Assembly (NCBI GenBank): GCA_964388605.1 | Contig: CAYMBC010000001.1 | Location: 1-44,117 of the forward strand | Direction of reading: 5' to 3' | Length of the DNA stretch: 44,117 nucleotides | Source: an uncultured Gammaproteobacteria bacterium | GTDB lineage: Bacteria > Patescibacteriota > Patescibacteriia > SG8-24 > DYFX01 | Shown here: piece after piece, positions 1 to 44,117 of the stretch | Layout: the number at the start of each line of letters is the position of its first letter | Position numbering within the stretch: the stretch's first letter is position 1 | The notes under the pieces: model-generated | Databases searched by the model: none | The model's input: only the letters and a program-made list of their open reading frames with translations | Told to the model about the DNA's origin: nothing | Translations under genes and position numbers: made by a program

Positions 1-1065
1 GGCGGCAGCGGCACGCGCCTCTGGCCGGTCTCTCGCAGAAGCGTTCCAAAACAGCTTCAGCCCATTCTCGGTTCCGACACGCTTTTGCGTTCGACCTGGA
101 AACGGCTCCGGACGGGCCTTCCGGCTTCCCGGATCTTGGTCGTCACGAACGCCGCTCAGGCGGAATTGATCCGCAAGGACCTGCCCGAATTGCCTGACGC
201 AAACCTGCTTGTCGAACCGATGAAGCGCGATACGGCCGCCGCGATCGGTTTTGGCGCGGCGGTGGCGTTGTCCCGAGACGCGCGAGCGACGGTCGCGACG
301 ATCAACTCCGACGCGTACGTGAAGAACGAAAAGGAATACTGGCGCGTCATCCGCCTCGCCGAGAAGGCGGCGAAGGGCTCCGGCAAGATCGCCCTGGTCG
401 GCGTTCGCCCTTCTTATCCAGAAACGGGGTACGGGTATATTAAAATGGGATCGCAAGCGATGCGTTTCAAGCGCGACGCCGGCCACGACGAGATCTTCGA
501 TGTCGAAGGGTTCCGGGAAAAACCCGATCTGGAGACGGCGGAAGCGTACGTTTCGCAATGGGAGTATCTGTGGAACCCGACCTTGATCGTCGCCCGCGCG
601 AACGTGCTGATGAACGCGTTTAAGTCGCATCTTCCGAAAACCTGGAAGCTGCTGGAGAAGATCCGTTCCACCTGCGGCACGCCAAGATACGAAAAAACGC
701 TTGCTGCCGCATTCGAGCGTATCGTGCCCATTTCGATCGATTACGGCGTTCTGGAAAAGGAAAAAAAGATGGTCGTGGTTCCTGCGGATTTCGGTTGGGC
801 GGATGTCGGCCATTGGCGCGCAGTGCACGACGTGCTTTCCGGTAGGCCGGAAGCGAACGTCGTGCGCGGAGCGCATGTCAGCCACGATTCAAAAGGAAAC
901 CTGCTGTACAGTTTTACGGGAAAGCTGATCGCGACCGCCGGCCTCCGGGATATGATCGTGCTTGAGACCGAAGATGTCCTGCTCGTTTGCCCGAAACAGC
1001 GCGCTCAAGACGTCAAAAAGATCGTCGAGACGCTGGAAAAGAAAAAAATGAAGAAATACCTGTGA
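1..1065 (+). CDS. manC: Mannose-1-phosphate guanylyltransferase (GDP-mannose pyrophosphorylase family), 5' end outside the window
   Basis: Frame-1 translation from nt 1 reads GGSGTRLWPVSRRSVPKQL (the G-G-x-G-x-R-L-W-P nucleotidyltransferase loop). It runs without a stop into the listed 85..1065 ORF. FREKPDLETAEAY and GWADVG segments are typical of ManC/CpsB-type enzymes. Confidence 0.85.
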   Translation, partial: GGSGTRLWPVSRRSVPKQLQPILGSDTLLRSTWKRLRTGLPASRILVVTNAAQAELIRKDLPELPDANLLVEPMKRDTAAAIGFGAAVALSRDARATVATINSDAYVKNEKEYWRVIRLAEKAAKGSGKIALVGVRPSYPETGYGYIKMGSQAMRFKRDAGHDEIFDVEGFREKPDLETAEAYVSQWEYLWNPTLIVARANVLMNAFKSHLPKTWKLLEKIRSTCGTPRYEKTLAAAFERIVPISIDYGVLEKEKKMVVVPADFGWADVGHWRAVHDVLSGRPEANVVRGAHVSHDSKGNLLYSFTGKLIATAGLRDMIVLETEDVLLVCPKQRAQDVKKIVETLEKKKMKKYL

Positions 1066-1066
1066 T

Positions 1067-1627
1067 ATGGCGATCACTCCTTGGAAAATGCTCGACTCCA
1101 AAACCGTCTTCAAGAACCGGTATTGGCACATCGTGCAAGACACGGTCGAGCTTCCGGATGGAAGCGTGTATTCGGAATTTTTCGTGAATGACAAGGCGGG
1201 CGGCGCGCAGGTTTTTGCCATGACGGAAGAAGGCAAGGTCGTGATGAATCGCCAATACAAGCATGGGGTGCGTGAAATCGTGACGGAGTTCGCGATCGGC
1301 GGCCTTGCCGCCGGGGAGGATCCGTTGATCGCCGCGCAGCGCGAGCTGATGGAAGAGACGGGGTACGGCGGAGGAGAATGGGAGCCGCTCGGTGCCCACA
1401 TCCCGAACCCGACCTCTTCGAGAGCGGTTTTCCATGCGTACGTCGCGAGGAACGTGCGTCTTCTCGGGGAGCCTGTCGACGATCCTCGGGAAATCATCGA
1501 GACATTCTTGGTTGATCCGAAAGATCTTCCTGGCATGATCGAGCGCGGTGAAATCCGCTCGCTCGCATCCATTTCGCTCGCCTTCGTCGCGCTCGCGAAA
1601 CTCGGGTTCCTCGAGGTCAAGCCATGA
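1067..1627 (+). CDS. NUDIX hydrolase (ADP-ribose pyrophosphatase-like)
   Basis: Complete Nudix box G-x5-E-x7-REUxEExGU is present as GGLAAGEDPLIAAQRELMEETGY. The gene starts 1 nt after the manC stop. Confidence 0.85.
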   Translation: MAITPWKMLDSKTVFKNRYWHIVQDTVELPDGSVYSEFFVNDKAGGAQVFAMTEEGKVVMNRQYKHGVREIVTEFAIGGLAAGEDPLIAAQRELMEETGYGGGEWEPLGAHIPNPTSSRAVFHAYVARNVRLLGEPVDDPREIIETFLVDPKDLPGMIERGEIRSLASISLAFVALAKLGFLEVKP

Positions 1628-2649
1628 AGGCGTTTTTTGCCACGATTCTTGCCGCGGTCTTGCTTGGGAGCTTGGCTTTTTTTCGTCTTGATCGACCGGT
1701 TTCAAGAGAGGCGAAAGGCGTCATGTATGTCGTGAATCCCGGTGACGGAGCGCGCGATATCGCGCGCGGCCTTGAGAAGGCAAAACTGGTTCGCAGTCAA
1801 CGTTATTTCCTGTTCGCTGCCTGGCGACGAGGGGATCGGGAGAAGTTCTCGGCAGGCGCTTTTGAGCTATCTCCATCCATGACGACCGGTGAGATCGAGG
1901 AGAGGCTTGCCAGCGGAAGACCGGTCACGAACGAGCGCAATATCACGATTCTTGAAGGCTGGACGCTCGATGATATCGCCGTCTATCTGGAGAAAGAAGG
2001 CGTCGCTTCGCAAAAGGAGTTTTATGCCGAAGCGGGGGAAAGCGCCATGTTCGTAAAAGTTGGCGCCTTGCCTGACTGGTCCGCGTTCTATCCGGCGCTG
2101 AAGGGCTTGCCCGAAACGGCCTCTCTTGAAGGGTATTTGTTTCCTGACACGTACCGCATATACGCGGATGGGGGCGCCAAGGCGCTCGTGCGGCGCATGC
2201 TCGACAACTTTGAAGCCAAGCTCACTCCCGAGCTTCGCGCGGAGATCGCGGCTTCGGGGCGCTCGATCCGCGATATCGTCATCATGGCTTCCGTAATCGA
2301 GCGCGAAGTACGCGGCGCCGAGGAGAGCGCGCTGGTTTCCGATATCTTTTGGAAACGCGTCGACTCCGGGATGGGCCTCGAAGCCGATTCGACGGTCAAT
2401 TATATCACCGGCCGCTCAAAGCCGTCGGTGAGCTACGCCGAAACGCGCATTGATCATCCCTGGAATACGTATAAGTACCGCGGCTTGCCGGCGGGTCCGA
2501 TCGGGAATCCGGGCATGACAGCAATCCTCGCGGCGATCCGTCCCAAGAGCAATCCGTATTGGTTTTTCCTGACCGACAAGGAGGGGGGCGTTCACTACGC
2601 AAAAACGCTCGACGAGCATAACGCTAACAAGGCGAAATACCTTCGCTGA
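1624..2649 (+). CDS. mltG: Endolytic murein transglycosylase MltG (YceG family)
   Basis: N-terminal TM helix. YceG-type C-terminal region LEADSTVNYITG...HPWNTYKYRGLPAGPIGNPG. 4-nt overlap with the upstream gene. Confidence 0.85.
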   Translation: MKAFFATILAAVLLGSLAFFRLDRPVSREAKGVMYVVNPGDGARDIARGLEKAKLVRSQRYFLFAAWRRGDREKFSAGAFELSPSMTTGEIEERLASGRPVTNERNITILEGWTLDDIAVYLEKEGVASQKEFYAEAGESAMFVKVGALPDWSAFYPALKGLPETASLEGYLFPDTYRIYADGGAKALVRRMLDNFEAKLTPELRAEIAASGRSIRDIVIMASVIEREVRGAEESALVSDIFWKRVDSGMGLEADSTVNYITGRSKPSVSYAETRIDHPWNTYKYRGLPAGPIGNPGMTAILAAIRPKSNPYWFFLTDKEGGVHYAKTLDEHNANKAKYLR

Positions 2650-2650
2650 T

Positions 2651-4312
2651 ATGAAACGCGCCCTCGCCGCGCTCGCGCTTTCGTTCGGCCTCTTCGTGCC
2701 TTTTGAGCCTGCGTTCGGGCAGGCGTCCTGGAGCGTGAAGGAATTCCATACCGACATGACGGTACGGGGGGACGGATCGCTCGAGGTGCGCGAGCGCGTC
2801 GTGGCGGATTTTTTAAAGGAACGGCATGGCATCTATCGGTACGTCCCGTACCAAGGAACGAACGATCGGGAAGATCCCTACCGTTTGCGCATCGGGCTGA
2901 TCGGCGCGCGCCGCGACGGCCAGACTGAACGCGTTTCGGCCTCGAAGGAAAACGGAAACGTGGTTTGGAAAATTGGCAAGGCAGATCAGGGTCTGCTCGG
3001 CACGCACGTATACGAGCTGACGTACCGCGTCGAGAACGCGATCGGACGTTTTGAAGATTTTGACGAAGTCTACTGGAACGTGAGCGGAGAAGGATGGGAT
3101 ACGCCTTTGCCCGCCGTTTCGGCGCGCGTCGCGCTTCCAGAGGGCGTCGCAGCGACGCAAAACCGATGTTACGTGGGATCGTATGGTTCGATTTCGGAAG
3201 CGTGTTCAGTACGAGGAGAGAAGGGTTCAGTCCTGGATTTCGTTTCCGCTCGTTCTGGCGAACCCATGACGGTCGCTGTCGGTTTTCCAAAGAATGCCGT
3301 GGGCGGACCATCGCTTTTCAAGCGCCTGTTGTGGGCGCTCGGTCGGTACGGGTCATGGATCCTGCCCTTTGCGGTTCTTATCCTCGCGTACCGTTCTTGG
3401 AAAAAGCATGGAGACGATGCTCCGCTCGGTACGATTGTGACGCAATACGAGCCGCCCGCAGGCCTTACGCCGGCGGAGACGCGGGCAGTGCTTACGCAAA
3501 GCGCGAGTAGCAAGGATGTGGCCGCGACGATTGTCGATCTGGCCGCGCGCGGGTATATCCTCATCGAGGAAGCGGAGAAAAAGAATCGGTTGTTCACGAC
3601 GAAGGAGTACGCGCTTCTTTTAACGAAAGCCTTCAAAGCTGATGCCGAGCTGCGCCCGTTCGAGCTTCAGATGCTGTCAAGCCTGTTCTCGGGTACCATC
3701 GGGGAAAAAGTAGAGCTGTCCTCGCTGAAGAAGACGTTTCATATGCAGGCTGAAGCCTTCACCAAGGGTGTCATGGCATCGCTCTCGGAACGCGGGTTTT
3801 TCGTGAGAGATCCGGGGTATGTGCGCGGACTCTGGATGGGAATCGGCGGAGCTGCGCTTGTTGCCGCCTTCGTTCTCATCCCCCTTTCCGGCCCCCTGAT
3901 CGCGAGCGGCATTCTTCTCATGATCTTCGGCTGGTTCATGCCGAAATGGTCGGAAACCGGCCTCGAAGCCGTACGGCACGCCAGCGGATACAAGGAATTC
4001 ATTTCCAAAGTCGAGAAGTATCGTGCGCCGTGGATGGAAGATCAAAACGTGTTCTTTCGGACTTTGCCGTACGCGATCGTCTTCGGCCTCGGCGCGAAAT
4101 GGGCAAAGGCGTTTGCGCATCTTCAGATGCAGCCGCCGAATTGGTATCACGGCGCCAATATGGCCGCTTGGTCAACCGTCGATTTCGAAAAAAATATGCA
4201 GGGTTGGTCATCGGCCATAGCGGCCGTTTCCGCTCCATCGTCTCGCCCCGGTTCCAGCGGCGGCGGCTTTTCCGGCGGAGGTTTTGGCGGCGGCGGCGGG
4301 GGATCGTGGTAA
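2651..4312 (+). CDS. DUF2207-family membrane protein with Gly-rich C-terminal tail
   Basis: Signal/TM at the N-terminus, an extracytoplasmic beta-rich region and several TM helices. The terminal GGGFSGGGFGGGGGGSW tail is as I recall for DUF2207 proteins. Pattern recognition only. Confidence 0.7.
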   Translation: MKRALAALALSFGLFVPFEPAFGQASWSVKEFHTDMTVRGDGSLEVRERVVADFLKERHGIYRYVPYQGTNDREDPYRLRIGLIGARRDGQTERVSASKENGNVVWKIGKADQGLLGTHVYELTYRVENAIGRFEDFDEVYWNVSGEGWDTPLPAVSARVALPEGVAATQNRCYVGSYGSISEACSVRGEKGSVLDFVSARSGEPMTVAVGFPKNAVGGPSLFKRLLWALGRYGSWILPFAVLILAYRSWKKHGDDAPLGTIVTQYEPPAGLTPAETRAVLTQSASSKDVAATIVDLAARGYILIEEAEKKNRLFTTKEYALLLTKAFKADAELRPFELQMLSSLFSGTIGEKVELSSLKKTFHMQAEAFTKGVMASLSERGFFVRDPGYVRGLWMGIGGAALVAAFVLIPLSGPLIASGILLMIFGWFMPKWSETGLEAVRHASGYKEFISKVEKYRAPWMEDQNVFFRTLPYAIVFGLGAKWAKAFAHLQMQPPNWYHGANMAAWSTVDFEKNMQGWSSAIAAVSAPSSRPGSSGGGFSGGGFGGGGGGSW

Positions 4313-4322
4313 AAAGCGTTCT

Positions 4323-5543
4323 ATGACCGTTCTCATCATCATTGCGCTTGTCGTTATCGTGTTTTCGGCGGTCGCTTCCGGGGCTGAAGCTGCGTTCTTT
4401 TCTGTTTCGTATCCGCGGGCGCGCACGATGTTGCAAAAGGGGAGAAGGGGCGCGAAGGCGCTCGTGGAAATCAAGGAGAATATGACGAAGGCGATCGGAA
4501 CGCTCGTGATCATCAATAACATCGCGAACATCGTCGGATCCGCGCTCATCGGCGCTTTTGCCGCCAAACTGTTCACGTCGACAGTGCTCGGCATTTTTTT
4601 CTTCTGCTTTACGATGATGATCATCGTGTTTTCCGAACTGCTGCCTAAGACGTTTGGAGAACAGCATGCCGATCAAGCGGCATTGTTCATGGCCCCCGTT
4701 GTCCAGGTGTTTATGCGCGTGTTTGCCCCAGTGCTTTGGTTGATCGACATGCTTGCGAAGCCGCTTCGGGTACCATACGCGATGAAGGCCAAGGTTTCCG
4801 AGGATGAGATAAAAATGATGGCACGGTTGGGCCGCGAATCGGGTACGATCGAACAAGACGAATCCGCAATGATCCGTCGCGTTTTCCGTTTGAACGACAT
4901 CACAGCTGACGACATGATGACTCCGGTCTCGCTTATCGAGACGATTCCCGGATTCACTCCGCTCGGCGAGCAAAAAAGGAAGATCTTGGACCTGCGCCAT
5001 TCGCGCGTGCCTGTGCTTGGCGAAGACGGCGAGCAGATCGTGGGCGTGGCGCTGACACGCGACCTGATTTCTGCGATCGCGCGCGACGAATTTCAGGCGA
5101 CGCCCACGGACTTTTTGCAGGAAGCGCTTCGGACGCGCAACGATACTCCGGCGGACGATCTCCTGCCGCTCTTTCAACAGCGCGAGCAGCACCTGGCGAT
5201 CGTCGAGGATGCCGACGGGCGCATGGTCGGCGTCGTGACGCTTGAAGACGTGCTTGAGGAATTAGTCGGGGAAATCACCGACGAAAAGGACGTACGTCCG
5301 GAAACGATCAAGCGCGTTTCGAAAACGGAGATTTTGGCGGATGAAGGCACTGATATCGCGAAGGTCAACCACTTCTTCAATACCGCGATCGAGTTCAACG
5401 GCACGTTGGGAGACTACCTGATGGAAAAATTCGGGCGGCTGCCCGGCGTCGGCTACGCTCTTGACGAAGGCGCTTTAACCTTCGTAATCTCCTCGATGTC
5501 CCGTACCCGGCCCAAACTCGTGTCCGTTCGCAAGCGCGGATAG
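4323..5543 (+). CDS. CNNM/DUF21 - CBS pair - CorC_HlyC family protein (hemolysin-like, putative divalent cation transport)
   Basis: ATG 4323 (MTVLIIIALVV) is preferred to 4284, which overlaps the Gly-rich tail of the preceding gene. Four TM segments are followed by a CBS-like region and a C-terminal transporter-associated domain. Confidence 0.8.
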   Translation: MTVLIIIALVVIVFSAVASGAEAAFFSVSYPRARTMLQKGRRGAKALVEIKENMTKAIGTLVIINNIANIVGSALIGAFAAKLFTSTVLGIFFFCFTMMIIVFSELLPKTFGEQHADQAALFMAPVVQVFMRVFAPVLWLIDMLAKPLRVPYAMKAKVSEDEIKMMARLGRESGTIEQDESAMIRRVFRLNDITADDMMTPVSLIETIPGFTPLGEQKRKILDLRHSRVPVLGEDGEQIVGVALTRDLISAIARDEFQATPTDFLQEALRTRNDTPADDLLPLFQQREQHLAIVEDADGRMVGVVTLEDVLEELVGEITDEKDVRPETIKRVSKTEILADEGTDIAKVNHFFNTAIEFNGTLGDYLMEKFGRLPGVGYALDEGALTFVISSMSRTRPKLVSVRKRG

Positions 5544-5639
5544 AAGAGGAGTTCACGATGGCGTTCGACGAGCTGATGGATAGCGAACAGATGTAAGCGG
5601 CGGCAGCCGGTTCTTTTCCTCGCCTGATCACAGCTCGTG

Positions 5640-5663
5640 ACAGAGGTCTTGCCTCTGTTTTTT
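5640..5663 (+). terminator. Rho-independent terminator after the CNNM-family gene
   Basis: ACAGAGG-tcttg-CCTCTGT hairpin followed by a T-run (TTTTTT). Confidence 0.6.
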
Positions 5664-5665
5664 AT

Positions 5666-5695
5666 TTGCCTTGTTCGCCGTTCGGAGGCTAGACT
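5666..5695 (+). promoter_or_regulatory. Putative sigma70-type promoter of the helicase gene
   Basis: TTGCCT (5666-5671), 18-nt spacer, TAGACT (5690-5695). The ATG at 5702 is only 6 nt downstream. A GGAGG at 5684-5688 is an alternative, distant SD, so the call is ambiguous. Confidence 0.4.
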
Positions 5696-5701
5696 GTCGC
5701 C

Positions 5702-7777
5702 ATGAAAACCTACGTCCTCAAGAAAAACGGCGAAACTCCGGATTTCCGCATTGACTATGCGGCGGAGCTGAACGAAGAGCAGCTTGCCGTCGTCATGAAC
5801 GGCGACGGGCCGTGCTTGGTGCTGGCCGGCGCCGGCTCCGGCAAGACGCGAACGATCGTCTATCGCGTGGCGTATCTTTTGGAAAAAGGGGTGCAGCCCG
5901 AGCATATTTTGCTTTTGACGTTTACCAACAAGGCCGCGCGCGAAATGCGCGAGCGCGTCGCTTCCTTGGTCGGCGCCGAACCGGCTCGCTTGTGGGGCGG
6001 AACGTTCCATCATGTGTGCCATCGCATCTTGAGAGAGAGGGGAAACCGCGTCGGCCTCCGCGAAGGCTTCACGATTCTGGATTCCGAGGACGCCAAGGAT
6101 TTGATGAAGGCGTGCGTACGCGAACTCGGCGTCGATACGAAAGCAAAGCGATATCCTTCCCCGGCGGTCCTTTTGAGCCTCGCTTCTTTCTCTTTTAATT
6201 CCGGGCTGTCCATTCTGGAAACGATCGAAGCCAAGCATCCCACGTTTCGCGACCATACATCGTCTATCGAGGATGTCGTCGCGCGCTATATGGCGAAAAA
6301 GCGCGCTTCAAACGCGGTCGATTTCGACGACTTGCTGCTGCTTACGGCCAAGCTCCTGCGCGAAGACGATGATTCGCGCCGGCGGTACGCCGAGCAGTTT
6401 CGGTACATCCTGGTCGACGAGTACCAGGACACCAACCGCGTACAGGCGGAAATCGTCTGCCGCCTCGCCACGGTTCATGGCAACGTCATCGTCGTCGGCG
6501 ACGACGCTCAGTCGATTTATTCGTTCCGCGGAGCGGATATCCGCAACATCTTGGCGTTTCCGAAACTGTTCCCGAACGCGAAGACGTTCCGTCTTGAAAC
6601 CAACTACCGTTCGACGCCTGAGATTCTCGATCTCGCCAACGACGTTATCTCCAAAAATGCCGAGCAGTTCCCGAAAGAGCTCAAGAGCGTGAAGCCTTCG
6701 TTTGCCAAGCCTTCGGTCGTGAACGCGGTTTCCGGCGCCCAGGAGGCGGAGTTCGTCGCCCAGCGCATCGCCGAGCTGCACGATGAAGGCACTCCGTACG
6801 AGCAAATCGCCGTTCTCTTCCGCGCCACCTTCCATTCTCAGGCGCTGGAATTCGAGCTTATGAAGCGCGGCATTCCGTACGATTACCGCGGCGGCATGAA
6901 ATTTTTCGACCGCGCGCATATCAAGGACGCGCTTGCGTTTTTGCGCATCGCCACGAACAAGGACGATGAGGTTGCGTGGATGCGCGTGCTTTCGCTCCAA
7001 GTCGGCATCGGTCCGGCGACAGCCGTCCGCCTGTTCGAGCGCGTCCGCTCGCGCGCCTCTCTGGATGACGTCTCGGACGACGTCGCTAGCGGCTTGCCGG
7101 CGCGGGCCTCTTCCGGCTGGAAAGCGTTTTTGAAAACGTTCGGCGATGTGCTGGACGCGAGGCCGGCTCCGTCGAACGTCCTGCGCGCGGTCGCGGATTC
7201 GGAGTATAAAGTCTATTTGGAAAACGAATATCCCGACTATCGCGACCGTCTTGAAGACTTGGAACAGATCGCCGGTTTCGCCGAGCAATATCCCGACATC
7301 GAATCTTTTTTGGCCGACGCGGCGCTTCGCGACGATATCGCCGCCGCCGGAAAGAACGCGCATATTTTGAAGTCGACGGATACCGAAGAGGGGAAAATCG
7401 TGCTTTCGACCGTGCACCAGGCAAAAGGCCTCGAGTGGGACGCGGTGTTCGTCATCCATATGACGCAAGGCGCCGTTCCGAACAAGCGCGCCTTGGTCGA
7501 AGGCGAAGCGGGTTCCGGGCTCGAAGAAGAACGCCGCCTGTTTTACGTCGCCGTCACGCGCGCCAGGCGCGACCTGTGGCTCACGTATCCGCTCTCCGTG
7601 GGGTATGGCGATTTTTCTTTCGAGCCGAAATCGGAATTCTTGCAGGAACTTTCGCCGCGGCTGGTCGAAGAAGTGCGCATCGAGGAATCCTACGACGACC
7701 TGCCGACGATCTCGTACGACGAAAACGGCGATCCGATCCAGCGCAAAGGTCTGTTGAAAGATATCGGCGAATACTGA
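5702..7777 (+). CDS. uvrD: ATP-dependent DNA helicase, UvrD/PcrA/Rep family
   Basis: Walker A LVLAGAGSGKT, motif II ILVDEYQDTN, and VHQAKGLEWDAVF and LFYVAVTRA near the C-terminus. Confidence 0.9.
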   Translation: MKTYVLKKNGETPDFRIDYAAELNEEQLAVVMNGDGPCLVLAGAGSGKTRTIVYRVAYLLEKGVQPEHILLLTFTNKAAREMRERVASLVGAEPARLWGGTFHHVCHRILRERGNRVGLREGFTILDSEDAKDLMKACVRELGVDTKAKRYPSPAVLLSLASFSFNSGLSILETIEAKHPTFRDHTSSIEDVVARYMAKKRASNAVDFDDLLLLTAKLLREDDDSRRRYAEQFRYILVDEYQDTNRVQAEIVCRLATVHGNVIVVGDDAQSIYSFRGADIRNILAFPKLFPNAKTFRLETNYRSTPEILDLANDVISKNAEQFPKELKSVKPSFAKPSVVNAVSGAQEAEFVAQRIAELHDEGTPYEQIAVLFRATFHSQALEFELMKRGIPYDYRGGMKFFDRAHIKDALAFLRIATNKDDEVAWMRVLSLQVGIGPATAVRLFERVRSRASLDDVSDDVASGLPARASSGWKAFLKTFGDVLDARPAPSNVLRAVADSEYKVYLENEYPDYRDRLEDLEQIAGFAEQYPDIESFLADAALRDDIAAAGKNAHILKSTDTEEGKIVLSTVHQAKGLEWDAVFVIHMTQGAVPNKRALVEGEAGSGLEEERRLFYVAVTRARRDLWLTYPLSVGYGDFSFEPKSEFLQELSPRLVEEVRIEESYDDLPTISYDENGDPIQRKGLLKDIGEY

Positions 7778-7798
7778 TCAAAAAAAAGAGCCTCGGCC

Positions 7799-8899
7799 TT
7801 ACGCCGGGGCTTTGCCATTCTTGCCGTTGTCGCCCTTGGAGCGGCCGCGCATCAGGCTGATGCGTCGGCGAAACTGCGCGCTCAGGAACGAGATGAGCAG
7901 ATTGGCGGTATCAGGGAACGGTACGTGCGGTTCAGCGAGCGCATAGCGCGCTCCGCCCGAGCCGTGCTTGGCGCCGCCGTTACCTCTGCCGAAAATCGCC
8001 TCGATGAACCTGGTGAGCGGGAGCTCCTTGCTGTAACTCCGTACGGACGCGCGCACCCAGGGTCCGGTTACGCCCCAGATCACGGTCGTCTCCGCGCCTT
8101 CGTTGCGGCGCTGGCGGTTCGCGATGATCGAAAGCAGGTCGCCGTCCTCCTCCTTGAGGAGGCTCGTGGTGTGGGCGATGCGCACGCCGTCGATGATCTC
8201 GACGGTCGCAAGCACCTCCCGCTCCATGTCGGCGAACTGCGGCGGCAGGCGGTAGTCGAAGCAGGCTTCGAGCAACTCCTGGTCGCCGCCGGACATGAGC
8301 CAGGCGAACGTTTGGATGTCCGCTTCGTGCACGATACCGAGCGTCAGCTGATCGGTGTCCGAGTGGATGCCGATGGCCGCGAGCGTGCGCAAGCGCTTGT
8401 CGAGCGGTACGCTGCAGGCCTGTGCCAGCAACGCGCACAGCGTGGTGGCCGAGCCGCAGGAGACGACGAGATCCAGACCGTCCCCCATCTTCACAGGCTG
8501 TTCGAGATGGTGATCGACCACGAAGACGAATCGATTCGGGTCGATACGGACGCCCGCACCGAACCTCGAATCGTCGAAACGGGACGAATCGACCAAACCG
8601 AGCGAACCGCTCGCGGGCAGCTCGGAGATCGGCCGCATCGACTTCATCAGCTCGTACTCGTTGTGGAGGAGCTGGTTCTGCGGATGGCCGAAGCTGCCGG
8701 CGTAGTAGATCTCGCAAGCGATTCCGTAATGCTCGAACAGCGCTTTGGCGACATGCGCCGCGGCGATGCCGTCCGGGTCGATCTGCGCCACGATGACGGA
8801 AATCGATCTCTCTTTCTTCAGCCGCTTGATCAGCGCCTTCAACCGTTGCGTGTGGCACGGCCTGAGAAGGCCGGCGTTGGTGGTGGAAAGAGCGGTCAT
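7799..8899 (-). CDS. DHH-family phosphoesterase (NrnA/GdpP-like DHH-DHHA1 architecture)
   Basis: VAQIDPDGIAAAH (DxD), FVVDHH (DHH) and a C-terminal GGAKHGSGGA resembling the DHHA1 GGGH motif. AGGAGG lies 5 nt upstream of the ATG on the minus strand. The C-terminal tail is basic. Confidence 0.75.
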   Translation of the reverse strand: MTALSTTNAGLLRPCHTQRLKALIKRLKKERSISVIVAQIDPDGIAAAHVAKALFEHYGIACEIYYAGSFGHPQNQLLHNEYELMKSMRPISELPASGSLGLVDSSRFDDSRFGAGVRIDPNRFVFVVDHHLEQPVKMGDGLDLVVSCGSATTLCALLAQACSVPLDKRLRTLAAIGIHSDTDQLTLGIVHEADIQTFAWLMSGGDQELLEACFDYRLPPQFADMEREVLATVEIIDGVRIAHTTSLLKEEDGDLLSIIANRQRRNEGAETTVIWGVTGPWVRASVRSYSKELPLTRFIEAIFGRGNGGAKHGSGGARYALAEPHVPFPDTANLLISFLSAQFRRRISLMRGRSKGDNGKNGKAPA

Positions 8900-8975
8900 G
8901 TCATCCTCCTGGGTGCGAGCATACGCCTTTTGCGCGCCGCGTCAATATGCTAGATTGCCGTCGGAGGAATCGCTT

Positions 8976-9509
8976 ATGTCCGCACTCACTCCCGGCAAGG
9001 AATACGAACGGAAATTTCTCGTGCGCGTGGACAAGGTGCCGCGCGGTCTTTTGAAAGACGGCCAATATATCGAGCAGGGCTATCTCTCGCTCGATCCGCT
9101 CGTGCGCCTCCGGCTGATCGGCGGCGAAGGCATCATGGAATTCAAAGGCGACAAGAACGTCGAGATCGAGCTCTGCCGCGTTTCGATCCACGAAGGCCGG
9201 CGCATTCTCCGCGAGCGCGCCCTGCAGACGGCTTCCATCGTCGAGAAGGAACGCTTCGAAGTGCCGACGGGATTCGACGGGCTGAAGTGGGAGATCGATT
9301 TCTTCCATGGGCAGAATGACGGACTCGTTATTGTCGAGCTCGAAATGCCGCGCAAGCGCTATTCGATCAAATCGAAGCCGCGTCCGGAATGGGTCAGCCT
9401 CGAAGTGACGGACGATCCCAGGTTCAAGAACAAGAACCTCGCCGTCCATCCGTTTCACGCCTGGTCAAAGCGCGAACGAAGGGAAATCTCGGAAATCATG
9501 GGCTCTTAG
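8976..9509 (+). CDS. CYTH-domain protein (triphosphate tunnel metalloenzyme; CyaB/ThTPase-like)
   Basis: ATG 8976 is preceded by GGAGGA (8963-8968). N-terminal KEYERKFLV carries the ExExK CYTH signature. The 5' part of the listed 8745 ORF overlaps the divergent DHH gene and is probably not coding. Confidence 0.8.
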   Translation: MSALTPGKEYERKFLVRVDKVPRGLLKDGQYIEQGYLSLDPLVRLRLIGGEGIMEFKGDKNVEIELCRVSIHEGRRILRERALQTASIVEKERFEVPTGFDGLKWEIDFFHGQNDGLVIVELEMPRKRYSIKSKPRPEWVSLEVTDDPRFKNKNLAVHPFHAWSKRERREISEIMGS

Positions 9510-9538
9510 CCCATTTTTTGTATGTGGATAACTCAGGG

Positions 9539-9566
9539 TTGTGCGCGGGGGTGCAGACCCTATACT
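9539..9566 (+). promoter_or_regulatory. Putative sigma70-type promoter of the 708-aa gene
   Basis: TTGTGC (9539-9544), 16-nt spacer, TATACT (9561-9566). It would give a leader of about 150 nt. Confidence 0.5.
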
Positions 9567-9572
9567 AAAGGC

Positions 9573-9640
9573 GCATAAGGAAATGCCTATGGCTGTATCG
9601 AACGTGTTTGTTGAGAAGGGGGAGGCGTGTTTCCTTATGC
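9573..9640 (+). promoter_or_regulatory. Long-range stem in the 5' leader of the 708-aa gene
   Basis: GCATAAGGAAA (9573-9583) is perfectly complementary to TTTCCTTATGC (9630-9640). The stem encloses 46 nt that contain a GAAGGGGGAGG purine tract. Confidence 0.4.
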
Positions 9641-9726
9641 TCGCAGGGGGCTCCTCGTAAGCGGAGTTCTTTTCGTACCACCCCGTTCTTTACGCGAATA
9701 TCCGGCAGTGCCGGAAGGAGTATGTC

Positions 9727-11853
9727 ATGTTGCAAAGCATCAAGGATCGCAACGGCGACAAGGTGGTCCGCATCGGACTCCTGTCGCGTATCGATTTCGG
9801 TTCGGACGGTTTTCGACAGGGGCTTCTCCAGCTCGCTGCCGAACGGTTCGCAGCCGAAGATGTCGCCTTCGTCGTGCTCGCAGGCGGACTCGTCAGCGGC
9901 AAGTCCGTCGCCGAGAAGACGAGGATCCTGAAGAAGGAACACCAGTCGCTCGCGCGCCAGATCAAGGCGAAGGCGAAGGAACTCAAAAAGGCTGACGATG
10001 CCAAGCGCATCGCGCAGCTCGAGAAGGAGATCGCCAAGCTGAAGCGCGCCGCTCACAAGGTCACGCGGCAGCTCGCGGCGCTCACGCCCGATGAGATGGC
10101 GAAGACGCTCAACGCGTGCCTCCCGCACTTCAAGGACGGTCAGGGCCGCCCGATCAAGCTGTACTTCGTCCCGAGCCCTGTCTACGACAAGGCGATCGGC
10201 GAAGAGACGGCGGTTCGACTGGTGGATCTGCGCAAGCAGGGCGCGATGCGCGTGCTCAAGACGGGCGGCGACCGCCTCCCGCTCTGGGAAGGCAAGCCGC
10301 ATCAGCGGAACCTCGAGGTGCTCACGCTCGACAAGCAGGCGTGGCTCCGCGGCGATTACCACTCGACCCCGGTGCAGCGGCGCATCAAGGACAAGCGTCG
10401 TCAGACCTCGTCCGGCGTGCAGATCGACATCCAGGTCGTCGGTTCAGTCGGCGTCTCGATCATGAAGCCCGAAGGCAACTGGCCGATCGGTTTCGTGGCC
10501 GTGCCCGCTTTGCACCGACTGGACGACACGGGTGTCGCCGAAACGCAGGTCGGCGTGCAGGTGCTCGAGATCGAGCACGCGCGCCGCAACCCGACGCTGC
10601 GCAGCTACTCCTTCAAGGACCTGCTCAGCCACGAGCGCAGCTTCATCGGCATGCCGCAGGATCCGTCTTCCAGGCAGAGGTTGTGCCTCAATGTCTTGCG
10701 CCATCACGGGCGCTCGACGACCGGCTTCATTGCCGGCGAGGTGGGTCTCACCAAGGAGAACGTCCGTTCGACGCTCACGTCGCTGCTCTCGACCAAGTAC
10801 CACAAGCGGTACAAGACCTGGCCCGGACTCGTCTACGACGAGCCTTCCGATCGTTGGGACTTCGACCTTTCGTGGGTGCAGCGCGAGCTCCGCTATAGCC
10901 ACCCGCAAGGGGAGTTGAAGCACGATACCGTGGTCGCTATCTGCTGCATGCATGCCGGTTCTCGTGATACCGACTACAAGCACTTCCTCACCGAAGTGCC
11001 GAGGGTCATGCTCGAGAGCGGCTCCAAAATGCTTGTCAGCGCCGGCGATCACGTCGAGGGCACGTCGCATGACTTGCTCATGAAGGACGAGATCATTCTC
11101 GGTTTCGATAACACCCGGCAAGAGCGTCTGGCGGCGCATATGATCGCCACGGTACTTTACAAGGTGTTCGAGGAGCGTTTCGACGCAGGGGCGAAAGCCT
11201 CTTCGCTGAAGACGCGCGACAGCATCGTCGCGCTTGTCGACGACGCGTTGCCGCTGTTCCGTTACGTGCCGGGCAACCACTGTGGTTGGATCGGCCGGGC
11301 GGGCGTGAAGCCGCTCGTGACGATGGTGCACGAAATCGAGAAGCTCCTCACGGAGTGGATCGAGGATCACCTCGCGAGCAAGAACATGTCCGTGGACCGG
11401 ATCATGAGTCTGGTCGGACGGCATGTTGAAACGGTGGGTGACGGCAAGTTCGACCTCCCTTCCGGTATTCGCATGGGCATGACACACCCGCATATGGGCG
11501 GATCCGAGACGATCTCGAGTTCCGCTCAGAAGGCGCTCATGCTCTACCGCGACTGTCAGGTGGTGGTGATCGGTAACTTCCACACGGCCGTCGTGGTCGA
11601 AGAGTGGGATCAGAAGCTGGGGCAGCGTGTCTGCATCCAGATCCCGACGATGAAGCATGGCTCGCCGTTCGAGCACAGCAAGCTGAAGACGGTCGATCAG
11701 GGATTTGGTCTGTTGGAAGTGACGTCCGTTGGGGGCCGGATCATCGGAACTAGGACGACGTTCCACAGCAATGACAAGATCAAGCCGGAAGATCGGCGCT
11801 GGGACAGCGAAAAGCCGTTCAAGGACTTCCTCAACCTGTTCGGCATGAAGTAA
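9727..11853 (+). CDS. Large orphan protein: degenerate N-terminal and near-intact C-terminal metallophosphoesterase-like motif series separated by a winged-helix-like segment; function unknown
   Basis: SD GGAAGGAG lies 6 nt upstream and there is no alternative in-frame start (stop at 9658). C-terminal half: CCMHAG ... AGDHVEG ... PGNHCG ... THPH ... GNFHT with calcineurin-like spacing. N-terminal half has the same layout but the catalytic residues are lost. The coiled-coil insert is KKEHQSLARQIKAKAKELKK. Confidence 0.8.
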   Translation: MLQSIKDRNGDKVVRIGLLSRIDFGSDGFRQGLLQLAAERFAAEDVAFVVLAGGLVSGKSVAEKTRILKKEHQSLARQIKAKAKELKKADDAKRIAQLEKEIAKLKRAAHKVTRQLAALTPDEMAKTLNACLPHFKDGQGRPIKLYFVPSPVYDKAIGEETAVRLVDLRKQGAMRVLKTGGDRLPLWEGKPHQRNLEVLTLDKQAWLRGDYHSTPVQRRIKDKRRQTSSGVQIDIQVVGSVGVSIMKPEGNWPIGFVAVPALHRLDDTGVAETQVGVQVLEIEHARRNPTLRSYSFKDLLSHERSFIGMPQDPSSRQRLCLNVLRHHGRSTTGFIAGEVGLTKENVRSTLTSLLSTKYHKRYKTWPGLVYDEPSDRWDFDLSWVQRELRYSHPQGELKHDTVVAICCMHAGSRDTDYKHFLTEVPRVMLESGSKMLVSAGDHVEGTSHDLLMKDEIILGFDNTRQERLAAHMIATVLYKVFEERFDAGAKASSLKTRDSIVALVDDALPLFRYVPGNHCGWIGRAGVKPLVTMVHEIEKLLTEWIEDHLASKNMSVDRIMSLVGRHVETVGDGKFDLPSGIRMGMTHPHMGGSETISSSAQKALMLYRDCQVVVIGNFHTAVVVEEWDQKLGQRVCIQIPTMKHGSPFEHSKLKTVDQGFGLLEVTSVGGRIIGTRTTFHSNDKIKPEDRRWDSEKPFKDFLNLFGMK

Positions 11854-11862
11854 GGCTTTCTC

Positions 11863-11888
11863 CTGCGACGCATGTCGCAGATTTTTTT
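11863..11888 (+). terminator. Rho-independent terminator of the 708-aa gene
   Basis: CTGCGAC-gcat-GTCGCAG followed by ATTTTTTT. The T-run overlaps the stop of the convergent gene. Confidence 0.65.
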
Positions 11889-12669
11889 ACCTTTTTTGCG
11901 TCGGCGTCGCCGCGGATGGCTGGCTGCCGGCGGGCGTAAATCCTTGCGAACCCGTTTTCACGATCGTGAGATCGAAACCAAGGTCCTCCACGATGACGCT
12001 ATTCAGCGTCGGATTATCGATGTTGAAAACATCTCCGCGGCCGCGAGGTTCAAGAAAGAATCCGCCGAAGACGTAGGTTTGGCTCGGGCGGGAATCGGCG
12101 CCGATGTTTGCGACAAGCGTTTTTTCTGCGACCGCTACGTCTGGCTCGATTGGCAGTCTGCCGAAAACGGCAAGGCTCCGGCTGATCCCGACCGTTTCAT
12201 CGAAGACGAACGCGGCCGTTTTTCTTTCCAGAAGCGCTGGTTTCACGTCTCCGTTCGCGTACGCAAGCTCGGAGGCGCCTGAAAACTCGAGCGTCAGGCG
12301 CGTCCAGCGTCCGTCCGGGATGCGTTCGCTCAAGACTTTTTGAACGGCGCCGGGTTGGAGCATGACGCGTTGCGCGCCGTTAAAAAATGCGACTGATGCC
12401 CCCGCGTCATCCGCGATTTCGGCCTTGACGAGCGTTAACTCTGCGCGAGTCGCGTCGCCAGGCAAGGTCTCTGGAGGAGCCAAGTAGAGATTAAGGGCGC
12501 TGTTACGAGCTTTTTCGAGGGATTCAGGTCTTGAGGCGGGAGGCTCGGTGACGATTGTTTTGGCATAGGGCGGCAAGCCGAAGTGTGGGGCAAGAAACAA
12601 GAGCCATGCGAAGGCGCAGATGGCAAGGACTGCGAGCGCGAGAAGGAGGGAAAACGTCGAGCGTTTCAT
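11887..12669 (-). CDS. Hypothetical membrane-anchored extracytoplasmic protein
   Basis: ATG 12669 (MKRSTFSLLLALAVLAICAF, N-terminal TM) is preferred. The listed GTG at 12687 overlaps a TGcTATACT box (12686-12678, minus strand). Confidence 0.6.
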   Translation of the reverse strand: MKRSTFSLLLALAVLAICAFAWLLFLAPHFGLPPYAKTIVTEPPASRPESLEKARNSALNLYLAPPETLPGDATRAELTLVKAEIADDAGASVAFFNGAQRVMLQPGAVQKVLSERIPDGRWTRLTLEFSGASELAYANGDVKPALLERKTAAFVFDETVGISRSLAVFGRLPIEPDVAVAEKTLVANIGADSRPSQTYVFGGFFLEPRGRGDVFNIDNPTLNSVIVEDLGFDLTIVKTGSQGFTPAGSQPSAATPTQKR

Positions 12670-12677
12670 AGGTTCCC

Positions 12678-12686
12678 AGTATAGCA
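12678..12686 (-). promoter_or_regulatory. Extended -10 box (TGcTATACT) 8 nt upstream of ATG 12669
   Basis: The minus strand reads gccgTGcTATACTgggaacctATG. There is no SD. Confidence 0.45.
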
Positions 12687-12779
12687 CGGCTTCAAACGCG
12701 CGCGAGGCGGCGTCTGCCCTTGGGGAAAAGCGCGGTTGACAGTCGTGTTCTTGAAGACTAAGGTTGGACGGGATTTTCC

Positions 12780-13820
12780 ATGAAAACAGCCGAATCCGTC
12801 ACTGAAGGCCACCCCGACAAAGTCTGCGATCAAATCGCGGATGCTTTGTTGGACGAATATCTCCGTCGCGACCCGAATAGCCGCGTCGCGCTCGAGGTTT
12901 TTGGGTCGCACGGCATGCTCATGGTCGGAGGCGAGGTGACATCGCAAGGGGAAGTCGACATCGAAGCGGTGGCTAAGCAGGTGTATCAGCAGGTCGGCTA
13001 CGACGACGAGCTCGAGGTTTTTGTGAATATCGAACTGCAGTCCAACGATATCTCGCAGGGAGTCGATGCGGGCGGAGCGGGGGATCAAGGCATCATGTAC
13101 GGCTACGCCTCGATCGAAACGCCGAGCTTCCTGCCGGCGCCGATCGCGCACGCGCACGCGCTTTCTTCCAGGCTGGCTGATATGCGACGGCACGATCAGG
13201 CATTCGCGTGGTTGCGACCAGACGGAAAAACCCAAGTCACCATGGATCGCGGACGCGTGACAGCGGTTGTCGTTTCGGCGCAGCATGCGCCTGAGGTCGC
13301 GCAAGACGAGCTTCGCGCGCGCATCGCGGAACGAGTCATCGCGCCTGTCATCGGCAGCCTCGATGGAGTCGAAGTTCATGTGAATCCGACGGGAAGATTC
13401 GTTGCTGGGGGCTTTACCGCCGATACCGGCCTCACAGGACGCAAGCTCATGGTCGATACTTACGGTGGCATCATTCCGCACGGCGGCGGCGCTTTTTCCG
13501 GAAAAGATGCGACGAAAGTGGATCGTTCCGCGGCGTACATGGCTCGCTATGCTGCGAAAAATCTTGTTGCCGCTGGTCATGCCAAGAAATGCATGGTCTC
13601 GGTGGCATACGCGATCGGCAAAGCCGACCCGGTCATGCTGACGGCCCGTTCCGAAGACGGGCGCGATTTGTCGCCCCTTCTCATGAAGTATTTTGATTTC
13701 CGCCCGCAAGCGATCATTGAACGCCTTGACTTGCGTAAGCCGGTCTTTCGCGCGTCCGCGGCGTACGGGCACTTCGGCCGCGAGCAGTTTCCGTGGGAGC
13801 GCTTGATCGAGCTCGCATAA
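12780..13820 (+). CDS. metK: S-adenosylmethionine synthetase
   Basis: ESVTEGHPDKVCDQIAD, GAGDQGIMYGYA and DTYGG motifs. TTGACA (12736-12741) lies upstream. Confidence 0.95.
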   Translation: MKTAESVTEGHPDKVCDQIADALLDEYLRRDPNSRVALEVFGSHGMLMVGGEVTSQGEVDIEAVAKQVYQQVGYDDELEVFVNIELQSNDISQGVDAGGAGDQGIMYGYASIETPSFLPAPIAHAHALSSRLADMRRHDQAFAWLRPDGKTQVTMDRGRVTAVVVSAQHAPEVAQDELRARIAERVIAPVIGSLDGVEVHVNPTGRFVAGGFTADTGLTGRKLMVDTYGGIIPHGGGAFSGKDATKVDRSAAYMARYAAKNLVAAGHAKKCMVSVAYAIGKADPVMLTARSEDGRDLSPLLMKYFDFRPQAIIERLDLRKPVFRASAAYGHFGREQFPWERLIELA

Positions 13821-13823
13821 GGT

Positions 13824-13846
13824 AAAGACGCGCAGGCGCGTCTTTT
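13824..13846 (+). terminator. Rho-independent terminator after metK
   Basis: AAGACGCG-cagg-CGCGTCTT followed by TT. Confidence 0.7.
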
Positions 13847-13847
13847 G

Positions 13848-13856
13848 TGATAGAGT
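13848..13856 (+). promoter_or_regulatory. Extended -10 box (TGaTAGAGT) 10 nt upstream of ATG 13867
   Basis: tTGaTAGAGTagtcagtactATG; no SD. Confidence 0.4.
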
Positions 13857-13866
13857 AGTCAGTACT

Positions 13867-14688
13867 ATGCGAACAAGGACGTTTCTTCTCTTCGCCTTTG
13901 CCGCGCTCGCCTTGGCGGCGGCGGGGACAGCCTTCGCGTTTCGCGTCGTTATTCGCGACGAGATTGCCGCGCGTTTCAAGCCGGCGCTGCCCATCGCTCA
14001 GCCGTACGAGCCGGTTGTCCAAGCGTCGCCTTCGGAGCCGAAACCGCCTTTGAAGACCGGTTCCTCGCTTGAGGCGAAGCCCGTATCGGTTCCCGCGCCG
14101 ACCCCAACCCCAGCGGCTTCAAAAGGGGTCAACTTGGCGGTACCGTTCACATCTCAAGCGCCAAAAGCGGATTGGAGCTTGCCATACCAAGAAACATGCG
14201 AAGAGACGTCGCTTCTCATGGTTGACGCCTTTCTTTCAAATGCCGGAGCGTTCACGCCGGAGGTGGCTGATGCCAAAATTCTGAGCTTGGTCGAATGGGA
14301 GAAAAACCGATTCGGGTACTACGAGGACACGACCGCGGAGGAGGTCGCGGAAACCGCTCGGGAACGCCTCGGATATGCCCGGTCGCGCGCTTTGAAAATA
14401 ACATCGATGTCCGACGTCAAGACGGTTCTCGATCGCGGATTGCCCGTGATCGTCCCGGCCGCAGGCCGGGAACTTCGCAATCCGTACTTTTCGGGAGCTG
14501 GACCGAAATATCACATGCTCGTCATCAAGGGGTATACGGAAGACGGAAGGATCATCACGAACGACCCGGGCACGAGGCGAGGCGCGGATTACGTCTATGA
14601 TGCCAGCGTCCTTTGGGGCGCGATTCATGATTGGAATGGCGGAGACGTCGGGAACGGCGGCAAAATGATGGTCGTCGTCGAGAAATAA
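13867..14688 (+). CDS. Secreted/membrane-anchored peptidase_C39-like domain protein
   Basis: N-terminal hydrophobic anchor and a Pro-rich linker. VPFTSQAPKADWSLPYQETCEETSLLMV resembles the C39-like (PF13529-type) N-terminal Cys region. Assignment is from memory. Confidence 0.65.
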   Translation: MRTRTFLLFAFAALALAAAGTAFAFRVVIRDEIAARFKPALPIAQPYEPVVQASPSEPKPPLKTGSSLEAKPVSVPAPTPTPAASKGVNLAVPFTSQAPKADWSLPYQETCEETSLLMVDAFLSNAGAFTPEVADAKILSLVEWEKNRFGYYEDTTAEEVAETARERLGYARSRALKITSMSDVKTVLDRGLPVIVPAAGRELRNPYFSGAGPKYHMLVIKGYTEDGRIITNDPGTRRGADYVYDASVLWGAIHDWNGGDVGNGGKMMVVVEK

Positions 14689-14699
14689 AAAATGCTTCT

Positions 14700-15053
14700 T
14701 TAAAGAAGCGGGTTGGCCAACCGGATCCAAACATGCCAGATCGCGATCGCGCTTTGTAGTGCGATGCCGAAGCAAAGGACTCTCCAGAAAAAGCGTCTGC
14801 GCTTGTCCGGAGCTGCTCGCGTGAGCACGGCCAGAACAGCCCCAAGTGAAACCGCGACGAATATTTTGATCGCGACGAACCATATCTTGCCGAGCATGTA
14901 CCATGACTCGGCGACGGGATTGAGCTCGGTTCCCCCTCGCTCAAGGACGTAGACGGTGGAAACCGCATCGTACATGTGCAAAGCGACAAACAGGGCCGTC
15001 CACAAGGCGAGGCGGGCGCGTGAAGGCGGATTCCAATCGCTTGTCGTGGCCAT
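14700..15053 (-). CDS. DUF5658-like small membrane protein
   Basis: Four TM segments. DAVSTVYVLERGGTELNPV matches my recollection of the DUF5658 motif. GGAGGAG lies 6 nt upstream of the ATG. Confidence 0.65.
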   Translation of the reverse strand: MATTSDWNPPSRARLALWTALFVALHMYDAVSTVYVLERGGTELNPVAESWYMLGKIWFVAIKIFVAVSLGAVLAVLTRAAPDKRRRFFWRVLCFGIALQSAIAIWHVWIRLANPLL

Positions 15054-15121
15054 GCTGCTCTCCTCCCGGTTTGAGAAGTTGCCGCTTTCGTGGTATCAAG
15101 AACACGCACGCATGTCAATCT

Positions 15122-15346
15122 ATGGAAAATCTCACATTCGATCTTGAAGAACTGTATCAAGCAGTCAGGGAGCGGGCGCTGTCCGAGGGAGCTTTCGAGC
15201 CGGAGGAGTGGAACGACACGATCGACATGGTTCTCGGGGAGCGCGAGGGCGCTGCCGAAATTCATGACGAGGAAGATCTTTCCGCCGTCAAGGAGCAGCT
15301 TCGATCGCGGTACGATGAGTTCAAAACCGATCTCCCGGAAGCCTAG
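15122..15346 (+). CDS. Small acidic hypothetical protein (74 aa)
   Basis: ATG 15122 (MENLTFDLEELYQ). The upstream part of the listed 15020 ORF overlaps the divergent gene. No family recognised. Confidence 0.45.
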   Translation: MENLTFDLEELYQAVRERALSEGAFEPEEWNDTIDMVLGEREGAAEIHDEEDLSAVKEQLRSRYDEFKTDLPEA

Positions 15347-15388
15347 CCATTGACGTTCGATTGAAAAAGGCGTACTCTGCGTACGCTT

Positions 15389-15464
15389 GGGTCGGTAGCT
15401 CAGTCGGTAGAGCAACAGCCTTTTAAGCTGATGGTCCCGGGTTCGATCCCCGGCCGACCCACCA
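15389..15464 (+). tRNA. tRNA-Lys (anticodon UUU), CCA encoded
   Basis: Hand-folded cloverleaf. Acceptor GGGTCGG/CCGACCC, D arm GCTC-AGTCGGTA-GAGC, anticodon loop CTTTTAA, T arm CCGGG-TTCGATC-CCCGG, discriminator A plus CCA. Confidence 0.9.
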
Positions 15465-15471
15465 GAAAAAG

Positions 15472-15499
15472 CCTTACTTCGGTAGGGTTTTTTCTTTTT
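15472..15499 (+). terminator. Rho-independent terminator after tRNA-Lys
   Basis: CCTTAC-ttcg-GTAGGG followed by TTTTTTCTTTTT. Confidence 0.6.
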
Positions 15500-15520
15500 G
15501 ACGGAATCGTGACGGTTTTT

Positions 15521-15529
15521 TGATATACT
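15521..15529 (+). promoter_or_regulatory. Extended -10 box (TGaTATACT) 9 nt upstream of ATG 15539
   Basis: ttTGaTATACTgcgaggcatATG; no SD. Confidence 0.45.
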
Positions 15530-15538
15530 GCGAGGCAT

Positions 15539-16003
15539 ATGACCTTCGCATTCGCTTGGGAGTTCCCCGCCGCCGTCATTGGGGCTGTCGCGGTTTCCAT
15601 TATGACGCTTGCTCTTCTGGCGGCGATCGCCCGCACGCATCATGGGCCGACGCGCGCTGAAATCGCGGTGCTCGCCGCCCTTGCGGCAACAGGCGCATGG
15701 GCGTGGGGGACGCGCTTCGCGCTCGCGCAAAGGTTTTTTCCGGATACGACAAGCATTGTCGAGGAACGTGTTGTCCGAGGCCTTTTGAGCCATGGCGACT
15801 GCGCGGCTTTTGTCGCTCAGACGGGATTGGGAAGCGATGACGGGTCAAGATGCGTCATCCGCGTCTTGAGCGCGCATGGACGGTACGTGGCGGCGGATCC
15901 TCCTCGGAAATCTTTCGAGTCTCCGTGCGACGTGACCGCGCAAGAGGAAATACGGACATGGTCGTTCGCCCTCGGTTCGCTTCGCGATTGGTGTTCGCGC
16001 TAG
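15539..16003 (+). CDS. Hypothetical membrane protein
   Basis: Two predicted TM helices at the N-terminus. No family recognised. Its stop overlaps the convergent gene's stop in a CTAG tetranucleotide. Confidence 0.45.
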   Translation: MTFAFAWEFPAAVIGAVAVSIMTLALLAAIARTHHGPTRAEIAVLAALAATGAWAWGTRFALAQRFFPDTTSIVEERVVRGLLSHGDCAAFVAQTGLGSDDGSRCVIRVLSAHGRYVAADPPRKSFESPCDVTAQEEIRTWSFALGSLRDWCSR

Positions 16004-17064
16004 TCCTCCTCGAAAAGAAGTTGTCCGCCTCGGTTCGCAGCAAGGACGATATACCACACTTGCCCGTCTGCGAAAGGCATGTTTTTTCCGGAGGCGTCAA
16101 AGACGCCCGTCGATTCGTTGACGGAGGTTTTTCTCCATGTTCCGGAATGCCGCAAGCCGTTGCGGAAGACCGTCGCGGCACCGCTGCCGATCGTCTGCAG
16201 GCCGATCAAGCCTTTTCCGTGCGGGTCGGGGACATTGAGAGCGTCGGTTTCCAGCACGACAACGGTTTTTGGAACGACCGGTGAGCCGTCGCGATCATAA
16301 ACTTGCCGATCCCGTCGCCAGAGAGTGTAGCCGTCTCCATTCGCGTTCACCCTGAATTCGACGATTTCTGAACCCTCGATCTGGACAACTTGGATGCGCG
16401 TTGCCGGGGTGCCTGTTGCCGCCTCTCGGCTCCGTTTCGTGGCGTCAAGGGACTCCGTGGTCGATGCCCAACCCTTTTTTCCGATCAGCTCTCGCAGCCG
16501 CGCTGTCGACGTATACGCGTTATGAGGAGCATCGCGCTTGGAATCGCGCCAAAATGCCTGACCGTTGCTGAATTCGTTGGCATCGTCGAGTCCGAGCGCC
16601 CCGGACGCGAGCTGCGCGAGAGCTTCATCACTGCCCCCGACATGCGCATAAACGGCATCGAACTCGCGAGCCCAGCGCAGGAAATACGGCCGCGCGCTGC
16701 GTACCGGACCGATCTCTGTCGCGCTGGCGCTTCGGAAGATCAGCATGTTTCGCGTCAGCCCTCCTTCGACCGGGGCTTCCCAAACGACGTCGGCTTTTGA
16801 AATTCCGGATTGCGGACGCGCATTCGGATGGTTATCGACCATAACCGCGACGGGGCGCGTGTAATCGATGGGGCGTTCCGGTTCCGGCTCGGTCGAGGTC
16901 GGCAACGCGATCGGTTCGAGCGAAGAGCGTATCCAAAGCGTGATCAGCCCTTCTCGGGAGGCAGCACGCACGATCAGCTGCAAGAACGGGATGAAGAAGA
17001 AACCGAAAACCAAGCCTGCAAAGGCCGCATGTTCTCTTTGGGCGAAGCGCCGCAGGCTTTTCAT
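16000..17064 (-). CDS. DUF3048-domain secreted/membrane-anchored protein
   Basis: N-terminal TM. PVAVMVDNHPNARPQSGISKADVVWEAPVEGGLTRNMLIF is the characteristic DUF3048 N-terminal block as I recall it. Confidence 0.75.
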   Translation of the reverse strand: MKSLRRFAQREHAAFAGLVFGFFFIPFLQLIVRAASREGLITLWIRSSLEPIALPTSTEPEPERPIDYTRPVAVMVDNHPNARPQSGISKADVVWEAPVEGGLTRNMLIFRSASATEIGPVRSARPYFLRWAREFDAVYAHVGGSDEALAQLASGALGLDDANEFSNGQAFWRDSKRDAPHNAYTSTARLRELIGKKGWASTTESLDATKRSREAATGTPATRIQVVQIEGSEIVEFRVNANGDGYTLWRRDRQVYDRDGSPVVPKTVVVLETDALNVPDPHGKGLIGLQTIGSGAATVFRNGLRHSGTWRKTSVNESTGVFDASGKNMPFADGQVWYIVLAANRGGQLLFEED

Positions 17065-17170
17065 GCCCCTATCGTAACCTTAGGATGACCGGTTGACAAT
17101 GGATTTTTTTCTTGGTTGAGTGGGCACAGGTCGTTTTGACCCTACCTACCCTCTTACGAGGAGTAATTTC

Positions 17171-18742
17171 ATGCCGAAGCTTGTAAGAGCGACGCTTATC
17201 ATGAGCGACCATCATCTCGGCGGGGGGAAGCCCAAGCTCGAGGATTTTCCGGTCGAGAACGAAAGGGCGTATCTCGAGATGCTCGAGGCGCACTTGCGCA
17301 TCATTGGCCCTGCGGAAGAGTACGTGCACGTGATCGGCGGCGATTGGCTCGATCACCACGCCGTGGAGTTCGAAGGTCGGTATGGCATCTTCCCTACCGA
17401 AGAAGCCGCGCTTGCCAAAACGCGAACGATCGTCGAAGCGCACCGCGCGCATTTCGACGGCTTGAAGCGGCTGGCCGAACGGTACCCTGCTCTCGTCTTC
17501 CGTATCGTCATCGGCAACCACGACCTCGATCTCTCTTGGGAGAGCGTGCAAGCGATGATTCGCGGCATGCTGGTTCCCGACGCGCAAGCGCATCGCGTGA
17601 CGTTTCATCGCGAGGTGCGGATCGCCGATTCGGTGCTGTTTTGCCACGGCGATCAATTCGATCCGTTCTCCGCGAACCCCTCGAAAGAGGAAACGTTCAA
17701 GGATGACGTGATGATCAGCCGCAAGATCATGCTAGTCATGCTGCTGCTCTCGCTTGCGATCGCTGGCGCCCTTGCGAGCGTGACCTTCGCGATCGTTCCG
17801 TATACGTTCGCAGGGATGGCTGTTGGCAGCATCTTCTCCTTTTTCGCGCTCTTTCTGATGTTCCGATGGGTCGCCGGTCACTTGGCGTTCCGCTGGGGGA
17901 GCGCGAAGCGGGTGCTGAACGTCCCGATCGCCTCGCATATGAATGCGGGCCTCGGAACGAAGCTCAAGAAGTGGTTCTTTCGTGGTATCGGACGACGCGT
18001 CGATCATGGGGACGAATGGATTCTGGGCGTCGCTGAAAAGTGGTACGCCTTGCCGATCCTGTTGCCGATGATTGCGATCGAAGTCATCGCGCTCAAATTT
18101 TTCTACGTTTTTCGCCGACCGCGCGAAAGATTCTCTCCGCGCTTGATGCTCGACCTGATCGTCTCGACGATGCACGCCGATCGTATCGAGAAGGCAATGG
18201 GCGCGTTTCTTGAGGGGCGTCCGGAAGTGTGCCACCTGATTGCGGGGCACACGCATGACGGCAAGCAGATCACCGTCGAGCATGGAGAGCGAACCGTCAT
18301 GTACTACAATGCCGGAACGGCTATCCGGCAGATGCGCACGTTCAAGCCAGAAGTTCGCACCATAACGGCGTGGCCGAAAGTCGAGACGTTTTTCCGGCGC
18401 GTGCTCTATTACTGGGTCCATGCTCCGATCAAGGCCGTGGGGTCGACGCTGGCATATGCGGTCTTTCCGGTTACCCTTTTCATCCTTCCGCCTCTTCCCG
18501 TTCTGACCGCGTTGCGCTGGCCGATCGCTCTCGCGGCAGGCTTCCTGCTCCTGTGGTGGCAGTTCGCCGCGGAGTATCGAGACGGCCATTTTTTCCGCTT
18601 TACGCCCCCGGAAGTCTTGGAGTATTCCGATGGTTCGGTACGCGTGCGCATTTTGCACTACGATCATGAAGCTGGGCGCTTTCACCTCCTGACGGGGGAA
18701 GAAGCGACTTGGGATCATGTCGAGGATCCTTCCGTAGCGTGA
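17171..18742 (+). CDS. Calcineurin-like metallophosphoesterase (LpxH-like motif order) interrupted by, and followed by, transmembrane segments
   Basis: ATG 17171 follows ACGAGGAG. Motifs are IMSDHHLGG, IGGDWLDHH, IGNHDLD and CHGDQFD. An insert of about 190 aa holds several hydrophobic helices, then AGHTHDG, then more TM helices and a soluble tail. Confidence 0.8.
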   Translation: MPKLVRATLIMSDHHLGGGKPKLEDFPVENERAYLEMLEAHLRIIGPAEEYVHVIGGDWLDHHAVEFEGRYGIFPTEEAALAKTRTIVEAHRAHFDGLKRLAERYPALVFRIVIGNHDLDLSWESVQAMIRGMLVPDAQAHRVTFHREVRIADSVLFCHGDQFDPFSANPSKEETFKDDVMISRKIMLVMLLLSLAIAGALASVTFAIVPYTFAGMAVGSIFSFFALFLMFRWVAGHLAFRWGSAKRVLNVPIASHMNAGLGTKLKKWFFRGIGRRVDHGDEWILGVAEKWYALPILLPMIAIEVIALKFFYVFRRPRERFSPRLMLDLIVSTMHADRIEKAMGAFLEGRPEVCHLIAGHTHDGKQITVEHGERTVMYYNAGTAIRQMRTFKPEVRTITAWPKVETFFRRVLYYWVHAPIKAVGSTLAYAVFPVTLFILPPLPVLTALRWPIALAAGFLLLWWQFAAEYRDGHFFRFTPPEVLEYSDGSVRVRILHYDHEAGRFHLLTGEEATWDHVEDPSVA

Positions 18743-18817
18743 AGCCTTCGCGCCGTTCTGCACGGCTCGGAGGCCTTTTCTTTTCGGGTTCGTTCAGATA
18801 CCCTTGCTAGTGAAACT

Positions 18818-19387
18818 ATGAAAGAAGAGAGTTTTTTCCTTCGCCTCAAAAGCGAACACGAAGCATTTGAAGCTGCGAGGCGCGAAATCGTCAGCAGTTC
18901 TTCCAAGGCGCAAAGCGCTTCGAAGCGGGCTATTTTCGCGATTCTGCGCGATGACGACGCCTTGGCGAAGGCGTTGTTGACCGAAGCCGAGGATTGTTTT
19001 GAAGCCATCGGCAAACAAGCGGAAAAAAACCCGCGCTTGGCATATGAAGGCTCGTATCGCGCCGCGCTCGAGGAATATGCCGAAGCGCGCCTCGTTGCCC
19101 ACATCGCTTGGAAGGGCAGCGTGATTCCGCTCGATGGTTTGGATGAAGAAACGCACATTGCCGGATTGTGCGACGCGATCGGCGAGATCGTTCGCCTCAT
19201 GACATACCGCGTGACGGACGGGCGCGATAGCGACGCGCGTTATCTCAAAACCGCCCTCGACCGCTTGATAGACGGCCTTGATTCCATGGAGTATTCCGGA
19301 TATTTGCGAACCAAATACGACCAGGCCCGTTCTCAGTATCGGAAAGCGGAGGATATTCTCTATGAGCTCTCGCTTCGCGGACGGTAG
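18818..19387 (+). CDS. Translin/TRAX-family protein
   Basis: The C-terminus YLRTKYDQARSQYRKAEDILYELSLRG aligns by eye with the human translin C-terminus LRKRYDGLKYDVKKVEEVVYDLSIRG. E86-x2-E89 and D119-x3-E123 are present. Confidence 0.8.
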   Translation: MKEESFFLRLKSEHEAFEAARREIVSSSSKAQSASKRAIFAILRDDDALAKALLTEAEDCFEAIGKQAEKNPRLAYEGSYRAALEEYAEARLVAHIAWKGSVIPLDGLDEETHIAGLCDAIGEIVRLMTYRVTDGRDSDARYLKTALDRLIDGLDSMEYSGYLRTKYDQARSQYRKAEDILYELSLRGR

Positions 19388-20048
19388 CTTTCGCTCCGTC
19401 GACGCGATCATTCCGGCGCTGAACGAAGAGAGAACCGTCGGGGAAGTCGTGCGCGCGATCAAGGCGTCAGCATTCGTCGGCGAAGTCATTGTTGTCGACG
19501 ACGGGTCCGTCGACGGGACGTCGGAAGCTGCAAGCAAAGCCGGAGCGCGCGTCGTGCGCCTTGCGCGCAATTCGGGAAAGGGGGCGGCGCTTCTCGCGGG
19601 AGTCAGCGCGTCGTCAGCTGAAGTGTTTTTTTTCTGCGATGCGGATTTTATCGGCCTCTTGCCGTCGCATATCGATCGGTTGCTGGAGCCCGTCCTTGAA
19701 AAGCGCCTTGTGATGTGCACAGGTCTTCGCGACCGAGGGTCTTTCGTGACCCTGCTAATCAAGCATCTCCCGCTTCTTTCGGGGGAACGGGCATTGGAAC
19801 GGCGCGTGATAGAGGCAGTGCCTCCTCGCTTTTTTCAAGGGTTTCGCGTCGAGATGGCGCTCAATTACGCGTGCCGAGTACGCGGATGGAGGTATGGTTC
19901 GCTCACGACGTCGGGCGTCAGGCAGGTTCGCAAGATGCAAAAAGTGGGATTTTGGCGCGGCTTCGCTGCATATGCCGAAATGATAGGGGAAATCGTGGAC
20001 GCGCTTGTCCGTGTGCGGTTGGCGAAACGGGAATTTTTGCATGTATGA
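19362..20048 (+). CDS. Family-2 glycosyltransferase
   Basis: ATG 19362. AIIPALNEERTVGEVV ... VIVVDDGSVDGT ... FFCDADF (DxD). Overlaps the translin-like gene by 26 nt and murD by 4 nt. Confidence 0.8.
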   Translation: MSSRFADGSFRSVDAIIPALNEERTVGEVVRAIKASAFVGEVIVVDDGSVDGTSEAASKAGARVVRLARNSGKGAALLAGVSASSAEVFFFCDADFIGLLPSHIDRLLEPVLEKRLVMCTGLRDRGSFVTLLIKHLPLLSGERALERRVIEAVPPRFFQGFRVEMALNYACRVRGWRYGSLTTSGVRQVRKMQKVGFWRGFAAYAEMIGEIVDALVRVRLAKREFLHV

Positions 20049-21460
20049 TGAAAGCACTGCGCGGAAAAAAGGTAACGGTCATGGGTCTCGGCGTGAACCA
20101 GGGAGGATTGGGCGTATCGAAATGGCTGTTGCAGCAAGGGGCGCGCCTTACGATTACGGATCTGAAGGATCGGCGCGCACTTGCGGCACCGATCGAGGAA
20201 CTTGAGTCATTAAAAGCAAGGCTCGGAAAAAAGGCGTACCGCATTCGCTACGTGTTGGGTGAGCACAGAAGCGAAGATTTTCGAAATGCGGATCTTGTCA
20301 TTCAGAACCCCGGCGTGCCCCGGGACTCCTCTTTTCTGAAAATAGCAAAGAAGGCAGGAGCGCTGATCGAGTCGGATATGTCCATTTTTTTCCGGCTGTG
20401 CCCGTGCACGATCATCGGCGTTTCCGGTACGAAGGGCAAGACGACGGTCACGGCTCTCCTCGGATCCATGCTCGAGGCGTCCTTTGGGCACGCGTTTGTC
20501 GCCGGGAATATCCGAAAATCTCCTTACGATCACGATCTGTCGTCCGGGAACGAGATACCCGTGGTTTTAGAGCTCTCTTCCTGGCAGCTGGAAAGCCTCC
20601 AAGCGGTCGAGCGAAGTCCGAACATCGCTGTTCTCACGAACGTGCTTCCCGATCATTTGAATCGGTACGAAGGCATGCGGGAATACGCGGCTGCCAAAGA
20701 ACTGATCTATGCGTGGCAACTTCCTACTGATATCGCGATCGTTCCCTATGACAACCCGTATACGCGAAAAATGGGGGCGCGAGTGCGCGGTGAGCGGTTC
20801 TGGGCTTCCATGAAGCCCGTGGATAATGAACAGAACTGCCTGTATTACAAAGGCGGAAAGGCTGTCTTGCGATCGCAGGGAGCGGAGACGGTTCTCTTCG
20901 AAGAAAAAGAGATCCGGCTTCCCGGAACGCATAACCGCTGGAACGCCCTGCTGGCGGCAGGGGCGGCGTTTTTACGCGGCGCAAAAGTTCCGGCGATCCG
21001 GAAGGCTCTCCGCGCTTTTAAAGGAGTACCGCATCGTCTAGAATTCGTCCGGTCGTCCGAGGGGGTTTCCTATTGGAATGACACGGCGGCTACGACGCCG
21101 GAATCATCCATGGCTGCCATGGAAACGCTTTTCGCAAAAAAGAAAGGCGTCCTGATAGCTGGCGGGGCCGATAAGAAATTGGTGTTTTCTAAATGGGCGG
21201 AAACCGCAGGACGTCTGGCAAAAGAAGTCATTCTGCTTGACGGAACCGCGACGCCAAAAATACTGCACGCCTTGAAAAAAAACGGCGTAAAAACCGGAGC
21301 CGTTGCGGTATCGATGCGCGAAGCCGTTGCACGCGCTGCGGCCGCGGTGCAAAAAGGGGAAGCCGTTCTTCTTTCGCCAGGGTGCGCTTCCTTCGGCCTT
21401 TTCATAAACGAGTTCGATCGCGGCGAGCAGTTTCGTTCCGAGGTGCGGCGCCTTTGCTAG
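20045..21460 (+). CDS. murD: UDP-N-acetylmuramoylalanine--D-glutamate ligase
   Basis: ATG 20045 (MMKALRGKKVTVMGLGVNQGG Rossmann-like start). P-loop GVSGTKGKTT and the C-terminal PHRLE motif. The listed 19715 start is an upstream extension overlapping the GT2 gene. Confidence 0.9.
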   Translation: MMKALRGKKVTVMGLGVNQGGLGVSKWLLQQGARLTITDLKDRRALAAPIEELESLKARLGKKAYRIRYVLGEHRSEDFRNADLVIQNPGVPRDSSFLKIAKKAGALIESDMSIFFRLCPCTIIGVSGTKGKTTVTALLGSMLEASFGHAFVAGNIRKSPYDHDLSSGNEIPVVLELSSWQLESLQAVERSPNIAVLTNVLPDHLNRYEGMREYAAAKELIYAWQLPTDIAIVPYDNPYTRKMGARVRGERFWASMKPVDNEQNCLYYKGGKAVLRSQGAETVLFEEKEIRLPGTHNRWNALLAAGAAFLRGAKVPAIRKALRAFKGVPHRLEFVRSSEGVSYWNDTAATTPESSMAAMETLFAKKKGVLIAGGADKKLVFSKWAETAGRLAKEVILLDGTATPKILHALKKNGVKTGAVAVSMREAVARAAAAVQKGEAVLLSPGCASFGLFINEFDRGEQFRSEVRRLC

Positions 21461-21498
21461 ATCAGCGGCTCGTTTCGCGTGCGGCCTCTTTGAGACCG

Positions 21499-21507
21499 TG
21501 GTATAGT
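21499..21507 (+). promoter_or_regulatory. Extended -10 box (TGgTATAGT) 10 nt upstream of ATG 21518
   Basis: ccgTGgTATAGTgaacgcgctaATG. The listed GTG start at 21506 lies inside this box. Confidence 0.45.
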
Positions 21508-21517
21508 GAACGCGCTA

Positions 21518-22999
21518 ATGATATTTCCTATGCTCAAAGGAGCCTCCTTTCATTTTTGGAAGCATCGCGCGATTTTCATCGTGGCTCTCGCTACGCTCTT
21601 GACCGGCACGTGTTCGGCTTTGGCGGTTACTTCGGTCGGTACCGACATTTCCAGCGATGGAACCCTTACTATCTCCGGCAATGCGACAGTCGGTGCAGGG
21701 ACGCTGCATATCAGCGCCGCCGCGAATCACGTGGGGGTTCTGACGACATCGCCGTCCTCCGAACTTGACGTGCGCGATGGTTCCAGCGCTCCCTCGACCA
21801 ACATCTTCCAGGTCGCGAATTTGAACGATTCGTCACGCTATTTCACGGTCAGTTCTACCTCGGTCCAGGTGTCCGGGGGAACCCGACTTGTCGCAGGGGC
21901 AACCAGTACGTTGATCGTGAACTCTTCCGGCAATTTCGAATCGGTCAATGGCGTTATTACGCGTTTCCCGTCAAGCCAAGGATCGAGCGGCCAGTTTCTG
22001 ACCAACGATGGCGCGGGAAACTTGACGTGGACCACGGCCGCGGCAGCTGCGACTGGCCTCAATCAGGCATACCTCAGTTCCACCTCTTCTGGCGTTACGG
22101 CCGAGATATCCATCACGCCCTCGCTCGGAGCATTGACGATCGCGGACACGTTTTCCGGTACCGGCAACGTTTTTGAAGTCCAGAACCGGACGTCTTCATC
22201 CGGTTCCTATAGCCAGAGGTATTTTACGGTCAGCGCCACTTCCGTCGGCATCTTCTCCAACACGCCGAATGCGGCTTTAACCGTCCGTAACCCTGTGGAC
22301 ACGAGCGGTACGGTGCTTGACCTGCGGACCGGAACAAGTTCGGTTTTTTCAGTCGATTACCAGGGAAATATCGTTGGCGACCGCTCGATCACGGTGAGCC
22401 GAACGGCTCAGTTTGCGCAGGTGGCCGACGAATTTTGGCCGTACCCCGGCCTTTCAGTCATCCCTCAAGCCACGTTCACTCAGGATTTGATCCAGACGAA
22501 GACGGGGGCGACGTATCGATTCGTCGTGAAGGCTACGGGTTTCGTAGGTATCATGACAGCATCTCCGTCCTCCGAGCTTGATGTGCGCGACACGTCATCC
22601 GTTCCGACATCTAACATCTTCCAGGTCGCGAACTTGAACGATTCATCCCGCTATTTCACCGTCAGTTCGACGTCGACTTCGATTCAAACCAACCTGGATC
22701 TTGAGGGCGGCAGCGGATCCGTCGTCACGGATGCCGTAACGATCAATGCCGCGTCCGGCGTCATTGCCGACACGACGGATATCGCCATGAGCTCGACGCG
22801 CGCGGTCATCACGCTGACAAACAGCAGGATAACCGCCTCATCGGTCGTGCTTGTCAGCGGCTGCTCGACTCCGGATTCCGGCGCGATGCTGGTGGCCGCA
22901 GCCGCCCCCTCCGCAGGCAGCGCCGCGCTGACCGTAAGAAACGTCGGGCTTGCGAACCAAACGTCCGATTGGAAGCTGTGCTTCGTCGTTACGAACTGA
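21518..22999 (+). CDS. Secreted Ser/Thr-rich repeat protein, tail-fibre-like
   Basis: N-terminal hydrophobic segment. Internal 40-aa repeats (see repeat features). GSSGQFLTNDGAGNLTWT resembles the G-x2-GQ-x-L-x3-G-x4-W motif I associate with phage tail-fibre-like proteins. Confidence 0.7.
   Translation: MIFPMLKGASFHFWKHRAIFIVALATLLTGTCSALAVTSVGTDISSDGTLTISGNATVGAGTLHISAAANHVGVLTTSPSSELDVRDGSSAPSTNIFQVANLNDSSRYFTVSSTSVQVSGGTRLVAGATSTLIVNSSGNFESVNGVITRFPSSQGSSGQFLTNDGAGNLTWTTAAAAATGLNQAYLSSTSSGVTAEISITPSLGALTIADTFSGTGNVFEVQNRTSSSGSYSQRYFTVSATSVGIFSNTPNAALTVRNPVDTSGTVLDLRTGTSSVFSVDYQGNIVGDRSITVSRTAQFAQVADEFWPYPGLSVIPQATFTQDLIQTKTGATYRFVVKATGFVGIMTASPSSELDVRDTSSVPTSNIFQVANLNDSSRYFTVSSTSTSIQTNLDLEGGSGSVVTDAVTINAASGVIADTTDIAMSSTRAVITLTNSRITASSVVLVSGCSTPDSGAMLVAAAAPSAGSAALTVRNVGLANQTSDWKLCFVVTN
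21743..21862 (+). repeat. Intragenic direct repeat copy 1 (encodes TTSPSSELDVRDGSSAPSTNIFQVANLNDSSRYFTVSSTS)
   Basis: Aligned by eye with copy 2. Near-identical peptide with mostly synonymous or conservative DNA differences. Confidence 0.85.
22556..22675 (+). repeat. Intragenic direct repeat copy 2 (encodes TASPSSELDVRDTSSVPTSNIFQVANLNDSSRYFTVSSTS)
   Basis: See copy 1. A weaker third copy (NVFEVQNRTSSSGSYSQRYFTVSATS) lies between them. Confidence 0.85.
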
Positions 23000-23004
23000 G
23001 GCGT

Positions 23005-24246
23005 ATGCAGAGTTGGCGCAAGCGAACGGCTCTCCCATTGATTTTCTTAGGCGTCTTCTCGGCAGGAGATGTCCGGGCCGCGAACATTGTTTGGGCGCAA
23101 GCGGCCAACCTCGCGCTGGCCGGTTCCAGCATCACGTTGGTCGTTGATGCCGGATCGGAAGCCGACAGCCTTACGGTCGGCTCGTCGAGTTTTACCGTCT
23201 CGGTCGCCAGCGGACAGGTGTTCACGGTGCGCTATCCAGGGCCTTCCTATGGAACGATGACGAATGACGGGGCTATCAACGAATGCAGCATTGTCGGTTC
23301 GGACAACGTCGTTGTGGTGAACGGCCCAAAAACGGTCACGTTCACCCCGATCACGACGACCTGCGTGGAAGCGGTTCCGGTCAGGACGGGTAGCGGAAGC
23401 GTTCAGCCTCCCTCCGTTCGCGTATATGCGCCTAACGGCGGTGAAAAAGTGAAAAGCGGATCGTTACAGCGCGTTTTTTGGATGTACGGAGGTTCCCAAG
23501 GACGCAGCATGACCTTGCAGCTTTCCGTGAATGGCGGCGATTTTAAAACCGCGGCCACGAATCTCGCTTTATCGGGAGGGTTTCACGATCTTGCGCTTCC
23601 GGAGCTTGCATCTGATGCTACGGCGATCGTGCGCGCGCAGCTCATCGGGGACGGCGATGCGGTCTTGTCGTATGATGACTCGGACGGGGTTTTTACGATC
23701 GAAGGTTCCAGTCTTGCTGAAAGAACGGAGCCTTCAGAGAAAGCCGCAGATGCTCCGGAGTCGTATGATCCGAAAGCGACGATTGATGGTGACAAGGTTT
23801 TGCCGGAAAACAATGAGGGGCTCGGATCATTCTGTCTGGAAAAGAAGCTGATCAAGTTGGCAGATGACGGGAATCCAGAGACGCAGCACGACAGCGCCGT
23901 GTATTATTGCGGTCGAGACGGGAAACGCTACGGCTTTCCGAACGCGAAAATCTACGCGACATGGTATGAGGATTTTTCGAGCGTGACCGTTATTGCTCCC
24001 GAGGCCATGGCGGCGCTGCCGCTCGGCGGAAACGTGACGTATCGGCCCGGAAGCCGTCTCGTGAAAATCCAGAGCGATCCCAAAGTATACGCTGTTGGGC
24101 GCGACGGCCTTTTGCGGCACGTGCCCGATGAAGCTACGGCCGCAGCCCTTTTTGGAAACTCATGGAGCAGCCTGGTCGACGATATCGATGTCGCTTTTTT
24201 CTCGAATTACCGTTTCGGTTCTCCTGTTCCGAGGGCGACGCCGTGA
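23005..24246 (+). CDS. Secreted hypothetical protein
   Basis: ATG 23005 gives a signal peptide MQSWRKRTALPLIFLGVFSAGDVRAANIV. No family recognised. Confidence 0.65.
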   Translation: MQSWRKRTALPLIFLGVFSAGDVRAANIVWAQAANLALAGSSITLVVDAGSEADSLTVGSSSFTVSVASGQVFTVRYPGPSYGTMTNDGAINECSIVGSDNVVVVNGPKTVTFTPITTTCVEAVPVRTGSGSVQPPSVRVYAPNGGEKVKSGSLQRVFWMYGGSQGRSMTLQLSVNGGDFKTAATNLALSGGFHDLALPELASDATAIVRAQLIGDGDAVLSYDDSDGVFTIEGSSLAERTEPSEKAADAPESYDPKATIDGDKVLPENNEGLGSFCLEKKLIKLADDGNPETQHDSAVYYCGRDGKRYGFPNAKIYATWYEDFSSVTVIAPEAMAALPLGGNVTYRPGSRLVKIQSDPKVYAVGRDGLLRHVPDEATAAALFGNSWSSLVDDIDVAFFSNYRFGSPVPRATP

Positions 24247-24331
24247 CCTGGCCGAAGAGAGGCTTTATCGCGCCGGAGGCGCGATCACCCGTCTTGTCGC
24301 CGACGGTTTTTTTTACTAAGCTGAACCCGTT

Positions 24332-25681
24332 ATGCTCTCGCTGATCAAAAGAGCGGTTCCTAAACCGCTGCTGCTTTTCTACCACTGGATTTTGGCGCAT
24401 TTGGCCGCCGCTTGGTACGCTTGGCCTTCACGCAAGCTGATCGTGATCGGTGTCACGGGAACGAATGGGAAAACGACCGCGGTCAATTTGATCGCGCGTC
24501 TTTTAGAGGAGGCTGGAGAGAAGGTGGGCCTGACATCGACCGTGAATTTCCGCATTGCCGGAAAAGATCTTCTCAATGACAAGAAAATGACGATGCCCGG
24601 ACGTTTTTTCCTGCAGAAAATGCTGCATGACATGGCTGAAGCGGGGTGCCGCTACGCCGTCATCGAAACGTCGTCGCAGGGGCTCGATCAGTTCAGGCAT
24701 CTCGGCATCGAATACGACGTCGCGGTCTTTACCAACTTGACCCCGGAGCACATCGAGGCGCACGGGGGTTTTGAAAAGTACAAGAATGCGAAATTGAAAC
24801 TTTTCCGGCATCTTTCCAGGCGTGCTCGTAAGAATATTCCGATGCGCGGGGACGCGAAGAAGGTGATTGTCGCAAATCTTGAATCGGAGCATGCCCCAGA
24901 TTTTCTCGCCGCTCCAGCAGATAAGAAATACGGATTCTTGGCCGATAGCGCTGAAAAACCTTCTGGAAGCGTTTCGTGGCCAATCGCGGTCGTCAAGGGT
25001 CTCGACGTCCGTCTCGGGACAGAAGGTTCCGATTTTACCGTTCGTGATACGCGTTTTCGATTAAACATGCCGGGTCGATACAACGTCCTGAATGCGCTCG
25101 CGGCCATCGCTGTTGGGTTGTCCCAGGGCATACCGCTCGAAACGCTGGCGCGCGGGTTGGCCAAGGTTGATACTGTGCCAGGACGTTTCGAGCGCATCAA
25201 CGAAGGTCAGGAGTTCTCGATCATTGTCGACTACGCGCCTGAGCCGGAATCGCTGCGCCAAGTCTATGCCGCGATTTCGCGGCTTGCCCCCAAAAGGATC
25301 ATTCATGTTCTCGGTTCTGCCGGCGGAGGGCGGGATGTTGCCAGGCGCCCGATTCTTGGCTCCCTTGCAGGGAAAAACGCCGATATCGTCATCGTAACGA
25401 ACGAGGATCCGTACGACGACGATCCTCGCTTGATCATCGAGCAAGTCTCGTCAGGAGCGCTTGAGGCCGGCAAAAAAGAAGATGAAACGCTTTTCAAGAT
25501 TGATGATCGCCGGGAAGCGATCGCGAAGGCAATCTCGTTAGCTGCGCCTGGAGACGTCGTGCTCTTGACCGGCAAGGGCGCGGAACAGGCGATTGTCGGT
25601 CGAGGCGGAAAGATGACGGCTTGGGACGAACGCGTCGTAGCTCGAGAACTGGTACGGCAGCGCCTCGGCAAGCTACAATAA
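24332..25681 (+). CDS. murE: Mur ligase, MurE-like (UDP-MurNAc-L-Ala-D-Glu : diamino acid ligase)
   Basis: P-loop GVTGTNGKTT, central TNLTPEHIEAHG, and VDYAPEP in place of DYAHTP. NEDPY occupies the position of the DNPR motif. Confidence 0.75.
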   Translation: MLSLIKRAVPKPLLLFYHWILAHLAAAWYAWPSRKLIVIGVTGTNGKTTAVNLIARLLEEAGEKVGLTSTVNFRIAGKDLLNDKKMTMPGRFFLQKMLHDMAEAGCRYAVIETSSQGLDQFRHLGIEYDVAVFTNLTPEHIEAHGGFEKYKNAKLKLFRHLSRRARKNIPMRGDAKKVIVANLESEHAPDFLAAPADKKYGFLADSAEKPSGSVSWPIAVVKGLDVRLGTEGSDFTVRDTRFRLNMPGRYNVLNALAAIAVGLSQGIPLETLARGLAKVDTVPGRFERINEGQEFSIIVDYAPEPESLRQVYAAISRLAPKRIIHVLGSAGGGRDVARRPILGSLAGKNADIVIVTNEDPYDDDPRLIIEQVSSGALEAGKKEDETLFKIDDRREAIAKAISLAAPGDVVLLTGKGAEQAIVGRGGKMTAWDERVVARELVRQRLGKLQ

Positions 25682-25812
25682 ATTTGCAAGCTCTCTCGTC
25701 GGGGGAGTTGGAATGGATTTTCTGCGAGCCGTTCTCGTCTCGACGCGCTCAATCGGCTAATTTCAAGCGAACCCGGAGCCGAAGCGTTGGCCTTCCTCCG
25801 GAAAGTGGCTCG

Positions 25813-25821
25813 TGATAGCAT
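25813..25821 (+). promoter_or_regulatory. Extended -10 box (TGaTAGCAT) 6 nt upstream of ATG 25828
   Basis: cgTGaTAGCATtattctATG; no SD. Confidence 0.4.
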
Positions 25822-25827
25822 TATTCT

Positions 25828-26289
25828 ATGCGCAAGACATCCGGACGAGGATCGCGGCGCTCCCGATGGCTGGTGATCGGGCTGGCTGCCTCCTCCCTTG
25901 TGGCGGGGTTCGGCTTTGCCCGTGAAACCCTGCGTACCCGCCATATCGACCGCGAAATCGAAGCCTTGCGCGCGGAGGCCGAAGCGCTCCGTATCCGCAA
26001 CTTTCAGGTTTCTTCGCTGCAAGCTTCGCTCGAGAGCGGAGAATTTCTCGAGCGCGAAGGGCGCGTGAAACTCGGCTTGCAGAAAGAAGGCGAGAGCGTC
26101 GTCGTGCTTCGCAGAGACGAGGCGGGGGATCGAGGATCCGGAGCGGAGCCGTCCTTGCGTGATTCCAGAGAAAGATGGTCCAACGTAAAAAAATGGTGGA
26201 AGTATTTCGCCGACCCGCATGCCTTTGCCGAATACGCCCGAACCTACAGCGCTGAGGAACCGTCCGCAGCCGGTCATTCATCACGGTAA
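25828..26289 (+). CDS. Septum formation initiator family protein (FtsB/DivIC-like)
   Basis: Basic N-terminus, a single TM, then the coiled coil IDREIEALRAEAEALRIRNFQVSSLQASLESGEFLEREGRVKLGL, typical of FtsB/DivIC. Confidence 0.7.
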   Translation: MRKTSGRGSRRSRWLVIGLAASSLVAGFGFARETLRTRHIDREIEALRAEAEALRIRNFQVSSLQASLESGEFLEREGRVKLGLQKEGESVVVLRRDEAGDRGSGAEPSLRDSRERWSNVKKWWKYFADPHAFAEYARTYSAEEPSAAGHSSR

Positions 26290-27220
26290 GCCGCCAAGAA
26301 GCCGCGGTTTTTACGTCTTGGTGGCTGCCGGGGGCGCGCTTTTTCTTTTGGCGTTCGGTTTCGGCTTGTATCGATACAATTGGAACGGCGGCGTAACGCA
26401 CATCGTCACGTCCGTGCTGCCGTATCCAGCGGCGATCGTCGATGGGCGCGTGATACGCTTTTCTGAATACCAGGACAACCTTGCCGCGCTTCAAAAATTT
26501 TATGAGACAGAACGGAAACGGGCAGTTCCGGGATCCGTATTTCCAAGCGAAACCGAGCTTAAAGAGCGCGTCCTCGATCGGCTGATCAAAGATCGCTTGG
26601 CGCTCGCGCTCGCGGAACGATACGGCATTGTCGTTACCTCGGAATCCGTTCGTTCCGCGTATGAAGAAACGATTCTCGACCAATCCTCGCTTGAATCAGC
26701 GTCCGGAAAGGCCAAGGCCGAAGCCCGCGCTGCGGAAACGCTGGAGGATCTGTACGGACTCCGCCCGTCCCAATTCAAAAATCGCGTGCTGCATCCGTTT
26801 CTCATCCGCCAAAAATTGGAACACGCGATTCGAAACGATGCCGAGCTCAGCGCGGAAAAATATAAAAAAGCGGAAGCTGCCCTGGCGGAACTTAAGGCTG
26901 GAAAAGATTTCAAAGAGGTAGCCTTGGCATATAGTGAAGACCCGAATGCTGCAGGAACGGGGGGGGAGCGCGGCTTGATCGGCCGGGGGCTTTTGCCTCC
27001 TGAGGTGGAGGCGGCGGCATTCGCCCTTTCTCCCGGGGAAACAAGCCCTCTTGTCACGAGCGCGCTCGGGTATCACGTGCTCCGGGTCACCGAGCGCCGG
27101 GAAGCCGGTGGGGTCGTTTCCAAGGTCAAGCTTCAGGAAATCCTGATCCGCCCGATCGATTTGGACGACTATCTGGAGGCCCAGAAAAAAACGGCTTCGA
27201 TCATTGTTTTCGTCCATTGA
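26219..27220 (+). CDS. Membrane-anchored parvulin-type peptidyl-prolyl isomerase (PrsA/SurA-like)
   Basis: N-terminal TM. PpiC domain GKDFKEVALAYSEDPNAAGTGGERGLIGRGLLPPEVEAAAFAL...GYHVLRV. The start is uncertain because the only ATG gives a 71-nt overlap with the upstream gene. Confidence 0.8.
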   Translation: MPLPNTPEPTALRNRPQPVIHHGKPPRSRGFYVLVAAGGALFLLAFGFGLYRYNWNGGVTHIVTSVLPYPAAIVDGRVIRFSEYQDNLAALQKFYETERKRAVPGSVFPSETELKERVLDRLIKDRLALALAERYGIVVTSESVRSAYEETILDQSSLESASGKAKAEARAAETLEDLYGLRPSQFKNRVLHPFLIRQKLEHAIRNDAELSAEKYKKAEAALAELKAGKDFKEVALAYSEDPNAAGTGGERGLIGRGLLPPEVEAAAFALSPGETSPLVTSALGYHVLRVTERREAGGVVSKVKLQEILIRPIDLDDYLEAQKKTASIIVFVH

Positions 27221-27291
27221 AGTTTTTTTGCGGTTCCGGTACCGTGAGCGCGTCGTCCGCCGTGCGGCGCGGCTTGACGCGAAAACCTCTT

Positions 27292-27365
27292 GCGGGTATC
27301 GTACATCGGTAGTATGCGACCTTCCCAAGGTTGAGAGACGGGTTCGATTCCCGTTACCCGCTCCA
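27292..27365 (+). tRNA. tRNA-Gly (anticodon CCC), CCA encoded
   Basis: Hand-folded. Acceptor GCGGGTA/TACCCGC, anticodon stem CGACC/GGTTG, loop TTCCCAA, T arm ACGGG-TTCGATT-CCCGT, discriminator T plus CCA. Confidence 0.85.
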
Positions 27366-27366
27366 T

Positions 27367-27442
27367 GCCACCTTAGCTCAGCCGGTAGAGCAATGCTTTC
27401 GTAAAGCAGAGGTCCGGGGTTCGATTCCCCGAGGTGGCTCCA
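27367..27442 (+). tRNA. tRNA-Thr (anticodon CGU), CCA encoded
   Basis: Hand-folded. Acceptor GCCACCT/AGGTGGC, D arm GCTC-AGCCGGTA-GAGC, loop TTCGTAA, T arm CGGGG-TTCGATT-CCCCG, discriminator T plus CCA. Confidence 0.85.
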
Positions 27443-27446
27443 AAAC

Positions 27447-27471
27447 AACCCGACTCACATCGGGTTTTTTT
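27447..27471 (+). terminator. Rho-independent terminator after the tRNA pair
   Basis: AACCCGA-ctcaca-TCGGGTT followed by TTTTT. Confidence 0.7.
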
Positions 27472-27498
27472 GCATGTCCACACGTTTGCCAGCCCGTA

Positions 27499-27507
27499 TG
27501 TTATACT
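27499..27507 (+). promoter_or_regulatory. Extended -10 box (TGtTATACT) 6 nt upstream of the ftsE ATG 27514
   Basis: gtaTGtTATACTgtcgctATG; no SD. Confidence 0.5.
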
Positions 27508-27513
27508 GTCGCT

Positions 27514-28194
27514 ATGATCCGCTTGAAGAACGTCTCCAAGATGTACGGCCCCGATATCGTCGGGGTGAAAAACGTCAATGTGCACATTCGCCCCGGCGAG
27601 TTCGTTTCGATTGTCGGGCAGAGCGGCACGGGCAAATCCACGCTCGTGAAGCTTTTGATTGCCGAGGAAAAGCCGAGCGCCGGGTCGATCCAAGTCGGCG
27701 GCTGGGAGATCGGCCGGATCAGCGAAAAGGATGTTCCCGGACTTCGGCGCCAAATCGGCGTCGTCTTTCAGGATTTCAAATTGCTGCCGAAAAAGACCGT
27801 GTTCGAGAATGTATCGTTCGCTCTCGAGGTCGCGGGCGTTTCCGGACATCGCATCCGCGAAGTGGTGCCGCATGTCCTCCGCATCGTGAATCTCGCGGGC
27901 AAGGAAGACCGGTATCCGCAGCAGCTTTCCGGGGGCGAGCAGCAGCGCGTCGTCATCGCGAGATCGCTCGTGCATCGCCCGAAGCTGATCGTCGCCGACG
28001 AGCCGACCGGCAACCTCGACACCATCCATACCGGGGAGATCGTCGACATCTTTCGCAAGATCAACGAGTTCGGAACGACGGTTGTCATGGTTACCCACAA
28101 TCGCGAAATCGTGAACGCGCTTCGAAAGCGCGTGCTCACGATCCATGCCGGGGAGATCGTCGCGGATCACGAAGAAGGTAAATACTTGATTTAG
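27514..28194 (+). CDS. ftsE: Cell-division ABC transporter ATP-binding protein FtsE
   Basis: ATG 27514 (MIRLKNVSKMYG). Walker A GQSGTGKST, signature LSGGEQQRV, Walker B LIVADEPT. The listed 27331 start runs through the two tRNA genes. Confidence 0.9.
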   Translation: MIRLKNVSKMYGPDIVGVKNVNVHIRPGEFVSIVGQSGTGKSTLVKLLIAEEKPSAGSIQVGGWEIGRISEKDVPGLRRQIGVVFQDFKLLPKKTVFENVSFALEVAGVSGHRIREVVPHVLRIVNLAGKEDRYPQQLSGGEQQRVVIARSLVHRPKLIVADEPTGNLDTIHTGEIVDIFRKINEFGTTVVMVTHNREIVNALRKRVLTIHAGEIVADHEEGKYLI

Positions 28195-28199
28195 CCGAC

Positions 28200-29111
28200 A
28201 TGTTCGTTTCCGGCGCTCGCGTCGTCAAATTCGCGTTGAAGGATTTCTGGAGGAATCTGGGATTGTCGCTCATGACGATCTCGATCCTCGTTTTGACGTA
28301 TTTGTCGCTCAACCTGCTCGTGATCGTCAATTTTTTCACCGACGCTGCCGTGACCGTGGTCGAGAATCGGGTCGACATTTCCGTCTATTTCGGGACCGAC
28401 GTTTCAGACGACCGTATCTTGGCCGTTCGGGGAGACCTGACCTCGCTTCCGGAAGTGAAGGAGATCGCATTCATTTCTCGAGAACAGGCGCTCGAGCAGT
28501 TCAAGCGCTCTCATGCCGATGAGCCTTCTATTTTGGAAGCGCTGCGCGAGGTTGGAGAAAATCCTCTGGGGGCCGTCCTGGTCGTGAAGGCCAAAGATGC
28601 GGCGAGCTACGGCCCGATTCTCGAAGCGCTCGACAGCCCGGCGGTCAAGGCGCTGGTGGCCGACAAAACCGTCGAGGATCATCGCGCGCTAATCGAACGA
28701 TTGACGCTGATTACCGCCAAGGTACAGCGCGCCGCTCTGGCGCTCAGCCTCGTTTTCGCGCTGATCTCGCTGCTTATCGTTTTTAACACGATCCGGGTTT
28801 CTATCTATATCCATCGCGAGGAAATCGCCATTATGCGACTTGTCGGAGCGTCGAATCACTTTGTCCGCATGCCGTTTTTAATCGAAACCCTCTTTTTCAA
28901 CGCGATCGCGCTCGGTCTCGTGGCTGCTGCCGTCTTCCCGACGCTCGGCGTCATTGAGCCGGCTGTACGGGCTTTTTTCGATGCCGACGTGGCGATCGGT
29001 GCCTACTATCGTGCGCACTGGCTTGAAATTTTCGGGTACCAGCTCGGGGCCGTGTCTTTTTTGAGCTTAATCGCGACTGCGCTTTCGATGGGAAGATATT
29101 TGAAAAAATAA
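28200..29111 (+). CDS. ftsX: Cell-division permease-like protein FtsX
   Basis: Directly downstream of ftsE. TM1, an extracytoplasmic domain and three C-terminal TM helices. IAIMRLVGASNHFVRMPFL is typical of FtsX. Confidence 0.85.
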   Translation: MFVSGARVVKFALKDFWRNLGLSLMTISILVLTYLSLNLLVIVNFFTDAAVTVVENRVDISVYFGTDVSDDRILAVRGDLTSLPEVKEIAFISREQALEQFKRSHADEPSILEALREVGENPLGAVLVVKAKDAASYGPILEALDSPAVKALVADKTVEDHRALIERLTLITAKVQRAALALSLVFALISLLIVFNTIRVSIYIHREEIAIMRLVGASNHFVRMPFLIETLFFNAIALGLVAAAVFPTLGVIEPAVRAFFDADVAIGAYYRAHWLEIFGYQLGAVSFLSLIATALSMGRYLKK

Positions 29112-29121
29112 AATCCCCGGG

Positions 29122-29991
29122 TTAGTGCGGGGATCGGACGAGCTCATAGAGCCAGTAGAGCCAGTCGTCGGTTATTGGTTTTTCAGGCGCAAGTTCCTCG
29201 GAGAGTTTTTCGAGCTCACAACGGTGTTGCTCGACGATCGCGCGCTGATCCGCGCTCCTCCCGGCCTGCCAGAACATCTGCGAGAGCGCTTTGCGCGCAT
29301 CGGGCGTCACGAGGACGTAGCGGTTGTGGCCGCCGATCGTATGCGCTTGGGGAGGCACGATGTAGGGCTCTTGGCTTGGCGCGGTCATGACGCGCTCCAG
29401 CTCGTACTCAAGCTCTTTCTGCGTATAGAGGCGTATTTGCGGCGCGAGCACGCTTTGACAGCGGCCTCTCATCCCAAGTTCCTCGGCGATTGCGTCGAAG
29501 GCCTCGTTGTGCCTCTTCGCGTCGTCGATGCAGAGAATGTGCATATCCGGATCTTTCTCGAAACTCTTGAGAATGATCCGGTAGCTCTCTGATTTCGGCT
29601 GGTGACCGACGAAGAGCTGCCAGCGAACCGACAGCCTGCGCTGAAGGAGAAAAGCCATGACCCGCATGGCGAGAAAGCTCGAACGAGCCGTGACGATGTC
29701 TTGCGATTGTTGTAGCCGTTCGCATTTTCTCGCCAAGCCGATCCACGGCCCGTCTTCGAGAATCTGGGTGATGAGGCGTTCCTCATACGTGAAGTATCGC
29801 TCCACATCGTAGCCGAGAAGGACGAAAGCATCGTCGCTTCGGCCGGAGACGAGGACGTGATCGATGTCCCAGATGAGGTGCACCTTCTTGCCGGAAGCGA
29901 CAAGGAGGCGGATGCGCTCGGTTACCTCGTCGACGAGGCCTTGGCAGCGTTGCAGCTCTTCGTCGGTACTTGGTAGAAAGGGCATGTGCAC
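29122..29991 (-). CDS. HAD-superfamily-like hydrolase (hypothetical)
   Basis: HLIWDIDHVLVSG (DxDxV motif I), IVTARS (motif II Ser/Thr) and ILCIDDAKRH (motif IV DD). AAGGAG lies 5 nt upstream of the ATG. Confidence 0.5.
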   Translation of the reverse strand: MHMPFLPSTDEELQRCQGLVDEVTERIRLLVASGKKVHLIWDIDHVLVSGRSDDAFVLLGYDVERYFTYEERLITQILEDGPWIGLARKCERLQQSQDIVTARSSFLAMRVMAFLLQRRLSVRWQLFVGHQPKSESYRIILKSFEKDPDMHILCIDDAKRHNEAFDAIAEELGMRGRCQSVLAPQIRLYTQKELEYELERVMTAPSQEPYIVPPQAHTIGGHNRYVLVTPDARKALSQMFWQAGRSADQRAIVEQHRCELEKLSEELAPEKPITDDWLYWLYELVRSPH

Positions 29992-30327
29992 TCCTTGCGT
30001 CCGCGTGGACGCTTCGAGGGTAGCAATGAATAGAACCGTCCGTCAATGGACGGACGGCAGAGGGGCAACCAACTTCGCGTACGAGGATGAGGCGCTTGTC
30101 GGGGTCTTCGAAAATGGCGGAACGCCGTTGGCGGCGCAACGTGCGAGCCGATTTCCTTTGAGGAGAACTCATGCGTGCAGGCGCCGAAGGCGCTCGAAGA
30201 ATGAAGGGGTTCAGTGCACGCTGCTCCTTGGCGAGCGCGCGGCATTGACTGCGCGGATCGTTTTTTGGTTTCCTCATGACCTGCCTCCGAGGTTGCGCGC
30301 CGCAACCGCCAACGGAGAATGAACGCG

Positions 30328-30825
30328 TTAATCCGCAAGAATCTTCGTGGCGGACGTCAGCGCCGCGCGAATCGCCTCCAGATCCTGCCTTGAAACGTCG
30401 TTGCCTCGCAGGTCGAGCGTGAGCAGGTTCTTGAGGTTTCCGAGTTCCATCGGGAGGCCGGTGAGATTGTTGTTAGAGAGATCCAATATTTGCAAAGCGG
30501 ACAATTGCCCGATTTCCGCCGGGACGCCGCTCAAAAGGTTTTCGCTGGCGTCTAAAAGACGCAAGCGCTTCAAATGGCGAATCTCGCCGGGCAAAGCGCC
30601 CGTCAGGCGGTTTCCGGAAAGATCAAGTTCCTCGAGGTGTGTTTTTTCAAAAAGCGAGGAGGGCAAATTTTCCAGGCTCTTGCCGGAGAGATCGAGTCGT
30701 GCCGTTGCAGGGGCGGTGTTTTCGACAGCGACGATACTGTCTTTTTCCTCCGTGGGCGCTGTTGTTCCAGTACAGCCGGCCCCAAGCATCAAGAATACGG
30801 AGAAAAAGATTGGATACTTCTTCAT
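30328..30825 (-). CDS. Leucine-rich-repeat lipoprotein
   Basis: ATG 30825 gives MKKYPIFFSVFLMLGAGC (lipobox L-G-A-G-C). It is followed by about five LxxLxLxxNxL repeats. Confidence 0.8.
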   Translation of the reverse strand: MKKYPIFFSVFLMLGAGCTGTTAPTEEKDSIVAVENTAPATARLDLSGKSLENLPSSLFEKTHLEELDLSGNRLTGALPGEIRHLKRLRLLDASENLLSGVPAEIGQLSALQILDLSNNNLTGLPMELGNLKNLLTLDLRGNDVSRQDLEAIRAALTSATKILAD

Positions 30826-31053
30826 AGGCAATCATGGTGTGTTTCGGGGCCTTCGCCGCGTTCCCGCACGCCAGCGTTTTTTCGCTTCCGCACCAGAAAT
30901 CGGAGAAGGAGCCTCGGGGACAATCTGCGCGGCGTTCCTGCCGGGAGTATAGCACACATCAGGCTTCTGCGGTGTTTGCAAAAATGCAGGAACAAGGCGT
31001 GTCCGTGATCTTTTCGTGGTATGTACGGGAGTGCTGCGCGTTCCGGAATGTTG

Positions 31054-31062
31054 TGTTATAGT
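31054..31062 (+). promoter_or_regulatory. Extended -10 box (TGtTATAGT) upstream of the pilus operon
   Basis: gtTGtTATAGTgaatgggataagcgtATG. 15 nt to ATG 31078, so a very short leader without a clear SD. Confidence 0.45.
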
Positions 31063-31077
31063 GAATGGGATAAGCGT

Positions 31078-31440
31078 ATGGCAAAAAAAATACTGATTAT
31101 CGAAGATGAAAAGCCTCTTGCACGCGCTCTTGAGTTGAAATTGGCGCATGAAGGTTTTGAGACGAAATCTCTGTCAAACGGCGAAGATATCCTTGCGACG
31201 CTTGCCGGCGGAGGATTTGTCCTTGTCGTGTGCGACTTGGTCATGCCAAAAGTGGACGGTTTTCAGGTTTTGCAGACGATAAAAGAAAAGAACCTGAAAA
31301 TTCCGGTCATTATCCTGACCAACTTGAGCCAGCCGGAGGACGAGAAAAAAGCGCGCTCGCTCGGTGCGGCGGAGTTTTTCATAAAATCGAGCACGCCGAT
31401 CGCGCGGATCGTTGAGCATATTAAGGAAATGGTCGGGTAA
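31078..31440 (+). CDS. Single-domain (REC-only, CheY-like) response regulator
   Basis: ILIIEDE, phospho-acceptor context LVVCDLVMPKVDG, IILTN, and the conserved Lys in FFIKS. There is no output domain. Confidence 0.85.
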   Translation: MAKKILIIEDEKPLARALELKLAHEGFETKSLSNGEDILATLAGGGFVLVVCDLVMPKVDGFQVLQTIKEKNLKIPVIILTNLSQPEDEKKARSLGAAEFFIKSSTPIARIVEHIKEMVG

Positions 31441-31445
31441 TCGAG

Positions 31446-33101
31446 ATGCCTATGACGTTTGATCAGGAGGAGATCAAGAAGGTATTGCTCGACGGGAATT
31501 ACGTGGCGGAGGAAGATCTTCGGAAAGCCGAGGCGTACGCGCAGGAGCATCGCGGTTCGTTGGTCGAGTACCTGCTTCTCGAGGGGCTTACGAGCAACGA
31601 CATGATCGGGCAGGCGATCGCGGAAGCGCGCGGTGTACCGTACTCGAACCTGAGCGTACACGCGCCATCGCGGGAACAAGTGCTTCTTTTGCCGGAGGAT
31701 GTCGCAAAAAAACTCCGCACGGTCGTCTTCGAATTGACGGACTCTAAAGTCATTATCGCGACGGATGATCCGGCTGCGGACGGCTTGGTGGAGGCCTTAG
31801 CCCCTTTTTTCTCGGGGAGGAAAGTGGAAATCACGTTTTCTCTTCCCGAGGGCATTGATGCGGCCTTTGCCAGCTATCAGAAAGGGCTCGAAACGCGCTT
31901 CGCTAAAATCGTCGAAAGCAAAGGGCGAGCCGCTCCTGAAATCGTGGATCAGATTTTGGAGGATGCGCTTTTATTGAAAGCTTCGGACATACATTGCGAG
32001 CCCCAGGAAAAAAACGTGGTCGTGCGCTTCCGAGTCGACGGCATGCTGCACGAAGCGGGCTCATTGCCGAAGGAGTTTTATGAGAACATCCTCAATCGTT
32101 TCAAGGTGCAGTCTCGGCTTCGCATTGACGAGCATTTCAGCGCCCAGGACGGGGCGATACGCTATGCATCCAAGCAGTACGCGCATCCGGTAGATTTGCG
32201 CGTTTCCATCGTTCCGACCCTTGATGGGGAAAAAATAGCCGTTCGTATTTTGTCCTCGTACGTGCGCGAGCTGACGCTCAGCGATATCGGGCTTTCGAAA
32301 AAATTGCAAGAACAGATCACGTCAAGTTCTCGAAAGCCGTTCGGGATGATTTTGGTGACCGGGCCGACGGGAAGCGGAAAAACAACCACGCTGTATTCGC
32401 TTATCAAAACCATTAACAGCGAGAAGGTCAACATCACCACCATCGAAGATCCGGTAGAGTATAAGATGGAGGGCGTGAACCAAATCCAGGTGAATGCTCA
32501 AACCAATCTGACATTCGCGAAAGGGTTGCGAGCGGTCGCGCGCCAGGACCCGAACGTGATCCTGGTAGGTGAAATTCGCGACCTTGAAACCGCGGACATC
32601 GCCGTCAATGCCGCGCTGACGGGGCACCTTCTTCTTTCCACATTCCATGCGAATAACGCTGCGACGGCGATTCCCCGCCTGATCGACATGGGCGTCGAGC
32701 CTTTCCTGCTCAGTTCTACCTTGGAGCTTATTGTTTCGCAGCGGCTTGTCCGGAAAATTTGCGATGCGTGCAAGGTGAGTTATAAGGCAGCAAAAACGGA
32801 AATCAAGAAGTATGGAGAACCGGTTGCTGGGTTTTTCGGCGGACCATCGTTTACGCTGTATCAAGGCAAGGGGTGCAGCGCGTGCTCGTACACCGGTTTC
32901 AAGGGGCGTATCGGCGTGTATGAATCCATCGCGACTTCCCCCGAACTGCAAGATATGATCGCAAAAATCCCGTCGACGAAAGATATTGCCGATCTCGTTC
33001 GCTCGCAGGGTTTCTCCTCGATGTTTGAGGACGGCATTGAAAAAGTGAAGGCGGGCGTGACGACGCTTGAAGAACTTTTGCGGGTCGTAAACCGCCCATA
33101 A
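31446..33101 (+). CDS. pilB: Type IV pilus / type II secretion assembly ATPase (GspE/PilB family)
   Basis: Walker A VTGPTGSGKTTT, Asp box ITIEDPVEY, Walker B ILVGEIRD, His box LLSTFHAN, and a tetracysteine motif CDAC...CSAC. Confidence 0.9.
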   Translation: MPMTFDQEEIKKVLLDGNYVAEEDLRKAEAYAQEHRGSLVEYLLLEGLTSNDMIGQAIAEARGVPYSNLSVHAPSREQVLLLPEDVAKKLRTVVFELTDSKVIIATDDPAADGLVEALAPFFSGRKVEITFSLPEGIDAAFASYQKGLETRFAKIVESKGRAAPEIVDQILEDALLLKASDIHCEPQEKNVVVRFRVDGMLHEAGSLPKEFYENILNRFKVQSRLRIDEHFSAQDGAIRYASKQYAHPVDLRVSIVPTLDGEKIAVRILSSYVRELTLSDIGLSKKLQEQITSSSRKPFGMILVTGPTGSGKTTTLYSLIKTINSEKVNITTIEDPVEYKMEGVNQIQVNAQTNLTFAKGLRAVARQDPNVILVGEIRDLETADIAVNAALTGHLLLSTFHANNAATAIPRLIDMGVEPFLLSSTLELIVSQRLVRKICDACKVSYKAAKTEIKKYGEPVAGFFGGPSFTLYQGKGCSACSYTGFKGRIGVYESIATSPELQDMIAKIPSTKDIADLVRSQGFSSMFEDGIEKVKAGVTTLEELLRVVNRP

Positions 33102-33115
33102 AGGCGGAACTTTGC

Positions 33116-34249
33116 ATGAGGCAGATACAGGTCAGAAAATCCTACGAGAAGGAAGGATTTAAAGAGCCTGTTTTTGGCTATCGTCCGGATTGGCCGTATA
33201 TAAGCATTGGGTTCGGGGACGAGCGTGAGTATTTTGTTGAAAACCTGAGCCTGCTGATTTCTTCCGGAATGGGTATGTTGAACGCGCTTGAAGCGATGAG
33301 CGCGTCCATGAAAACCCGGAAGATGAAAAAAATCGTTCGCATGATAGAGGTGATGGTGAATGAAGGTTCTCCGCTTTGGCGCGCGCTTGAGGAAACAGGA
33401 ATCCTCCCAGAACGGGAAATATCTCTCGTACGCGCGGGGGAGGAGGCGGGAAGGCTCCCTGAGCACCTGAATCTCGTGACGTTGCAGCGGCACAAGGACA
33501 AAGTTTTCAAATCGCGTCTGCGTTCGGCGCTCATCTATCCCGGCATCGTCCTTTTTCTCGCTTTCCTTGTCGCAGTGGGAGGAGCTTGGCTCATCTTGCC
33601 GAAACTCGTGGCCATTTTCTCAGAATCCAACGGCACGCTCCCGGTTGCGACGCGCCTGTTGCTGTCGGTGGGCACGTTTTTTGGGCGGTATGGAACCCTT
33701 GCTGCCCTAGGTTCCGTCGCGCTCGTGCTGTTTTTGGCCTACGCAGCCTTTATCAACAGGAAGACGAGATTCATTGGCGACGCGATTTTATTCACGTTCC
33801 CCGTCATCAAGAAGCTGGCGCGCGGCGTCGAGATGGCGCGTTTCGGCTACGTGCTCGGAGCTCTTTTGCAGGCTGGGTTTCAAGTGAACGATGCTTTATC
33901 ATCGGTCATCAAGGGAACGAGATACGATTCTTACCGCAAGTTTTACGGGTACTTAAGGGAGTGCGTCTCGAACGGCGAGACTTTTAAATCCGCCTTTTCG
34001 AATTCTAAAAAGACTGATCGTTTCATTCCAAGGCCGATACAGCAACTTATCGTGTCATCCGAAAGCTCTGGGAAGCTTCCGGAAACGCTTATTAAAATCG
34101 GGGTTATTTTTGAGGAGAAAACAGATGCGATGTCCCAAGACCTTTCGACCGTCCTTGAACCCATCGTCTTGATCATCGTCGGTCTTGTCGTCGGTTTCGT
34201 TGTGCTGGCCATTATCGGTCCGATCTATGACCTTTCCAACCAGCTCTAA
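33116..34249 (+). CDS. pilC: Type IV pilus / T2SS platform protein (GspF/PilC family)
   Basis: Two T2SSF-type repeats, each ending in TM helices. C-terminal LEPIVLIIVGLVVGFVVLAIIGPIYDL is typical. Confidence 0.85.
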   Translation: MRQIQVRKSYEKEGFKEPVFGYRPDWPYISIGFGDEREYFVENLSLLISSGMGMLNALEAMSASMKTRKMKKIVRMIEVMVNEGSPLWRALEETGILPEREISLVRAGEEAGRLPEHLNLVTLQRHKDKVFKSRLRSALIYPGIVLFLAFLVAVGGAWLILPKLVAIFSESNGTLPVATRLLLSVGTFFGRYGTLAALGSVALVLFLAYAAFINRKTRFIGDAILFTFPVIKKLARGVEMARFGYVLGALLQAGFQVNDALSSVIKGTRYDSYRKFYGYLRECVSNGETFKSAFSNSKKTDRFIPRPIQQLIVSSESSGKLPETLIKIGVIFEEKTDAMSQDLSTVLEPIVLIIVGLVVGFVVLAIIGPIYDLSNQL

Positions 34250-34685
34250 AGCTTCTCAAGGCGGATTCACGCTCGTCGAGACGGTCGTTGTGTTGGGGAT
34301 TATCAGCTTGCTAGCCACGATTTCCTCTTCGATTTACGGAAACTTCAAAGCTCGGGAGAATCTCGAATTGGCCGCGCTTACCGTCGTGGAGGGCGTGCGC
34401 CACGCGCAGGCGAACGCGCAGGCCGGCAAAGATGGCAGCGCGTGGGGGGTCGCCTTTCTTGCGGATACGATTATTGTATTCAAGGGAGCGCAGTATGCGG
34501 AGAGGGATGCTGCCCGGGATCAGGTTGTCGCGCTTCCTCCCGGAGTTTCCGTCACGGGGGTTTCCGAAATAGGCTTTAGCGGGATCGTTGGGGCCAATGC
34601 AATGCCTGGAACCGTGATGCTTGCCAACGCGTACGGAGAAAAACATATCGTGATCAATGAAAAAGGAGTCGTTACCTATTACTAA
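34227..34685 (+). CDS. Prepilin-type minor pilin, GspH/FimT-like
   Basis: ATG 34227. Leader MTFPTSSKASQGG then FTLVETVVVLGIISLLA (G|FTLxE class III signal with Glu5). The C-terminal IVINEKGVV pattern resembles GspH. Confidence 0.75.
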   Translation: MTFPTSSKASQGGFTLVETVVVLGIISLLATISSSIYGNFKARENLELAALTVVEGVRHAQANAQAGKDGSAWGVAFLADTIIVFKGAQYAERDAARDQVVALPPGVSVTGVSEIGFSGIVGANAMPGTVMLANAYGEKHIVINEKGVVTYY

Positions 34686-35481
34686 CGGCGGATTCTCGCT
34701 GGTCGAGATGCTCGTCGCGTTTTCCGTATTCGCTCTTTTCGTTATCGCAACGACGGGCGTCGTGTCAGGGGTTGCGCGAAACGCGCGCTTCGTCGCCACC
34801 AGCGAGAAGGCCTCGCGGTTGGCGGAAGAAGCTCTTGAAGTCTCTAGAAATCTCAGGGACGCCGCGCCGGATTTTGCGATGCTGCCCGATGGCGCTCACG
34901 GCTTGTCCTACGCGGGGAACATCTGGGGTTTTTCAGGAACTTCGGATTCTCACGATATTTTTACGCGCACGGTCTCAGTCTCGACTGTTGCGCCTAATCA
35001 GAAAAAAATCGATGTCGGCGTGTCATGGACCGAACAAGGCGCTGCGCCGCGTTCTCTGGCCGTCTCCACCTACCTTACCAATTGGCACGCGGTGCTGAAC
35101 GTTGGTAGGGGATTGACGGTGAACAAGATTGTTATCAATCATGGCGGCACGAAGGTTGCTTCCGATTTCGGACCTTTTTTTGCCGGCCAGGACGAAGTGG
35201 TCCTTGGCGAGGCAAGTTTGCTACCTGACGGAACTTACGCCGTTTCCGAGACAGCCGATCCCGAGTACGCGCAAACGTTCAGCGGTGATTGCGACGCGAA
35301 CGGTATGATTACGATCGAAGCGCATTCGACCGTTTCGTGCACGATCACGAACGAGGAAAAGCTCTCGTACCTTACGGTAAACAAGCATGTTATCAATCAT
35401 GGGGGGGGGAAAGACAGCTTCCGATTTCACGTTGACGGTGGATTCCAATCCTGTCGTATCCGGCAGCACGAACGCTTTTAA
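34657..35481 (+). CDS. Giant pilin-like gene, 5' segment (prepilin leader, GspI/PilV-like helix, first beta-sandwich repeat); frame broken at the G9 tract
   Basis: MKKESLPITNGG|FSLVEMLVAFSVFALFV. After 35409 the translation (KDSFRFHVDGGF...) no longer matches the paralogous repeat, whereas the +1 frame does. Confidence 0.75.
   Translation: MKKESLPITNGGFSLVEMLVAFSVFALFVIATTGVVSGVARNARFVATSEKASRLAEEALEVSRNLRDAAPDFAMLPDGAHGLSYAGNIWGFSGTSDSHDIFTRTVSVSTVAPNQKKIDVGVSWTEQGAAPRSLAVSTYLTNWHAVLNVGRGLTVNKIVINHGGTKVASDFGPFFAGQDEVVLGEASLLPDGTYAVSETADPEYAQTFSGDCDANGMITIEAHSTVSCTITNEEKLSYLTVNKHVINHGGGKDSFRFHVDGGFQSCRIRQHERF
35401..35409 (+). repeat. Homopolymeric G9 tract at the frame break of the giant pilin gene
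   Basis: catGGGGGGGGGaaagac. With 8 G the two ORFs fuse into one 631-codon frame (…VINHGGGKTASDFTLTV…). Confidence 0.95.
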
Positions 35482-36553
35482 TTCCGGCGTTCACATCGTT
35501 TCCGAGACAGCCGATCCTGGGTACTTTAAAACGGTCGGCGGTGATTGCGCGGCAGACGGTTCGGTGACGCTTGTGCCAGGAACGACAAAAACGTGCACGG
35601 TCACCAACGAAGAAATCGTTTTAGATGCCGTTCCGGCCCTCGATTCACCCAGCGCCTCTTCCATTACCGCAACTTCCGCGGTTCTTGGAGCGACGGTTCA
35701 ATCGCTCGGCGTTCCATCCGTTGTGACTGCGCGCGGTGTGTGTGTCGGAACCTCGCCGAACCCTTCATGGGAAAGCGGAGCGACCTGTCTTGCAGCGGGT
35801 CTTTCGCAGGAGGTTCCAGGCACGTTTACCGTTTCGGCGGCCTTCTTGGCTCCCGCGACGACCTACCACTTCAGGGGGTTCGCGACGAATTCGACCGGTA
35901 CGGGATACAGCATCGATAGCACATTCACGACGGAGGCTGCTCCCGTGGTGCCGATCGTGGCAAACCCGACCGTTTCATCAATCGGAACGACGACTGTGAC
36001 GCTTGGGGCTGAAATCGTTTTTCCGGGAGTCCCATCTGCGATCATTTCTCGCGGGACATGCTGGGGCACCTTGCCAGCCCCTGTTACTAACTGCGTGGCC
36101 GAAGGTGGTACGACCTCAGGAGTCTTTACGCAAGCTCGTTCCGGTTTCGTTCCGGGAGTAACCTATTATTTCCGCGGGTATGCCACGAACGGTACGGGAA
36201 CAGGATATTCGGCCGACAGCACGTTCAGCACGGCAACCCAGGTCTTCAGCGTGACGGCTACGAATTCGGCTAATTACAGGATCGACGGTGTTAACGATCC
36301 TGTGCTGACGTTGCAGCGAGGTAGGCGGTACGTCTTCACTATTAACGCTCCAGGACATCCGTTCTGGATCAAACTGGGGAACACGTCGAAGACGGCGGGG
36401 ACAGGAAACGCTTACTCCGACGGCGTGACTAACAACGGCGCGACCAGCGGACAGATCATCTTCGATGTCCCGTTGTCGGCTCCGGCTTCCAACCTGTATT
36501 ACATCTGCGAGTTGCACAGCCAGATGAATGCGAACATAAATACGACACCGTAG
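35402..36553 (+). CDS. Giant pilin-like gene, 3' segment (second beta-sandwich repeat, two FN3-like repeats, C-terminal cupredoxin-like domain)
   Basis: GKTASDFTLTVDS...VSETADPGYFKTVGGDC...CTVTNEE parallels HGGTKVASDF...VSETADPEYAQTFSGDC...CTITNEE in the upstream ORF. There are two ITATSAVLGA.../TTYHFRGFATN-type repeats. The tail has GHPFWI ... YYICELHSQM. Confidence 0.75.
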   Translation, partial: GGGKTASDFTLTVDSNPVVSGSTNAFNSGVHIVSETADPGYFKTVGGDCAADGSVTLVPGTTKTCTVTNEEIVLDAVPALDSPSASSITATSAVLGATVQSLGVPSVVTARGVCVGTSPNPSWESGATCLAAGLSQEVPGTFTVSAAFLAPATTYHFRGFATNSTGTGYSIDSTFTTEAAPVVPIVANPTVSSIGTTTVTLGAEIVFPGVPSAIISRGTCWGTLPAPVTNCVAEGGTTSGVFTQARSGFVPGVTYYFRGYATNGTGTGYSADSTFSTATQVFSVTATNSANYRIDGVNDPVLTLQRGRRYVFTINAPGHPFWIKLGNTSKTAGTGNAYSDGVTNNGATSGQIIFDVPLSAPASNLYYICELHSQMNANINTTP

Positions 36554-36554
36554 T

Positions 36555-37055
36555 ATGCGCCATGCATGGGGAACTGATCGCGGCTTTTCTTTGATCGAAG
36601 CGCTTCTTTACGTGGCGATTTTCTCAACATTCATCTTGGGAATTGCCGGTTTTTCCAGCAATCTTCTTGCGGTGCGATCGCGCACTCAGGCTCTGCTGGA
36701 AGTCAACGAACAGGGAGCTGCGGCGCTTCGGGTGATTGCGCAGACGCTGAGAAATGCAAGCTTGGTGAACAGCCCCATACCCGGCAACGCGGGTTCGAGC
36801 CTGAGTCTTGTCACGGCGGATTTGGCAACGAGTCCTACGGTATTTTCGGAGGACGGAGGCGTACTTTCAGTTTCAGAGGGATCCGGAAATCCGATCGCGT
36901 TGACGAATAACAAGGTAATCGCGAGCGACGTGTCGTTTTTGAATCTCTCGAATCCGGGCACGCCGAACATCGTCAAGATACGTTTCGTACTGACCAGCGT
37001 CGCGCTACGGCCGTTTACGGCGGTATTCGAGGGGAGTGCTGCGCTCAGGAAATAA
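36555..37055 (+). CDS. Prepilin-type minor pilin, GspJ/PilW-like
   Basis: MRHAWGTDRG|FSLIEALLYVAIFSTFILG with Glu5. Starts 1 nt after the stop of the preceding gene. Confidence 0.7.
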   Translation: MRHAWGTDRGFSLIEALLYVAIFSTFILGIAGFSSNLLAVRSRTQALLEVNEQGAAALRVIAQTLRNASLVNSPIPGNAGSSLSLVTADLATSPTVFSEDGGVLSVSEGSGNPIALTNNKVIASDVSFLNLSNPGTPNIVKIRFVLTSVALRPFTAVFEGSAALRK

Positions 37056-37060
37056 GCGTT

Positions 37061-37459
37061 ATGAACAGGATGCACATGAAAATCTCGAAGGGTTTTTCCG
37101 CGCTGTTTGTCGTCGTTGTTCTGGGCGGAGTCGCGTTGTCGCTCGCGCTCGCTTTGTCCACGAGCGCTATCTGGTCGATTCGAGGAAGCGTTGATGCTAA
37201 AACATCGAATCAAGCCAAGGCACTGGCAAACGCGTGCGCTGAAGTGGCGTTGGAAACGCTTCGTGAGAATAACGCGTATGTCGGGACAAGCACCTTAACG
37301 CTCGACGGCCAGACCTGCGCCTTCTCGGTCTTGTTCTTAGGGGGTACTGAGCGACGGATTGAAGTGACGGCTACGGTCGGGGATATCGTCCGAAAACTCG
37401 CCGTTATTACAGGTGCGTTCAATCCGCTCGTCGTCTCTTCATGGCAGGAAGTTCCATAA
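37061..37459 (+). CDS. Pilin-like protein lacking Glu5 (GspK/PilX-like)
   Basis: MNRMHMKISKG|FSALFVVVVLGGVALSLALA. Position 5 after the putative cleavage site is Phe, not Glu. The start could also be 37070 or 37076. Confidence 0.6.
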   Translation: MNRMHMKISKGFSALFVVVVLGGVALSLALALSTSAIWSIRGSVDAKTSNQAKALANACAEVALETLRENNAYVGTSTLTLDGQTCAFSVLFLGGTERRIEVTATVGDIVRKLAVITGAFNPLVVSSWQEVP

Positions 37460-37464
37460 AAGGG

Positions 37465-37470
37465 TATAGT
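37465..37470 (+). promoter_or_regulatory. Possible internal -10 box (TATAGT) ahead of the sensor genes
   Basis: gggTATAGTaaagatcgttacAAGGAGGtATG. A strong SD (37483-37489) precedes ATG 37491. Confidence 0.35.
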
Positions 37471-37490
37471 AAAGATCGTTACAAGGAGGT

Positions 37491-39653
37491 ATGGACTTTT
37501 TCCATGCGGTGAGAAATTGGCTTCAACGTTTTGGCTATGCCGTGGCAGGGGCCGCGTTTTTAGCTGCTATTCCCGTCTGGCTCCTCTTTTTTTTAAATGA
37601 GAGTTTTGAGATCCATGAGAATTTTTCATTAGTGACGCACGTCAACTCGTTTGATAACTTTTACGACGTTGAAAAAGGGGTATTTACCGGCGAACGGCCT
37701 TCTGCCACGGTTTTCTCCTATCGAGTCGTCGGAGGTGATAGTCGGCAAGTCTCCGTTGAAAATACATTCGATGTCCGGACCCTTTCAGGGGACAGCATCT
37801 TTAAAGTCTCTAGAATCTACGGCATAGACGCGCATACGGGAAAGCATGTTGCCGGATTGGGAGACCGGGATCGGGCAGGCTATTTGTTTGCCCCTCGCAT
37901 GAAAGGGCTTGCCGCCCAGGTTCCCGATAAAGCTGCTTTTGAGTACTGGCATGTCAATTACAATACGCCGGCACGCATGGAGTACCAGGCCGAGGAGATG
38001 CTCTACAGCCTTCGAGTTTATCGTTACGAGGCGGATCTTACGGCAGATCAGACGAAGGAGCTCGCCGGGATTCTCTCTGGAGTTGGGAAGGACAAGGGGA
38101 TTACGTTGAATGCGCACCTGACCTTGTGGTTTGAGCCTTATACCGGCAGGATCGTGCAATATGCCGATCAGACAGAGGCGTTCTATTATGATTTGTCGGA
38201 CGGAAGGCGTCTGTATCCTTGGAATTCGTTTCATAACAACACGGCAATCGTTTCCGCGGCTCAGCAAGCGAAACTGATAGAGGTTCTCAGGGTACGGGCA
38301 ATTTTTCTAGAGTTTTTTATCCCCGGATTCTTCTTGCTTGCGTCCTTGCTGTGTTTTCTTTATCCGCGGTTGCGCCGCAGCTTATTCGGGGAGGGGGGGA
38401 GAGTACCTGGTTCAAACGCCCCCTTTCTGCTTCCTCTGCTGGCGGCTTCGGCGTTGATGATCCCGACCATCATTCTCTCGTTTGCTCTTGCAGCTCTGGT
38501 GCGCCAGCAGGCCGATGCGGATTTTAACGCGGAGAGCGCGCTCGTGCATGCGGCGATTGAACGGAGACTGGAAACTAACGCCGACGTGTTGCGAGGCGCT
38601 CAGGGGTTATTTTCGGCCTCCGATTTGGTTAAGAGAGAGGCCTGGCGTTCCTATTCCGAAAGTCTTGGCTTGGAAGCGAATTATCCGGCAATCCTCGGTC
38701 TTGGATTCGGCAAGGCGGTTCGTGATGCCGACAAGTCTGCGGTCGAGAACGAGACTCGTAAAGAAGGCTTCGTTGATTTTGGCGTCAGGCCGTCCGGAAC
38801 CCGCGAATGGTACGTGTTGGTGTATTATATCGAACCGTTCGTCGGCGTGAACAGAAACGCCATTGGCTTCGATATGGCCTCGGAAGCCGTTCGACGCGCC
38901 GCGATAGACCACGCCAGCAGCACCGGGTCCATTTCGATGACCGGGAAGATCTTCCTTGTTCAAGACTCCGGAACGAAACCACAACCGGCGTTTATCGTTT
39001 ATGCTCCCGTGTACGAGAAAACGAATACGTCATTGGAGCCGAGGAAACCCCGCGTTGTCCAAGGGTATGTTTATGCAGCGCTCCGTTTGAGCAATCTGAT
39101 GGCCGCTATTCTTTCCAAACAGCCTTCCAATGTCGGTATTGAGATTTTCGATGGGGGGCAGACGGACGGTCTCGACGAGGAACGTTTGATGTACAAGAAC
39201 GATCTCGTAACGCCATCGCCGGCGTTCACGAAAGTTTCCATTATTAACCTGTATAATCACCAATGGGTCGTGCGGTACAGCGCGCCAGCATCGTTCCATT
39301 CCGATGTTATTCGCTCTCGGGCTCCTTGGGCGGTACTAGTCTTCGGCTTGATTTTCTCGCTCCTCGTCGCGCTCATTCTCTACGTGGTCAATACGCAACG
39401 CGCGCGCGCGGAACAAATCGCGATGTCGATGACAAGCGATCTTCGAAGAAAAAATGAGGAGAACGAACGTATTAAGAGCGAGCTAAAAAAGACCAACTTG
39501 GTCATCGAAGAAAAAGCGAAGATTTTGTCCGATAAGGTTGCTGAAGTGGAATCCATCAACAAGCACATGGTCGACAGAGAGTTGCGCATGATTGAATTAA
39601 AAAAACAGTTGTCGCGCATGCGGGGAGAGGACGATTTTAGCGGTGCGCCATGA
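37491..39653 (+). CDS. Membrane sensor-like protein: N-terminal DUF3068-like extracytoplasmic domain, CHASE domain, TM, C-terminal coiled coil; no recognisable output domain
   Basis: The CHASE-like block runs from ADADFNAESALVHAAIERRLE through YPAILGLGFGKAV and REWYVLVYYIEPF..NRNAIGFDM to SISMTGKIFLVQD and AFIVYAPVY. Hydrophobic helices lie near residues 15-35, 280-300, 320-345 and 630-650. The tail is NEENERIKSELKKTNLVIEEKAK. Confidence 0.7.
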   Translation: MDFFHAVRNWLQRFGYAVAGAAFLAAIPVWLLFFLNESFEIHENFSLVTHVNSFDNFYDVEKGVFTGERPSATVFSYRVVGGDSRQVSVENTFDVRTLSGDSIFKVSRIYGIDAHTGKHVAGLGDRDRAGYLFAPRMKGLAAQVPDKAAFEYWHVNYNTPARMEYQAEEMLYSLRVYRYEADLTADQTKELAGILSGVGKDKGITLNAHLTLWFEPYTGRIVQYADQTEAFYYDLSDGRRLYPWNSFHNNTAIVSAAQQAKLIEVLRVRAIFLEFFIPGFFLLASLLCFLYPRLRRSLFGEGGRVPGSNAPFLLPLLAASALMIPTIILSFALAALVRQQADADFNAESALVHAAIERRLETNADVLRGAQGLFSASDLVKREAWRSYSESLGLEANYPAILGLGFGKAVRDADKSAVENETRKEGFVDFGVRPSGTREWYVLVYYIEPFVGVNRNAIGFDMASEAVRRAAIDHASSTGSISMTGKIFLVQDSGTKPQPAFIVYAPVYEKTNTSLEPRKPRVVQGYVYAALRLSNLMAAILSKQPSNVGIEIFDGGQTDGLDEERLMYKNDLVTPSPAFTKVSIINLYNHQWVVRYSAPASFHSDVIRSRAPWAVLVFGLIFSLLVALILYVVNTQRARAEQIAMSMTSDLRRKNEENERIKSELKKTNLVIEEKAKILSDKVAEVESINKHMVDRELRMIELKKQLSRMRGEDDFSGAP

Positions 39654-42112
39654 GGTTCTTTAAGGGATTCGGGATTGGTTTCAAGGTCATAGCGTTGGCT
39701 GCCTTGCTCGCCGCCGTTTTTCTTGGTAGCGCGTTCACATACGTTGCTGTCTCTTCAAGGAACGCGCTGATCGCATCGACGCTCGGCACGCTTCATGCAG
39801 AAATTTTGAGCGAGCAAAGGAACATCGAGACCTACATGTTCCGCGTGAGATCCATGCTCCTGGCCGTAAAGGGCACGGCTCCGGTTCAAGGCATTCTCCG
39901 CGCGCGGGCGAATAACGGTTTTGACGCGCTCGATAACTCAACGCTTGAACAGTGGAGGGCGAGATTGCGCGAAAATTTCAAGGCGGAAATGAGAGCGTCT
40001 CGTCTCTACAGCCAGCTCCGGTATATTGACGAAAACGGCATGGAGGTCGTCAGGGTCGATCTCGTCTCCGGAGAAATCCGTTCGGTTCCGGATGAAGAAT
40101 TGCAGGAGAAAGGCGACCGAGAGTATTTTTTGCAAGCGAAAAAACTTTCCGATGGCGATATTTACGTGTCTTATACGGAACTGAACAAGGAGGGTACTCC
40201 GCCCCGTGTAAGCGTTCCGTATACGCCGACCATACGGTATGCAACTCCTGTTTTTGATGCGAAAAGCAGGAAAAACAAAGGGATCATTATCGCGAATGTC
40301 CTTGTCGATCAAGTTGTTGCCGAAAGCGACCTGCTGAACACTTCAAGCTTTGATGCATTTGTCATCAACTCTTTTGGGTATTTCATAGTCCATCCAAATC
40401 CTGCGAAAGAATGGGGCGGGTCGCAAGATCTTAATACCGGGTTCCGATTGGAAACCGAATTTCCGCTACTTTCCAAGTCGGACTTCAGCGGAAAGAACGG
40501 GTTGTTTCAAAAAGGAGGCGATGTGATCGCGTATGCAAAGATCCAGCCGGATACCGCCAATCCGAATCAAGAATGGATCATCATGGAAAAAGCGCCGACA
40601 AGCATCATTTTTTCCCCGATCAATACAACCATCGCGAACGCTATCAAAGTCGGCGTGGGGGCGTTCTTCGCGCTGTTTTTCGTCTTTTTGTTCGTCATCA
40701 GGAAGATTTTTCAGCCGTTGCAAGACCTGATCAGCGCCGCCGAACGCATTGGTCTCGGTGATTTCTGGGCGTCAGTCTCCGTTCGGAGCCGCGATGAAAT
40801 CGGCACCGTCGCCGAGGCTTTCAATGCGATGGCTCAAAAACTGCGGACTTCGCACAGTCTTTTAGAGCAACGAATTCAGGAGAAGACGCAGGATTTAAGC
40901 GGCAAGGTCGGAGAGTTGGAAAAAACACAGACGGCGATGTCGAATATTCTCGAGGATTTGGAAGACGAAAGAAAAAAACTCACGTCTTCCACGCAGCGCC
41001 TGGCGCTTGCAACGGAGTCGGCGAAGATTGGCGTGTGGGAATGGGATATCGACAATGATGTCCTTTCCTGGGACGCGCAAATGCGCGCTTTGTATGGGAT
41101 CGGAGACAGGGCGTTTGAGGGGACGCGATCCGCATGGAGGAAGTTTTTGCATCCTGACGACAAAAAGGCCGAAGAAGAAGCTTTGCAGCTCGCGCTTCAG
41201 GACAAAAAAAATTTTGATACCGATTTCCGGATCGTTCGTCCTGGAGGAGAAGTTCGGTACGTGAGAGCCTATGCTCTTGTTGAAAGGGATGAGTTCGGGA
41301 AACCGCGCCGAATGATCGGGGTCAATTTTGACATCACACACGAGAAGGAGATTGATCGGGCAAAATCGGAATTCGTCTCCCTTGCTTCCCACCAGCTGCG
41401 CACGCCACTCTCCGCCATCAATTGGTACACGGAAATGCTGCTCGCCGGAGACGCCGGTCCTTTGAATGAGGAGCAAAAAAGCTATCTCAAAGAGGTTGCC
41501 GTCGGAAACAAGCGCATGGTGGATTTGGTCGATGCGCTGTTGAACACCTCTCGTCTTGAACTCGGCACGTTTATTATCGACCCCGTTCCCACCGATGTTG
41601 CCGTGCTCGTGAACAGCGTCCTTAGCGAGCTGAAATCCGATATCGTTAAAAAGAAACTGGTTATTACGGATAAGTTCAATAAATCGTTGCCGAAGTTTAC
41701 GGCGGATGAAAAGCTGTTGCGCATCGTCGTTCAAAACCTCCTTTCAAACGCTGTGAAGTATACCCAAGAAGGAGGAGAGATCCTGGTGAGCTTGGACGTC
41801 ATGGATAATGGCCAAAAATTCGGAAATAAGAAGATTAAGGGGCGGAACATGGTTTTGATGGTTCGCGATTCCGGCATGGGCATTCCCGTGTCGCAACAAG
41901 GGAAGATTTTTTCAAAACTTTTTCGAGCGGATAACGCCAAGGAATCCGAAGCAGAAGGAACGGGTTTAGGTCTCTACATCATCAAATCGATCATCGAACA
42001 GTCTGGAGGAAGCGTGTGGTTCGAGTCGGAAGAAAAGAAGGGGACGGCATTTTACGTCGCGTTTCCGATCATGGGCATGAAAGCCAAAACTGGAAGCAAG
42101 AAATTGGAATAG
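39650..42112 (+). CDS. Sensor histidine kinase (TM - Cache-like domain - TM - HAMP - PAS - HisKA - HATPase_c)
   Basis: HAMP IGLGDFWASVSVRSRDEIGTVAEAFNAM. PAS WEWDIDNDVLSWD...FLHPDD...FRIVRPGGEVRYV. H-box SHQLRTPLSAI, N-box NAVKYT, G-boxes DSGMGIP and GTGLGLYI. ATGA overlap with the upstream gene. Confidence 0.9.
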   Translation: MRFFKGFGIGFKVIALAALLAAVFLGSAFTYVAVSSRNALIASTLGTLHAEILSEQRNIETYMFRVRSMLLAVKGTAPVQGILRARANNGFDALDNSTLEQWRARLRENFKAEMRASRLYSQLRYIDENGMEVVRVDLVSGEIRSVPDEELQEKGDREYFLQAKKLSDGDIYVSYTELNKEGTPPRVSVPYTPTIRYATPVFDAKSRKNKGIIIANVLVDQVVAESDLLNTSSFDAFVINSFGYFIVHPNPAKEWGGSQDLNTGFRLETEFPLLSKSDFSGKNGLFQKGGDVIAYAKIQPDTANPNQEWIIMEKAPTSIIFSPINTTIANAIKVGVGAFFALFFVFLFVIRKIFQPLQDLISAAERIGLGDFWASVSVRSRDEIGTVAEAFNAMAQKLRTSHSLLEQRIQEKTQDLSGKVGELEKTQTAMSNILEDLEDERKKLTSSTQRLALATESAKIGVWEWDIDNDVLSWDAQMRALYGIGDRAFEGTRSAWRKFLHPDDKKAEEEALQLALQDKKNFDTDFRIVRPGGEVRYVRAYALVERDEFGKPRRMIGVNFDITHEKEIDRAKSEFVSLASHQLRTPLSAINWYTEMLLAGDAGPLNEEQKSYLKEVAVGNKRMVDLVDALLNTSRLELGTFIIDPVPTDVAVLVNSVLSELKSDIVKKKLVITDKFNKSLPKFTADEKLLRIVVQNLLSNAVKYTQEGGEILVSLDVMDNGQKFGNKKIKGRNMVLMVRDSGMGIPVSQQGKIFSKLFRADNAKESEAEGTGLGLYIIKSIIEQSGGSVWFESEEKKGTAFYVAFPIMGMKAKTGSKKLE

Positions 42113-42420
42113 CGCGAAGATCCTGTAGGTGCGAGCCTGTTTCATGAGGACGTTTGAACCTGTTCGCTTCCGTCTTTTAGAGTTGAAGATTGGATCTTCA
42201 TTTGGCTCGGGGACTCGGGTTCGAACCGTCGCTGTCGCCTCAGAGTCATCTAAAAATTCGTGACCCCAACCACTGTTAGGATGAGGCAAGAAGATAGGTT
42301 CAAAAAGTAGCCTGTGGAACCGCTTGTCTAGTGAAAGCGCAAAGGCGAGGAGGTCAACCCATTATTCATAAGCGTATTCCATCTCGATTCGAAGTTGGTA
42401 CTTAAGGCGCCAAAATTTGC

Positions 42421-42447
42421 ACTAAAGAAAACCCCACGGACGTGGGG
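42421..42447 (-). terminator. Rho-independent terminator on the minus strand
   Basis: The minus strand reads CCCCAC-gtcc-GTGGGG followed by TTTTCTTTAGT. Confidence 0.5.
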
Positions 42448-42449
42448 TA

Positions 42450-42644
42450 CCGGAGACGGCGCTCTTCTACTCGAGTCTGCTCGCAACCCAAGCTTCGGCC
42501 AAGAGTGTGTTGCTCTCCTTCGGGGCCCAGTCCGTCGCCATGTTCGATGGTGGCGGAAGCACGGGTTTGATCGTCGATGGAGTAACCAAGATCACGGCTG
42601 GTCGCACGGTACCCCATGCGCTCGCCGTCTACGCTGGCAAGTAA
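42450..42644 (+). pseudogene. 3' remnant of a phosphodiester glycosidase-like (DUF2233/NAGPA-type) gene
   Basis: My translation is ...TALFYSSLLATQASAKSVLLSFGAQSVAMFDGGGSTGLIVDGVTKITAGRTVPHALAVYAGK*. The DGGGST motif plus a C-terminal R-x-V-P-x-A-L block fit that family. The frame is closed by TAA at 42423 and has no start or SD. The left boundary is approximate. Confidence 0.5.
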
Positions 42645-42666
42645 CATCATCGAGTACTATACGCAA

Positions 42667-42700
42667 GCGCCGACCTCTTATGGTCGGCGCCTTTTCTTTT
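42667..42700 (+). terminator. Rho-independent terminator of the gene remnant
   Basis: GCGCCGACC-tcttat-GGTCGGCGC (9-bp perfect stem) followed by CTTTTCTTTT. The T-run overlaps the stop of the convergent methyltransferase gene. Confidence 0.75.
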
Positions 42701-43469
42701 ACTTCGATTCGGTCATCGGCTTCTCCCAGACTCCAATCAGGTGCATTGTCGCAATTCGCGACCTAAAAAACTTCGCGATATCCTGAATAAGGAGCGAAAT
42801 TCGGAAAAATAAGCCGTTGAACGCCAGATAACTAGGATCGGGATTCTCGACCAGCAACACCTCCTTCATCCCCGCATTTGCCAACAGTTTACGGAGATCT
42901 TCCGGAGTGTTCGCGAGATAGTCGGTATGGAAGGTGTCGTCCTCAGTTCGACCATACAGCTTCTTGAGGATGAGTTGATTGAGCTTTCCGCCAACGAGGC
43001 GCTTGCCGAGTAGGATATAGGAAAAAGAATAGGGTGTCTCGAAGAAGAACCTCCCACCGGGTTTCAGCACGCGGCTGATTTCCGAAAAGATCCTGTTAGG
43101 TTGGTGGACGTGTTCGAGTACCCAAAGGCTCGTTACGGCGTCGAAGCTGTTATCAGGAAAGGGGAGTTTCTCTAGGTCGGATACGACGATCTCGTCTGCG
43201 AGGGTGTTGCCGTCCGTAGCTTCTTTAGCGACGTCTACACCGACGATTCTCTTGATAGAATCCCTATTCATTTCAAGAACATAGTTGCTTCTGCCACAAC
43301 CGGCATCGAGGACCGTCATCCCTGGTTTAGCATGCTCCTTGAACAGCTTGGTGAGCAGCATGGTTGAGTCGTCCCAGATGGGATTCAATACCTTATACCG
43401 CTCGCGGTACGATTGCTGCCGTTTCTCTTGCGGTGTCATGTTCTCGTCAAGTTTCAGGTAGCTGGGCAT
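42699..43469 (-). CDS. Class I SAM-dependent methyltransferase (Methyltransf_11-like)
   Basis: Motif I VLDAGCGRSNY and the post-I/II region LPFPDNSFDAVTSLWVLEHV...LKPGGRFFF. Visibly more AT-rich than the rest of the window. Confidence 0.8.
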   Translation of the reverse strand: MPSYLKLDENMTPQEKRQQSYRERYKVLNPIWDDSTMLLTKLFKEHAKPGMTVLDAGCGRSNYVLEMNRDSIKRIVGVDVAKEATDGNTLADEIVVSDLEKLPFPDNSFDAVTSLWVLEHVHQPNRIFSEISRVLKPGGRFFFETPYSFSYILLGKRLVGGKLNQLILKKLYGRTEDDTFHTDYLANTPEDLRKLLANAGMKEVLLVENPDPSYLAFNGLFFRISLLIQDIAKFFRSRIATMHLIGVWEKPMTESK

Positions 43470-43624
43470 GGGAATGTGGATGATGTGATAAAGGTAATCT
43501 AGCTTAAAAAGCCTTCAAGGCCAAGGTTTTTACCTACAGCCCGCCGCCTAGGCTTTACGGTCAGGGTGCGGCATTGATGTCCTACATGCCTCCCATAAGG
43601 GGCTGTAAGGGTAAACACGAGGAT

Positions 43625-44117
43625 ATGGACCCATCTACTAGGGGTGTACCCGTCCGCTACTGCCTGTACGCCCGCAAGTCGAGCGAGCAGGACGAACGCC
43701 AAGCGCTGTCGATCGATGCGCAGGTCAAGGAGATGCTCGAGCTGGCCGAGCGTGAGAAGTTGGAGGTCGTGGCGACGAGACGCGAGAGCCACTCTGCCAA
43801 GGACTCGAACCAGCGGCCGGAATACAACCGACTGATCACGGATATCCGCGCAGGTACGTTCAACGGCATCCTGACATGGGCACCGGACCGCCTCAGCCGC
43901 AACGGCGGTGACCTGGGGGCACTCGTCGACCTCATGGACCAAGGGAAGCTCGTCGAGATTCGGACGCCGAGCCAGCACTTCACCGACTCGCCCAACGAGA
44001 AGTTCCTGCTCATGATCCTGTGCAGTCAGGCGAAGCTCGAGAATGACAACCGAGGTGTCAATGTGAAGCGCGGTCAGAGGGCTAAGGTGCAGCAGGGGTG
44101 GAGGCCCAACATGTCGC
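43625..44117 (+). CDS. Large serine recombinase, N-terminal resolvase-type catalytic domain; 3' end outside the window
   Basis: This ORF is not in the ORF track because it has no stop. My translation is MDPSTRGVPVRYCLYARKSSEQDERQALSIDAQVKEML...ILTWAPDRLSRNGGDLGALVDLMDQGKLVEIRT...LCSQAKLENDNRGVNVKRGQRAKVQQGW. The YARKSS catalytic-Ser context and DRLSRN are typical. In-frame ATGs at 43577 and 43586 are alternative starts. Confidence 0.85.
   Translation, partial: MDPSTRGVPVRYCLYARKSSEQDERQALSIDAQVKEMLELAEREKLEVVATRRESHSAKDSNQRPEYNRLITDIRAGTFNGILTWAPDRLSRNGGDLGALVDLMDQGKLVEIRTPSQHFTDSPNEKFLLMILCSQAKLENDNRGVNVKRGQRAKVQQGWRPNMS

What the first reader, a model, noticed from the sequence alone, without database searches (positions are those of the whole stretch)
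36239..36553. Cupredoxin-like module with a complete type-1 copper ligand set fused to a type IV pilin-like protein
The last ~104 codons of the 34657-36553 pilin gene read QVFSVTATNSANYRIDGVNDPVLTLQRGRRYVFTINAPGHPFWIKLG...GQIIFDVPLSAPASNLYYICELHSQMNANI. The four candidate ligands are His (36356-36358), Cys (36506-36508), His (36515-36517) and Met (36524-36526). That is an upstream His followed about 50 residues later by C-x2-H-x2-M. Small blue copper proteins use this arrangement: amicyanin has the C-x2-H-x2-M loop, and plastocyanin and amicyanin place the first His 39-47 residues before the Cys. The same polypeptide begins with a prepilin signal (TNGG|FSLVEML), so the module should be displayed on a pilus fibre. 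The neighbouring genes are in GspH/I/J/K-like order, which would place it at the pilus tip. I do not recall any described pilin-cupredoxin fusion. It could be a redox-active or copper-binding pilus tip (extracellular electron transfer, copper sensing, partner-cell interaction), or only a beta-sandwich used as an adhesin scaffold.
Basis: partly seen in the sequence, partly recalled or inferred. Interest (0 to 1): 0.8.

Follow-up and report, generated by a model that had tools for sequence, protein, structure and literature searches.

The report
Copper-site module on a frameshifted pilin
The last 104 codons encode a blue-copper-type (cupredoxin) domain with all four copper-binding residues, sitting at the far end of a long type IV pilus subunit, but in this assembly a run of nine G's splits the gene in two, and the domain belongs to a very large, undescribed family best known from phage tail fibres.

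Summary
However, 34657-36553 is not one ORF. ORF A (34657-35481) and ORF B (35387-36553) are in different frames and join only if the G9 tract at 35401-35409 is G8.

The module folds with high confidence (pLDDT 92.6). Its best solved-structure matches are all cupredoxins (AcoP, rusticyanin, plastocyanin). It has no Pfam hit. It belongs to a family of about 9,000 representative proteins that is abundant in phage tail-fibre and baseplate proteins (PHROG 677, E 9.5e-20; TM 0.86-0.90 to cyanophage tail fibres). In that family H/C/H/M is kept in 79-98% of copies and is usually lost as a set.

Intact pilin fusions exist in three other metagenome contigs; the two whose contigs were read show the same pilus-gene order. 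One keeps HCHM; two have lost three or all four ligands while remaining well conserved.

Most likely this is a modular PilV/GspI-like minor pilin. It carries a probably copper-binding cupredoxin as a distal recognition or capping module, and it is switched off or broken here. Extracellular electron transfer is unlikely. It is a new variant of the known kind "modular pilin".

The parts
34657..35481 (+). ORF A (274 aa). It holds the class III signal peptide (cleavage predicted after G12), the pilin module (residues about 13-150), SpaA_2 repeat 1, the start of SpaA_2 repeat 2, and then a 24-codon out-of-frame tail.
   Evidence: N_methyl 20.6 bits; SpaA_2 E 4e-8; AF2 pLDDT 89.8: helix 15-69 plus six strands. 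P0285 is the public call of this ORF.
35401..35409 (+). G9 homopolymer at the change of frame. G8 or G11 would fuse ORF A to ORF B. It is the only homopolymer of 9 or more bases in the window.
   Evidence: With G8 the junction aligns without gaps to P0053, P0018 and P0016. The orthologues encode the Gly triplet with mixed codons.
35387..36553 (+). ORF B (388 aa as listed; homologous sequence starts at the G tract). It holds the rest of SpaA_2 repeat 2, two Fn3/Ig-like repeats of about 100 aa each (about 35621-36238), and the cupredoxin module. It has no signal peptide of its own.
   Evidence: P0017 is the 371-aa public call of this ORF; homologues are 600-1000-aa prepilins.
36239..36550 (+). 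Cupredoxin-fold module, residues 528-631 of the repaired protein. Candidate type-1 copper ligands are His567 (36356-58), Cys617 (36506-08), His620 (36515-17) and Met623 (36524-26).
31446..33101 (+). PilB/GspE-type assembly ATPase.
   Evidence: T2SSE E 2.4e-117, MshEN.
33116..34249 (+). PilC/GspF-type platform protein.
   Evidence: T2SSF E 5e-41.
34185..34685 (+). First pilin-like gene (166 aa, GGFTLVE). It is weakly GspH/PpdA/ComGD-like.
   Evidence: (TIGR02532 passes its cut-off; GspH E 1.4e-5 is below cut-off).
36555..37055 (+). Third pilin-like gene (166 aa, RGFSLIE).
   Evidence: (N_methyl 21.3 bits).
37061..37459 (+). Fourth small gene (132 aa) with a hydrophobic pilin-like N-terminus, KGFSALF, that lacks Glu5. 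That is a GspK/PilX-like trait.
   Evidence: no family hit. The same gene position is kept in L001 and L002.

Best explanation
The locus encodes a modular minor type IV pilin, PilV/GspI-like, from an uncultivated bacterium. The organism is probably of the Patescibacteria/CPR group, judging from the names attached to homologues.

The repaired 631-aa protein has five parts in order: a class III signal peptide, a pilin module of about 140 aa, two SpaA_2 (prealbumin-like) domains, two Fn3/Ig-like repeats, and a C-terminal 104-aa cupredoxin.

Inferred mechanism:
1. The prepilin peptidase cleaves after Gly12.
2. The alpha-1 helix inserts the subunit into the filament. This most likely happens as part of the minor-pilin complex that primes and caps the pilus.
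3. The four Ig-like domains hold the cupredoxin away from the fibre as the most distal module.
4. The cupredoxin probably binds one copper ion through His567, Cys617, His620 and Met623.
5. It acts as a recognition, attachment or capping module, as its homologues presumably do on phage tail fibres. Copper would stabilise it or modulate it; it would not carry electrons to the cell.

In this assembly the gene is in an OFF or broken state because of the G9 tract. Only a truncated pilin without the distal modules would be made unless the tract changes length.

Shown here: fold, ligand conservation, pilin fold, operon context, frameshift, and intact orthologous fusions. Inferred: copper binding, tip location, binding role, and the meaning of the G tract.
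For: Fold:
- AF2 of the module gives pLDDT 92.6, pTM 0.85 and eight strands.
- The best PDB matches are AcoP, rusticyanin, plastocyanin, an amicyanin-loop chimera and multicopper-oxidase domains, all at probability about 1.0.

Ligands:
- H40, C90, H93 and M96 are invariant in 16 sequences at 47-60% identity.
- HCHM is found in 210 of 266 domain instances from 50%-identity representatives. Most of the rest are joint losses, with C to S together with changes at the His positions.
- HCHM is found in 119 of 132 instances in genome and metagenome loci, and in 84 of 86 viral instances.
- The loop aligns residue for residue on amicyanin C92/H95/M98 and on the 6hbe nitrite-reductase cupredoxin.
- The module's only His, Cys and Met are the four candidate ligands. 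Cys lies at the end of strand 7, and His and Met lie in the loop between strands 7 and 8.

Family:
- PHROG 677 'baseplate wedge tail fiber protein connector' matches at E 9.5e-20.
- The model matches cyanophage tail-fibre and baseplate models at TM 0.86-0.90.
- At least 561 IMG/VR stretches encode a relative, and 8,993 representative proteins match.

Pilin:
- The signal peptide and N_methyl motif are present.
- The AF2 model has the pilin lollipop shape.
- The gene sits in a PilB-PilC-pilin-X-pilin-pilin operon. L002 shows that whole order; in the shorter contig L001 only the pilin row is called.

Fusion:
- Intact fusions exist: P0040 (650 aa, HCHM), P0058 (455 aa) and P0286 (341 aa).
- All four pilin-borne modules share two indels and the NINT(T/I)P end.

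Modularity:
- At least five C-terminal module classes occur among 62 family members.
- This matches the 'modular pilin' concept of Raynaud et al. 2021 (PMC8179133).
Against: - The gene is frameshifted here.
- There is no Pfam hit for the module, even at E<=1.
- Profile matches to PDB sequences and hhalign comparisons to cupredoxins are weak (E 0.02-1).
- Two of four pilin-borne copies lack the ligands (QSRM and DSSL) yet remain 57-66% identical to the copies that keep them. Copper is therefore dispensable for at least some pilus versions.
- Foldseek of the pilin module was inconclusive. The best pilin hit was EpsI, E 0.27.
- GspH/I/J/K family cut-offs are not reached.
- No prepilin peptidase or major pilin is present in the window.
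- No experiment exists for any family member, as far as the searches show.
Confidence: 0.55

Rival explanations
1. The module is a metal-free beta-sandwich scaffold or adhesin. It works purely as a binding or structural domain at the end of the stalk, and the HCHM set in this copy is inherited from the phage/secreted-protein family without a function on the pilus.
For: P0058 (QSRM) and P0286 (DSSL) keep the module at 57-66% identity without the ligands, and P0058 sits in the same position of the same operon. The slot is filled by at least four other, unrelated module classes in sister pilins. The homologues sit on phage tail fibres, where a binding role is expected.
Against: The window copy and P0040 keep all four ligands. 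They also keep an otherwise unpaired extracellular Cys, which is replaced by Ser exactly where the His ligands are lost. Family-wide all-or-none conservation argues for a working site wherever it is present.
Confidence: 0.2
2. The module makes a redox-active pilus tip for extracellular electron transfer, or electron exchange with a partner cell or mineral.
For: The module has a complete type-1 copper ligand set with an amicyanin-type loop and would be displayed outside the cell on a filament.
Against: A single copper centre at the end of a four-domain stalk on a pilin has no evident electron path to the cell. No cytochrome, multicopper oxidase, nitrite reductase or copper-handling gene was found among the window ORFs scanned. 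The closest relatives are on phage tail fibres, which do not respire. Half of the pilin-borne copies lack the site.
Confidence: 0.05
3. The gene is a pseudogene in this organism. The G9 frameshift is real and fixed, and the cupredoxin module is simply not made.
For: Two separate ORFs are present and the public annotation calls two proteins. Five other homopolymers of 8 or more bases inside genes of this contig are in frame, so the assembly is not generally error-prone at homopolymers.
Against: The 388 codons downstream remain open. They remain 72% identical to P0040 in the module and align without gaps to homologues. Any inactivation is therefore very recent or reversible.
Confidence: 0.2
4. 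The G9 tract is a contingency (phase-variation) switch. Slipped-strand changes between G8 and G9 would turn display of the distal modules on and off, as poly-G tracts do in Neisseria pilC and other surface-protein genes.
For: It is the only homopolymer of 9 or more bases in 44 kb. It lies inside a surface-filament gene, exactly at the frame change. The orthologues lack the tract. The OFF product would still be a pilin with a shortened stalk.
Against: About 0.7 G or C runs of 9 or more bases are expected by chance in a 44-kb sequence with this base composition (my own estimate, not a tool result). There are no read-level or population data. I found no report of phase variation in this bacterial group. 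An assembly error at poly-G cannot be excluded.
Confidence: 0.2

Closest known systems
Small blue copper proteins (cupredoxins): amicyanin, plastocyanin, rusticyanin, AcoP
   Same: It shares the eight-strand Greek-key beta-sandwich. It has a His upstream and C-x2-H-x2-M in the last loop, the same loop length as amicyanin. The 'NAPGH' context resembles 'NNAGFPH' in plastocyanin (sequence recalled from memory).
   Different: It does not reach any Pfam cupredoxin model. It is not a free periplasmic electron carrier but the terminal domain of a 631-aa pilin. No redox partner is encoded nearby. His is followed by Pro-Phe instead of the usual Asn.
C-terminal module of phage 'baseplate wedge tail fiber protein connector' / tail-fibre proteins (PHROG 677; e.g. 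Prochlorococcus phage P-SSM2 Q58M57, Synechococcus phage S-H34 A0A6G8R690)
   Same: It is a true sequence homologue (E 9.5e-20) and a close structural match (TM 0.86-0.90, rmsd 1.3-2.5 Å, 26-38% identity). The HCHM set is the same.
   Different: Here it sits on a cellular type IV pilin rather than a virion protein. The pilin-borne copies form their own subgroup with two indels and an NINTTP end.
Modular type IV pilins (Streptococcus sanguinis PilB with a vWA module, PilC with a lectin module; ETEC CofB) - Raynaud et al. 2021, PMC8179133
   Same: It has a class III signal peptide and a small pilin module with a functional module grafted at the C-terminus. It is encoded with the pilus machinery, and it is expected to be exposed at the tip.
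   Different: The module type (cupredoxin) is not mentioned in that paper's text or in its supplementary files, including its list of 264 architectures. Here a four-domain Ig-like stalk separates the pilin from the module.
T2SS/T4P minor-pilin tip complex GspH-I-J-K / FimU-PilV-PilW-PilX
   Same: Four consecutive pilin-like genes lie directly after the ATPase and platform genes. The first is weakly GspH-like, the big one gives weak GspI/J hits, and the last lacks Glu5 like GspK. JGI names homologues PilV.
   Different: No family cut-off is reached. The structural search of the pilin module was inconclusive.
Poly-G phase-variable pilus genes (e.g. Neisseria pilC), from general knowledge
   Same: A long G tract lies inside the coding region of a pilus-associated surface protein and sets the reading frame.
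   Different: No evidence of length variation exists here. The tract lies mid-gene, so the OFF state gives a truncated pilin rather than no protein.

Membership tests
Cupredoxin / type-1 blue copper protein | Greek-key beta-sandwich of 7-8 strands | tested here: met
   AF2 gives pLDDT 92.6 and 8 strands. The top 50 Foldseek PDB hits are all cupredoxins or multicopper-oxidase domains, best E 6e-5, TM 0.67.
Cupredoxin / type-1 blue copper protein | Ligand set His ... Cys-xn-His-xn-Met, with the last three in or next to the loop between the last two strands | tested here: met
   H567, C617, H620 and M623. The strands are at module residues 86-90 and 97-103. The set is invariant in A1 and present in 79-98% of family instances.
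Cupredoxin / type-1 blue copper protein | Ligand atoms converge on one site (trigonal N2S plus an axial Met) | not testable with these tools
   Model coordinates are not returned, so only the secondary-structure positions are known.
Cupredoxin / type-1 blue copper protein | Binds copper (600-nm band, small A-parallel EPR signal) | not testable with these tools
   This needs an experiment.
Cupredoxin / type-1 blue copper protein | Matches a curated cupredoxin sequence model (Pfam Copper-bind, Cupredoxin_1, etc.) | tested here: not met
   The module has no Pfam hit at E<=1. The homologue P0013 gives Copper-bind E 0.03 and P0007 gives PF25489 at 28 bits. The profile against PDB sequences gives E 0.04-1.1.
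Phage tail-fibre/baseplate module (PHROG 677 C-terminal domain) | Significant match to the family profile | tested here: met
   E 9.5e-20 over module residues 3-102 against profile positions 308-408 of 412. BFVD matches have TM 0.86-0.90.
Type IV pilin (class III signal peptide protein) | Short leader ending in Gly, then F/M, Glu at +5, and a hydrophobic stretch of about 20 residues | tested here: met
   The N-terminus reads MKKESLPITNGG|FSLVEMLVAFSVFALFVIATTG.
Type IV pilin (class III signal peptide protein) | Curated N-terminal methylation motif model above its cut-off | tested here: inconclusive
   Pfam N_methyl scores 20.6 bits against a cut-off of 21.2. TIGR02532 is not listed for ORF A. 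Orthologues carry PF07963.
Type IV pilin (class III signal peptide protein) | Long alpha-1 helix packed on an antiparallel beta-sheet | tested here: met
   AF2 gives pLDDT 89.8, a helix at residues 15-69 and six strands. The Foldseek PDB search itself was inconclusive.
Type IV pilin (class III signal peptide protein) | Encoded with the assembly ATPase and platform protein | tested here: met
   PilB and PilC lie directly upstream. The same order is found in L002.
Modular pilin (pilin module plus grafted effector in one polypeptide) | One uninterrupted ORF joining the pilin module to the effector module | tested here: not met
   The window has a frameshift at the G9 tract. The feature is met in the orthologues P0040, P0058 and P0286.
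GspH-I-J-K / FimU-PilV-W-X minor pilin set | Matches to the individual family models | tested here: not met
   Only sub-threshold N-terminal hits were found: GspH 25 bits against a cut-off of 80, GspJ 23 against 65, GspI 18 against 44.
GspH-I-J-K / FimU-PilV-W-X minor pilin set | Four adjacent pilin-like genes, the last lacking Glu5 | tested here: met
   The layout is conserved in L001 and L002.
Contingency (phase-variable) locus | Tract length differs among reads or strains and switches the frame | not testable with these tools
   Only the consensus G9 is available. The orthologues have no tract.

The most novel reading that the evidence does not exclude
A copper-loaded cupredoxin is a shared 'business end' of cyanophage tail fibres and of pilus tips in ultra-small (CPR-type) bacteria. 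In this reading the type-1 copper site takes a direct part in recognising the host or partner surface, or makes attachment depend on redox state or copper availability. In this organism, display of the module would be toggled by a poly-G phase switch.
Probability: 0.12. Interest if true: 0.8.

Novelty: new variant of a known kind. Interest (0 to 1): 0.55.

Why it matters
Modular pilins are an accepted way of giving type IV pili new functions, but a cupredoxin module has not been described on one.

The module also opens onto something larger. It belongs to a family of about 9,000 representative proteins. The family has no Pfam match for this module and is described in no paper I could find. It keeps a complete blue-copper ligand set and sits mainly on phage tail-fibre and baseplate proteins and on secreted bacterial proteins.

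If those sites really bind copper, it raises the question of what a redox metal centre does on attachment organelles. The pilin subgroup offers a natural experiment, because it has copies with the ligand set and copies without it.

The G9 tract, if it varies in length, would be, as far as my searches show, an unreported case of phase variation in this poorly known bacterial group.

Tried and rejected
- Exact look-ups of ORF B, PilB and P0017 in the contig index found nothing. The organism could not be named. Cluster look-ups gave no organism names.
- The window's genome is not among the GTDB representative genomes.
- The JGI metagenome scan with the three pilin-type modules found only general family members, at 57% identity or less. 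None were fused to a pilin.
- The module-only protein search missed long fusions. A chimeric query of pilin module plus cupredoxin module recovered P0286.
- A single-sequence search of the module against PDB sequences gave only a chance hit.
- Foldseek of the pilin module against the PDB was inconclusive.
- Pfam found nothing for the alternative C-terminal modules of sister pilins.
- Literature searches for cupredoxin with tail fiber, baseplate or cyanophage, for At5g54830, and for phase-variable Patescibacteria pili found nothing relevant.
- I rejected independent translation of ORF B as a free cupredoxin protein. It would lack any signal peptide, and it begins inside a SpaA_2 domain.
- I rejected a general homopolymer-error explanation for the assembly, because five other homopolymers of 8 or more bases inside genes are in frame. 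An error specific to this G9 tract remains possible.
Full report
**Observation**

The arrangement is H-x49-C-x2-H-x2-M. These four residues are the only His, Cys and Met in the 104-residue module.

The stated gene, however, is not one ORF. Translating 34657-36553 in one frame runs into a stop at 35479-35481. ORF A (34657-35481, 274 aa) carries the prepilin N-terminus. ORF B (35387-36553, 388 aa) lies in the +1 frame and carries the module. The two frames overlap only between 35381 and 35478. That overlap contains a G9 homopolymer at 35401-35409, the longest homopolymer in the window.

Deleting one G gives a 631-aa protein. Pfam's SpaA_2 domain then runs straight across the junction (residues 238-315). 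The junction also aligns without gaps to three homologues: VINHGGGKTASDF in the window against VINHGGSKIVSDF in P0053. The public annotation of this same 44,117-bp contig calls two proteins (P0285 of 274 aa and P0017 of 371 aa).

**What the module is**

Pfam finds nothing in the module, even at E<=1. A single-sequence search of PDB sequences also finds nothing real.

Fifteen homologues at 47-60% identity, all small proteins, have H40, C90, H93 and M96 invariant. With that alignment, AlphaFold2 gives pLDDT 92.6, pTM 0.85 and eight strands. Cys lies at the end of strand 7, and His and Met lie in the loop before strand 8.

Foldseek against the PDB returns only cupredoxins in the top 50: AcoP (E 6e-5, TM 0.67), rusticyanin, plastocyanin, an amicyanin-loop CuA chimera, and multicopper-oxidase domains.

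Weak profile matches place the C/H/M loop on the type-1 ligands of a three-domain nitrite reductase (YICSIHPYMKG) and of auracyanin. Plastocyanin needs the expected 2-residue gap. These sequence-level statistics are weak (E 0.02-1). The case for the fold rests on the structure comparison.

**A large family centred on phages**

A full HMMER scan with the family profile finds 8,993 representative proteins at 50% identity clustering with E<=1e-3, and 4,836 with E<=1e-10. Many are long, multi-domain or tandem proteins with collagen-like or tail-fibre-like N-termini.

- The window module matches PHROG 677, 'baseplate wedge tail fiber protein connector', at E 9.5e-20. It also matches several 'tail fiber protein' PHROGs.
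- Against predicted viral structures the match is much closer than to any solved cupredoxin. TM is 0.86-0.90 with 26-38% identity to tail-fibre and baseplate proteins of Prochlorococcus and Synechococcus phages.
- Cellular copies occur in marine and freshwater Proteobacteria, Nannocystaceae, Verrucomicrobia and Flavobacteriia.
- JGI labels many members 'plastocyanin'.
- I found no paper that discusses a copper site on phage tail fibres.

**Are the ligands conserved together?**

HCHM occurs in the following samples:

| Sample | HCHM / instances |
|---|---|
| Representative proteins | 210 / 266 (plus 7 HCHF and 1 HCHQ) |
| Genome and JGI metagenome loci | 119 / 132 |
| Viral loci | 84 / 86 |

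The last two samples were partly selected through motifs that contain ligands, so they are biased upwards. In the representative-protein sample, most of the remaining instances have lost Cys (usually to Ser) together with changes at the His positions. This largely all-or-none pattern, and the lone extracellular Cys, are what a working metal site predicts.

**The pilin part and its context**

- The N-terminus is a canonical class III signal peptide, GG|FSLVE followed by a hydrophobic stretch. Pfam N_methyl scores 20.6 bits, just under the 21.2 cut-off.
- AF2 of residues 1-150 gives pLDDT 89.8, with a 55-residue helix followed by six strands. This is the pilin lollipop shape.
- The Foldseek search of that model was inconclusive. 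The best pilin hit was the T2SS minor pseudopilin EpsI, at E 0.27 and probability 0.95.
- The gene follows PilB (T2SSE, E 2e-117) and PilC (T2SSF), and lies second in a row of four pilin-like genes.
- The first of the four passes TIGR02532 and is weakly GspH/PpdA-like. The fourth lacks Glu5, as GspK does. No GspH/I/J/K model reaches its cut-off.
- JGI calls homologues PilV or PulG. One homologue is from 'Candidatus Paceibacterota'.
- The organism of the window could not be identified.

**Intact fusions elsewhere**

Three other proteins join this pilin module to this cupredoxin subgroup:

| Protein | Length | Ligand positions |
|---|---|---|
| P0040 | 650 aa | HCHM |
| P0058 | 455 aa | QSRM |
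| P0286 | 341 aa | DSSL |

P0040 and P0058 lie in the same operon layout, and L002 also shows PilB and PilC upstream. Their genomes differ widely in GC content: 45% and 42%, against 56% for the window.

All four modules share a 3-residue and a 1-residue insertion and the terminal NINT(T/I)P, which points to a single acquisition. Module identity among them (57-72%) is at least as high as that of their pilin modules (47-65%). The module is therefore under constraint on the pilus, with or without the copper ligands.

In the wider pilin family, the C-terminal slot is occupied by at least five unrelated module classes. The cupredoxin class accounts for 4 of 62 members. This is the 'modular pilin' pattern described by Raynaud et al. 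2021. Neither the text nor the supplementary files of that paper, including its list of 264 architectures, mention cupredoxin or copper.

**Interpretation**

The best reading is a modular PilV/GspI-like minor pilin. Its four Ig-like domains present a cupredoxin as the distal module. By analogy with its tail-fibre relatives and with other modular pilins, the module most likely serves recognition, attachment or capping. In this copy it probably binds copper, which would stabilise or modulate it.

Electron transfer to the cell is unlikely, for four reasons:
- There is no visible electron path from a single centre on a long stalk.
- No redox or copper genes were found among the window ORFs scanned.
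- The closest relatives are phage proteins.
- Ligand-less orthologues exist.

**The frameshift**

Five other homopolymers of 8 or more bases lie inside genes of this contig, and all are in frame. They fall in the PPIase, MurD-like, response-regulator, CHASE-protein and histidine-kinase genes. The assembly is therefore not generally prone to homopolymer errors.

The downstream frame is fully open and conserved, so any inactivation is recent or reversible. The orthologues encode the Gly triplet with mixed codons and have no tract.

A real OFF state, a phase-variable switch and a poly-G assembly error cannot be told apart without reads. By my own estimate, about 0.7 G or C runs of 9 or more bases would occur by chance in 44 kb at this base composition. 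The tract alone is therefore not significant.

**Verdict**

- The cupredoxin fold and the ligand set are real.
- The pilin fusion is real in orthologues but interrupted here.
- The redox or electron-transfer reading is not supported.

The finding is a new variant of a known kind (modular pilins). Its added value is that it exposes a very large, uncharacterised cupredoxin family on phage tail fibres and surface proteins.

Noticed in passing
window 35401-35409: A G9 homopolymer, the only run of 9 or more bases in the window, lies exactly at the frame change of the pilin gene. G8 restores a gapless match to homologues. The orthologues lack the tract. It could be a phase-variation switch, a recent pseudogenisation or an assembly error.
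   Followed up: partly
module family; loci L110-L188 (IMG/VR), proteins P0136-P0283: The cupredoxin module belongs to a family of about 9,000 representative proteins. The family is abundant in phage tail-fibre and baseplate proteins (PHROG 677) and keeps H/C/H/M in most copies. I found no literature on a copper site in such proteins.
   Followed up: partly
proteins P0016-P0135 (pilin family): The same pilin-plus-Ig-like stalk carries at least five unrelated C-terminal module classes (group sizes 36, 13, 4, 4, 3, plus singletons). None of the other classes tested has a Pfam match.
   Followed up: partly
P0058 (L002 3402-4769) and P0286: These pilin-borne modules have lost three (QSRM) or all four (DSSL) copper ligands but are otherwise well conserved. 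Both have Ser in place of the ligand Cys.
   Followed up: yes
window 37061-37459: This fourth gene of the pilin row has a hydrophobic pilin-like N-terminus (KGFSALF) without Glu5, as in GspK/PilX. It matches no family.
   Followed up: partly
window 31021-31440 and 37491-42112: The pilus cluster is bracketed by signalling genes. A stand-alone response regulator lies upstream. Downstream are a membrane protein with PorA-like and CHASE domains and, overlapping its end, a HAMP-PAS histidine kinase. They may regulate the pilus.
   Followed up: no
window 30328-30831 (-): A small leucine-rich-repeat protein with a lipoprotein-like N-terminus lies just upstream of the cluster, on the opposite strand.
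   Followed up: no
window 9727-11853, 12666-13994 (-), 21506-22999, 22969-24246: These long ORFs (425-708 aa) have no Pfam match at E<=1e-5.
   Followed up: no
proteins P0300, P0374 (426-429 aa): These marine alphaproteobacterial proteins, labelled 'plastocyanin' by JGI, carry two copies of the module. The first copy is divergent (NHPLSI ... YYYCLFHSGM). P0300 alone was seen on 117 contigs.
   Followed up: no
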